Translations under genes and position numbers: made by a program | The notes under the pieces: generated by a model | Told to the model about the DNA's origin: nothing | Database searches by the model: none | What the model saw: only the letters and a program-made list of their open reading frames with translations | In this document: one piece after another, positions 1 through 64,000 of the stretch | Position numbering within the stretch: position 1 is the first letter of the stretch | Layout: every line of letters starts with the position of its first letter | From: Dicyema japonicum | Taxonomy: Eukaryota; Animalia; Dicyemida | Direction: 5' to 3' | DNA: 64,000 nt | Assembly: GCA_011109175.1 (NCBI GenBank) | Contig: RDEW01000041.1 | Span: 469,288-533,287, forward strand

Positions 1-2312
1 AGTGCCCAAAGCTCCATTGGGGATGGCGTTTAGCCAAGCTCCGCTCTCAGGGGAAGCCCCCGAAAGCAAACAAGCGCGTCGGTGCTGATTGGCAGATTCT
101 AGTAGGAGTCCAAATGATTTCCAGCATAATAAGTTGTCCAGGTTTCGCTGGCGATCTTGGGAAGGAGGCAGGGGGAGGTTGGTGGCATTCCAGGCTTCTC
201 GTGCGTGGATTATCTCTTGGTCAGTTGAGAATTCGGGTGGGGAGTGTAGAATCCTCCTGACCAAAGGTTCGCAGGCCGTGAGTGATGATAAATGAGCGGG
301 AAGTGAGACGTCCAAAGTTCGACGGATTCCAAGACCCCCGAATCTAACTGGGAGTGTAGCCTGCATCCATGTATCATCGTCGAATCGGACATTAAATATT
401 TGCTCCGTCGAGCTGAGGAGAGACAAATCAAAATTCTCGAGCAGCTCCAGTTGAGAATAATATGGAGCTGTCCTTAGTAGATAGGAGATTCTCTGGATGT
501 TGAGACTTCTTTTCAATAGGAATAGTGCTGTGTGCAAGTCCAGCAGCTGTAATCTTTCCAGCGAATCGCATAGGAGTCGTTTTTTGTCAAGGAGGACATG
601 CTTCATCGCATTACTAGTGATCGGGGATCCAAGAAAAATCAATTCATTTTCAGGGGTCGAAATCCCACCGGGAAACAAGGAGTAAAATTTTTGAACAATT
701 GAAGAGAAGTCATCGTCAGCAAGACCACAGTTTGTTATTTCACATTTCGTTATATTCAACTGAAGACCCACCTCGGACAGCGCGGGGTGAGTACTTCTAA
801 GTCCTGGAAGACCGTTTCCGGGGGACCTCCTAAGACAGCGTCATCGAGGTACCAGATGTTGAGTGGGCATCTAGAGAGCTTCGTGATCCTCTCAATGCCG
901 AGGGAGAACAGCAGTGGTCCGAGGGGGTCGCCCTGTTGAACACCTGAGGACGATGGAACTATGAAATCCCCGTGCAATAGTGATGAAGGTTTTCCGTATG
1001 AATAATTGACCAGTTCAAATATGTACGGACATCTTTCCTTGCAGGCCTCCAGAATGCAGTCTCTTCTTAAGCTGTTAAAAGCGTTCTTGATGTCCAGTTT
1101 TACCATAATGTGCCTTTTAAAGTCTTGAATGCTGCTGTTCCTGAATCTTCTGACGGAGTGAACGGCTGCCTCACATCCAAGACGAACTCCGACTCCAACT
1201 TGACTGGGAAGTAAGGATTTTGACAAGATTGACGTAGAAAATCTGGAAGCAATCTTGGCTGCTAGTCTTCTGAAAGTGAATCCGACCGCGATCGGGCGGA
1301 TTCCACCTCCCTTCTTGTCGACGGCAATCAGACTAGCCGAAAACAAGATATGACGTATCAAATCAGGCAAATGTCCAGATAATATCCTGTTCATAAGAGA
1401 AGTGAGTGAGTATGAAAGACGACTTGCTTGGTCTCCAATAGTCGGTGAAATAAGGTCTTTAAGATGGCCGGGCCTTAAGCCATCGAGACCTCCACAGCTA
1501 CTTGGTGCAAAGTTCCATAACGCCGTGATGACATCCTCAGGCGACGTGGTCAAAGGGGTCGCTTCTGATGGGGGCGAGCAATGGCGTAGGTCATTCGGAG
1601 AGGGTGGATGTTTCCCCAATAGCGTCTTGTAAGTATCAATGGTTGGATTGCGTGGTCCATCTGAGAGTGAGAGGGCCTTCAATGCGGATCGGGTTCCTCC
1701 TTCAAGCAACTTCGATCGTACGGTCTTTCTTAGGCGAAGAATCTCCGTTTCCCGAGTTGAACTCCGAGTCTCAGTTGAACGGATGCAGAAGGACGTGAGG
1801 TCCGTAAAGTGAGTTCCATCCATAAATGCGCGGATGTTGTTCTTCATCTCAATCGAGAGAGACTCCTTCCCATTGCGATCTCTAGAGGAGCCAAGAGCGA
1901 AAGGAGCAAAATTAAACAAACGTATCCAGTCGTTTATAGAGTCGGAGCGGAGTGCATCGTCGATTGCTTTGGTTAAGGCTTCGGCAGCTAGGGGGCGGGC
2001 TGCTTTAGGGATCTTCACCGGGATACTCCTCGATGACCGGCGTTCATTGATAATTTTGAGCAGCGAATCTGGATCCAAATTGGAAAGGTTTGCCCCGGAG
2101 GTACATGCACTCGCGTGACCATTAGGAAACCCCGAACCAATTCCAAGGCACGAGCGGCAGTGCCATACCCCAAGAGCACGGATAGAGGCCTGAGAGAGCT
2201 TCAAACACCCGAGGTGAAAGAAGACTCCACAGGCAGAACAAGAAATTCCAAACTTTCTCAAATTGCTCATGTTGCAGGCAGAGCAATTAGACGATGACTT
2301 TTCGAGTAACAT
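1..2312 (-). CDS. PHD-RT polyprotein of CRE-1 with one frameshift at about 784-787
   Basis: 518 codons are open. Adding one C to the C4 run (G4 at 784-787 on +) gives TPALSEVGLQLNITKCE...QATLPVRFGGLGIRR...SGASPESGAWLNAIPNGALGT, open with no stop to position 1. Confidence 0.85.
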
Positions 2313-2325
2313 TCCACTGAATCAA

Positions 2326-2461
2326 CAATAGGCGAAAATCAAGAATAGGGGAATAATCTCAATAGGCGAAAATCAAGAATAGGAGAATAGTCTCAATAGG
2401 CGAAAATAGTCAATAAGAGAAAGTCAAAAATAGGAAAATAATCACAATAGGCGAAAACAAC
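2326..2461. repeat. Eight 17-bp subunits (partly a 34-bp higher-order repeat) in the CRE-1 5' UTR
   Basis: caataggcgaaaa starts at 2326, 2360, 2394 and 2445, with aatagg-like half-units in between. Confidence 0.85.
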
Positions 2462-2492
2462 AACACACAACGACAACACGTTTTTTTTTTTT

Positions 2493-3985
2493 GAATGGTA
2501 ACAGTGATAGAAAATCTTCTTAATTGTTCCACTTTTATCATGATTATTCGAAACATGAAATTTCCAGTATGAACTTAATTGTTCCACTTTTGTCCTAATT
2601 ATAGTTCGGAGAGAGAGTTTTTGTTTAGTATTAAAATGGTTGATACAGAAAACTCAAAAGACTTCAGTCATTTTCAACCACTTGTCATTTGCGACACAAT
2701 ATGCACTCAATCTAATAATAAATCAGTCCAGTTGTCACATGAAGGAAGCCAGTCCATGTTGTACTATGAGTGCAGAGATGTAACCGCGTAAATAATTCAT
2801 AGGTATTGTTTAAAAACCAGAATGGGTGGAATGCCCATGTCAGAATCTTATTGATTATTTGAGTTCATGTTGACTTAGTCTTATTAATGAAGTTATTCTT
2901 GTTGCTTGAAGTGCTTATTGCTGTGATCACGAGGTAGTCAATGTTTTACATTTTTAGTTCAGAAGATATTATACACAATTATGGACGTTATAAAACAGTG
3001 GGAGTTATCGAATTGTGCATACAATTTAGATTTTGTCTTTTTCGTTTTTTATTCAAACATTCATGAAAAATATCAACACGCTCATTAAGGAATTTGTCGA
3101 GGATCATGAATGTCATGCATCCTCTAATTAAGAGTCAAGTCTTGGAGAATTTTGTGGTATCTTTTAGGTGACCTTGTTTTACGTACGTGCTAGATGCAAA
3201 CAGAGTAAATGCCATGTTGTTTGTTTAATTGTGAGGATTGATCTTATTCTAGACTTCTTTTTACATTTTCCTGAAAATGATATCATTTTGCAAGATTAAT
3301 TGCTATTTCCAGTTTTTTTAATATTGAAAATCTAAGAAAGTCAAGGGAAATTCGACCCCTGCTTCGGAATAGTGGTTTGGTTGCTTATATATTGTATGTC
3401 CGTGTGATTATGTTAGAGACTATGTCTATGACGATTATTGGTCGGACAAATCAGTGACTCTACGAAGACAATCAATTGGTTTCATAATTACTTTTTGAGG
3501 ATTTTAATTTTTGTCTTCAACGTCCTGGCAGACATGTGCATATTTAATATCGCGGAATTTATGGATTTCCGAAAAACGGTTGAGAAACACTGTTTTATTG
3601 AAACATTCTCAGATACATTAAGTAGGTGAGTCTCGATTATTTTTGTTAGCCTTTATTTATCTCTGATGATGAATCAGTTTTTCACTATAAAATCATATCT
3701 TCTATTTGAAAATGTTTGTTCAACAAACAACGCAGATTCATCACAGCAAAAAATATTAGGTTGGTTAAATATTCAATTTGATTGGATTCCTCAATAAATT
3801 TTGTTGAAGAGTTTTACGACGCTGATAATCTTGAATAATTTACCATGGCTCTTTTTGAATCTACTAACAATTTATTTGAAAATCTGAAAATTTCATGATC
3901 TCTTCACCAATAATGCACAAAATTTCTTTACTTGCTTTCAGCCTCAAAAAATTAGTCTGTTATTTTTGATATATAATTTTTGTGA
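2493..3985 (+). pseudogene. ZYG11/ZER1-like paralog D, copy 1 (partial, degenerate)
   Basis: Encodes ENL(S/R)KxREIRPLLRNSGLVAYILDYVYDD and NYFLRILIFVFN...KHCFIE, aligning with the ARM region of paralogs A and C. Contains 23-24-nt GT-AG introns (gtagtcaatgttttacatttttag, gtatgtccgtgtgattatgttag, gtgagtctcgattatttttgttag). Confidence 0.6.
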
Positions 3986-3989
3986 ATTT

Positions 3990-6060
3990 TCCAGATTTTT
4001 TCGAAATTTCAAAAATAACATTATCGGATTAATTAATGACGCAAAAAGTTACAAAAGTGAAAAGCAACCCAGCAAAGTCGGCCTACACAACACTTCCCGT
4101 CCTCCGGGAACTACAAATATCTACTCATTCACAGTTGAGAACAAGACACTGTGCAGAGCTATAGAATTTGAAATAGATAGAAATGGCTATAATAGCGATC
4201 AACTAAGAGCACCTAATTTTGAGAACGAAACCCAATAATGGAAACCTGACGAATTCCAACCGATTCCACTATGAGATACTCAGGCACCCTTGTTGTACTG
4301 ATGTCAGTCATGTCAAACTACAAGCTCGATAAGAATCGCCAATATATTGTATCTCCACAATGAGTCAAGATCTATGCGGATGAGTCACAGAAGCCCTGGT
4401 ATCTTCCATCTCGAATTCTACAAAAAATCTGATAAGACAACCTTTATGGAAACCGTGGACAATATCTGTCCATTGAACTGGAAAACCACAAATTCAGAGA
4501 AATAACTTCGAGGTCATCAGAAATTGTAATGAAGAACCTACCCTTTTAGGTGGAATACAGTGACCTCCTGGACTACCTTTTAGAGATAGCCCCATCCACT
4601 ACGAAGATTTGTTCAGAAGAGTGCATACGTTGCCAATGGCCAAGGCGTCAATCGGGCACAAACAGGAGGCCACATAGCAAATCCGTGAGGCTTTTTTACG
4701 GAAGAAACATGGTCACTTGAAATATGGATTCGGTAAGACCGTTGATTTGTTATGACTACCAAAAAATCGGGCACTTTGCGTACCAATGCAAAAATTGTTT
4801 CCGCTGTGCAGGAGAACACGACATCTCCGAATGCAGGCGGATCTTGCGTCGAAAACAAATGTGTCAATTGTGGATTTTCTAAAACACGGAGAAAGATATG
4901 GAAGATGCCCCGTGATAATAGAAGCTAGAAAAAAAACTTAATACTCGCAGCAATAAAACGGAACCAAGACAGAAGAAAAAGACCAAAGTTGAATGCAACA
5001 AGGAAACACCGCTGAAAATAAACACGGTCTCAAAGTCAATGAAACCGAGAGATAAGAATAAACGACCCCCGAAATAGTAGGCACGAGAATCGGTTCGGCA
5101 GACCCGAAATAACATGCCTGAAGATATCTTCAAGAAGTTAGAAGATATAATCTCAAGATTAAAAAGGTTTTGACTTTACAATGGAAAGCATCATGAGCTA
5201 ACACCCTGAAAAAGAGGCGCCCAAGACCCAATGGCGACTGACGATACTGAAAATTATGCTGAGATAGCATTACATCGGATGAGCTCAACCGTTTTTCTCA
5301 CCTTGGTGGATTCATGCTTTAGTTTTTCCTTGTATCACCGCTACTATCACCCTATGTGGAGAGACCAAGAACAATGCGGGATATTGGTAGTGACCATTTT
5401 CTACAGGAACTGGTCTTGAATTTAGTACCAGATGTCATTCACACATCAAATGAAAAGACTACAGGAATTACCTCACAAGGAACCTAAAAAAGTGGACGGA
5501 GGAACCCATTTCAACAAATGAAATCAAAAATACGAACCGCGATCTTACAAACATCATAGGGACATATTTGCAACTATATGCTAAGAAGAATTCTCGAATG
5601 CACACCGTAAGAAATTTATCCACATTTCACCTATAACCTTGGAACAGATTAAAGAAAAAAAATCGACTGAGAACTAGCTTAAGAAGATACGTTGACCGGA
5701 TGAACCACATGGCGCTACGGATCGGCTCAAATAACCAAAAGAACCATCGTATGCTGGCAGTAAGTACGGAAACCTTCCTTTTCATTTCACGAAGATAATC
5801 CTACCGAGGTTATTACATGGATGCGAGGCGTGGTACCTATCCACGAAGAAAGAAAGGATATTATCACTACTGGCGAAGTCTAAAAGATCAGCCATAAAGT
5901 TAGCCCTGGGCAGAAGACTACGCGACGTCCTGAGTACTGAAAAAGACGGAAGTCTTGCCCCAGTGAAGCAAATTGTGAAAAACAGGATTTGTAGATTCCT
6001 ACGTAAGAAAGCACATTAATTATGGAGATGGGGGACGTCAAAATACCAGGCCGCAAAGCG
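3990..6060 (+). mobile_element. Internally deleted APE-type LINE (gag ORF1 plus ORF2 remnants, RT core absent), copy L1
   Basis: Zinc-knuckle string CYDYQKIGHFAYQCKNCFRCAGEHDISEC at about 4750-4835, an APE C-terminal GSDH-like motif, post-endonuclease KWKDYR-like region, and C-terminal IILPRLLHGCEAW. This copy also lacks part of the APE. Confidence 0.75.
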
Positions 6061-6386
6061 ACTATTTAAAACCCCTATATCTAACTCCTAATCCGGGAAG
6101 TTTGTCGAGATTTATTTGTTATTGACCAGCCTCGATGGACTTTTAGATCATCTAAGAATTGTGATATTTGAAAGAGTTTGTCAAAAGAATTTTGATTGTT
6201 TATATCAATGTTAATAAGATTTTAGAAACAAATTGGTGTTTTGTTCACATCAGAAAACATTTGGATTTGAAAAAAGTCAGTCTAGCAGAAATAATGAATT
6301 AGTCCAAGTATGAAATTAATTGCCATCAAGTGAGGAAACGTATTGTTAATAATTTATTAAAAGGAAGATTAGTTAACTTGAAGACT

Positions 6387-7919
6387 TCATTCGTGACGAT
6401 TAATGTAATCCTAAAATCTTAAAAATAACAACATTGTAGTTTGTTCTAAAAATCGCAGCATAGAAATGGATCTCTTCCATATTGGAGTTTAAACATACAT
6501 TCTCAATTTTCTGAATAATGTCATGTGGAATCATCATTTCCATAAATATATTTGCTACTTTAAAAATAAAGATTAACGATAGTCGGTAGTTAAATTGGCA
6601 CATTCCCACATAACCCAAAGCCAAATACGCTCATCCGTGTTCACATTTAATAAATTTATATTTGACATCAATGACCTTCGAAATAGAAAATTAGACTACC
6701 GAGTAAAATAATGGATATTGAAATTTGCTTGATGCGGATTATCTTTTATAAATTGGTAAATATTATTTAGAATATATTCTTTTGGACTCAAATCACCGAA
6801 ATCGAAATTTACAAATGTAGGCAAAATATGATTCGGATCCCCCAATATAAAAGTCATGCAACTCCGGATAAAATATTGCCCGTCAAAAAGAGTTGATTTA
6901 AGTCAGGATTCCTTTCAATGAAACACCGATTTTACAATAAATCTTCTATTACTCCACACGTCGCCAGTAAACCTCTTGCTTTTGGATATTTAGCTAGAGT
7001 TGCCACAATTTTGATGATTCTAATGGTGATATAATGACCTGAAATTCCATCTATCTGAACTCTTTTAAAAGCATTGTGAATTTGAGGAATTCCATCCAAA
7101 TCAACAAACAAATCCACGTTTTTTTCATTTTCGTCTAAATAAATATATGTTGAATGCCTAAAAGATATCTCAACACATTGAATAAGCCAGAAGTCATGCA
7201 GTTGCATTTTTCAAGAAATTTAAAGCAATACAAGGATTATTTTTTCATTAATTTTAAACTTTGACAAGTCCGGAATAGCCTAGATAAGTCAAAAAGTTTA
7301 TGTTATATCTTTCATAATTTCACTTTCGTAGCTGTACCAAAAACACATTTTTTTAAGCATGTATGAGAATGAAGGTATCTAAAAAATTTTAAAAATTTCA
7401 AACGAAAACTAAAGTCTCCCATGGTTTTACAAACTTTAATATGCTTACACAATCAGTAATTTTCTAAAAATTTGAAATTACAGTACATTTTCATCATCAT
7501 CAAAAGGTCGGTAAGGATGAACCACGTTAAGAAAAGTATCATAAATCATGCTAAGAATAGAATCAACACATACCAACGATTAAAGTAAGAAATTTCATAG
7601 TCTTGGGTGATCTCAATAAGAATAGTCCTGGAGTAATAAAATTCGCTTACATGATATTATCTGAAATCACAAACTCTGTCTCATATAACTGGTCGAAAAA
7701 CTGAACTAATATTTTTAAATACTTTAAAAATCGACTTAATATTTTATTTCTAAATTTTTTATTTCCATTGCACATTACATAAATGACTTTATACAATTGT
7801 TTTTCATCTCCTAAATCTAAGACAGATCTGAGTAAGTTGTTTACAAGTGATTCTTTATCATTCTATAATATATCATAAAATTTACCGATTCGTTTATATC
7901 CACACTCAAATTTGTAATT
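6387..7919 (-). pseudogene. ZYG11/ZER1-like paralog A, copy 1, 3' half
   Basis: After removing 22-29-nt introns it reads LFNVLRYLLDENEKNVDLFVDLDG...ATLAKYPKARGLL...NTDERIWLWVMWECANLTTDYPNIF...DYINRHE*. It is cut at 7919 by CRE-2. Confidence 0.75.
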
Positions 7920-10617
7920 CGATTTTAACAACCAAAAAAGTAATTTATTTAATTAAGACAATAAAATCGTTCTAAAGTCCAGCGGATATGATCGAGTGGC
8001 TGTTACCTCTGACTACTGCCAGGGATATCCTTTGGAAAAGCCACTCGGTTTCCCGACGCTCCCTCGAGGCTTTGGTCAATAGACACCCAAGTGCTCTAAG
8101 GAAAGAGACCGTCTTGGGGCCAAAGACTCCGCTCGTCTCGACGACCACTGGCTGTACATGGAAACGGTTTAGGAGGCTGCTGTATTTCTTTATTTTTGAG
8201 TTTTCATATAAACGGGCGGCCTCTCCCGCTTTCATTGCCGACCTCAAAAGTTTCGACTGGGAAAAGCTGTCAGTACAGGCAGCATCCCAAATTAAGCATT
8301 TGCCCCGAGAGAAGGGGAAGACAGTAATTCCATCGGGTCGCTTCCCATCATCCCTACTCAAGCCCGTTGGCTCTAGAATGGATGGGTATCCCGCCAACTC
8401 GAGGGCGCGCTTCACCACTTCATTTATAGCCTTGTGTCTAGCGAATCGACCTGCGCTTTTTCGACAAGAAAGGGCATGATGTCCATAGCAGTCGACCTTC
8501 CGGCCGCATCGGCACTCATGGGGTTGACAAACTTTCAATCCAAGTCTGATGGAGACTCCGGTGCGGACCGTTTCATCGTCTAGGTGAGTTCCCACGTTTC
8601 CAATGGGTAGGGCATTGATCCAAGCCCGCTCCACTCGCATCTTGCAGTTAAAAGACAGGCTCGTCGTGTTGGTTAGATATTTTCAAAAGCCTCTCGTATT
8701 TATCCTCGCAAACAGACTCATAAAGGTCTCTCTGCCCGAGTTGTTTGACTTTAGGGTGTACCAAATCTTCGATCTTTGACGACTCTGATGGGAGCTGGAG
8801 AATCATCATGATCAAATTCTGATTGGAGTCCAATGAGGATTGATATGCCGGGTGTGCAAATCAGATGGTGAGAGAATTCCGAGTCCACCAAAGCGAACGG
8901 GCAAGGTTGCTTGTTCCCATCCTTGTTCGTCGAATTCGACATTAGTAATACGTTCGGTCGTAGACCGGAATAGGGAGTCAATCGCCCCGAGTTGTTGCAT
9001 TTTCAGGTAACATGGAGCCCTCGAAGGACGTAATTTAATTTCTGCGTGGATAAAGCGTTTTCATGAGAAAAAGAGAGGTATGTACATCCAGCATCCCAAG
9101 GCGTAAAAAAGTTTTTCTTAGTTGCTGTTCTTTAGCCAACAGAGTGTCGTTAATTCCAGTTTCAGCCAGAGGGCATCCAAGTATTTCCAAATGATCCGGC
9201 TCGATTTCCGATATTTTAGGAATAATCCCCCGAAACATTAATAGGATCCGATTCCATTCATATCGGGAGAATCCATAATTAACAATTTCGCATTTGGATG
9301 CGTTTAGCTTTAAACCAAGCGTATCCAATTGGTTAGTAATCTCTGTAGACAGTCATATACATTGTTAGGATGACCTCCCAGGGTGCAATCATCCAAATAC
9401 CACACGTTCAGCGGAGTAGTAAGGCATCTCATGACACGGTCGACACCGAGGCAGAACAATGCCGGTCCTAGTGGGTCTCCTTGTTGAACCCCACACGACG
9501 AGGGAATGAAGTATTTCCCATGTACAAGACTGGACGGTTTTCCATACGAACAATGAACATAATTATATAGACGGGTAATGGGTAAGACAATCTTCCAAAA
9601 TTACATCGCGCCGTATGGTATTGAAGGCGTTTTTTATGTCAATCTTGAGGACCACACAAGGCATGTTCGTTCTGTTTCCAGTAAACATCCGAACGGCATG
9701 AACCGCCGCCTCACATCCACCAGGAGTACCGACCCCTACTTGGGTTGGTCGCAGTTGTTTGACAAGCATCGGAAGGATTGCTCTGCTAGCAAGTTTAGAA
9801 GCCAGTCGACGAAAAACAAACCCAACAGCAATAGGACGAATTCCTCCTCCACATTTATCAAAGGCAATTAACTTGGCGGAAAACATAATATGACGGATTG
9901 CTTCTGGTAATCTTCCGGAAAGCATTCTGTTGATTAACCTCGTTATAGCCGATAATAGCCGAACACCAGAGTTCCCCGTATTCTGATCAATTAAGTCTTT
10001 TAGGTGTCCTGGACGGAGTCCGTCGAGTCCGCCACTGCTGCTTGGGCGAATGAGAGGATCGCATCTTTCACGTCCCCCTCAGAAATAATCAGACTAGGTA
10101 ATTCTCCAGAGCAAGTAGGGATCTGCTCGTCCACTGGCGTACCAGGATGTCGTTCAACCAGTGCATCGTAGGAGTGTTCAGTTGGCTCAATTAGACGGTT
10201 ATGCTCTTCTAGAGTCCTCACGGCGGCCCGGACTCCACCTTCAGATAGTTTGCGATGTATCGCTCTCAATCTTTGTGTTTCTGAGGCATGGTTCTCGTGG
10301 TTTGAGGGCTTGAAGGTATATTCTCGGGAGTCACTGAACAAATTTCCAGAAGAAAACAAGCAAATATTTTCCTTTACAATAGACGTGAGCGATTCCTGAT
10401 CTTTCCTCTTCTGACAGGGCATACATAGCGTGTATGGTGCAAAGTAGAATAATCGTGTCCAATCAACTTGGTCAGTCGAAGAAATTGCCCTTTCAATACA
10501 ATCGTGTAAACAGTCGGCGGCAGGAACACGGGCTGCTTTTGGAATTTTGATCATGATCCTGCGTGTAGATGCCAGGTTTGCAATTGATTCAAGGGTTTGT
10601 CTGGTAATCTTATTGGT
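7920..10617 (-). mobile_element. CRE-clade non-LTR retrotransposon, 5'-truncated and frameshifted (CRE-2)
   Basis: Consecutive ORF pieces: IKIPKAARVP, IRPIAVGFVFRRLASK, KIDIKNAFN, QQGDPLGP, QATLPVRFGGLG, then CCHC (CQPHECRCG..HHALSC) and an RLE endonuclease (RPDG..WDAACTDS..KIKKY) ending at 7972 with a short 3' UTR. Confidence 0.9.
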
Positions 10618-11178
10618 ATCATTCTCACTTCAAGAATATGATGACCCAGATTTGCTACATTCCCTATTTATGACTGGATTTAACAAAATCAAATCCCTTG
10701 AGCTTGGCGATTTAGAAAATGATAAAATAATTTTTAAAAAACAGCACAATTAAAATAATGGATAAACTTGAGCATATATACTTTATGAACGTTCAAATTA
10801 TTGACTTTGAAGAGTTTGCCGCTAAACCTAAACAGTCCAGAGTCTCTGTGGTTTTAATTTATATCAAATTCAGTGATTTTAAGCATGCAACTAATGAATA
10901 TGATGAAACAAATATTGATGCATTTAAGGTTAATTGTATTCCTCTTCTCGAAAAAACCAAAAATCTAACATTTCTCGATCTATCGAGTATAATATAGAAT
11001 GGAAAAATTAACAAAGTTATTCGATTATAATAATCATAGACACGTGGCCAAACATGGATTGAGAAAAAATAATTTGGACCTAATTACAAATTTCAGTGTG
11101 GATATAAACGAATCGGTAAATTTTATGATATATCATAGAATAATAAAGAATCACTTGTAAACAACTTACTCAGATCTG
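10618..11178 (+). pseudogene. Inverted internal fragment of paralog A (LRR-like region)
   Basis: SFSLQEYDDPDLLHSLFMTGFNKIKSLELGD...NLTFLDLS; reverse complement of about 19250-19805. Confidence 0.8.
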
Positions 11179-13050
11179 AACCGCACACCCATTCTTTTCA
11201 TGCAAGATAAGCGACGTGCACCTGAGCAATTCCAACGTTAATGCAAGTAATTTGTTCAGAAACTCTTTTTTTTCTTGGAGATAAGTTACCATCTCATTAT
11301 CTTCCAATTACATCAGCTTTCATGAGTAATCAGTTCCACTAGGATGTTAGGCGCAGACGTCCTTAGTAACACTAATGTATGCCCATTTTGTCAATTGAAT
11401 GTAAATCAATAAAATTTAAATAATAAAACTGGGATGATGTTTACTGGTGTAATATTGAGCATCTTTAATTCTCAACAAGGACACACTTTTGATACTTCCA
11501 TATTTATTATTTATTTTAAAACCCAAAGACCACCAAAAAAGAAAGAATTAACTCGATAAATTAAGTGATCCCAGCCTCCAACATCTCTCGAATTCTCTTC
11601 GAATCTCCGCAGTGAACCAACACCGTTCCTGAAATGTCTTTTATTTCTGCAAGGAATTCTATCGGAGTGCACTTTTTTAATACCGATTTATATGCATCAT
11701 TAATTATTTAGTTGTAAGAAAAAAATCATTAATTATTTAGATGTAAGTAGACCTCCGATGTAAACGGAGAGAGCAAATGATTTTGTGTCAACCTACCATT
11801 GGCCGAAACCTGAAACAGATGAATCACATGACACCACTCTAATAGAAGACAAGTAGAAAAAAAGATGAGAAACTTTATCAGAGTATACCTATTAAGGGAC
11901 ATCGAACCAATGTGCTATTTACAGTATGACACCCTAAGCACTAAGCTACCTAAGTAGCTTACAGTTGTAAGGATTCATTTGAGTTTACCGATCATTTTCT
12001 AGAAATTTGTAAATAAGTGTTAAAATAGTTAAATATTTAAGCCACGTAAAATAATCATTGATTTATCATGACGACACGTGGTTTTCTGCTGTGGTGACTC
12101 TCAGTGTATATTATACACGAGGGGAATCAGTTTATCTCTCCAACCTCAGCATTTACTTCGATTAGTGGATATTCTCGTTCTCCCTTTGTTGCTTCTGTTA
12201 GGCTTTGGAACAAAACCTCATTTCTGACTCTTCTCTAACGATCATTCTTTAAGGATACCAGCAGAAATGACAGGAGCTTGGCTCCTGATTGCAAACCTCA
12301 AGTGACATGCTTACACAGGAGTCGAAGCTTACATATCTGTCCCATCCTTGTTTCCAAGATAGTCTATTTCGAGAGGACCATGTGAAAGATTTGATCGACT
12401 CCTAAAATTATCATGAGAGAGCTTTTATTCATGGTGTCTTTTTATATTCATAATTTATTGGGGCAATGTCGGTGGAATGTGGTGATTTGAACTCTTGGCT
12501 TCGATCACCATCCACCGACAGTCCTGGCAAGGACTGATCCAATCCAGAATAGTTAAAGGTTATAGTTCTTAATGAGTGTAGATGTTGCGATAGTTGAATT
12601 GGTTGCATTTCTAAAATTTCCTGAGATTCAAAAAACTAGTTATATCAACATAGATTTAATTTTCGAAATAGTATTTTACTGCAGCATGGCAACTTCCCCA
12701 TCTAATAATTATAAAGGTACCTTGTCAAAAAATCTGGAAGACATCCAGTATCTCTGAAAGGATGTCTAGATTTATTCTTTGCACTCAAATTTCTTTGATA
12801 AATAGTAGAGCATGCATCTTAAAATTAAAAATTTTAAAATTATTTCCAAAGACCAAGGGTAACCAAACTAACTAACTCCTCGATCCTGAGTCGTTCCAGC
12901 ATTCTAGAACTTGTCACCAGTTAACGACGTTGTCCCCAAGGAAGAATTGTTGGATCCTCTTAATGCCGGCCAAGCATTGGGCTCCTCCACAGTAAGGTGA
13001 TCCAATGACGCCATAAGAAAATAAATAATTTTACCAAACTATCTAGCACC
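11179..13050 (-). pseudogene. Unidentified degenerate host-gene remnant B, copy 1 (strand tentative)
   Basis: Protein-like minus-strand stretches (EDNEMVT...FLNKLLALT; NLDILSEILDV) and short intron-like T-rich AG-ending segments. Repeated at 39940-41990 and 43730-45760. Confidence 0.35.
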
Positions 13051-13329
13051 ACATGGCGCAACGAGATTTTTAGGATTTTTAAAATTTTTAAATCTTAGAT
13101 TTGTTATATATTGATTTAGTAGCATTTATAATTCAGAAAATAATTAATTAATTAAAAATTACATTTTTAATTTTCAGATTAAATTATGAACAAACACGAA
13201 TTATAAGATCATACAATTAAAATATCACAAAAATTTGAACCCATTTTTATAGTTTCTGGTATAGTTATTTGCCATCAGTTTTACATTTACCTAACTTATT
13301 AATTTATAGCATTTTAAGTCAGAAAAATG

Positions 13330-15085
13330 AATACACGTTTATTAAGTGTTGTGGTGTGATCAACAAAAATCTCAGATGGAACATAAAGAACGAAAAGAAG
13401 ACAAAGTACGAGGAACAAATCCAGTACGGACAAATCAGGTATGTTTTTTTATGTGGAAATCGAAGATCAGGAAATATGGGATTAACTGTACACAATGTGA
13501 ATCATTCGCCAATCTGGGCTGCATAAAAATGAGTAAAGCTTGCGCCGAGACGCTGTCGAGTTGGGTGTGCCCCTCTTGTATTGGAATGGAGGCCCCCAAG
13601 CGCGAAAAAATAACTCAGTCAAACTTTACACTGCCACATACAGACCATACTCTTTTGAAGATCTCGAACCTCAGGAAAGCCATGAAGATCCAGTAAAATC
13701 CCTAAAGGAGTACGAATTGCCGCAGCAACGTGTCTTTCAGATGCCATTGATCACGCACTATCCTCTGACAGTTAGGAATCCTGGCTAAAACTTATATGCT
13801 TTGCACCTGTCGCACTCGGAATACCTACAAAGGAATCTGAGGACAATAATAAAGAAACAAACTCCCGACTCAACTTATCCGGGAAAATGAAACGAAACAT
13901 AATGAATTTTAGCTGTCATAACATACACGCAATACTTGAACATCCACTTAATGTCAATGAGGTCGAAACCAGAGGAGCATTCATTAAAGATGCCCCCAAC
14001 AATCTAAAGGATAGAGTAAACCGGAAACTTCTGGAGGGCGACGTGCGGGAGCCTTACGGTTATCACATCCGATGACACAATATTGTCTTGTCACCCGAGG
14101 TCCTAAATACCTTAATACTAAAACATCCAGATGCACCGACTGACTATGAAAAGTTTTTGAATCCTGAAAGAACCCAGGAGATCATCATTACTAATCCGAA
14201 GTGCGCCACGGAATAACTTCCTTCGCCGCTAGAAGCGGTGGAGGCTTGGAAGGGTTACGTCCTGGCCATATTTAGGACCTTACGTCCACTTACACCTCGG
14301 AAGCTGGACGATGTCTTGTCAAATCAATTACGGACCTAATCAGAAAAATGTTTAACCGCGACATCCCAAAATATGCCAAAGAATTGCTCTTCTCCCCAAG
14401 GCTACTTGCTTTCAAAAAACCCAACAGAGGAATCCACCCCATTGCGGTCGGGAACTATTTTAGAAGACTTGCAGCAAAAGTAGCATCGACCTGGTGAGCC
14501 GACAACTCGGAGAGAACTTCTTTCTTAAACAAATGGGTGTTAGTATCCATAACGGATGTGAGGCTGAGGTTCATGCAGCAAGGCGTTTCTTCACACATAA
14601 AAATATTTCAAATGAATGCATTGGAATTAAGTTGGACATAACGAATGCCTTCAATTCTCTAAGAAGAGATGAAATTATGAAAACGTGTTGTAAGAGGGCT
14701 CCAAAGCTTTTCTCTCTTGTCAATTTATCCTATGGGGAAGATACGTCTTTGGTTTTTGAAAATGAAATTATTAAATCAAAAACGGGTGTCTAACAAGGAG
14801 ATCCGGTCGGACCTCTCTTATTTGCCCTGACCATTGATGAGGTCGTGAGATCAATTGATGCTCAGCTAAATCTCTGGTAAATCGATGATGCCACAATTGA
14901 AGGATCGTTCAAGGAAACATACAAATCATTACGTAAAGCGTTACCCGCTTTAAAACATTTTGGTTTGGACATCAATGTTAACAAATTAGAGCTAATAAAT
15001 GTCTCATATCCATACACCGACTTCCTCTCTATCAAGGAGTCTTTTAACGAACTGCTTCCTAGGATCCCGACTGTGCCAGTTGATA
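13330..15085 (+). mobile_element. Degenerate CRE-clade element (CRE-3 family), PHD to RT, 3'-truncated
   Basis: PHD CFLC..KYGINCTQC..LGC..WVCPSC; PIAVGNYFRRLAAK; GCEAEVH; KLDITNAFN; QGDP; many frameshifts. Confidence 0.85.
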
Positions 15086-15089
15086 AATT

Positions 15090-15560
15090 TTCTCATTCAT
15101 ATTCAAAGGATTTTCTCACTCACTCAAAGCATTTTCTCACTCATATTAGAAAGACCTTTTCCAAGGTTATCACGACGAAGATATAACCATTGGTTATTTG
15201 AAGAGATTTATTGAATTTGTTTTATAAAGACCAAACTCTCAATTCTTCTGTTAACTTCTGTAGATATTATTTTTCAACATTTTTGACTGTTAATCCGACA
15301 TCAGGACCCTCTATTAATCCCAGATATTTATATCTTCCAATTATATCTAACATCCTTGATTCTTTCGATAATAGATCTGAGTTATAATCTGTCTTTTCCA
15401 GATTCTTTTCAAACTCAACAGCTAAAATATATATTGTTAACGTCTTCGATCATTTTCATTATAACCGCTTCGTTATTCGAAACAATTTTCAGATCATCTA
15501 TGGACAGATGACGGCTAGTCGAAAATGACGAAACTGTTCTATTTCTTCAGTGAATTTTCC
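15090..15560 (-). mobile_element. R4-like non-LTR RT fragment
   Basis: SHHLSIDDLKIVSNNEEVIMKM (catalytic xxDD motif) and YKYLGLIE..., as seen in R4/Dong-type RTs. Confidence 0.65.
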
Positions 15561-17775
15561 AGATTTTTTCGAAATTTTAAAAATCAAAAATACTATTATC
15601 GGATTAATTAATGACGCAGAAAGTTACAAAAGTGAATAACAACCCAGCCAAAGTCGACCTACACAACACTTCCCGTTTTTATGAAACTACAAATATCTAC
15701 TCATTCACAGTTGAAAACAAGACACTGTGCAGAGCTATAGAATTTGAAATAGATAAGAAATGGCTATAATAGCGATCAACTAAGAGCACATAATTGTGAG
15801 AACGACGATTTCAACCGATTCCACTATGAGCAACCCAATAATGGAAACCTGACGAATTCAACCGATTCCACTATGAGATACTAGACAGCCTTGTTGTACT
15901 GATGTCAGTCATGTCAACTACAAGCGCGATAAAAATCGCCAATATATTGCATCTCCACAATGAGTCAAGATCTATGCGGATGAGTCACAGAAGCCCTGGT
16001 ACCTTCCATCTCGAATTCTACAAAAAATCTGATAAGACAACCTTTATGGAGACCGTGGATAATATTTGTCCCATTGGACTGGACAACCACAAATTCAGAG
16101 AAATAACCTCGAGGTCATTAGAAATTGTAATGAAGAACCTACCCTTTGGGTGGAAGACAGTGATCACCTGGACTCCTTTTAAGAGATAGCCCTATCCACA
16201 ACGAATGTCTCTCGAATGTTCAGAAGAGGACAGACGTTGTCAATGGCCAAAGCGTCAATCGGACACAAAGAGGAGGCCACATAGCTAATCTGTGAGGCTT
16301 TTTAATTGGAAGAAACATGGTCACTTGAGAATGGATGCGGTAAGACCCGTTGATTTGTTAGGAATGCCAAAAAATTGGGCACTTTGCGTACCAATGCAAG
16401 AATTGTATCCGCTGTGCAGGAGAACACGACATCTCCAAATGCCTCGAAAACAACTGTGTCATCTGTGGATAACTATGTCAACGGCAGACCCGAAATAACA
16501 TGCCTGAAAAAATCTTCAAGAAGTTAGAAGATATAATCTCAAGATTATAGGAACTCAGTAAAATCACCCAGAATGGATTTAAAAAAGATGTTGACTTTGC
16601 AATGGAAAGCATCATGAGCTAACACCATGGAAAAGAGGCGCCACCAAGATTGACGTTTTGGTAATCAATGAGACCATGATAAAAAAGACCAAAACTACTA
16701 CTATGGAGAAATACAACTCGATAGAAATACCATGGGCGGAAGGCGACACGGCTGATACGGGAATCTCTTCTACCGTGATGACCTTCAAGCACGGAGCCGG
16801 AATATAGCACAGAACATAATGTGAATTCGTTTCCATCAACCGTTTTATAGAGATTAACGTATTTTTTGAAAGAAATGCCATGTCTATCTTGGTGAGCGAC
16901 ATAAATTCAAAAAACGTCAGTTACAGGTGCCACAAGACCAATGGCGACTGACGATACTGAAAATTTATGCTGAGATAGCATTACATCGGATGAGCTCAAC
17001 CGTTTTTCTCACCATGGTGGAGACATGCTTAGTGTTTTCCTTGTATCACCGCTACTGTACACATATGTGGAAAGACCAAGAACTATGCGGGATATCGGTA
17101 GTGACCACATATTACAGGAACTGGTCTTGAATTTAGTACCAGATGTCATTCACACATAAAATGGAAAGACTACAGGAATTACCTCACAAGGAACCTAAAA
17201 AAGTGGACGGAGGAACCCATTTCAACAAATGAAATCAAAAATACGAACTGCAAGCTCACAAACATCAAAGGGACATATTTGCAACTATATGCTAAGAAGA
17301 ATTCTTGAATGAAAACCGTAACAAATGTATCCACATTTCACCTAAAACCTTGGAACTGATCAAAGAAAAAAAGTCGACTGAGAACTAACTTATGATGATA
17401 TGTTGACCGGATGAACCTCATGACGCTACGGTTCAGCTCAAATAACCAAATGAACCATCGTATGCTGGCAGTAAGTACGGAAACCTTCCTTTTCGTTTTC
17501 ACAAAGATAATCCTACCGAGGCTATTACATGGATGTGAGGCGTGATACCTATCCACGAAGAAAGAAAGGATATTATCAGTACTGGCGAAGTCTAGAAGAT
17601 TAGTCATAAAGTTAGCCCTGGGCAGAAGACTACGCGACGTCCTGAGTACTGAAAAAGATCTGAGTCTTGCCCTAGTGAAGCAAATTGTGAAAAACAGGAT
17701 TTGTAGATTCCTACGTAAGAACGCACATTAATTATGGAGATGGGGACGTCAAAAGGACCAGGCCGCAAAGACGTA
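15560..17775 (+). mobile_element. RT-deleted APE LINE, copy L2
   Basis: Degenerate gag knuckles; APE motifs KIDVLVINET, ILVSDINSK (GDxN-like) and DIGSDH; C-terminal region as in L1. Confidence 0.78.
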
Positions 17776-18097
17776 CTATTTAAAACCCCTATATCTAACT
17801 CCTAATCCGGGAAGTTTGTCGAGATTTATTTTTTACGACCAGCCTCGATGGACTTTTAGATCATCTAAGAATTGTGATATTTGAAAGAGTTTGTCAGAAG
17901 AATTTTGATTGTTTATATCAATGTTAATGAGATTTTAGAAACAAATTGGTGTTTTGTTCACATCAGATAATTGTTAAAAACATTTGGATTTGAAAAAAGT
18001 CAGTCTAGCAGAAATAATGAATTAGTCCTAAGTATGAAATTAATTGCCATCAAGTGAGGAATACGTATTGTTAATAATTTATTAAAAAGGAAGATTA

Positions 18098-20162
18098 GAC
18101 CTTCGAAATAAAAAATTAGACTACCGAGTAAAATAATGGATATTGAAATTTGCTTGATGCGGATTTTCTTTTATAAATTGGTAAATATTATTTAGAATAT
18201 ATTCTTTTGGACTCAAATCACCGAATCGAAATTTACAAATGTAGGCAAAATATGATTCGGATCCCCCAATATAAAAGTCATGCAACTCCGGATAAAATAT
18301 TGCCCGTCAAAAAAGAGTTGATTTAACTCAGGATTCCTTTCAATGAAACACCGATTTTACAATAAATCTTCTATTACTCCACACGTCGCCAGTAAACCTC
18401 TTGCTTTTGGATATTTAGCTAGAGTTGCCACAATTTTGATGATTCTAATGGTGATATAATGACCTGAAATTCCGTCTATCTGAACCCTTTTAAAAGCATT
18501 GTGAATTTGAGCAATTCCATCCAAATCAACAAACAAATCCACGTTTTGTTCATTTTCGTCTAAATAAATATATGTTGAATGCCTAGAAGATATCTCAACA
18601 CATTGAATAAGCCAGAAGTCATGCAGTTGCATTTTTCAAGAAATTTAAAGCAATACTAGGATTATCTTTTCATTAATTTTAAACTTTGACAAGTCCGGAA
18701 TAGCCAAGATAAGTCAGAAAGTTTATGCTCATATCTTTCATAATTTCACTTTCGTAGCTGTTCCAAAAACACATTTTTTTAAGCACGTATGAGAACGAAG
18801 GTAACTAAAATTAAAAATTTTCAAACAAAAACTGAAGTCTCCCATGGTTTTACAAACTTTAATATGCTTACACAATCAGTAATTTTCTAAAAATTTGAAA
18901 TTACAGTACATTTTCATCATCATCAAAAGGTCGGTAAGGATGAACCACGTCAAGAAAAGTATCATAAATCATGCTAAGAATAGAATCAACACATACCAAC
19001 GATTAAAGTAAGAAATTTCATAGTCTTGGGTGATCTCAATAAGAATAGTCCTGGAGTAATAAAATTCACTTACATGATATTCTGAAATCACACACTTAGT
19101 CTCATACAACTGGTCGAAAAACTGAACTAATACTTTTTTAAATACTTTCAAAAATCGACTTAAAATTTTATTTCTAAATTTTCTATTCCCATTGCAAATT
19201 TCATAAATGACTTTATACAATTGTTTTTCATCTCCTAAATCTAAGACAGATCTGAGTAAGTTGTTTACAAGTGATTCTTTATTATTCTATGATATATCAT
19301 AAAATTTACCGATTCGTTTATATCCACACTGAAATTTGTAATTAGGTCCAAATTATTTTTTCTCAATCCATGTTTGGCCACGTGTCTATGATTATTATAA
19401 TCGATAACTTTGTTAATTTTTCCATGTCTATATTATAACCCGATAGATCGAGAAATGTTAGATTTTTGGTTTTTTCGAGAAGAGGAATACAATTAACCTT
19501 AAATGCATCAATATTTGTTTCATCATATTCATTAGTTGCATGCTTAAAATCACTGAATTTGATATAAATTAAACCACAGAGACTCTGGACTGTTTAGGTT
19601 AGCGGCAAACTCTTCAAAGTCAATAATTTGAACGTTCATAAAGTATATATGCTCAAGTTTATCCATTATTTTAATTGTGCTGTTTTTAAAAATTATTTCA
19701 TCATTTTCTAAATCGCCAAGCTCAAGGGATTTGATTTTGTTAAATCCAGTCATAAATAGGGAATGTAGCAAATCTGGGTCATCATATTCTTGAAGTGAGA
19801 ATGATTGGACGTTATTGGGTGAGAATGGTAGTAAAGGATTATTTTTTGAAATTATTTTACATAATTTAATATTCGATAAATTTGGATAAACTTGAATCAT
19901 CTTGACAATATCTTCAACATCAATTCGCTTACAAAATTCAACGCAGAAAACATTTTTTTACTACATCTGAAATCTTACTTAATTTTGAATATAGTTCGTC
20001 TGGAAATTCAATTCGAAATGGATCTCTCGCATATCTCAGTTGTCTAAGTAATCTTTTAAAAATCATTTTTCTAGTTTTTTCGTTTAATTCTTGATATTTT
20101 TTATCATCAAAGTCTATTCGAATTTGATCAAGGCAATGCGCATATAATGAGGGTATTTCCAT
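18098..20162 (-). pseudogene. ZYG11/ZER1-like paralog A, copy 2 (about 300-bp deletion removes the 3' end)
   Basis: Starts MEIPSLYAHCLDQI (BC/VHL-box-like PSLxxxC). LRR-like exon 1, then micro-introns and the ARM region. Deletion junction aaggaagattag|accttcg. Confidence 0.78.
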
Positions 20163-21177
20163 TTACTAACAAAATGATGAATTTATAATTATGTTAATTT
20201 TCAAAAAATATTAATTTTACTTAAAAAATAAATTTATTTATTAGAATAATTAATTTTATTGAATTTTATAACAATATAGTATCCTTGGTCAAATGTGATC
20301 CTCCAATACTCGGCGTTGTGTGAGTCATGCTTCTGATGTGGATGTCTGCTTAATTCTGTATTTTTTGATTTTGCTGTTGAATAATTTTAAATCAGTTTGT
20401 TAAGAATTTAACTCCAACAGGTAATTCTTTTTTCAAAGAGAGATGATTCTTATAACGGTGTTCATGTTGCACTAGGACCTAGTGACTAGGTGCTAGTGGA
20501 TTTGTACGATCTGTTACTTCATGGAATAATAGTTTTGAATTTGGATAGTTGTAGACATGAAATATTAGGTATAGATTTTCAATAAATAAATTAGTAGTTT
20601 TATTAAATCACATCGAAAATTCATCGTAAAAAAGTATATTATTTTTATGTAAAATAAAATTAGTGTGATGAAGGCTTTAAGGCAGATAAATTAGCACGCA
20701 GTTTAATGTTATGAATCAAAAATACAATCATACATATTAGAAGTGGTTTATCCAGGGATATAAACTACCAGGGCATGTTTTAGAGTCAGTTCGAGTTTAT
20801 GAACAACGGGGGAACATCTCCGGGTTTATAGATGTTAAAATTTTGATTAAATCAGGTTAATGGACCTCAATGTTATTTCAAATATTTACAAATTTTTTGT
20901 AATCTTGGGGATTGAAGTTGTTTGTTTGTTAGAATAGTGTAGATTAAATCCAAGCATTTGATGACATAAGATCCTTCAGTCGAACTCCTTCAGCTCAAAG
21001 ATAAGTGAACTATTCGACAATTCTATATTTATGATTGGCGTGCAAATTAAAGAGATGATAATTTGCTAATTTTGTGACTCCAGTTTATGCTTTCACGTGT
21101 CTTTCAATTCAGAGATAAAATTCAAGATAAAAACATTTACTTAAAAGTTATGAGAAAGCGCAGTCACTTGTTCTACT

Positions 21178-21490
21178 GTGAGCTATCACTCCGACTGTTC
21201 TTTTCGTATTTTTGCAACAAGCCGACAAACGGTTGGATGTTTTATAGACACTCTTTGTGAAAAAGATCTGTGCCATCCTTCAAGTGAATTTGTAGTTCTT
21301 GGGAGGCCTTCTTCCTGTCTGTCGTGTACATTCCACATTTCCAAACTAAACAATGGTCTTATTCTCCTTTCACGTTGCAAGGCTCCGATCCATGTTGTCT
21401 CAAAATAGGTCAGAATATCTCCCAATACGTAATCAGTCTCGTCTTCTATAGTTTCAAGTAGCGATCGGAAACTCAAAATGACTTGAGTTA
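21178..21490 (-). mobile_element. MULE (Mutator-like) transposase C-terminal fragment
   Basis: YFETTWIG..PLFSLEMWNVHDR..RTTNSLEGWHRSF..HP, the characteristic post-catalytic MULE signature. Confidence 0.8.
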
Positions 21491-21599
21491 CATAAACGGC
21501 CAAATGTCTATCGGCCTAATATCTGTCTGCCAAATGTCCTTGTACCGATTATGCCAATTCTCAAGTCTGGAAAGCGCTTTGCCAAAACTGCTTGATCTT

Positions 21600-22035
21600 C
21601 CCAAAATCAAGACTAATCTAAATGGGATCCCAAAAGGCTTCCCTTTATCTGTTCTCCTCTATAACTTATTTCTACATGACTTACCTACTACCAAAGATCA
21701 GGAAACCATGTTTTTATCTTACGCGGACTACCTACTATCGAAGCAAGGGATAGATCTCCCTCCGTGGCTGTGACGGTGATCACATCTCAACCCATGAGTG
21801 TCACTGGCTATCCGCAAATATGTTCTCTTATCTGCATCCAAGTCTCAGTTCATTCTCTCCACTTAAGACAAGAGATTTAAGGATGGACTCGAGATATTCT
21901 TTGGAGACATCCCTATCCTTCTACATGAATCCAATAACTATCGACACTTTAAAAACGTTTTCCAGTCACATGGAGGAAGTGTTAACCAAGGGGCTACGTA
22001 AGTGGAACTATTATAAAGAAGAGTCCTTTCCCACC
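21600..22035 (+). mobile_element. Degenerate LINE RT fragment
   Basis: GIPKGFPLSVLLYNLFLHDLP...LSYADYL resembles the GVPQGSPLSP...YADD RT motifs. Confidence 0.7.
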
Positions 22036-23178
22036 TACAGAATGTATCAGTAAGCTCTACCTTCAAATTATTGAATATGCTCGTTCTGTCTAGAGATTTG
22101 CTATTTTCTCTAAGCGACCAAAAAGAATTTTTTCTTGGTAGTCTTGGGGTTTAAATAAATAATGTGCCATTTTTGTTAACCACCAGTTCTTTCACTTAAA
22201 GCGACCAGGGGAGCACAATTTTCGATTTAACAAAATTATTAGACATTTATTACCACTACGACTTGCATGAAACTCTTCTCGTTCCTTTTGTCCTACCAAT
22301 ACCTGACTAACACAAGTAGGTCATATTCGAAATGACAAACTTTACGAGAATCACGTAGAACCATTGAAGGATCCGGCATGGCGAATAATTGATCTTACAG
22401 ATTAGAAGGAAACCGACGACTTTTCCAGAATTACCTTTGGGGCAGAAACATCAGTGAGATTGACGATAAATTTAGTGAGATTTCCTCTACTATTTTCTTT
22501 CTCTTTCCCTAAGTATCTTTTGGATATAAAATACATCATCAAGCAGGTGGAACTTCTGTAACAAAATAATTGAAGAAAAATGGCCTTGTGTCTCGCGATC
22601 TTTTATGTCTGAAAATATGAAATTAAGAACTTCTTGAAATTCACAACTTTTACTACTTTTGAGTTAAGATGGAAAAGATAGTCACCACAGGATCAGCCTG
22701 ATTTTTAAAAAAGCCTGTATTTTCTTTAAAGCCCTGATCTTGAATATATTCCATTACACCTATTTCGATAATAGCATATAAGGCTCATAGGACCATAACC
22801 CAGTGGATATTTTCGGTGATCCTGATTTTCATAGATGACTCAGGTTTGTCTTGAATATGTCCAGAAAAATTCTAATAGTTTCTAGATCATTGAGAGCCTT
22901 GTCTGACCAATAAATTCGAATTTATTCATCTGTTTCGATTAATTCAAAGTTTGATTAACACGTGTTTAAATTTTTAAAATTATATAATCAAACTCATAAA
23001 ATATTGCAGCAACAAGCACGATGTCCTTCTCAGGACTATCTCCGGCATTCAAAATTCTCGGAGTCGCAGGTGAAATCAATAAAATTTAATTTTTACAAAT
23101 TAATTTTATTTTTTATAAAAATCAATAAATATTTTTTTTGAAAATTAATTTAATTATAAATTCAAAACTTGTTAGAAA

Positions 23179-26100
23179 ATGAACACCATCATTATATGTG
23201 CTTGCGTTAAAAATATTCGAAAACTGTGATGAGACAAAATTCAAAAATTAAGCGAAAAATCGAACAAAATGTTTTAAAAGATTTAAAGAACTTGGATATT
23301 TGAAAGATTTCACTTAAGAAGAGTTCGCAAATCAAATATCTACAAGATTTCAAATGTTGTACAGAAAAATATTTTCTGCATTGAATTTAGTAAACAAAAT
23401 GTTGACGTTAAAGACATTGTCAAGATGATTCAAGTTTATCCGAATTTATCGAATATTAAAATATGCGAAATAACTTCATCGAAAAGAAACCTTCACTACC
23501 ATTCTCACCCAATAACGTCCAATCATTCTCACTTCAAAAATGATGACCCAGATTTGCTATATTGCCTATTTATNACATTTCCAAACTAAACAATGGTCTT
23601 ATTCTCCTTTCACGTTGCAAGGCTCCGATCCATGTTGTCTCAAAATAGGTCAGAATATCTCCCAATACGTAATCAGTCTCGTCATCTATAGTTTCAAGTA
23701 GCGATCGGAAACTCTCAATGACTTGAGTTACATGAACGGCCAAATGTCTATCGGCCTAATATCTGTCTGCCAAATGTCCTTGTACCGATTATACCAATTC
23801 TCAAGTCTGGAAAGCGCTTTGCCAAAACTGCTTGATCTTCCCAAAATCAAGACTACTTCTAAATGGGATCCCAAAAGGCTTCCCTTTATCTGTTCTCCTC
23901 TATAACTTATTTCTACATGACTTACCTACTACCAAAGATCAGGAAACCATGTTTTTATCTTACGCGGACTACCTACTATCGAAGCAAGGGATAGATCTCC
24001 CTCCGTGGCTGTGACGGTGATCACATCTCAACCCATGAGTGTCACTGGCTATCCGCAAATATGTTCTCTTATCTGCATCCAAGTCTCAGTTCATTCTCTC
24101 CACTTAAGACAAGAGATTTAAGGATGGACTCGAGATATTCTTTGGAGACATCCCTATCCTTCTACATGAATCCAATAACTATCGACACTTTAAAAACGTT
24201 TTCCAGTCACATGGAGGAAGTGTTAACCAAGGGGCTACGTAAGTGGTACTATTATAAAGAAGAGTCCTTTCCCACCTACAAGATTTCAAATGTTGTACAG
24301 AAAAATATTTTCTGCATTGAATTTAGTAAACAAAATGTTGACGTTAAAGACATTGTCAAGATGATTCAAGATCATCCGAATTTATCGAATATTAAAATAT
24401 GCGAAATAACTTTATCGAAAAAAGTCCTTCACTACCATTCTCACCCAATAACGTCCAATCATTCTCACTTCAAAAATATGATGACCCAGATTTGCTACAT
24501 TGCCTATTTATGACTGGATTTAACAAAATAACATTCCTTGAACTTTTTCGTATCATAAATTACCGTCCATTGACTTTTAAAAATAGCACCTTGAAAATAA
24601 TGGAGAAACTGGAACACATCGAATTTTATAACCTTTCCATCATCGACTTTGAAGAATTTTCTAGAAACTTAAACAGTCCAGAGTCATTGTGGTCTGTTCT
24701 TTTGTAAAATTCCGTTATTTTGCGTACATACAGAAATTATATAGTAACGGTATATATTTGGATTCAGATAATATTAGTTGCCTTTTTGAAAAAGCCAAGA
24801 ACATTACTTTTGTAGATTTATCTGGGAATATTGTCAATGTGCAAGAAGTAACAGAGTAATTAATTCTAGTTATTTTAGCACAGTACCAAAAAACCAATTG
24901 AAGAGAATTCTTTGGGAGAATTTTTTGAGTTACAGTGAAGATATAAACGAATCAGTAAATTGACGAAATAATGTAGAATGATCGAGAATCAGCTGTAAAT
25001 AACGCAGTCAAGTCTTTCGAACATATATCCTGGGATGTTTTACACGGAAGTAACGAAGTATTGGATATATCCTCGATGATTTAACAACATGAAAATTAAG
25101 AGTATCTTTTTAAACCGATTTTTGAAAGTATTTTGAAATATTATTATAGCTTCTCTATCAGAGTTTTAAGAGTAAGTACAGAGATCCAAATGTTTTTATG
25201 TAATTGAATTTTTTTACTCAGATTTATTCTAACTGGGATTACAGAAATACATGAGATTTCGTATTCTAATCGTTGGTATACGTTGGTCTCATTTTTAGTT
25301 TAATTTATTATACTGTTCTTAAAATTCTTAGTAATCACCTGATTCAGGAAGTTTCCGTAATTTAACTTTTAAGGCTATTCCTTCCTGTGTATACTTAATC
25401 CTCGATTTAAATCCATGGAACACATCTATCTTCGTTTGCTAATTTTTTATTTTAGCTGCCTGCACTGTCATTCATGTTTTTTAAAATGTCCAAATTGGAA
25501 GACCGTGCAGCTTATATAAGAAATGGGTGTCAGCCTATAATGAAAAAATTAAGTATCGAATTTTTATCTTATTTGGGGCACTTGGGACTTGTCAGAGTTT
25601 ACAAAATAAATAATCTTAGTACTGCTTTGAACGTATTAAAGCATTCTACCTCAAGACTTATGACGTATTGAATGTGCTGAACTACCTGTTAGGTACTAAA
25701 TACATTTAGTTAGATGAAAATGAAACGAATGTAAATTTGTTTATTGACTTGGGTGGAATTGGGTCAATTTGTAAAATTTTCGAAAGAATCCCATCAAAAT
25801 GTCGTGAAGAAATTATAATTCCACTTCTTGAAACTACGGAAATTCTAGCTAAATTTTCGAAATCTAGACGTTTACTGGGGAAATGCAGAATAATAGAATA
25901 TTTATTGTAAACTTGTTCAATCATTAAAAGTGATCTTGTTTACGATGAATCCAATTTTATTATTTCCTATTTAGCCAGGAGTTGTATGTGTCTCGTTTTC
26001 AAATGATGTCTCCCCTACAATCATAAATTTGGATATAGGTGATGCGATTCGACGAGAAGTGATTCTTGATAAGATTTTTCAATTTATTAAAGAATATCCT

Positions 26101-26433
26101 CATGAAGCCCATTGTGATATCGATAGAAGGTTGCTCAAATTTAAATGTTCAGTTTGACGTCAACAATAACATTATTAAGCGTGTAACACAGATGAGCGAA
26201 TTTGGCTCTGGGCTTTGTGGGAATGCTACTTTGACAACTGAATCTCGTTATCTTTATTTTGATAATAGCAAATGTATTTATGTACAAGTTGATTCCGCAT
26301 GGCATTATTCAGAAAATTGAGAATGTATGTGTACACTCCAACATGGAAGAGATCCATTATTATACTGAAATTTTTAGAACAAATTACAATGTTTTAATTT
26401 TTGTAATTTTATAATTACATTAATCAGCATTAA
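23179..26433 (+). pseudogene. ZYG11/ZER1-like paralog C, copy 1 (split by a 1-N gap and a duplicated segment)
   Basis: Spliced product includes VLNVLNYLLDENETNVNLFIDLGG..ILAKFSKSRRLL..IISYLARSCMCLVFND..DIDRSLTSTITLLS..DERIWLWALWE..NYINQH*. Introns at 25597-25619, 25907-25930, 26130-26152 and 26247-26268, among others. Confidence 0.78.
23575..24278. repeat. Duplicate of about 21325-22030 (MULE and RT scraps), joined to paralog C through 'ctaca' microhomology
   Basis: Near-identical sequence that begins right after the single N at 23574. Confidence 0.8.
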
Positions 26434-27006
26434 GGCAAGTCTGCAAACATCCTACAGTCAATTGATTTCCTTATTAAAAATAATTTATCTAACTAAGCTT
26501 TCTTATTTTAATGTCTCCACATTAACCACTAATTTCAGTTTATCGCATTTTTCTTCTGAACAAAGACAAACTGTGGGACTTTGGAAGCATAAGATGCGCA
26601 AATTTAATGATAAAAAGCTTTGAATTCACTGATGTTGTGGATTAGAAACTACTGAAAAACTTGAGGAAATTACATAGTAATCGCCTCATTAAGAAGGAAA
26701 TGGAATTAATTCTAGATTTAGCTGCGAGAAACCCAAAACTTTTTAGCAAAAAGACAAAAATAGGACTCTGCTACTATGGATTAACTAGGGACTGATCCGT
26801 TCCATTGTACGTTTACGATAACAATTAATGACATCAACATAGATTTTTTAAGTGAAAGCAGATCCGTATTCATTACTTAGTTTCATTAATGAGGGTTAAA
26901 TTCCAACTTAGCTGATTCTGTGTCAAATCCAAATATATCACTTGACGGCTATGTAGTTATTGAATTTGTCGGTAATTTTTTGTTTTTAATGATAATAATC
27001 ATTACC

Positions 27007-27330
27007 TCATCTTTGCTCTGTGTTCTTCCCTTGTGCTTCCTGAATTTTCAGGGCCACCTTCACGTGATCTGGAGACAAGCCAAGTTCTTCAATGTCATGT
27101 GAGATTCTTTCGCTGAGTAGAGCATACACATTTATTATTGTGATGAGTTCTCTAGATTCTTGAGAAAGTATGTTTTCATTCGACCCATAAGTGGCCGTGG
27201 AGTCAATAAAAACGATTCTTTGGACTGCAAGACCCAGTCCATAGTGTCTTGAGTCGGGATAGTTTCTTGTAGGTAGCACACTGTTAAACCTTATGCTTTT
27301 AGGTCCTCAAGTAGTTACTCTTTTGTATTT
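27007..27330 (-). mobile_element. RTE-like APE endonuclease fragment
   Basis: Frameshifted LTVCYLQET, HYGLGLAV and ITIINVYAL match the xxQET, GVGF and YAP motifs of APE. Confidence 0.6.
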
Positions 27331-28409
27331 TTGCGCAATTCCCAGAACATTGAAAAGAGAGTCGTTCCGAATGCTTTAAGACATAAAGCGCAAGATTGAT
27401 ATGCCACCACCTCAACCTTTGTCAGTTTAATTGTCCATTTTGATAATTTTTGTTTTACAAATATTTAAAATTTAAAATATAATTATTAATAAATAAAAGA
27501 AAATTTACCTGGCGAGGTTTCATTATGGCATGGAGCCAGTTTTTGTTGTTTCTAAACAATTTTTTATTCTCTGCAGAAACAAAAGAATTTAATTCTGATG
27601 TTACTTGTTGATATTTCGAAAGGAAAGTGGCAGATGTGGACTCATGTCAGTTGAAGAAGACAACAGGAGCCATTGTATTAAGTCAACCTTCATATACAAG
27701 AAAGAGGAGTCCTGGGATTAAGAAAAGAAGGCAATCATTGAGATGAGATGGTTTATATAGTCCTTTACATATGAATGTGAGGGCTTGTTTTTTTATAATA
27801 TTGATCGCATCATCTCGGTCATGGAGGTCAACAACTGAGCAATTAAGTTTATTATCAGAAGAGGCTGGATAGGGTTTTAATGAAGAAAAGAGCCTTGAGA
27901 ATCATCCAGTACAAGTTATTGAAAGTTAACTCAGATTTTCGACTAGTGTGTACGACTACAAGAGGAGTATTAAAGAGTAACGAGAATGTTTTCTAGAGTT
28001 CATTCACAAGGTTAGACGTAAGAAATAAAAGTAGAGTGCATCATGTCCCGTCATATTTAACAGTCTCATAAATTCTACCTTACATAATCAATATTTGATG
28101 TTTATAGTTAAATATGCATGGTCAACTGGCCTAGTGGTTGGTTGATCACCAAAACCCAAAGTTCTTAGAATATAAACAAAATTAGGTCCATAAAAGGAAA
28201 AAGGACCGTTTTTTATGTGAATAATTCAATTCTTTTGGTTATGTAGTACTTGTCGTACGTTTAATTCATCAATGAAGAAGATTTTATCAAACATCACATG
28301 AACATTCGCCAGAGTTCATATCCTATACGACAATAAATTTTTTGAATAAAAAAAATTTTAATGCAAAAACTATCAACTACTGGCTTCTATCATAATGTTC
28401 ACCATGTCG

Positions 28410-28980
28410 GCTAGTCAGAACTCGGAAGCGTGGGATTTCCTCCTCTGGTTGTGGAAATTTCTTTCACCTGGGGTGTGTCAGCTATCCAAAGCCGCAGCGA
28501 GCGCGCTTTGAGTTGGCCATTCATGCCTTTTCCTATTCAGGGGGGTTCCCTATATTTACGCCACTGTTAACTCTCCTGTTAATTACACATAAACCACTGA
28601 CCCCGATACATTCCTGCGCCTCATCTCTGAGCGAAGTTCTTTACAGACTATCCCGGTAAAGATCCCCAAGGCTGTTCGCCCTGTCACTGCTAAGACCCTT
28701 TCCAATACAATCGAATATTCCTCCGGACTAAAGCTATACAGGATTAGGTGCGAATTCTCAGTGTTGTGCTTCTCACACTGGAATTGATCTAGATGGTCAC
28801 GAGAAGAAGTCTCTCGCTACCGCCATGAGGACCAACATTCGTTATTTTAGATGAAAGAAAAAATCCTGTATAGCTTTAGTCCGGGAGAGAATGTTCGATT
28901 GTATTGGAAAGGGTCTTAGCAGTGACAGGGCGAACAGACTTGGGGATCTTTACAGGGATAGTCTGTAAAGAACATTCGTT
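28410..28980 (+). mobile_element. Degenerate CRE 5' fragment (PHD remnant and IPVKIPKA) with an internal inverted duplication
   Basis: RGISSSGCGNFFHLGC; PDTFLRLISERSSLQTIPVKIPKAVRP aligns with CRE-1 PDSLLKIINERRSSRSIPVKIPKAARP. Confidence 0.75.
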
Positions 28981-29199
28981 CCACTAGGCCAGTTGACCAT
29001 GCATATTTAACTATAAACATCAAATATTGATTATGTAAGGTAGAATTTATGAGACTGTTAAATATGACGGGACATGAAATTTTGTGAAATTCCTGATTTT
29101 CCCACGTTCTCATTGGAAAGCGGAATGTAAAACTAATTGTCTAAAAACTAAAGACCACTCAAAATAATTTGGGTTGCCAAAAGGCAATTATAACTAAAC

Positions 29200-30805
29200 A
29201 ATAGATTCAAAATAAAGATGAATAGCAACAGTGATAGAAAATCTTTATAATTGTTCCACTTTCGTCATGATTATTCGAAACATGAAATTTCTAGTATGAA
29301 CCCTAATTATAGTTCGGAGAGAAGAGTTTTTGTTTAGTATTAAAATGGTTGATACAAAGAACTCAAAAGACTTCAGTCATTTTCAACGACTTGTCATTTG
29401 CGCCACAATATGCACTAAATCTAATAATAAATCAGTCCAGTTGTCACATGAAGGAAACCGGTCCATGTTGTACTTTAAGTGCAGGATATGTAACCGCTTA
29501 AATAATTCATAGGTATTCTTTAAAACCTGAATGGGTGGAATGCCCATGTCAGAATCTTATTGATGGTTTGAGTTCATGTTGACTTAGTCTTATTAATGAA
29601 GTTATTCTTGTTGCTTGAAGTGCTAATTGCTGTGATCACGAGGTAGTCAATGTTTTACATTTTTAGTTCAGAAGAATATTATAAACAATTGTGGACGTCA
29701 TTAAACCGTGGTAGTTATCGAATTGTGCATACAAATTTAGATTTTGTCTTTTTCGTTTTTTATTCAAACATTCATGAAAAATATCAACACGCACATTGAG
29801 GAATTTGTCGAGGATCATGATGTCATGCATCCTCTAATTAAGAGTCAAAGTATTGGGTTTTGTCTTATTTGAGATTTTACGGAACAATCGAGGTAAAGAT
29901 AACCTAAATTTAGTCAGTTGTGTGTAATATCAGAAAATACAAACAACTATTAGCTTCTCCGAATTGTAATATGTCTTGGAGAATTTTGTGGTATCTTTTA
30001 GATGACCTTGTTTTACGTACGTGCTAGATGCAAACAGAGTAAATGCCATGTTGTTTGTTTAATTGGAGGATTGATCTTATTCTAGAATTCTTTTTACATT
30101 TTCCTGAAAATGATATCATTTTGCAAGATTAATTGCTATTTTTTAAGTTTTTTTTAATATTGAAAATCTAAGTAAAGTCAGGGAAATGTGACACCTGCTA
30201 CGGAATAGTGGATTGGTTGCTTATATATTGTATGTCTGTGTGATTATGTTAGGGACTATGTCTATGACGATTATTGGTCGACAAATCAGTGACTCTACGA
30301 AGACAATCAATTGGTTTCATAATTACTTTTTGAGGATTTTAATTTTTGTCTTCAACGTCCTGGCAGACATGTGCATATTTAATATCGTGGATTTTATGGA
30401 TTTCCGAAAAACGGTTGAGAAACACTGTTTTATTGAAACATTCTCAGATACATTAAGTAGGTGAGTCTCGATTATTCTTGTTAGCCTTTATTTATCTCTG
30501 ATGAATCAGTTTTTCACTATAAAATCATATTTTCTATTTGAAAATGTTTGTTCAACAAACAACACAGATTCATCACAGCAAAAAACATTAGGTTGACTAA
30601 ATATTCAATTTGATTGGATTCCTCAATAAAATTTGTTAAAGAGTTTTACGACGCTGATAATCTTGAATAATATACCATGGCTCTTTTTGAATCTACTAAC
30701 AATCTAAGAATCTGAAAGTTCCGTGATCTCTTAACCAACAATGCACAAAATTTCTTTCCTTGCTTTTAGCCTCATAAAATTAGTCTGTTATTTTTTGATA
30801 AATAT
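29200..30805 (+). pseudogene. ZYG11/ZER1-like paralog D, copy 2
   Basis: Near-identical to 2493-3985, with ENLSKVREM and the same micro-introns. Confidence 0.6.
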
Positions 30806-30809
30806 TTTT

Positions 30810-31600
30810 TGAGAGTAACTGACAATCCTCGTCATACAAGAATTTTGGACTTTTATTCACAGTTTGATGATTTCGCCGAATTCGAGCATACATATTTAAA
30901 GAGTCAATGTATCACAATCGTTAAGATATTTAACCTAACCAGTATACTTTTCCGGTCAAATATGATATTTAGCCACAAAAAAGTTATAGACAATTAAAGA
31001 TCTTATGCTGAAAGCTACGACGAAGTATTTTTGAGGATAAAAATAATCGTGTTCATAGAACAGGATCCATTAGGAAACACGTCGGTGAATCAAATCGTTC
31101 CTAGTAATTCTTCATATTCACTTCCTTGATGGTCCTGAGCAAGCAATAAGTAATCTCAGGAGTCTGTCTCTACTATTTTTTATTTTCAAAAGCCTATATG
31201 ACACGGATAGACATTAATTCGTTAACTTAATGCCCAGATTCGTTTTTGGCAGAAAGTAAATTTTTCCACAGTGTTTCTTTGAGGTCAAAATGGTCTCCGG
31301 ATTTTAAATTTCATTGCGACGTCCAAGCGATTTGAAATTCTCAACGGAAAAGTCGGATAGAAATTTTTCTGTTTCTTCTCGAAATAAATCCCATTTTGCA
31401 CGTTTGTAATTTGTTATAGTTTTCCGGTGCTTAACAATAGGTGCATTGAAGAAACTAGAAAGGAAGACGAAAGGATACCGAAAATCACTAAAGGGTCCTT
31501 TAACAGAGGCCTGAGTGTCAACATTAAAATTCGTAACTGGTCGTCGTCTCTTGTTCAACCCCATATTTTTCAGCTGCGTGACACGCATTCAAAAATTTTA
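30810..31600 (-). mobile_element. Degenerate APE-type LINE fragment (unique in the window)
   Basis: TNYKRAKWDLFREETE is a typical post-endonuclease motif; a weak LNIIFDRK RT C-terminal-like piece lies near 30950. Confidence 0.55.
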
Positions 31601-31729
31601 GAAAAAGAGATCACTAATATGGATACGATAACCTTTCACGGATGTGCAGAGTTGGAAAACCACCTTCGCAAAAAAGGAATGGAAAACCACCTTCGAGTTG
31701 GAAAACCACCTTCGCAAAAAAGGAAAAGT

Positions 31730-32400
31730 AGAAGTTTTTTGACGGAGAAAATATCCTCCTTGGATTCACACATCTCTTTATTCATGCTGAGAGAAATGCA
31801 TTACTATGTCGAACGTTATGTACCTCTTTAGAAGATCTCCTTGTTTGACCATCGAAGTTACAACTATTAGCGGATAATACGATGGGAAAGTCAGAGGAGT
31901 CAATTCTAAACGTTAAGTTCGATAAGCTAGGATGAAGAATGTGCAAGCGTCCTTTGATGACTGGGAACATTGGGTGAAGGTGCACCGCGGAAACTGCTCT
32001 ATCTGCTTACCTCTCATCGCTTGTGAGCAATAGTCGTTTGGACCAAGGAATCCTACGTAACGCAACTGGACTTACCTTAGGCTTAGAGTTCGATTGAGTT
32101 TGTATGTTGTAAGGAAGACGGAATAAAATTCCTAATTGACATTGCTTGCAAGGGAAACTGGGACTCTATCACGACTACAAGGTTGTTGGAAATTGCGAAG
32201 ATAGAAGTTAACCAACAGCGGCTCGCTTGTATCATGTTGATAGAAGTGGGATCTGATTGAAGTCCTACCATGCTCGACTCATGGAATACTCCTTGACAAG
32301 AGTGGCACTGCGACTCAGATGTATGGACAAAGATACCGTTGTGGAATGAATTTATTTGTATCCAAGGATTGAAGATAAAAGAGAGATTTTTCAACTAAGT
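31730..32400 (+). mobile_element. Highly degenerate CRE C-terminal fragment
   Basis: SLDSHISLFML, NVMYLFRRSP, ILNVKFD, ETALSAYLSSL, NQQRLAC and VALRL align colinearly with CRE-1 LLDLHTALFLL, RISYLLRTAP, IFNVRFD, SLPAHLSSL and NQHRRAC. Confidence 0.65.
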
Positions 32401-32949
32401 GATCCCGGGTCTTGAGACACATCCTATCAAAAAATCGACTCGATATAAATAAAGTTATGGAAGCTTCTATTTAGGAGTAGGAGTCCCTTGTTGTATTTGG
32501 GAGACTCTGGGTCTTTTACCTTTTCTAAAACATCGGTTTGACAGTCTCAATGTGGAAGAAATTGGAGAGGGCCGGAAACCGACCTTACTCTCTACCTAAA
32601 TTTACATTGACGCATCCGATAAAATAAAATACATAAAAACTAAAATAACATAAAACTATTTGAAAACAAAAGGGGCTCATGTGGAAGCCTAGTCACTATT
32701 GTAAAGAAGGATATATCCTTTAAGGACACAAGTCCACTAACCTCCGAGCTTTTGGTCTGGCACAACAATATGGAACAGATTACAATCAAACTAAAGCCGT
32801 TTCTATTTTTTGGATAACTTTGGTCAATTTTTACATTCCTCAAAGAGGATCCTGTGAACGTCCTACACACACAATCTATCCCGCCTCTCAACACTGAAGA
32901 ACTACTAATATAATGACTTTAATGAGGAATCCTCATTTTGTTTGCATTC

Positions 32950-33990
32950 CTCTGACAACAGATGCTATCTAATCAAAAATGGTCTCATCGATATTATTGA
33001 CTTGCAAAGTGAGGACTATTGAGACAGCCTTAACTTTGAATGGTGAATTAACTTCAATTCTATAGATTAAAGATTATATTTTCTCAGTTTCTCCAATTTA
33101 TATATTATATAACGATGTTATCCCGCTTGTTCGCTCAATTTCTCCGATTTACTTGTAAATTTTCTGACGATGTTACTCTCACAAAGAATACGAGAGTGTT
33201 TTTTTACTGAACACGAACTGATTTGCTTTATTGTGTTAGACTATTTAATCAGTCTTAATCTATTCTTCTACCGACATTTTCATTTATAACTGAGTGAGTC
33301 TCGAGTTTCATTCGTTCATCAAACCAAACTCTCGAAATATGGAAAAGTAGACGTTGGGCAACTGTTGTAATTCACTTAGCGTCTTAATATATAACTCACA
33401 GTAGGACACACTAAGCATTTATATCGCAAATATTCTTCAATTATAGCCAAATGAGTTTTCGGTGTAATTTCGGCTTGAAGAATTACGTCATTCCTGCTAC
33501 ATGGCACAGTACTGTTCTTTAAATCAATAATTTGTCTCAAAAGTATTTTCTCACTCATATTAGAAAGACCTTATCCAAGGTTATCACGACGAGATATATC
33601 CATTGGCTATTTGAAGAGATATGTTGAATTTGGTTTTGTGAAAACCAAACTCTCAATTCTTCTGTTAACTTCTGTAGATATTATTTTCAACATTTTTGAC
33701 TTTGTTAATCTGACCCTCTATTACTCACATATATTTATATCTTTCAATTAAATCTAGCATCCTTGATACTTTTTATAATAGATCTGAATTATAACCTGTC
33801 TTTTCCAGATTCTTTTCAAAGTAAAAAGCTTTAAAATATATTGTTAACGTCTTCGATCATTTTCATTATAACTTCTTCGTTATTCGAAACAATTTTCAGA
33901 TCATCTAAGGACAGATGAAGGCTAGTCGAAAATGACGAAACTGTTCTATTTCTTGAGTGACTTTTCCAGATTTTTTCGAAATTTCAAAAA
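32950..33990 (-). mobile_element. R4-like non-LTR element, RT motif through RLE, degenerate
   Basis: HLSLDDLK; QAEITPKTHLAII..KCLVC; VTSSENLQV, similar to the IEVGITSQDNLQ signature of R4-like RLE elements. Confidence 0.62.
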
Positions 33991-36300
33991 TCACAAATAA
34001 CATTATCGGATTAATTAGTGACGCAAAAAAATTACAAAAGTGAAAAGCAAACAAGCCAAAGTCGGCCTACACAACACTTCCCGTCATCCGGGAACTACAA
34101 ATATCTACTCATTCACAGTTGAGAACAAGACACTGTGCAGAGCTATAGAATTTGAAATAGATAAGAAATGGCTATAATAGCGATCAACTAAGAGCACATA
34201 ATTGTGAGAACGAAACCCAATAATGGAAACCTGATGAATTCAACCGATTCCATTATGAGATACTCAGACACCCTTGTTGTACTGATATCAGTCATTTCAA
34301 ACTACAAGCGCAATAAAAATCGCCAATATATTGTATCTCCACAATGAGTCAAGATCTATTCTACAAAAAATCTGATAAGACAACCTTTATGGAGACCGTG
34401 GACAATATTTGCTCTTTTGGACTGGAAAACCACAAATTTAGAGAAATAACTTCGAGGTCATCAGAAATTGTAATGAAGAACTTACCCCTTTGGGTGGAAG
34501 ACAGTGACCTCCTGGACTGCCTCCAAGAGTTGGACCTATCCACTACAAAGGTCTCTCGAATTTTCAGAGAAGGACAGACGTTGCCAATGGCCAAGGATTC
34601 AGTATGACAAAAAGCGGAGGCCACATCGTTAATTCGTGCGATTTTTTTATTGGAAGAAACATGGTCACTTGAGAATGGATGCGGTGAGAACCGTTGATTT
34701 GTTATGACTGCCAAAAAATCGGGCACGTTGCGTACCAATGCAAGAATTGTTTCCGCTGTGCAGGAGAACACAACATCTCCGAATGCAAGAAACAACTGTG
34801 TCAACTGTGAATTTACTTAACACGGAGCCAGATATGGAAGATCCCCGTAAAAAACACTTTATACTCGCAGCAATAAAACGGAACAAGACAAGAAAAAGAC
34901 CAATGTTGAATACAACAAGGAAACACCGCTAAAATAAACACGGTCTCAGAGTCAATGAAACCGAGAGAGAAGAATAATCGACCCCCGAAATATTAGGGAC
35001 GAGAATCGGTTCGGCAGACCCAAAATAACATGCCTGAAAAGATCTTCAAGAAGTTAGAAGATATAATCTCAAGATTATAGGAACTCAGTAAAATCCCCGG
35101 AATGGATTTAAAAAAGATGTTGACTTTTGCAATGGAAAGCATCATGAGCTAACACCCTAAAAAAGAGGCGCCACCAAGATTGACGTCTTGGTGGTCAATG
35201 AGAACAAGATAAAAAGACCAATACTACTACTATGGAGAAATACAACTCGATAGAAATACCATGGACGGAAGGTGACACGGCTGATACGGGAACCTCTTAT
35301 ACCGTGATGACCTACAAGCACGGAACCGGAATATCGTCTCGGACACATTATGTGAATTCGTTTCCACCAACCGTTTTACAGAGATTAACGGATTTTTTGA
35401 AAAAATGCAATGTCTATTTTGGTGAGCGACATAAATTCAAAGAACGTCAGTTACAGGTGACACAAGACCAATGGCGACTGACGATACTGAAAATTTATGC
35501 TGAGATCGCATTACATCGGATGAGCTCAACCGTTTTTCTCATTATGGTGGAGACATGTTTAGTGTTTTCCTTGTATCACCGCTACTGTACACCGATGTGG
35601 AGAGACCAAGAACTATGTGTGATATCGGTAGTGACCATTTACCACAGGAACTGGTCTTGAATTTAGTACTAGATGTCATTCACACATCAAATTGAAAGAC
35701 TACAGGAATGACCTCACAAGGAACCTAAAAAAGTGGCGGAGGAACCCATTTCAACAAATGAAATCAAAAATACGAACCACAATCTCACAAACATCATAGG
35801 GACATATTTGCAACTATATGCTAAGAAGAATTCTTGAATGAAAACCGTAACAAATGTTTCCACATTTCACCTATAACCTTGGGACTGATCAAAGAAAAAA
35901 AGTCGACTGAGAACTAAGTTAAGAAGATGTGTTGACCAAATGGACCACATGGCGCTACAAATCGGCTCAAATAACCAAAAGAACCATCGTATGCTGGCAT
36001 TAAGTACGGAGACCTTTCTTTTCATTTACACGAAGATAATCCTACCGAGTTTATTACATGGATGCGAGGCGTGGTACCAATTTACGAAGAAAGAAAGGAT
36101 ATTATCACTACTGGCGAAGTCTAGAAGATCAGCCATAAAGTTAGCCCTGGGCAGAAGACTACGCGACGTCCTGAGTTCTAAAAAAGACGGGAGTCTTGCC
36201 CCAGTGAAGCAAATTGTGAAAAACAGGATTTGTAGATTCCTACGTAAGAACGTACATTAATTTTGGAGATGGGGGAAGTCAAAGACCAGGCCGCAAAGCG
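33990..36300 (+). mobile_element. RT-deleted APE LINE, copy L3 (best-preserved gag knuckles)
   Basis: 34700-34786 encodes CYDCQKIGHVAYQCKNCFRCAGEHNISEC (CX2CX4HX4C followed by CX2CX3HX4C). APE and C-terminal remnants follow. Confidence 0.8.
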
Positions 36301-36647
36301 GACTATTTAAAACCCCTATATCTAACTCCTAATCCTCGAAGTTTGTCGAGATTTATTTTTAATTGACCAGCCTCGATGGACTTTTAGATCATCTAAGAAT
36401 TGTGATATTTGAATGAGTTTGTCAGAAGAATTCTAAATTTTGATTGTTTATATCAATGTTAATGAGATTTTAGAAACAAATTGGTGTTTTGTTCACATCA
36501 GATAATTGTTAAAAACATTTGTATTTGAAAAAAAGTCAGTCTAGCAGAAATAATTAATTAGTCCTAAGTATGAAATTAATTGCCATCAAGTGATGAATAC
36601 GTATTGTTAATAATTTATTAAAAGGGAGATTAGTTAACTTGAAGACT

Positions 36648-38977
36648 TCATTCGTGACGATTAATGTAATCCTAAAATCATAAAAATAGCAACATTGTAA
36701 TTTATTCTAAACATCTCAGCATAAAAATGGATCTCTTCCATATTGGATTTTAAACAGACATTCTCAATTTTCTGAATAATGTCATGCGGAATCATCATTT
36801 TCATAAATATATTTGCTACTTTAAAAATAAAGATTAACGATAGTCGTAGTTAAATTGGCACATTCCCACATAACCCAAAGCCAAATACGCTCATCCGTGT
36901 TCACATTTAATAAATTTATATTTGACATCAATGACCTTCGAAATAGAAAATTAGACTACCGAGTAAAATAATGGATATTGAAATTTGCTTGATGCGGATT
37001 TTCTTTTATAAATTGGTAAATATTATTTAGAATATATTCTTTTGGACTCAAATCACCGAAATCGAAATTTACAAATGTGGGCAAAATATGATTCGGATCC
37101 CCCAATATAAAAGTCATGCAACTCCGGATAAAATATTGCCCGTCAAAAAAGAGTTGATTTAAGTCAGGATTCCTTTCAATGAAACACCGATTTTACAATA
37201 AATCTTCTATTACTCCACACGTCGCCAGTAAACCTCTTGCTTTTGGATATTTAGCTAGAGTTGCCACAATTTTGATGATTCTAATGGTGATATAATGACC
37301 TGAAAATCCGGCTATCTGAACTCTTTTAAAAGCATTGTGAATTTGAACAATTCCATCCAAATCAACAAACAAATCCACGTTTTTTTCATTTTCGTCTAAA
37401 TAAATATATGTTGAATGCCTAGAAGATATCTCAACACATTGAATAAGCCAGAAGTCGTGCAGTTGCATTTTTCAAGAAATTTAAAGCAATACTAGGATTA
37501 TCTTTTCATTATTTTTAAACTTTGACAAGTCCGGAATAGCCAAGATAAGTCAGAAAGTTTATGGTCATATCTTTCATAATTTCACTTTCGTAGCTGCTCC
37601 AAAAACACATTTTTTTAAGCACGTATGAGAACGAAGGTAACTAAAATTAAAAAATTTCAAACGAAAACTGAAGTCTCCCATGGTTTTACAAACTTTAATA
37701 TGCTTACACAATCAGTAATTTTCTAAAAATTTGAAATTATAGTACATTTTCATCATCAAAAGGTCGGTAACGATTAACCACGTCAAGAAAAGTATCATAA
37801 ATCATGCTAATAATAGAATCAACACATACCAACGATTAAAGTAAGAAATTTCATATTCTTGGGTGATCTCAATAAGAATAGTCCTGGAGTAATAAAATTC
37901 GCTTACATGACATTCTCTGAAATCACAAACTCAGTCGGAAATAACTGGTCGAAAAACTGAACTAATATTTTAAAATACTTTAAAAAATCGACTTAATATT
38001 TTATTTATAAATTTTTTATTCCCATTGCAAATTTCATTAATGACTTTATGTAATTGTTTTTCATCTCCGTAATCTAAGACAGATCTAAGTAAGTTGTTTA
38101 CAAGTGATTCTTTATCATTCTATCATATATCATAAAATTTACCGATTCGTTTATATCCACACTGAAATTTGTAATTAGGTCCAAATTATTTTTTCTCAAT
38201 CCATGTTTGGCCACGTGTCTATGATTATTATAATCGATAACTTTGTTAATTTTTCCATGTCTATATTATAACCCGATAGATCGAGAAATGTTAGATTTTT
38301 GGTTTTCTCGAGAAGAGGAAAACAATTAACCTTAAATGCATCAATATTTGTTTCATCATATTCACTAGTTGCATACCTAAATTCACTGAATTTTATATAA
38401 ATTAATCCACAGGACTCTGGACTGTTTAGGTTAGCGGCAAACTCTTCAAAGTCAATAATTTGAACGTTCATAAGGTATATATGCTCAAGTTTATCCATTA
38501 TTTTAATTGTGCTGTTTTTAAAAATTATTTTATCAATTTCTAAATCGCCAAGCTCAAGGGATTTGATTTTGTTAAATCCAGTCATAAATAGGGAATGTAG
38601 CAAATCTGGGTCATCATATTCTTTAAGTGAGAATGATTGGACGTTATTGGGTGAGAATGGTAGTAAAGGATTATTTTTTGAAATTATTTTACATAATTTA
38701 ATATTCGATAAATTTGGATAAACTTGAATCATCTTGACAATATCTTCAACATCAATTCGCTTACAAAATTCAACGCAGAAAACATTTTTGTACTACATCT
38801 GAAATCTTATGTAATTTGAATTTCATTTCCAAATGGATCTCTCGCATATCTCAGTTGTTTCAGTAATCTTTTAAAAATCATTTTTCTAGTTTTTTCGTTT
38901 AATTCTTGATATTTTTTCTCATTAAAGTCTATTCGAATTTGATTAAGGCAATGCGCATATAATGAGGGTATTTCCAG
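36648..38977 (-). pseudogene. ZYG11/ZER1-like paralog A, copy 3 (start ATG changed to CTG, small deletion near 38820)
   Basis: Colinear with A2 and keeps the 3' exons to DYINRHE*. Introns are 22-24 nt plus one of about 29 nt. Confidence 0.78.
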
Positions 38978-39939
38978 TTACTAACAAAATGATGAATTTA
39001 TAATTATGTTAATTTTCAAAAAAATATTAATTTTACTTAAAAAATAAATTTATTTATTAGAATAATTAATAATTATTGAATTTTATAACAATATAGTATC
39101 CTTGGTCAAATGTGATCTTCCAATACTCGGCGTTGTGTGAGTAATGCTTCTGATGTGGATGTCTGCTTAATTCTGTATTTTTTGATTTTGCTGTTGAATA
39201 ATTTTAAATCAGTTTGTAAAGAATTTAATTCCAACAGGTAATTCTTTTTTCAATGAGAGATGGTACTTATAAGGGTGTTCATGTTGCACTAGGACCTAGT
39301 GACTAGGTGCTAGTGGATTTTTACGATCTGTTACTTCGTGGAATAATAGTTTTGAACATGGATAGTTTTAGACATGAAATATTAGGTATAGATTTTAAAT
39401 AAATAAATTAGTAGTTTTATTAAATCACATCGAAAATTCATCGTAAAAAAAGTATATTATTTTTTATGTAAAATAAAATTAGTGTGATGAAGGCTTTAAG
39501 GCTGATATATTAGTACGCAGTTTAATGTTATGAATCAAAATTACAAGCATACATGTTAGAAGTGGTTTATCCAAAAATATAAACTACTAGGGCATGTTTT
39601 AGGAGTCAGTTTGAGTTTGTGATCAACGGGAAACGTCTCCGGGTTTATAGAGGTTAATATTTTGATTAAATCAAGTTAAAGGACCTCTGTTATTTCAAAT
39701 ATTTACTAATTTTTTGTAATCTTGGGGATTGAAGTTGTTTGTTGATAGAATAGTGTAGATTAAATCCAAGCATTTGATGACATAAGATCCTTCAGGCGAA
39801 CTCCTTCAGCTCAAAGATATGTGAACTATTCGACAATTTTATTTTTATGATTGGCGTGCAAATTAAAGAGATGATAATTTGCTAATTTTGTGACTCCAGT
39901 TTATGCTTTCACGTGTCTTTCAATTATTTAAAGACCAAA

Positions 39940-41990
39940 AATCGCCATAAAATTAAAGAAAATAAAACAAAATCACTAGGTAATTCCGACCATTCTCAAC
40001 AACCATCCCATCTTCGCTTGCAGTTTCTCGTGACATCTTACTGACTCGCACTACGGGCAGAAGTTCACGTGATATGAACCGCACACCATTCTCTTCATGA
40101 AAGATAAGCGACGTGCACCTGAGCAATACAAACGTTAATGCAAGTAATTTGTTCAGAAACTCTTCTTTTTCTTGGAGAGAAGTTACCATCTCATTATCTT
40201 CCAATTACATCAGCTTTCACGAGTAATCAGTTCCACCAGGAGGTTAGACGCACGTCCTTAGTAACACTAATGTATGCCCATATTGTCAATTGAATGTAAA
40301 TCAATAAAATTTAAATAATAAAATTGGGATGATGTTTACTGGTGTAATATTGAGCATCTTTAATTCCCAACAAGGACACAACACTTTTGATACTTCCATA
40401 TTTATTATTTATTTTAAAACCCAAAGACCACCAAAAAAGAAAGAATTAACTCGATAAATTAAGTGATCCCAGCCTCCAACATCTCTCGAATTCTCTTTGA
40501 ATGCTCCGCAGTGAACCAACACCGTTCCTGAAATGTCTTTTATTTCTGCAGAGGAATTCTATCGGAGTGCACTTTTTTAATACCGATTTATATGCATCAT
40601 TAATTATTTAGTTGTAAGAAAAAAATCATTAATTATTTAGATGTAAGTAGACCTCCGATGTAAACGGAGAGAGCAAATGATTTTGTGTCAACCTACCATT
40701 GGCCGAAACCTGAAACAGATGAATCACATGACATTACTCTAATAGAAGACAAGTAGAAAAAAAGAAGAGAAACTTTATCAGAGTATACCTATTAAGGGAC
40801 ATCGAACCAATGTGCTATTTACAGTATGACACCCTAAGCACTAAGCTACCTAAGTAGCTTACAGTTGTAAGGATTCATTTGAGTTTACCGATCATTTTCT
40901 AGAAATTTGTAAATAAGTGTTAAAATAGTTTAATATTTAAGCCACGTAAAATACTCATTGATTTATAATGACGACACGTGGTTCTACTGCTGTGGTGACT
41001 CACAGAGTATATTATAAACGAGGGGAATCAGTTTATCTCTCCAACCTCAGCATTTACTTCGATTGGTGGATATTCTCGTTCTCCTCCTGTCGCTTCTGTT
41101 AGGCTTTGGAACAAAACCTAATTTTTGACTCTTCTCTAACGATCATTCTTTTAGGATACCCGCAGAAATGACTAGAGCTTGGTCTCCTGATTGCAAACCT
41201 CAAGGTGGACATGCTTACACAGGAGTCGAAGCTTTACATATCTGTCTCCATCCTTGTTTCCCGAGATAGTCTGTATTTCGAGAGGACCATGTGAAGGGAT
41301 TTGATGGACTCCTAAAATTATCATGAGAGAGGTTTTATTCATGGTGTCTTTTTATATTCATAATTTATCGGGGCAATGTCGGTGGAATGTGGTGATCTGA
41401 ACTCTTGGCTTCGATCACCATCCACCGACAGTCCTGGCAAGAACTGATCCAATCCAGAATAGTTAAAGGTTATAGTTCTTAATGAGTGTAGATGTTGCGA
41501 TAGTTGAATTGGTTGCATTTCTAAAATTTCCTGAGATTCAAAAAACTAGTTATATCAAACATAGAGTTAATTTTCGAAATAGTATTTTACTGCAGCATGG
41601 CAACTTCCCCATCTAATAATTATAAAGGTACCTTGTTGTCAAAAAATCTGGAGGACATCCAGTATCTCTGAAAGGATGTCTAGATTTATTTTTTACACTC
41701 ATATTTCTTTGATGAATAGTAGAGCATGCATCTTAAAATTAAAAATTTTTAAATTATTTCCGAAGACCAAGGGTAACCAAACTAACTAACTCCTCGATCC
41801 TGAGTCGTTCCAGCATTCTAGAACTTGTCACCAGTTAACGACGTTGTCCCCAAGGAAGAATTGTTGGATCCTCTTAATGCCGGCCAAGCATTTGGCTCCT
41901 CCACAGTAAAGTGATCCAATGACGCCATAAGAAAATAAATAATTTTACCAAACTATCTAGCACCACATGACGCAACGAGATTTTTAGGAT
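39940..41990 (-). pseudogene. Unidentified gene remnant B, copy 2
   Basis: ORF 39953-40204 (EDNEMVTSLQEKEEFLNKLLALT..); a candidate 19-nt intron gtacctttataattattag whose retention gives an in-frame stop in one plausible frame. Confidence 0.35.
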
Positions 41991-42239
41991 TTTTAAAATT
42001 TTTAAATCTTAGATTTGTTATATATTAATTTAGTAGCATTTATAATTCAGAAAATAAATTAATAAATTAAAAATTACATTTTTAATTTTCAGATTAAATT
42101 ATGAATAAACACGAATTACAAGATCATACAATTAAACTATCACAAAAATTTGAACCCATTTTTATAGTTTCTGTATAGTTATTTGCCATCAGTTTTACAT
42201 TTACCTAACTTATTAATTTATAGCATTTTAAGTCAGAAA

Positions 42240-42592
42240 AATGAATACACGTTTATTAAGTGTTGTGGTGTGATCAACAAAAATCTCAGATGGAACATAA
42301 AGAACGAAAAGAAGACAAAGTACGAGGAACAAATCCAGTACGGACAAATCAGGTATGTTTTTTTTATGTGGAAATCGAAGATCAGGAAATATGGGATTAA
42401 CTGCACACAAAGTGAATCATTCGTCCATCTGGGCTGCATAAAAATGAGTAAAGCTTCGCCGAGACGCTGTCGAGTTGGGTGTGCCCCTCTTGTATTGGAA
42501 TGGAAACCCCCAAGCGCGAAAAAATAACTCAGTCAAACTTTACACTGCCACATACAGACCATACTCTTTTGAAGATCTCGAACCTCAGGAAG
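42240..42592 (+). mobile_element. CRE-3 family 5' fragment (PHD), truncated at a tandem-duplication breakpoint
   Basis: Nearly identical to 46010-46365. Confidence 0.8.
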
Positions 42593-42747
42593 CCATTTCC
42601 AAATGGATCTCTCGCATATCTCAGTTGTTTCAGTAATCTTTTAAAAATCATTTTTCTAGTTTTTTCGTTTAATTCTTGATATTTTTTCTCATTAAAGTCT
42701 ATTCGAATTTGATTAAGGCAATGCGCATATAATGAGGGTATTTCCAG
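42593..42747 (-). pseudogene. Paralog A 5' fragment carrying the A3 allele (CTG start)
   Basis: Matches about 38822-38977, including A3-specific variants. Confidence 0.75.
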
Positions 42748-43729
42748 TTACTAACAAAATGATGAATTTATAATTATGTTAATTTTCAAAAAAATATTAA
42801 TTTTACTTAAAAAATAAATTTATTTATTAGAATAATTAATAATTATTGAATTTTATAACAATATAGTATCCTTGGTCAAATGTGATCTTCCAATACTCGG
42901 CTGTGTGAGTCATGCCTCTGATGTGGATGTCTGCTTAATTCTGTATTTTTTTGATTTTGCTGTTGAATAATTTTAAATCAGTTTGTAAAGAATTTAATTC
43001 CAACAGGTAATTCTTTTTTCAATGAGAGATGGTACTTATAAGGGTGTTCATGTTGCCACTACGACCTAGTGACTAGGTGCTAGTGGATTTTTACGATCTG
43101 TTACTTCGTGGAATAATAGTTTTGAACATGGATAGTTTTAGACATGAAATATTAGGTATAGATTTTTAAATAAATAATTTAGTAGTTTTATTAAATCACA
43201 TCGAAAATTCATCGTAAAAAAAGTATATTATTTTTTATGTAAAATAAAATTAGTGTGATGAAGGCTTTAAGGCTGATATATTAGTACGCAGTTTAATGTT
43301 ATGAATCAAAATTACAAGCATACATGTTAGAAGTGGTTTATCCAAGGATATAAACTACTAGGGCATGTTTTAGGAGTCAGTTTGAGTTTGTGATCAACGG
43401 GAAACGTCTCCGGGTTTATAGATGTTAAAATTTTGATTAAATCAGGTTAATGGACCTCTGTTATTTCAAATATTTACAAATTTTTTGTAATCTTTGGGAT
43501 TGAAGTTGTTTGTTGGTAGAATAGTGTAGATTAAATCCAAGCATTCGATGACATAAGATCCTTCAGTCGAACTCCTTCAGCTCAAAGATAAGTGAACTAT
43601 TCGACAATCTTATATTTATAATTGGAGTACAAATTAAGGAGATAATAATTAGTTAATTTTGTGACTCCAGTTTATGCCTTCACGTGTCTTTCAATTATTT
43701 AAAGACCAAAAATCGCCATAAAATTGAAG

Positions 43730-45760
43730 AAAATAAAACAAAATCACTAGGTAAACCCGAACATTCTCAACAACCATCCCATCTTCGATTGCAGTTTCTC
43801 ATGACATCTTACTGACTCGCACTACGGGCAGAGGTTCACGTGATATGAACCGCACACCCATTCTTTTCATGAAAGATAAGCGACGTGCACCTGAGCAATT
43901 CCAACGTTAATGCAAGTAATTTGTTCAGAAACTCTTTTTTTCTTGGAGAGAAGTTACCATCTCATTATCTTCCAAGTACATCAGCTTTCATGAGTAATCA
44001 GTTCCACTAGATGTTAGACGCACGTTATTAGTAACACTAATGTATGCCCATATTGTCAATTGAATGTAAATCAATAAAATTTAAATAATAAAACTGGGAT
44101 GATGTTTACTGGTGTAATATTGAGCATCTTTAATTCTCAACAATGACAGAACACTTTTGATACTTCCATATTTATTATTTATTTTAAAACCCAAAGACCA
44201 ACAAAAAAGAAAGAATTAACTCGATAAATTAAGTGATCCCAGCCTCCAACATCTCTCGAATTCTCTTTGAATGCTCCGCAGTGAACCAACACCGTTCCTG
44301 AAATGTCTTTTATTTCTGCAGAGGAATTCTATCGGAGTGCACTTTTTTAATACCGATTTATATGCATCATTAATTATTTAGTTGTAAGAAAAAAATCATT
44401 AATTATTTAGATGTAAGTAGACCTCCGATGTAAACGGAGAGAGCAAATGATTTTGTGTCAACCTACCATTGGCCGAAACCTGAAACAGATGAATCACATG
44501 ACATTACTCTAATAGAAGACAAGTAGAAAAAAAGAAGAGAAACTTTATCAGAGTATACCTATTAAGGGACATCGAACCAATGTGCTATTTACAGTATGAC
44601 ACCCTAAGCACTAAGCTACCTAAGTAGCTTACAGTTGTAAGGATTCATTTGTGTTTTCCGATCATTTTCTAGAAATTTGTAAATAAGTGTTAAAATAGTT
44701 AAATATTTAAGCCACGTAAAATAATCATTGATTTACCATGACGACACGTGGTTTTCCTGCTGTGGTGACTCTCAGTGTAAATTATACACGAGGGGAATCA
44801 GTTTATCTCTCCAACCTCAGCATTTACTTCGATTAGTGGATATTCTCGTTCTCCCTTTGTTGCTTCTGTTAGGCTTTGGAACAAAACCTCATTTCTGACT
44901 CTTCTCTAACGATCATTCTTTAAGGATACCCGCAGAAATGACTAGAGCTTGGTCTCCTGATTGCAAACCTCAAGGTGGACATGCTTACACAAGAGTCGAA
45001 GCTTTACATATCTGTCCTTATCCTTGTTTCTCGAGATAGTCTGTATTTCGAGAGGACTATGTGAAGGGATTTGATGGACTCCTAAAATTATCATGAGAGA
45101 GCTTTTATTCATGGTGTCTTTTTATATTCATAATTTATCGGGCAATGTCGGTGGAATGTGGTGATTTGAACTCTTGGCTTCGATCACCATCCACCGACAG
45201 TCCTGGCAAGGACTGATCCAATCCAGAATAGTTAAAGGTTATAGTTCTTAATGAGTGTAGATGTTGCGATAGTTGAATTGGTTGCATTTCTAAAATTTCC
45301 TGAGATTCAAAAAACTAGTTATATCAAACATAGATTTAATTTTCGAAATAGTATTTTACTGCAGCATGGCAACTTCCCCATCTAATAATTATAAAGATAC
45401 ATTGTTGCAAAAAATCTGGAGGACATCCAGTATCTCTGAAAGGATGTCTAGATTTATGCTTTGCTTTCAAATTTCTTTGATGAATAGTAGAGCATGCATT
45501 TTAAAATTAAAAATTTTAAAATTATTTCCAAAGACCAAGGGTAACCAAACTAACTAACTCTTCGATCCTGAGTCGTTCCAGCATTCTAGAACTTGTCACC
45601 AGTTAACGACGTTGTCCCCAAGGAAGAATTGTTGGATCCTCTTAATGCCGGCCAATCATTGGGCTCCTCCACAGTAAGGTGATCCAATGACGCCATAAGA
45701 AAATAAATAATTTTACCAAACTATCTAGCACCACATGGCGCAACGAGATTTTTAGGATTT
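43730..45760 (-). pseudogene. Unidentified gene remnant B, copy 3
   Basis: Colinear with copies 1 and 2. Confidence 0.35.
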
Positions 45761-46019
45761 TTAAAATTTTTAAATCTTAGATTTGTTATATATTGATTTA
45801 GTAGCATTTATAAGTCAGAAATAAATTAATTAATTAAAAATTACATTTTTAATTATTCAGATTAAATTATGAACAAACACGAATTATAAGATCATACAAT
45901 TAAACTATCACAAAAATTTTGAACCCATTTTTATAGTTTCTGGTATAGTTATTTGCCATCAGTTTTACATTTACCTAACTTTTTAATTTATAGCATTTTA
46001 AGTCAGAAAAATGAATACA

Positions 46020-47780
46020 CGTTTATTAAGTGTTGTGGTGTGATCAACAAAAATCTCAGATGGAACATAAAGAACGAAAAGAAGACAAAGTACGAGGAAC
46101 AAATCCAGTACGGACAAATCAGGTATGTTTTTTTTATGTGGAAATCGAAGATCAGGAAATATGGGATTAACTGCACACAAAGTGAATCATTCGTCCATCT
46201 GGGCTGCATAAAAATGAGTAAAACTTCGCCGAGACGCTGTCGAGTTGGGTGTGCCCCTCTTGTATTGGAATGGAGGCCCCCAAGCGCGAAAAAATAACTC
46301 AGTCAAACTTTACACTGCCACATACAGACCATACTCTTTTGAAGATCTCGAACCTCAGGAAAGCCATGAAGATCCAGAAAAATCCCTAAAGGAGTACGAA
46401 TTGCCGCAGCAACGTGTCTTTCAGATGCCATTGATCACGCACTATCCTCTGACAGTTAGGAATCCTGGCTAAAACTTATATGCTTTGCACCTGTCGCACT
46501 CGGAATACCTACAAAGGAATCTGAGGACAATAATAAAGAAACAAACTCCCAACTCAACTTATCCGGGAAACTGAAACAAACATAATGAATTTTAGCTGTC
46601 ATAACATACACGCAATACTTGAACATCCACTTAATGTCAATGAGGTCGAAACCAGAGGAGCATTCATCAAAGATGCCCCCAACAAACTGAAGGAGAGAGT
46701 AAACCGGAAACTTCTGGAAGGCGACGTGCTGGCAGCCTTACGAGTTATCACATCCGATGACACAGTATTGTCTTGTACCCCCGAGGGCCTAAATACCTTA
46801 ATACTGAAGCATCCAGATGCACCGACTGACTATGAAAAGTTTTTGAATCCTGAAGGAACCCAGGAGATAATCATTACTGAATTTGAAGTGCGCCACAGAA
46901 TAACTTCCTTCGCCGCTAGCAGCGGTGGAGGCTTGGAAGGGTTACGTCCTGGCTATATTAAGGACCTTACGTCCACTTACACCTCGGAAGCTGGACGATT
47001 TCTTGTCAAATCAATTACGGACCTTGTCATAAAATTGGTTAACGGCGACATCCCAGAATATGCCAGAGAATTGCTCTTTTCCGCAAGGCTACTTGCTTTC
47101 AAAAAACCCAACAGAGGAATCCGTCCCATTGCGGTCGGGAACTATTTTAGAAGACTTGCAGCAAAAGTAGCATTGATCTCTGGTGAGCCGACAATTTGGA
47201 GAGGAGTTCTTTCTTAAACAAATAGGTGTTTGTATCCAGAACGGATGTGAGGCTCCGGTTCATGCAGCAAGATGTTTCTTCACACAAAGAAATATTTCAA
47301 ATGAATGCATTGGAATTAAATTAGACATAGCGAATGCATTTAATTCTCTTAGAAGAGATAAAATTATGGAAACGTGTTGGAAGAGGGCTTTAAAGCTTTT
47401 CCTTTTTGTCAAATTATCCTATGTGGAAGATACGTCTCTGGTTTTTAAAAATGAAATTATTAAATCAAAGTCGAGTGTCCAACAAGGAGATCCGCTCGAA
47501 CCTTTCTTATTTGCCCTGACCATTGATGAGGTTGTGAGATCAATCGATGCTCAGCTAAATCTCTGGTACCTCGATGATGCCACAATAGGAGGATTGTTCA
47601 AGGAAACATACAATTCATTACGTAAAGGGTTACCCGCTTCAAAACATTTTGGCTTGGACATCAATGTTAATAAATCAGAGCAAATAAGTGTCTCATATCC
47701 ATACACCGACTTCCTCTCTATCAAGGAGTCTTTTAACGAACTGCTTCCTGGGATCCCGACTGTGCCAGTTGATAAATTTT
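46020..47780 (+). mobile_element. CRE-3 family element, PHD to RT, 3'-truncated (less decayed copy)
   Basis: ORFs 46585-47217 and 47183-47875: GGLEGLRPG, IRPIAVGNYFRRLAAK, KLDIANAFN, QQGDPL, WYLDD. Confidence 0.88.
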
Positions 47781-47789
47781 CTCATTCAT

Positions 47790-48250
47790 ATTCAAAGAAT
47801 TTTCTCACTCACTCAAAGCATTTTCTCACTCATATTAGAAAGACCTTTTCCAAGGTTATCACGACGAAGATATAACCATTGGTTATTTGAAAGAGATTTA
47901 TTGAATTTGTTTTATAAAGACCAAACTCTCAATTCCTCTGTTAACTTCTGTAGATATTATTTTCAACATTTTTGACTGTTAATCCGACATCAGGACCCTC
48001 TATTAATCCCAGATATTTATATCTTCCAATTCAATCTAACATCCTTGATTCCTTTGATAATAGATCTTAATTATAACCTGTCTTTTCCAAATTCTTTTCA
48101 AAGTAAACAGCTTTAAAATATATTGTTAACGTCTTCGATCATTTTCATTATAACCTCTTCGTTATTCGAAACAATTTCAGATCATCTAAGGACAGATGAT
48201 GGCTAGTCGAAAATGACGAAACTGTTCTATTTCTTGAATGAATTTTCCAG
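47790..48250 (-). mobile_element. R4-like RT fragment
   Basis: Copy of 15090-15560. Confidence 0.62.
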
Positions 48251-50060
48251 ATTTTTTCGAAATTTCAAAAATCAAAAATAACATTATCGGATTAATTAAT
48301 GACGCAAAAAGTTACTAAAGTGAAAGCAACCCAGCCAAAGTCGGCCTACACAACACTTCCCGTCCTCCGGGAACTACAAATGTCTACTCATTCACAGTAG
48401 AGAACAAGACACTGTGCAGAGCTATAGAATTTGAAATAGATAAGAAATGGCTATAATAGAGATAAACTAAGAGCACAAATTGTGAGAACGAAACCCAAAA
48501 ATGGAAACCTGACAAATTCAACCGATTCCACTATGAGATACTAGACACCCTTGTTGTACTGATGTCAGTCATGTCAACTACAAGCGCGGTAAAAATCGCC
48601 AATATATTGCATCTCCACAATGAGTCAAGATCTATGCGGATGAGTCACAGAAGCCCTGGTACCTTCCATCTCGAAATCTACAAAAAATCTGATAAGACAA
48701 CCTTTATGGAGACCGTGAATAATGTTTGTTCATTTGGACTGGACAACTACAAATTCAGATATAAATAACCTCGAGGTCATTAGAAATTGAATGAAGAACC
48801 TACCCTTTGGGTGGAAGACAATGATCACCTGGACTACCTTTAAGAGATAGCCCTATCACTACGAAGGTCTCTCGAATGTTCCGAAGTGGACAGACGTTGC
48901 CAATGGCCAAGGCGTCAATCGGACACAAAGAGGAGGCCACATAGCAAATCCGTGAAACCTTTTAATCGGAAAACATGGTCACTTGAGAATGGATGCGGTA
49001 AGACCCGTGGATTTGTTATGACTACTAAAAAATCGGGCACTTTGCATACCAATGCAAAAAATTGTTTCCGCTGTGCAGGAGAACACGACATCTCTGACAT
49101 CTCGAATGATAATGTGAATTCGTATCCATCAACCGTTTTATAGAGATTAAGGATTTTTTGAAAAAAATGCCATATCTATTTTGGTGAGCGACATAAATTC
49201 AAAAAACGTCAGTTACAGGTGCCACAAGACCAATGGCGACGGACGATACTGAAAATCTTATGCTGAAATCGCATTTAATCGGATGAGCTCAACCGTTTTT
49301 CCATCCATGGTTGAGACATGCTTAGTTTTTTCCTTGTATCACCGCTACTGTACACCGATGTGGAGAGACCAAGAACAATGCGGGATATTGGTAGTGACCA
49401 TATACCACAGGAACTGGTCTTGAATTTAGTACCAGATGTCATTCACACATCAAATGGAAAGACTACAGGAATTACCTCACAAGGAACCTAAAAAAGTGGA
49501 CGGAGGAACCCATTTCAACAAATGAAATCAAAAATACGAACCGCGATCTCACAAACATCATAGGGACATATTTGCAACTATATGCTAAGAAGAAGTCTTG
49601 AATGCAAACCGTAAGAAATGTATCACATTTCACCTATAACCTTGGGACTGATCAAAGAAAAAAAATCGACTGAGAACTAAGTTAAGAAGATGTGTTGACC
49701 GGATGGACCACATGGCGCTACGGATGGGCTCAAATAACCAAAAGAACCATCGTATGCTGGCATTAAGTACGGAGACCTTTCTTTTCATTTACACGAAGAT
49801 AATCCTACCGAGGTTATTATATGGATGCGAGGCTTGGTACCAATTTACGAAGAAAGAAAGGATATTATCACTACTGGCGAAGTCTAAAAGATCAGCCATA
49901 AAGTTAGCCCTGGGCAGAAGACTACGCGACGTCCTGAGTACTGAAAAAGACGGGAGTCTTGCCCCAGTGAAGCTAATTGTGAAAAACTGGATTTGTGGAT
50001 TCCTACGTAAGAACGCACATTAATTATGGAGATGGGGGACGTCAAAAGGACCAGGCCGCA
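48250..50060 (+). mobile_element. RT-deleted APE LINE, copy L4 (additional internal deletion near 49105)
   Basis: Colinear with L2 and L3. Confidence 0.75.
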
Positions 50061-50417
50061 AAGACGTACTATTTAAAACCCCTATATCTAACTCCTAATC
50101 CGGGAAGTTTGTCGAGATTTATTTTTTACGACCAGCCTCGATGGACTTTTAGATCATCTAAGAATTGTGATATTTGAAAGAGTTTGTCAGAACAATTCTG
50201 AATTCTAAATATTGATTGTTTATATCAATGTTAATGAGATTTTAGAAACAAATTGGTGTTTTGTTCACATCAGATAATTGTTAAAAACATTTGGATTTGA
50301 AAAAAGTCAGTCTAGCAGAAATAATAATTAGTCCTAAGTATGAAATTAATTGCCATCAAGTGATGAATACGTATTGTTAATAATTTATTAAAAGGAAGAT
50401 TAGTTAACTTGAAGACT

Positions 50418-52763
50418 TCATTCGTGACGATTAATGTAATCCTAAAATCTTAAAAATAACAACATTGTAGTTTGTTCTAAAAATCGCAGCATAGAAATGG
50501 ATCTCTTCCATATTGGAGTTTAAACATACATTCTCAATTTTCTGAATAATGTCATGCGGAATCATCATTTCCATAAATATATTTGCTACTTTAAAAATAA
50601 AGATTAACGATAGTCGGTAGTTAAATTGGCACATTCCCACATAACCCAAAGCCAAATACGCTCATCCGTGTTCACATTTAATAAATTTATATTTGACATC
50701 AATGACCTTCGAAATAGAAAATTAGACTACCGAGTAAAATAATGGATATTGAAATTTGCTTGATGCGGATATTCTTTTATAAATTGGTAAATATTATTTA
50801 GAATATATTCTTTTGGACTCAAATCACCGAAATCGAAATTTACAAATGTAGGCAAAATATGATTCGGATCCCCCAATATAAAAGTCAAGCAACTCCGGAT
50901 AAAATATTGCCCGTCAAAAAGGAGTTGATTTAAGTCAGGATTCCTTTCAATGAAACACCGATGTTACAATAAATCTTCTATTACTCCACACGTCGCCAGT
51001 AAACCTTTTGCTTTTGGATATTTAGCTAGAGTTGCCACAATTTTGATGATTCTAATGGTGATATAATGACCTGAAATTCCGTCTATCTGAACTCTTTTAA
51101 AAGCATTGTGAATTTGAACAATTCCATCCAAATCAACAAACAAATCCACGTTTTTTTCATTTTCGTCTAAATAAATATATGTTGAATGCCTAGAAGATAT
51201 CTCAACACATTGAATAAGCCAGAAGTCATGCAGTTGCATTTTTCAAGAAATTTAAAGCAATACTAGGATTATCTTTTCATTAATTTTAAACTTTGACAAG
51301 TCCGGAATAGCCAAGATAAGTCAGAAAGTTTATGCTCATATCTTTCATAATTTCACTTTCGTAGCTGTTCCAAAAACACATTTTTTTAAGCACGTATGAG
51401 AACGAAGGTAACTAAAATTAAAAATTTTCAAACGAAAACTGAAGTCTCCCATGGTTTTACAAACTTTAATATGCTTACACAATCAGTAATTTTCTAAAAA
51501 TTTGAAATTACAGTACATTTTCATCATCAAAAGGTCGGTAAGGATGAACCACGTCAAGAAAAGTATCATAAATCATGCTAAGAATAGAATCAACACATAC
51601 CAACGATTAAAGTAAGAAATTTCATAGTCTTGGGTGATCTCAATAAGAATAGTCCTGGAGTAATAAAATTCACTTACATGATATTATCTGAAATCGACAC
51701 TTAGTCTCATACAACTGGTCGAAAAACTGAACTAATATTTTTTAAATACTTTCAAAAATCGACTTAAAATTTTATTTCTAAATTTTCTATTCCCATTGCA
51801 AATTTCATAAATGACTTTATACAATTGTTTTTCATCTCCTAAATCTAAGACAGATCTGAGTAAGTTGTTTACAAGTGATTCTTTATTATTCTATGATATA
51901 TCATAAAATTTACCGATTCGTTATATCCACACTGAAATTTGTAATTAGGTCCAAATTATTTTTTCTCAATCCATGTTTGCGCACGTGTCTATGATTATTA
52001 TAATCGATAACTTTGTTAATTTTTCCATGTCTATATTATAACCCGATAGATCGAGAAATGTTAGATTTTTGGTTTTTCGAGAAGAGAAATACAATTAACC
52101 TTAAATGATCAAAATATTTGTTTCATCATATTCATTAGTTGCATGCTTAAAATCACTGAATTTGATATAAATTAAACCACAGAGACTCTGGACTGTAATA
52201 GGTTAGCGGCAACTCTTCAAAGTCATAATTTGAACGTTCATAAGGTATATATGCTCAAGTTTATCCATTATTTTAATTGTGCTGTTTTTAAAAATTATTT
52301 CATCAATTTCTAAATCGCCAAGCTCAAGGGATTTGATTTTGTTAAATCCAGTCATAAATAGGGAATGTAGCAAATCTGGGTCATCATATTCTTTAAGTGA
52401 GAATGATTGGACGTTATTGGGTGAGAATGGTAGTAAAAGATTATTTTTTGAAATTATTTACATAATTTAATATTCGATAAATTTGGATAAACTTGAATCA
52501 TCTTGACAATATCTTCAACATCAATTCGCTTACAAAATTCAACGCAGAAAACATTTTTTTGTACTACATCTGAAATCTTACTTAATTTTGAATATAGTTC
52601 GTCTGGAAATTCAATTCGAAATGGATCTCTCGCATATCTCAGTTGTCTAAGTAATCTTTTAAAAATCATTTTTCTAGTTTTTTCGTTTAATTCTTGATAT
52701 TTTTTCTCATTAAAGTCTATTCGAATTTGATCAAGGCAATGCATATAATGAGGGTATTTCCAT
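50418..52763 (-). pseudogene. ZYG11/ZER1-like paralog A, copy 4 (full length, several 1-2-nt indels)
   Basis: ATG at 52763 and TGA at 50418, with the exons seen in the other copies. Frameshifts are small, so some could be sequencing errors. Confidence 0.75.
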
Positions 52764-52949
52764 TTACTAACAAAATGATGAATTTATAATTATGTTAATT
52801 TTCAAAAAAATATTAATTTTACTTAAAAATAAATTTATTTATTAGAATAATTAAATTTTATTGAATTTTATAACAATATAGTATCCTTGGTCAAATGTGA
52901 TCCTCCAATACTCGGCGTTGTGTGAGTCATGCCTCTAATGTGGATGTCT

Positions 52950-53270
52950 GTGAGCTTTCACTCCGACTGTTCTTTTCGTATTTTTGCAACAAGCCGACAA
53001 ACGGTTGGATGTTTTATAGACACTCTTTGTGAAAAGATCTGTGCCATCCTTCAAGTGAATTTGTAGTTCTTGGGAGGCCTTCTGCCTGTTTGTCGTGTAC
53101 ATTCCACATTTCCAAACTAAACAATGGTCTTATTCTCCTTTCACGTTGCAAGGCTCCGATCCATGTTGTCTCAAAATAGGTCAGAATATCTCCCAATACG
53201 TAATCAGTCTCGTCATCTATAGTTTCAAGTAGCGATCGGAAACTCTCAATGACTTGAGTTACATGAACGG
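52950..53270 (-). mobile_element. MULE transposase fragment
   Basis: Copy of 21178-21490 (ORF 53014-53274). Confidence 0.8.
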
Positions 53271-54008
53271 CCAAATGTCTATCGGCCTAATATCTGTCTG
53301 CCAAATGTCCTTGTACCGATTATACAAATTCTCAAGTATGGAAAGCGCTTTGCCAAAACTGCTTGATCTTCCCAAAATCAAGACTATCAAGCAGGTGGAA
53401 CTTCTGTAACAAAATAATTGAAGAAAATGGCCTTGTGTCTCGCGATCTTTTATGTCTGAAAATATGAAATTAAGAACTTCTTGAAATTCACAACTTTTAC
53501 TACTTTTGAGTTAAGATGGAAAAGATAGTCACCACAGGATCAGCCTGATTTTTAAAAAAGCCTGTATTTTCTTTAAAGCCCTGATCTTGAATATATTCCA
53601 TTACACCTATTTCGATAATAGCATATAAGGCTCATAGGACCATAACCCAGTGGATATTTTCGGTGATCCTGATTTTCATAGATGACTCAGTTTGTCTTGA
53701 ATATGTCCAGAAAAATTCTAATAGTTTCTAGATCATTGAGAGCCTTGTCTGACCAATAAATTCGAATTTATTCATCTGTTTCGATTAATTCAAAGTTTGA
53801 TAAACACGTGTTTAAATTTTTAAAATTATATAATCAAATTCATAAAATATTGCAGCAACAAGCACGATGTCCTTCTCAGGACTATCTCCGGCATACAAAA
53901 TTCTCGGAGTCGCAGGTGAAATCAATAAATTTTTTTTATACAATAAAAATCAATAAATATTTTTATTTGAAAATTAATTTAAAAATAAATTCAAAATCTT
54001 GTTAGAAA

Positions 54009-55806
54009 ATGGAGACACCATCATTATATACGGTTTGCGTTAAAAATATTCTGAAAAACTGTGATGAGATAAAAATCAAAAATTAAGCGAAAAATCGAAC
54101 AAAATTTTTGATAAAAGATTTACGAACTTGGATATTTAAAAGATTTCCACTTAAGAAGAGTTCGCAAATCAAATATCTACAAGATTTCAAATGTTGTACA
54201 GAAAAATATTTTCTGCATTGAATTTAGTAAACAAAATGTTGACGTTAAAGACATTGTCAAGATGATTCAAGTTTATCCGAATTTATCGAATATTAAAATA
54301 TGCGAAATAACTTCATCGAAAAAAGTCCTTCACTACCATTCTCACCCAATAACGTCCAATCATTCTCACTTCAAAAATATGATGACCCAGATTTGCTACA
54401 TTGCCTATTTATGACTGGATTTAACAAAATAACATTCTTTGAACTTTTTCGTATCATAAATTACCGTCCAGTGACTTTTAAAAATAGCACCTTGAAAATA
54501 ATGGAGAAACTGGAACACATCGAATTTTATAACCTTTCCATCATCGACTTTGAAGAATTTTCTAGAAACTTAAACAGTCCAGAGTCATTGTGGTCTGTTC
54601 TTTTGTAAAATTCAGTTATTTTGCGTACATACAGAAATTATATAGTAACGGTATATATTTGGATTCAGATAATATTAGTTGCCTTTTTGAAAAAGCCAAG
54701 AACATTACTTTTGTAGATTTATCTGGGAATATTGTCAATGTGTAAGAAGTAACAGAGTAATTAATTCTAGTTATTTTAGCCAAGTTCCAAAAAACGAATT
54801 GAAGAGAATTCATTGGGAGAATTTCTTGAGTTTCAGTGAAGGTATAAACGAATCAGTAAATTGACGAAATAATATAGAATGATCGAGAATCAGCTGTAAA
54901 TAATGCAGTCAAGTTTTTCGAACATATATCCTTGGATATTTTACACGGAAGTAACGAAGTATTGGATGATATCCTAGATGAGTTTAACAACATGAAAATT
55001 AAGAGTATCTTTTTAAACCGATTTTTGAAAGTATTTTAAAATATTATTATAGCTTCTCTATCAGAGTTTTAAGAGTAAGTACAGAGATCCAAATGTTTTT
55101 ATGTAATTGAATTTTTTTACTCAGATTTATTCTACTGGGATTACAGAAATACATGAGATTTCGTATTCTAATCGTTGGTATAAGTTGGTCTCATTTTTAG
55201 TTTAATTTATTATACTGTTCTTAAAATTCTTAGTAATCACCTGATTCAGGTAGTTTCCGTAATTTAACTTTTAAGGCTATTCCTTCCTGTGTAAACTTAA
55301 TCCTCGATTTAAATCCATGGAACAAATCTATCTTCGTTTGCTAATTTTTTATTTTAGCTGCCTGAACTGTCATTCATGTTTTTTAAAATGTCCAAATTGG
55401 AAGACCGTGCAGCTTATATAAAAAATGGGTGTCAGCCTATAATGAAAAAATTAAGTATCGAATTTTTAACTTATTTGGGGCACTTGGGAATTATCAGACT
55501 TTACAAAATAAATAATCTTAGTACTGCTTTGAACGTATGAAGCATTCTGCCTCAAGACTTATGACGTATTGAATGTGCTGAACTACCTGTTAGGTACTAA
55601 ATACATTTAGTTAGATGAAAATGAAACGAATATAAATTTGTTTATTGACTTGGGTGGAATAAGGTCCATTTGTAAAATTTTCGAAAGAATCGAGAATGTA
55701 TGTGTATACTCCAACATGGAAGAGATCCATTATTATACTGAAATTTTTAGAACAAATTACAATGTTTTAATTTTTGTAATTTTAGAATTACATTAATCAG
55801 CATTAA
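54009..55806 (+). pseudogene. ZYG11/ZER1-like paralog C, copy 2 (about 530-bp deletion at 55691)
   Basis: Starts METPSLYTVCVKNI. Introns at 54757-54779, 54856-54877, 55031-55052, 55103-55124, 55178-55200, 55253-55275, 55336-55357, 55594-55614 and 55764-55785. Confidence 0.78.
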
Positions 55807-55834
55807 GGCAAGTCTGCAAACATCCTACAGTCAA

Positions 55835-56251
55835 TTGATTTCCTTATTAAAAATAATTTATCTAACTATGCTTTCTTATTTTAATGTCTCCACATTAACC
55901 ACTAATTCAGTTTATCGCATTTTTCTTCTGAACAAAGACAAACTGTGGGACTTTGGAAGCATAAGATTCGCAAATTTAATGATAAAAAGCTTTGAATTCA
56001 CTGATGTTGTGGATTAGAAACTACTGAAAAACTTGAGGAAATTACATAGTAATCGCCTCATTAAGAAGGAAGTGGAATTAATTCTAGATTTAGGTGCGAG
56101 AAACCCAAAACTTTTTAGCAAAAAGACAAAAATAGGACTCTGCTACTATGGATTAACTGGGACTGATCCGTTCCATTGTACGTTTACGATAACAATTAAT
56201 GACATCAACATAGATTTTTTAAGTGAAAGCAGATCCGTATTCATTACTTAG
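55835..56251 (+). other. Conserved ORF-like segment directly downstream of paralog C (one in-frame TAG at 56015-56017)
   Basis: YRIFLLNKDKLWDFGSIRFANLMIK..*KLLKNLRKLHSNRLIKKEVELILDLGARNPKLFSKK. A weakly similar peptide lies downstream of paralog A (F*NLINID..LDDLKVHRGWS..LGVRYRGFK). Confidence 0.4.
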
Positions 56252-56399
56252 TTTCATTAATGAGGGTTAAATTCCAACTTAGCTGATTCTGTGTCAAATC
56301 CAAATATATCACCTGACGGCAATGTAGTTATTGAATTTGTCGGTAATTTTTTGTTTTAATGATAATAATCATTACCTTATCTTTGCTCTGTGTTCTTCC

Positions 56400-56680
56400 C
56401 TTGTGCCCGCGGCTTCCTGAATTTTCAGGGCCACCTTCACGTGATCTGAAGACAAGCCAAGTTCTTCAATGTCATGTGAGATTCTTTCGCTGAGTAGAGC
56501 ATACACATTTATTATTGTGTGGCCGTGGAGTCAATAAAAACGATTCTTTGGACTGCAAGACCCAGTCTATAGTATCTTGAGTCGGGATATAGTCTCTTGT
56601 AGGCAGCACACTGTTAAACCTTATGCTTTTAGGTCCTCAAGTAGTTAATCTTTTGTATTTTTGCGCAATTCCCAGAACCT
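56400..56680 (-). mobile_element. RTE-like APE fragment, second copy
   Basis: Colinear with 27007-27330, with a deletion. Confidence 0.55.
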
Positions 56681-58389
56681 TGAATAGAGAGTCGTTCCGA
56701 AAGCTTTGAAGACATAAAGCGCAAGATTGATATGCCACCACCTCAACCTTTGTCAGTTTAATTGTCCATTTTGATAATTTTTGTTTTTACAAATATTTAA
56801 AATTTAAAATATAATTATTAATAAATAAAAGAAAATTTACCTGGCGAGGTTTCATTATGGCATGGAGCCAGTTTTTGTTGTTTCTAAACAATTTTTTATT
56901 CTCTGCAGAAACAAAGGAATTTAATTCTGATGTTACTTGTTGATATTTCGAAAAGAAAGTGGCAGATGTGGACTCACGTCAGTGGAAGAAGACAACAGGA
57001 GCCATTGTATTAAGTCAACCTTCATATACAAGAAAGAGGAGTCCTGGGATTAAGAAAAGAAGGCAATCATTGAGATGAGATGGCTTATATAGTCCTTTAC
57101 ATATGAATGTGAGGGCTTGTTTTTTTATAATATTGATCGCATCATCTCGGTCATGGAAGTCAACAACTGAGCATTTAAGTTTATTATCAGAAGAGGCTGG
57201 ATAGGGTTTTGAATGAAGAAAAGAGCATTGAGAATCATCCAGTACAAGTTATTGAAAGTTAACTTAGATTTTCGACTAGTGTGTACGACTACAAGAGGAG
57301 TATTAAAGAGTAAAGAGAATGTTTTCTAGAGTCCATTCACAAGGTTAGACGTAAGAAATAAAAGTAGAGTGAATCATGTCCCGTCATATTTAACAGTCTC
57401 ATGAATTCTACCTATCTAACATAACCATAATTAATATTTGATATTTATAGTTAAGTTTATATGGTCAACTGGCCTAATGGTCGGTTGATCACCAAAACCC
57501 AAAGTTCTAAAAGTCAAGTCAAAGTTAGGTCCATAAAAGGAAAAAGGGCCGTTTTTTTTCAGTGTGAATAATTAAATTTTTTTGGTTATGTAATGTAACA
57601 TTTGCTTCTCCAATAAAGAAGAATTTATCAAACATCACTTGAAAATTCGCCAAAGTTCATATCCTATACGACAATTATTTTTTTGAATAAAACAAATTTT
57701 AATCAAAAACTATCAACTACTGGCTTCTATCATAATTGAGAACATATTTCCTCTGAAGATTTGCAAGGAAATACACTCAATGAGCAAACTCTTTTCTCTC
57801 CTATCATTTTTTGTTCATGATTAGCGATCCGATTCTGTTTAACTGGACCAGTGATTTGCTTTATTTGATTCCTGACGTTTGCGACTGGTTCAAAAATGAA
57901 CTGTTTACCAGGAGACGACAGTAATTATCACTATGGCATCTCTTGGAAATAAAGTGTGAGTTATAAAATAAGGTTTAAACAATAGAGACAGCACTATTCT
58001 TTGCCTGACGAAATGCAGTTTTTCAATTTCTATTGTTAATTAAGGTTTTTTTACCAGCTTTATTAATCCACATCCAATATCGACCCCCTTAGTTATGTAC
58101 CTAGTTCATTATGTTAGATCACTTTATAGCTTTTCCTTAAAATTCCAGTTCCATCAAAAATCTCAATTTTTTTTATTTCAATAAAATTCTACGATAATAA
58201 TCGAAAACTATCATCTTTCTATAAACCCAGAGAATATCCCTCTGGATCCCCAGAGAATCTTTCTTTCAAGTTTCCTGTTCCCTCTTCGAGGATAATCGTA
58301 CCGACCAACTCATCCAAAAGATGTTCACCATGTCGGCTAGTCAGTCAGCATATCCACCGTTGAGCATATCTTCATTGTCTGGTCCGAGG

Positions 58390-58600
58390 ATTACTCATGG
58401 AAGTAGGTCGGTGTCACTGGGAGGACTTAGAAACTTCTCTCCTTGCAAATCTCTCTTCTCTAATGGCGTGTAACACCCTTGTCAAGAATATTCTACACTC
58501 CGTCCCTAAATTCTCTACTTACAAGGACGCAGGTCATACCCGTGAAGCCTGGAGCCATACCTATCAGTTTTACCTATCTTCCATGTTCTCTCAGCGGTTC
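58390..58600 (+). mobile_element. CRE thumb-region fragment
   Basis: LETSLLANLSSLMACNTLVKNILHS..HTREAW aligns with CRE-1 LDVSLPAHLSSLTACEPLVRRILHS..HAREAW. Confidence 0.72.
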
Positions 58601-58601
58601 T

Positions 58602-59985
58602 AGAAACAATAGATTCAAAATAAAGATGAATAGTAACAGTGATAGAAAATCTTTATAATTGTTCCACTTTCGTCATGATTATTCGAAACATGAAATTTCT
58701 AGTATGAACCCTAATTATATTTCGGAGAGAAGAATTTTTGTTTAGTATTAAAATGGTTGATACAAAGAACTCAAAAGACTTCAGTCATTTTCAACGACTT
58801 GTCATTTGCGCCACAATATCACTAAATCTAATAATAAATCAGTCCAGTTGTCACATGAAGGAAGCCAGTCCATGTTGTACTATGAGTGCAGGATATGTAA
58901 CCGCTTAAATAATTCATAGGTATTCTTTAAAACCAGAATGGGTGGAATGCCCATGTCAGAATCTTATTGATGGTTTGAGTTCATGTTGACTTAGTCTTAT
59001 TAATGAAGTTATTCTTGTTGCTTGATGTGCTTATTGCTGTGATCACGAGGTAGTCAATGTTTTACATTTTTAGTTCAGAAGAATATTATACACAATTATG
59101 GACGTTATAAAACAGTGGGAGTTATCGAATTTTGCATACAAATTTAGATTTTGTGTTTTTCGTTTTTTACTCAAACTTTCATGAAAAATATCAACACGCA
59201 CATTGAGGAATTTGTCGAGGATCATGATGTCATGAATACTCTAATTACGACTCAAAGTATTGGGTTTTGTCTTATTTGAGATTTTACGGAACAATCGAGG
59301 TAAAGATAACCTAAATTTAGTCAGTTGTGTGTAATATCAGAAAATACAAACAAGTAGTAGCTTCTCCGAATAGTAATATGTCTTGGAGAATTTTGTGGTA
59401 TTTTTAGGTGACCTTGTTCTACGTACGTGCTAGATGCAAACAAAGTAAATGCCATGTTGTTTGTTTAATTGTGAGGATTGATCTTATTATAGACTTCTTT
59501 TTACAGTTGCCTGAAAATGATATCATTTTGCAAGATTAATTGCTATTTCCATTTTTTTAATATTGAAAATCTAAGTAAAGTCAGGGAAATTCGACCCCTG
59601 CTTCGGAATAGTGGTTTGGTTGCTTATATATTGTATGTCTGTGTGATTATGTTAGGGACTATGTCTATGACGATTATTAATCGGACAAATCAGTGACTCT
59701 ACGAAGACAATCAATTGGTTTCATAATTACTTTTTGAGGATTTTCATTTTTGTCTTCAACGTCCTGGCAGACGTGGAATTTATGGATTTCCGAAAAAACG
59801 GTTGTGAAACACTGTTTTATTGAAACATTCTCATATACATTAAGTAGGTGAGTCTCGATTATTCTTGTTAGCCTTTAGTTATCTCTGATGATGAATCAGT
59901 TTTTACTATAAAATCATATCTTCTATTTGAAGATGTTTGTTTGAATAACAACGCAGATTCATCACAGCTAAAAACATTAGGTTTG
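58602..59985 (+). pseudogene. ZYG11/ZER1-like paralog D, copy 3
   Basis: Colinear with D1 and D2. Confidence 0.6.
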
Positions 59986-60299
59986 CTAAATTTTAAATAA
60001 AATAAAATACATAAAAACTAAAATAACATAAAATATTTGAAAACAAAAGGGGCTCATTTGGAAGCCTACTCACAATTGTAAAGACGGATATATTCTTTAA
60101 GGACACAAGTCCACTAACCTCCGAGCTTTTGGTTTGGCACAACACTATGGAACAGATTACAATCAACCACAAGCTGTTCCTATTTTTTGGATAACTTTGG
60201 TCAATTTTTACATTCCTCAAAGAGGATCCTGTGAACGTCCTACACACAGTCTATCCCGCATGTAAACACTGAAGAACTACTAATATATTGACTTTAATG

Positions 60300-61230
60300 A
60301 GGACTCCCCGTTTGGTTTGCATTCCTCTGACAACAGAGGCGATCTAATCAGAAATGGTCTCATCGATATTATTGCCTTGCAAAGTGAGGACTATTGAGAC
60401 AGCCTTAACTTTGAATGGTGAATTAACTCCAATTCTATAGATTAAAGGTTATATTTTCTCAGTTTCTCCAATTTATATATTATATGACGATGTTATTCCG
60501 CTTGTTCCCTCAATTTCTCCGATTCACTTGTAAATTCTCTGACGATGTTACTCCCACAAAGAATACGAGTGTTTTTTTTACTGAACACGAACAGATTTGC
60601 TTTGTTGTGATTAGTTTCAGTTGTAATTCACTTAACGTCTTAATATATAACTCACAGTGGGACACACTAGGCATTTATATCGCAAATATTATTAATTATA
60701 GCCAAATGAGTTTTCGGTGTAATTTCGGCCCGATGAATTACGACATTCATGATAAATGGCACAGTACTGTTCTTTAAATTAATAATTAGTCTCAAAAGTA
60801 TTTTCTCACTTATATTAGAGACCTATTCGAAGGTTATCACGACGAAGATATAACCATTGGTTATTTGAAGAGATTTGTTGAATTTGGTTTTATGAAGACC
60901 AAACTCTCAATTCTTCTGTTAACTTCTGTAGATATTATTTTCAACATTTTTGACTTTGTTAATCTGACCATCTAGTAAGCCCAGATATTTGAATCTTCCA
61001 ATTCATCTAACATCCTTGATTCTTTCGATAATAGATCTGAGTTATAACCTGTCTTTTCCAGAATCTTTTCAAAGTCAACAGCTAAAATATATATTGTTAA
61101 CGTCTTCGATCATTTTCATTATAACCTCTTCGTTATTCGAAACAATTTTCAGATCATCTATGGACAGATGATGGCTAGTCGAAAATGACGAAACTGTTCT
61201 ATTTCTTCAGTGAATTTTCCAGATTTTTTC
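60300..61230 (-). mobile_element. R4-like non-LTR element, degenerate
   Basis: HLSIDDLK, HNKANLFVFSKK (HNRPD-like) and VGVTSSENLQV. Confidence 0.65.
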
Positions 61231-62005
61231 GAAATTTTAAAAATCAAAAATACTATTATCGGATTAATTAATGACGCAGAAAGTTACTAAAGTGAAAAGC
61301 AACCCAGCCAAAGTCGACCTACACAACACTTCCCGTTCTTCGGGAACTACAAATATCAACTCATTCACAGTTGAGAACAAGACACTGTGCAGAGCTATAG
61401 AACCTGAAATAGATAAGAAATGGCTATAATAGCGATCAACTAAGAGCACATATTTGTGAGAACGAAACCCAATAATGAAAACCTTACGGATTCTACCGAT
61501 TCTACTGTGAGATAATCAGACAGTCAGGTTGTATTGATGTCAATCATGTCAAACTACAAGTGCGATAAAAATCGCCAATATACTGTATCTCCACCATGAA
61601 TCAGAATTTATGCGGATGAGTCACAGATGCCCTGGTACCTTGCGTCTCGAATTCTAAAAGAGGTCTGATAAAACACCCTTTATGGAGGCCGTGGACAACA
61701 CCTGTCTTTTTGGACTGGACAATCCACAAATTTAGAGAAATAACCTCGAGGTCATCAGAAATTGTAATGAAGAACCTACCNACCCCTTTGGGTGGAAGAC
61801 AGTGACCACCTGGACTACCTTTAAGAGATAGATTCATCCACAACGAAGGTCTCTCGAATGTTCAGAAGAGGACAGACGTTGCCAATGGCCAAGGCGTCAA
61901 TCGGACACAAACAAGAGGCCACATAGCAAATCCGTGATGCTTCATTGGAAGAAATATGGTCACTTGAGAATGGATGCGGTGAGAACCGTTGATTTGTTAT
62001 GACTG

Positions 62006-62537
62006 NNNNNNNNNNNNNNNNNNNNNNNNNNNNNNNNNNNNNNNNNNNNNNNNNNNNNNNNNNNNNNNNNNNNNNNNNNNNNNNNNNNNNNNNNNNNNNN
62101 NNNNNNNNNNNNNNNNNNNNNNNNNNNNNNNNNNNNNNNNNNNNNNNNNNNNNNNNNNNNNNNNNNNNNNNNNNNNNNNNNNNNNNNNNNNNNNNNNNNN
62201 NNNNNNNNNNNNNNNNNNNNNNNNNNNNNNNNNNNNNNNNNNNNNNNNNNNNNNNNNNNNNNNNNNNNNNNNNNNNNNNNNNNNNNNNNNNNNNNNNNNN
62301 NNNNNNNNNNNNNNNNNNNNNNNNNNNNNNNNNNNNNNNNNNNNNNNNNNNNNNNNNNNNNNNNNNNNNNNNNNNNNNNNNNNNNNNNNNNNNNNNNNNN
62401 NNNNNNNNNNNNNNNNNNNNNNNNNNNNNNNNNNNNNNNNNNNNNNNNNNNNNNNNNNNNNNNNNNNNNNNNNNNNNNNNNNNNNNNNNNNNNNNNNNNN
62501 NNNNNNNNNNNNNNNNNNNNNNNNNNNNNNNNNNNNN
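62006..62537. other. Assembly gap (532 N); single Ns also at 23574 and 61781
   Basis: N characters in the sequence. Confidence 0.99.
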
Positions 62538-63001
62538 GACCAAAAACTACTACTATGGAGAAATACAACTCAATAGAAATACCATGGGCGGAAGGCGACA
62601 CGGCTGATACGGGAACCTCTTCTACCGTGATGACCTACAAGCACAGAACCGGAATATAGCACAGAACATAATGTGAATTCGTTTCCATCCACCGTTTTAT
62701 AGAGATTAACGTATTTTTTGAAAGAAATGCAATGTCTATCTTGGTGAGCGGCATAAATTCAAAGAACGTCAGTTACAGGTGCCACAAGACCAATGGCGAA
62801 TGACGATACTGAAAATTTATGATGAGATAGCAATACATCGGATGAGCTCAACCGTTTTTCTCACCATGGTGGAGACATGCTTAGTGTTTTCCTTGTATCA
62901 CCGCTACTGTACACATATGTGGAAAGACCAAGAACTATGCGGGATATCGGTAGTGACCACATACCACAGGAAATGGTCTTGAATTTAGTACCAGATGTCA
63001 T

Positions 63002-63200
63002 TCACACATCAAATGGAAAGACTATAGGAATGACGTCACAAGGAACCTAAAAAAGTGTACGGAGGAACCCATTTCAACTAATGAAATCAAAAATACGAAC
63101 CTCACACATCAAATGGAAAGACTACAGGAATGACGTCACAAGGAACCTAAAAAAGTGTACGGAGGAACCCATTTCAACTAATGAAATCAAAAATACGAAC
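63002..63200. repeat. 100-bp direct tandem duplication within L5
   Basis: tcacacatcaaatggaaagac occurs at 63002 and 63102. Confidence 0.9.
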
Positions 63201-64000
63201 CGGAATCTCACAAACATCATAGTGACATATTTGCAACTATATACTAAGAAGAATTCTTGAATGAAAACCGTAACAAATGTATCCACATTTCACCTATAAC
63301 CTTGGGACTGATCAAAGAAAAAAAGTCGACTGAGAACTAAGTTAAGAAGATGTGTTGACCGGATGGACCACATGGCGCTACGGATCGGCTCAAATAACCA
63401 AAAGAACCATCGAATGCTGGCATTAAGTACGGAGACCTTTCTTTTCATTTACACGAAGATAATCCTACCGAGTTTATTACATGGATGCGATGAGTGGTAC
63501 CTATCCACGAAGAAAGAAAGGATATTATCACTACTGGCGAAGTCTAAAAGATCAGCCATAAAGTTAGCCCTGGGCAGAAGACTACGCGACGTCCTGAGTA
63601 CTGAAAAAGACGGGAGTCTTGCCCCAGTGAAGCAAATTGTGAAAAACTGGATTTGTGGATTCCTACGTAAGAACGCACATTAATTATGGAGATGGGGGAC
63701 GTCAAAAGGACCAGGCCGCAAAGACGTACTATTTAAAACCCCTATATCTAACTCCTAATCCGGGAAGTTTGTCGAGATTTATTTTTTACGACCAGCCTCG
63801 ATGGACTTTTAGATCATCTAAGAATTGTGATATTTGAAAGAGTTTGTCAGAAGAATTTTGATTGTTTATATCAATGTTAATGAGATTTTAGAAACAAATT
63901 GGTGTTTTGTTAATTGTTAAAAACATTTGGATTTGAAAAAAGTCAGTCTAGCAGAAATAATTAATAAGTGCTAAGAATGAAATTAATTGCCATCAAGTGA

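Follow-up and report, generated by a model that had tools for sequence, protein, structure and literature searches.

Predicted spliceosomal introns of 21–29 nt in a multi-copy LRR/ARM gene family of the dicyemid Dicyema japonicum

Segments of 21–29 nt, bounded by GT and AG or, at one site, by GC and AG, interrupt a multi-copy gene family in the window, as we call the whole 64,000-nt stretch of Dicyema japonicum DNA analysed here, and we consider it very probable that they are spliceosomal introns shrunk to this size within a dicyemid LRR/ARM gene of 15 exons and approximately 673 codons. A spliceosomal origin had already been proposed in an earlier note on this DNA, made from the letters alone, and is borne out by the conservation of GT/GC–AG borders, by drift in length through steps that are not multiples of three while the frames are kept, and by the 673-codon open reading frame that is obtained once the segments are taken out. 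As part of the same reading, our results are best explained if distant relatives of the family, about 90% identical to the copies seen here, are transcribed and spliced, and if the copies in the window have decayed to pseudogenes, persist as very relaxed genes, or owe part of their damage to assembly error.

Results

Intron sites and their borders

At least six copies of the family, full or partial, are present in the window; they form two subfamilies, A and C, and lie within a nested segmental repeat (Table 1). Intron sites were obtained by transferring the C strings across five copies aligned with MAFFT; A introns I6 and I11 were positioned by eye, as the automatic alignment was offset there. 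All of the 13 GT..AG segments that the earlier note had listed in subfamily C were recovered by this projection with exact coordinates and lengths, each starting with GT and ending with AG. Nine of them had been read from C2 and four from C1, because the donor of I8 is CT in C2 and the acceptor of I13 is AT in C1. The count of 13, however, is one short, as a fourteenth intron (I0) was found upstream in C2, and this intron is needed because the frame of the first exon would otherwise have no link to the next exon, both in C and in A20 and A52. Similarly, the size of 21–24 nt given at the time holds for C sites I1–I13, but introns of the A copies reach 29 nt, and I0 of C2 and C1 measures 26 nt (or 23 nt if the downstream donor is taken). 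Overall, lengths range from 21 to 29 nt, and both the median and the mode are 23 nt.

One or both C copies have GT..AG borders at each of the 14 sites, and so do the A copies with the exception of I9, which is GC–AG in all four of them. Introns of A38, A52, A20 and of the partial copy A7 lie at the same positions and in the same phases as those of C and are of nearly equal length, as had been stated from the first reading. The introns are rich in T and poor in C residues (7%, vs 15% in exons); they begin with GTA or GTT, end with TAG, CAG or AAG, and contain A residues upstream of the terminal AG.

Table 1. Positions in the window of the predicted introns, gene copies, retrotransposon reading frames, repeats and N bases (strand in brackets).
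Feature	C2, or only position	C1	A38	Length in C (nt)	Length in A (nt)	Remarks
Intron I0	54590-54615 (+)	24689-24714	38410-38386 (-)	26 (or 23)	25	23 nt in C2 if counted from 54593; acceptor CG in C1
Intron I1	54757-54779 (+)	24856-24878	38241-38219 (-)	23	23	GT..AG, phase 2
Intron I2	54856-54877 (+)	24955-24976	38142-38120 (-)	22	23	phase 0
Intron I3	55031-55052 (+)	25128-25149	37978-37957 (-)	22	22-24	phase 0; 22, 23 and 24 nt across three A copies
Intron I4	55103-55124 (+)	25200-25221	37906-37884 (-)	22	23	phase 2
Intron I5	55178-55200 (+)	25276-25298	37829-37807 (-)	23	23	phase 2
Intron I6	55253-55275 (+)	25351-25373	37745-37723 (-)	23	23	phase 0
Intron I7	55336-55357 (+)	25434-25455	37662-37641 (-)	22	22	phase 0
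Intron I8	55499-55521 (+)	25597-25619	37520-37492 (-)	23	29	donor CT in C2; intact in C1
Intron I9	55594-55614 (+)	25693-25713	37396-37418 (-)	21	23	phase 1; GT donor in C, GC-AG in A copies
Intron I9, GC-AG form in the other A copies	51167-51189 (A52), 18560-18582 (A20), 7135-7157 (A7), all (-)				23
Intron I10		25907-25930 (+)	37196-37173 (-)	24	24	deleted from C2
Intron I11		26130-26152 (+)	36959-36936 (-)	23	24	deleted from C2
Intron I12		26247-26268 (+)	36838-36816 (-)	22	23	deleted from C2
Intron I13	55764-55785 (+)	26391-26412	36693-36672 (-)	22	22	last intron; acceptor AT (26411-26412) in C1
Copy C2	54009-55806 (+)					ATG site 54009 to TAA 55804-55806
Copy C1		24276-26433 (+)				97% identical to C2; all 14 intron sites
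Copy A38			36648-38977 (-)			~68% identical to C; 14 introns
Copy A52	50418-52763 (-)					~68% identical to C; 14 introns
Copy A20	18098-20162 (-)					I0-I11; 3' end replaced from about 18098
Copy A7, partial A-like (3' part)	6378-7919 (-)
Matching 5' part of the split A-like copy, inverted	10618-11178 (+)					reverse-transcriptase element between the halves
Non-LTR retrotransposon ORF	756-2312 (-)					RVT_1 and N-terminal PHD finger
Non-LTR retrotransposon ORF	7972-10554 (-)					RVT_1; between the halves of the split A-like copy
Non-LTR retrotransposon ORF	46585-47875 (+)					RVT_1
Repeat set	5215-7919 = 35463-38176 = 49217-51946
Repeat set	11173-16435 = 43842-49094
Repeat set	22538-28396 = 53386-57736
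N bases	23574; 61781; 62006-62537					two single N; 532-nt run

Reading frame and tests against chance

Between A and C, whose identity is about 68%, 7 of the 14 introns differ in length by 1–2 nt, a number that is not a multiple of three, and the flanking frames are nonetheless preserved. When C1 is compared with A38, the indels inside introns measure 1, 1, 1, 6, 2 and 1 nt (two alignment artefacts aside), whereas those inside exons measure 3, 3, 3, 6, 18, 6, 3, 21 and 6 nt, any additional small ones coinciding with frameshifts private to a single copy. An A consensus was built as the majority of the four A copies, with one poly-A indel set by the state of A52 and of the C outgroup; once the 14 segments are removed it reads as one uninterrupted frame of 673 codons in the standard code, with no in-frame TAA or TAG. 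Its stop lies seven codons past I13, and the similarity between A and C ends beyond it; in C2, the TAA follows I13 by six codons. All exons of A38 are open, and their frames join correctly through the introns save at two 1-nt lesions. Splicing single copies directly runs off frame, in fact, because each of them carries lesions.

A stretch of 1545 nt in A38 could be traversed without meeting a stop by using 11 segments of 21–29 nt. None of 300 random controls (first-order Markov sequences of the same composition) was traversed, their mean reach being 134 nt and their maximum 636 nt, and the antisense strand of A38 reached at most 131 nt in the same crossing test. As decoys we took 21 exonic GT..AG segments of 21–26 nt lying wholly inside C1 exons: only 3 (14%) retain both dinucleotides in A38, compared to 13 of the 14 introns from C to A in the curated reading, the remaining one being the intron with the GC donor. 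The claim that chance would not produce such a pattern is well supported by these random controls and decoys. A stop would be met inside 9 of the 14 introns if they were retained, both 24-nt introns among them. Conservation is 0.69 in intron interiors and 0.69 in exons, over a baseline of 0.51 for non-homologous sequence, and from A to C substitution rates show no difference between the two.

Two automatic procedures were rejected. A dynamic programme that sought the fewest introns made false picks, such as 54678-54700 and 55535-55556, which are coding as judged by the A copies, and because it chose some wrong segments the intron models were curated from the paralog alignment. A permissive chain search (20–30 nt, GT or GC donor) returned long chains across much of the window and, being unspecific, was not used for calling genes. 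A histogram of GTA..TAG spacing over the whole window gave a weak bump only, at 23 nt; the window consists mostly of repeats, and the histogram is uninformative on intron length genome-wide.

It could be argued that the segments are never removed from RNA, and that the copies are dead, frameshifted pseudogenes in which GT..AG pairs are a by-product of AT-rich sequence. The lesions found in all copies and a dN/dS of about 1 among recent ones agree with such a view, as do the long stop-free chains that the permissive search finds in much of the window. It is hard to reconcile, however, with borders that are both kept at all 14 sites over 31% divergence (I9 as GC–AG in A), when only 14% of decoys keep theirs, with length changes that are not multiples of three in these segments only, with the 673-codon consensus frame and the 300 random sequences that could not be crossed, and with the contigs, described below, that lack exactly I12 and I13. 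We regard it as highly improbable.

Contigs from DNA and transcript-like runs

The region 50330-56300 was compared with the contigs of four runs from one 2019 sample (X1–X4), which contain the whole stretch including intergenic DNA and behave as DNA runs, and with those of X5, a 2017 run that bears the same species label and comprises 11.9 Mb of contigs. In the 2019 DNA runs, contigs pass uninterrupted through I2–I9, an example being an 829-nt contig that spans 54834-55660, and no joint of 21–29 nt was seen among their contigs in this region. In X5, only parts of both genes and one very high-copy repeat are covered, and this exon-plus-repeat coverage makes it look like a transcriptome.

A 190-nt contig of X5 corresponds to the A52 exon between I12 and I13 (50464-50585) with about 90% identity. 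Of its loose ends, one agrees at 24 of 30 positions with the close of the exon upstream of I12 and the other at 26 of 29 with the beginning of the exon downstream of I13; both abut precisely where the borders are predicted, and the two introns are absent. A second X5 contig, from a C-like relative, stops at 55762 and goes on as the start of the last exon of C2, with I13 absent. One short X5 contig of low depth, on the other side, reads unspliced through I0 of A52 (52143-52196). These assembled contig ends, coming from a run of guessed kind, lend limited, if direct, support to the removal of I12 and I13 by splicing in relatives that are about 90% identical; alternatively, though less probably, the X5 contigs without I12 and I13 may represent a processed retrocopy in DNA.

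The same contigs bear on the possibility that the segments are removed from DNA by programmed elimination, in the manner of ciliate IES, or skipped in translation, rather than spliced. Their sizes do resemble those of Paramecium IES, which measure 26–28 bp, and dicyemids are among the organisms for which elimination of DNA has been described. Many circular contigs were also described in a dicyemid assembly (Zverkov et al. 2019, PMC6543705). The borders here, however, are GT..AG and not TA, the DNA-run contigs retain the segments with not a single joint of 21–29 nt, and the contigs that lack segments come from X5, in which exons and one repeat alone are represented; the reading frame, in turn, follows the standard code without in-frame TAA or TAG. 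To our mind such a scenario is so improbable as to deserve almost no weight, and splicing remains the preferred reading.

Gene copies and their lesions

As assembled, all the copies in the window are damaged and none is intact. The first exon of C2 is frameshifted early on and contains stops, and it has a +2-nt shift in common with C1; a TAA follows at 54742-54744, then a 1-nt deletion near 55134, the CT donor of I8 at 55499 and, at 55691/55692, the loss of about 525 nt, with which I10–I12 are gone. In C1, the exon that follows I2 has lost single nucleotides at two places, one deletion of 8 nt affects the exon after I10, and small indels are present in the exon after I11. The acceptors of I0 (CG) and I13 (AT) are altered as well, and a duplicated block of 700 nt, adjoining the single N at 23574, interrupts the first exon. 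This block (23575-24280) is 99% identical to 21335-22039 and duplicates 54177-54415, and its edge at the N looks like an assembly join.

In A38 the start codon reads CTG, a poly-A run is short of 2 nt, and single nucleotides are deleted right before I0 and in the exon that links I11 to I12. A52 has many private indels of 1–2 nt. At many of these (near 52456, 52224, 51920 and 51695, for example) every short-read contig aligned there has the state of the other copies, and the "frameshifts" of A52 may be errors of the assembly consensus rather than mutations. The D. japonicum assembly was obtained by merging Platanus and Falcon assemblies (Lu et al. 2019, PMC6736024). Four mate-pair libraries and a single paired-end library went into it, a design with which the one large and several small DNA runs of 2019 and the small 2017 data set agree. 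Because short-read contigs disagree with several of the A52 indels and the assembly is a merged one, part of the damage seen in the copies may be consensus error.

Values of dN/dS range from 0.85 to 1.3 among recent copies and are about 0.55 between A and C, and among the A copies differences fall equally on the three codon positions. Judging from these substitution patterns, the family appears to be weakly constrained over the long run, with local copies that drift nearly neutrally.

A 178-codon open frame of A38 runs through I0, where the 1-nt deletion (38386-38411, minus strand) places the 25-nt intron in frame and free of stops. This could be a candidate exonised micro-intron, brought into frame by a compensating deletion, or an assembly error. 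Because I0 is in frame in A38 and kept in an X5 contig, I9 is GC–AG in four A copies, and intron interiors are conserved like exons, one might speculate that the array catches micro-introns in the act of changing state, nearly all bases of a 23-nt intron being constrained and introns being lost by exonisation rather than by deletion; we consider this unlikely, and prefer to see in the segments ordinary, if very short, spliceosomal introns.

Relationship to ZYG11 and ZER1

The earlier assignment of the family to ZYG11/ZER1 finds a parallel in architecture, but not in any significant match of the exon pieces. Residues 5–14 of the A consensus hold a BC-box-like motif that fits [APST]L...C...[AILV]. 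Among the exon pieces, Pfam LRR_4 was matched with E = 0.0013, under the curated cut-off, and language-model neighbours point to LRR (0.95); for the exon between I9 and I10, the nearest language-model neighbours are armadillo-repeat clusters (0.97), a ZER1-like C-terminal cluster scoring 0.93. No match to ZER1-family Pfam entries was obtained for the exon pieces at E up to 10, and none to PDB chains, the solved chains of ZYG11B and ZER1 included. When the 178-aa N-terminal reading frame of A38 was used as query, phmmer returned generic LRR matches only from 1.84 billion representatives, and a library of 5.8 billion proteins returned nothing; an Atlas search with the exon between I10 and I11 yielded noise only. 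Like the CUL2 substrate receptors ZYG11 and ZER1, the predicted protein would combine a BC-box-like motif, leucine-rich repeats and an ARM-like C-terminal half, and unlike them its exon pieces have no significant match to the ZER1 Pfam family or to the ZYG11B/ZER1 chains. On these comparisons of predicted protein sequence, a ZYG11/ZER1 identity is only a lead.

Genomic setting

The segmental repeat in which the copies lie is 93–98% identical between its units, and the A and C genes recur in it together with retrotransposons as a higher-order unit. Measured per 2 kb, GC content lies between 28 and 49% and averages close to 35%. No Rfam match was found within the 64-kb window, either to rRNA or to snRNA. 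Between A52 and C2, at 52948-53268, lies a repeat of about 320 nt, also found at 21176-21615, whose short-read contig depth in X1 exceeds that of the flanking sequence about 80-fold (120,000 vs about 1,500) and which is the best-covered part of the region in X5. It may be a SINE-like element.

Discussion

If the segments are introns, as we think, a conventional U2-type spliceosome would cut the pre-mRNA at GT(a/t) and at (t/c/a)AG, and would work with these minimal signals across about 23 nt; whether by intron definition, as the earlier note suggested, is a matter of conjecture. A message in which an intron was retained would nearly always run into a premature stop.

The earlier note stated, correctly as the literature shows, that dicyemids have introns in this range. 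Dicyemid introns shorter than 30 nt have been known since 2010 (Ogino et al. 2010 Gene 449:70, as cited in PMC6543705) and were confirmed genome-wide in 2019 (Lu et al., PMC6736024; Zverkov et al., PMC6543705), and a 2026 comparison of 51 animal genomes remarked upon the reduced GTa and AG signals of dicyemids (Hadjez et al. 2026, PMC13644364). Like those, the introns described here are GT–AG, mostly below 30 nt, several per gene, and provided with signals reduced to GTa and AG. Published values are a median of 27 bp for Dicyema sp. and a mean of 38 bp for D. japonicum (PMC6736024, PMC6543705, PMC13644364), and with a range of 21–29 and a mode of 23 our introns fall slightly under both; they differ also in that the gene holding them is not a conserved one but belongs to a family that is lineage-specific, multi-copy and for the most part damaged. 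The D. japonicum genome has a GC content of 36.7%, with 49% repeats including LINEs and 4% gaps (Lu et al. 2019, PMC6736024), and the window resembles it in GC (about 35% vs about 36%), in its LINEs and in its scaffold gaps, with homopolymer indels in addition.

The micro-introns reported here are very probably genuine, but the phenomenon is already published, and there is no new biology in their size. What the analysis does illustrate is that real gene structure can be recovered from the raw sequence of a genome that defeats ordinary gene finders and ORF-based tools. Useful details of local interest are the 15-exon model of a lineage-specific LRR/ARM family, the GC–AG micro-intron, and the finding that several "pseudogene" lesions in a repeat-rich region are probably assembly errors.

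Introns of the same length class are also known from ciliates. Those of Paramecium measure about 25 nt, and the ones whose length is a multiple of three carry in-frame stops, which makes their retention detectable. Introns of 15–16 nt have been described in Stentor (as cited in PMC13644364). Unlike in ciliates, the window has a standard genetic code and animal-type retrotransposons, and not one of the 673 codons is a TAA or TAG read as sense.

Among animals, the closest in size are the introns of myxobolids, whose medians lie between 22 and 27 bp, 22 bp being the lowest animal median known (Hadjez et al. 2026, PMC13644364). Introns of Henneguya, Thelohanellus and Myxobolus resemble ours in their reduced motifs, in the few A residues upstream of AG and in the U2-type machinery inferred for them. 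The genomes, however, differ, as H. salminicola has a GC content of 29% and myxozoan genomes carry relatively few transposable elements (PMC13644364), whereas the window has about 35% GC and a heavy load of LINEs, together with nested segmental repeats and scaffold gaps. On these grounds a myxobolid host is improbable, even though the median of 23 nt would suit one and the 2019 date of the runs would agree with the first data on H. salminicola. By this comparison, the short introns of myxobolids would be of independent origin, and their likeness to those of dicyemids convergent.
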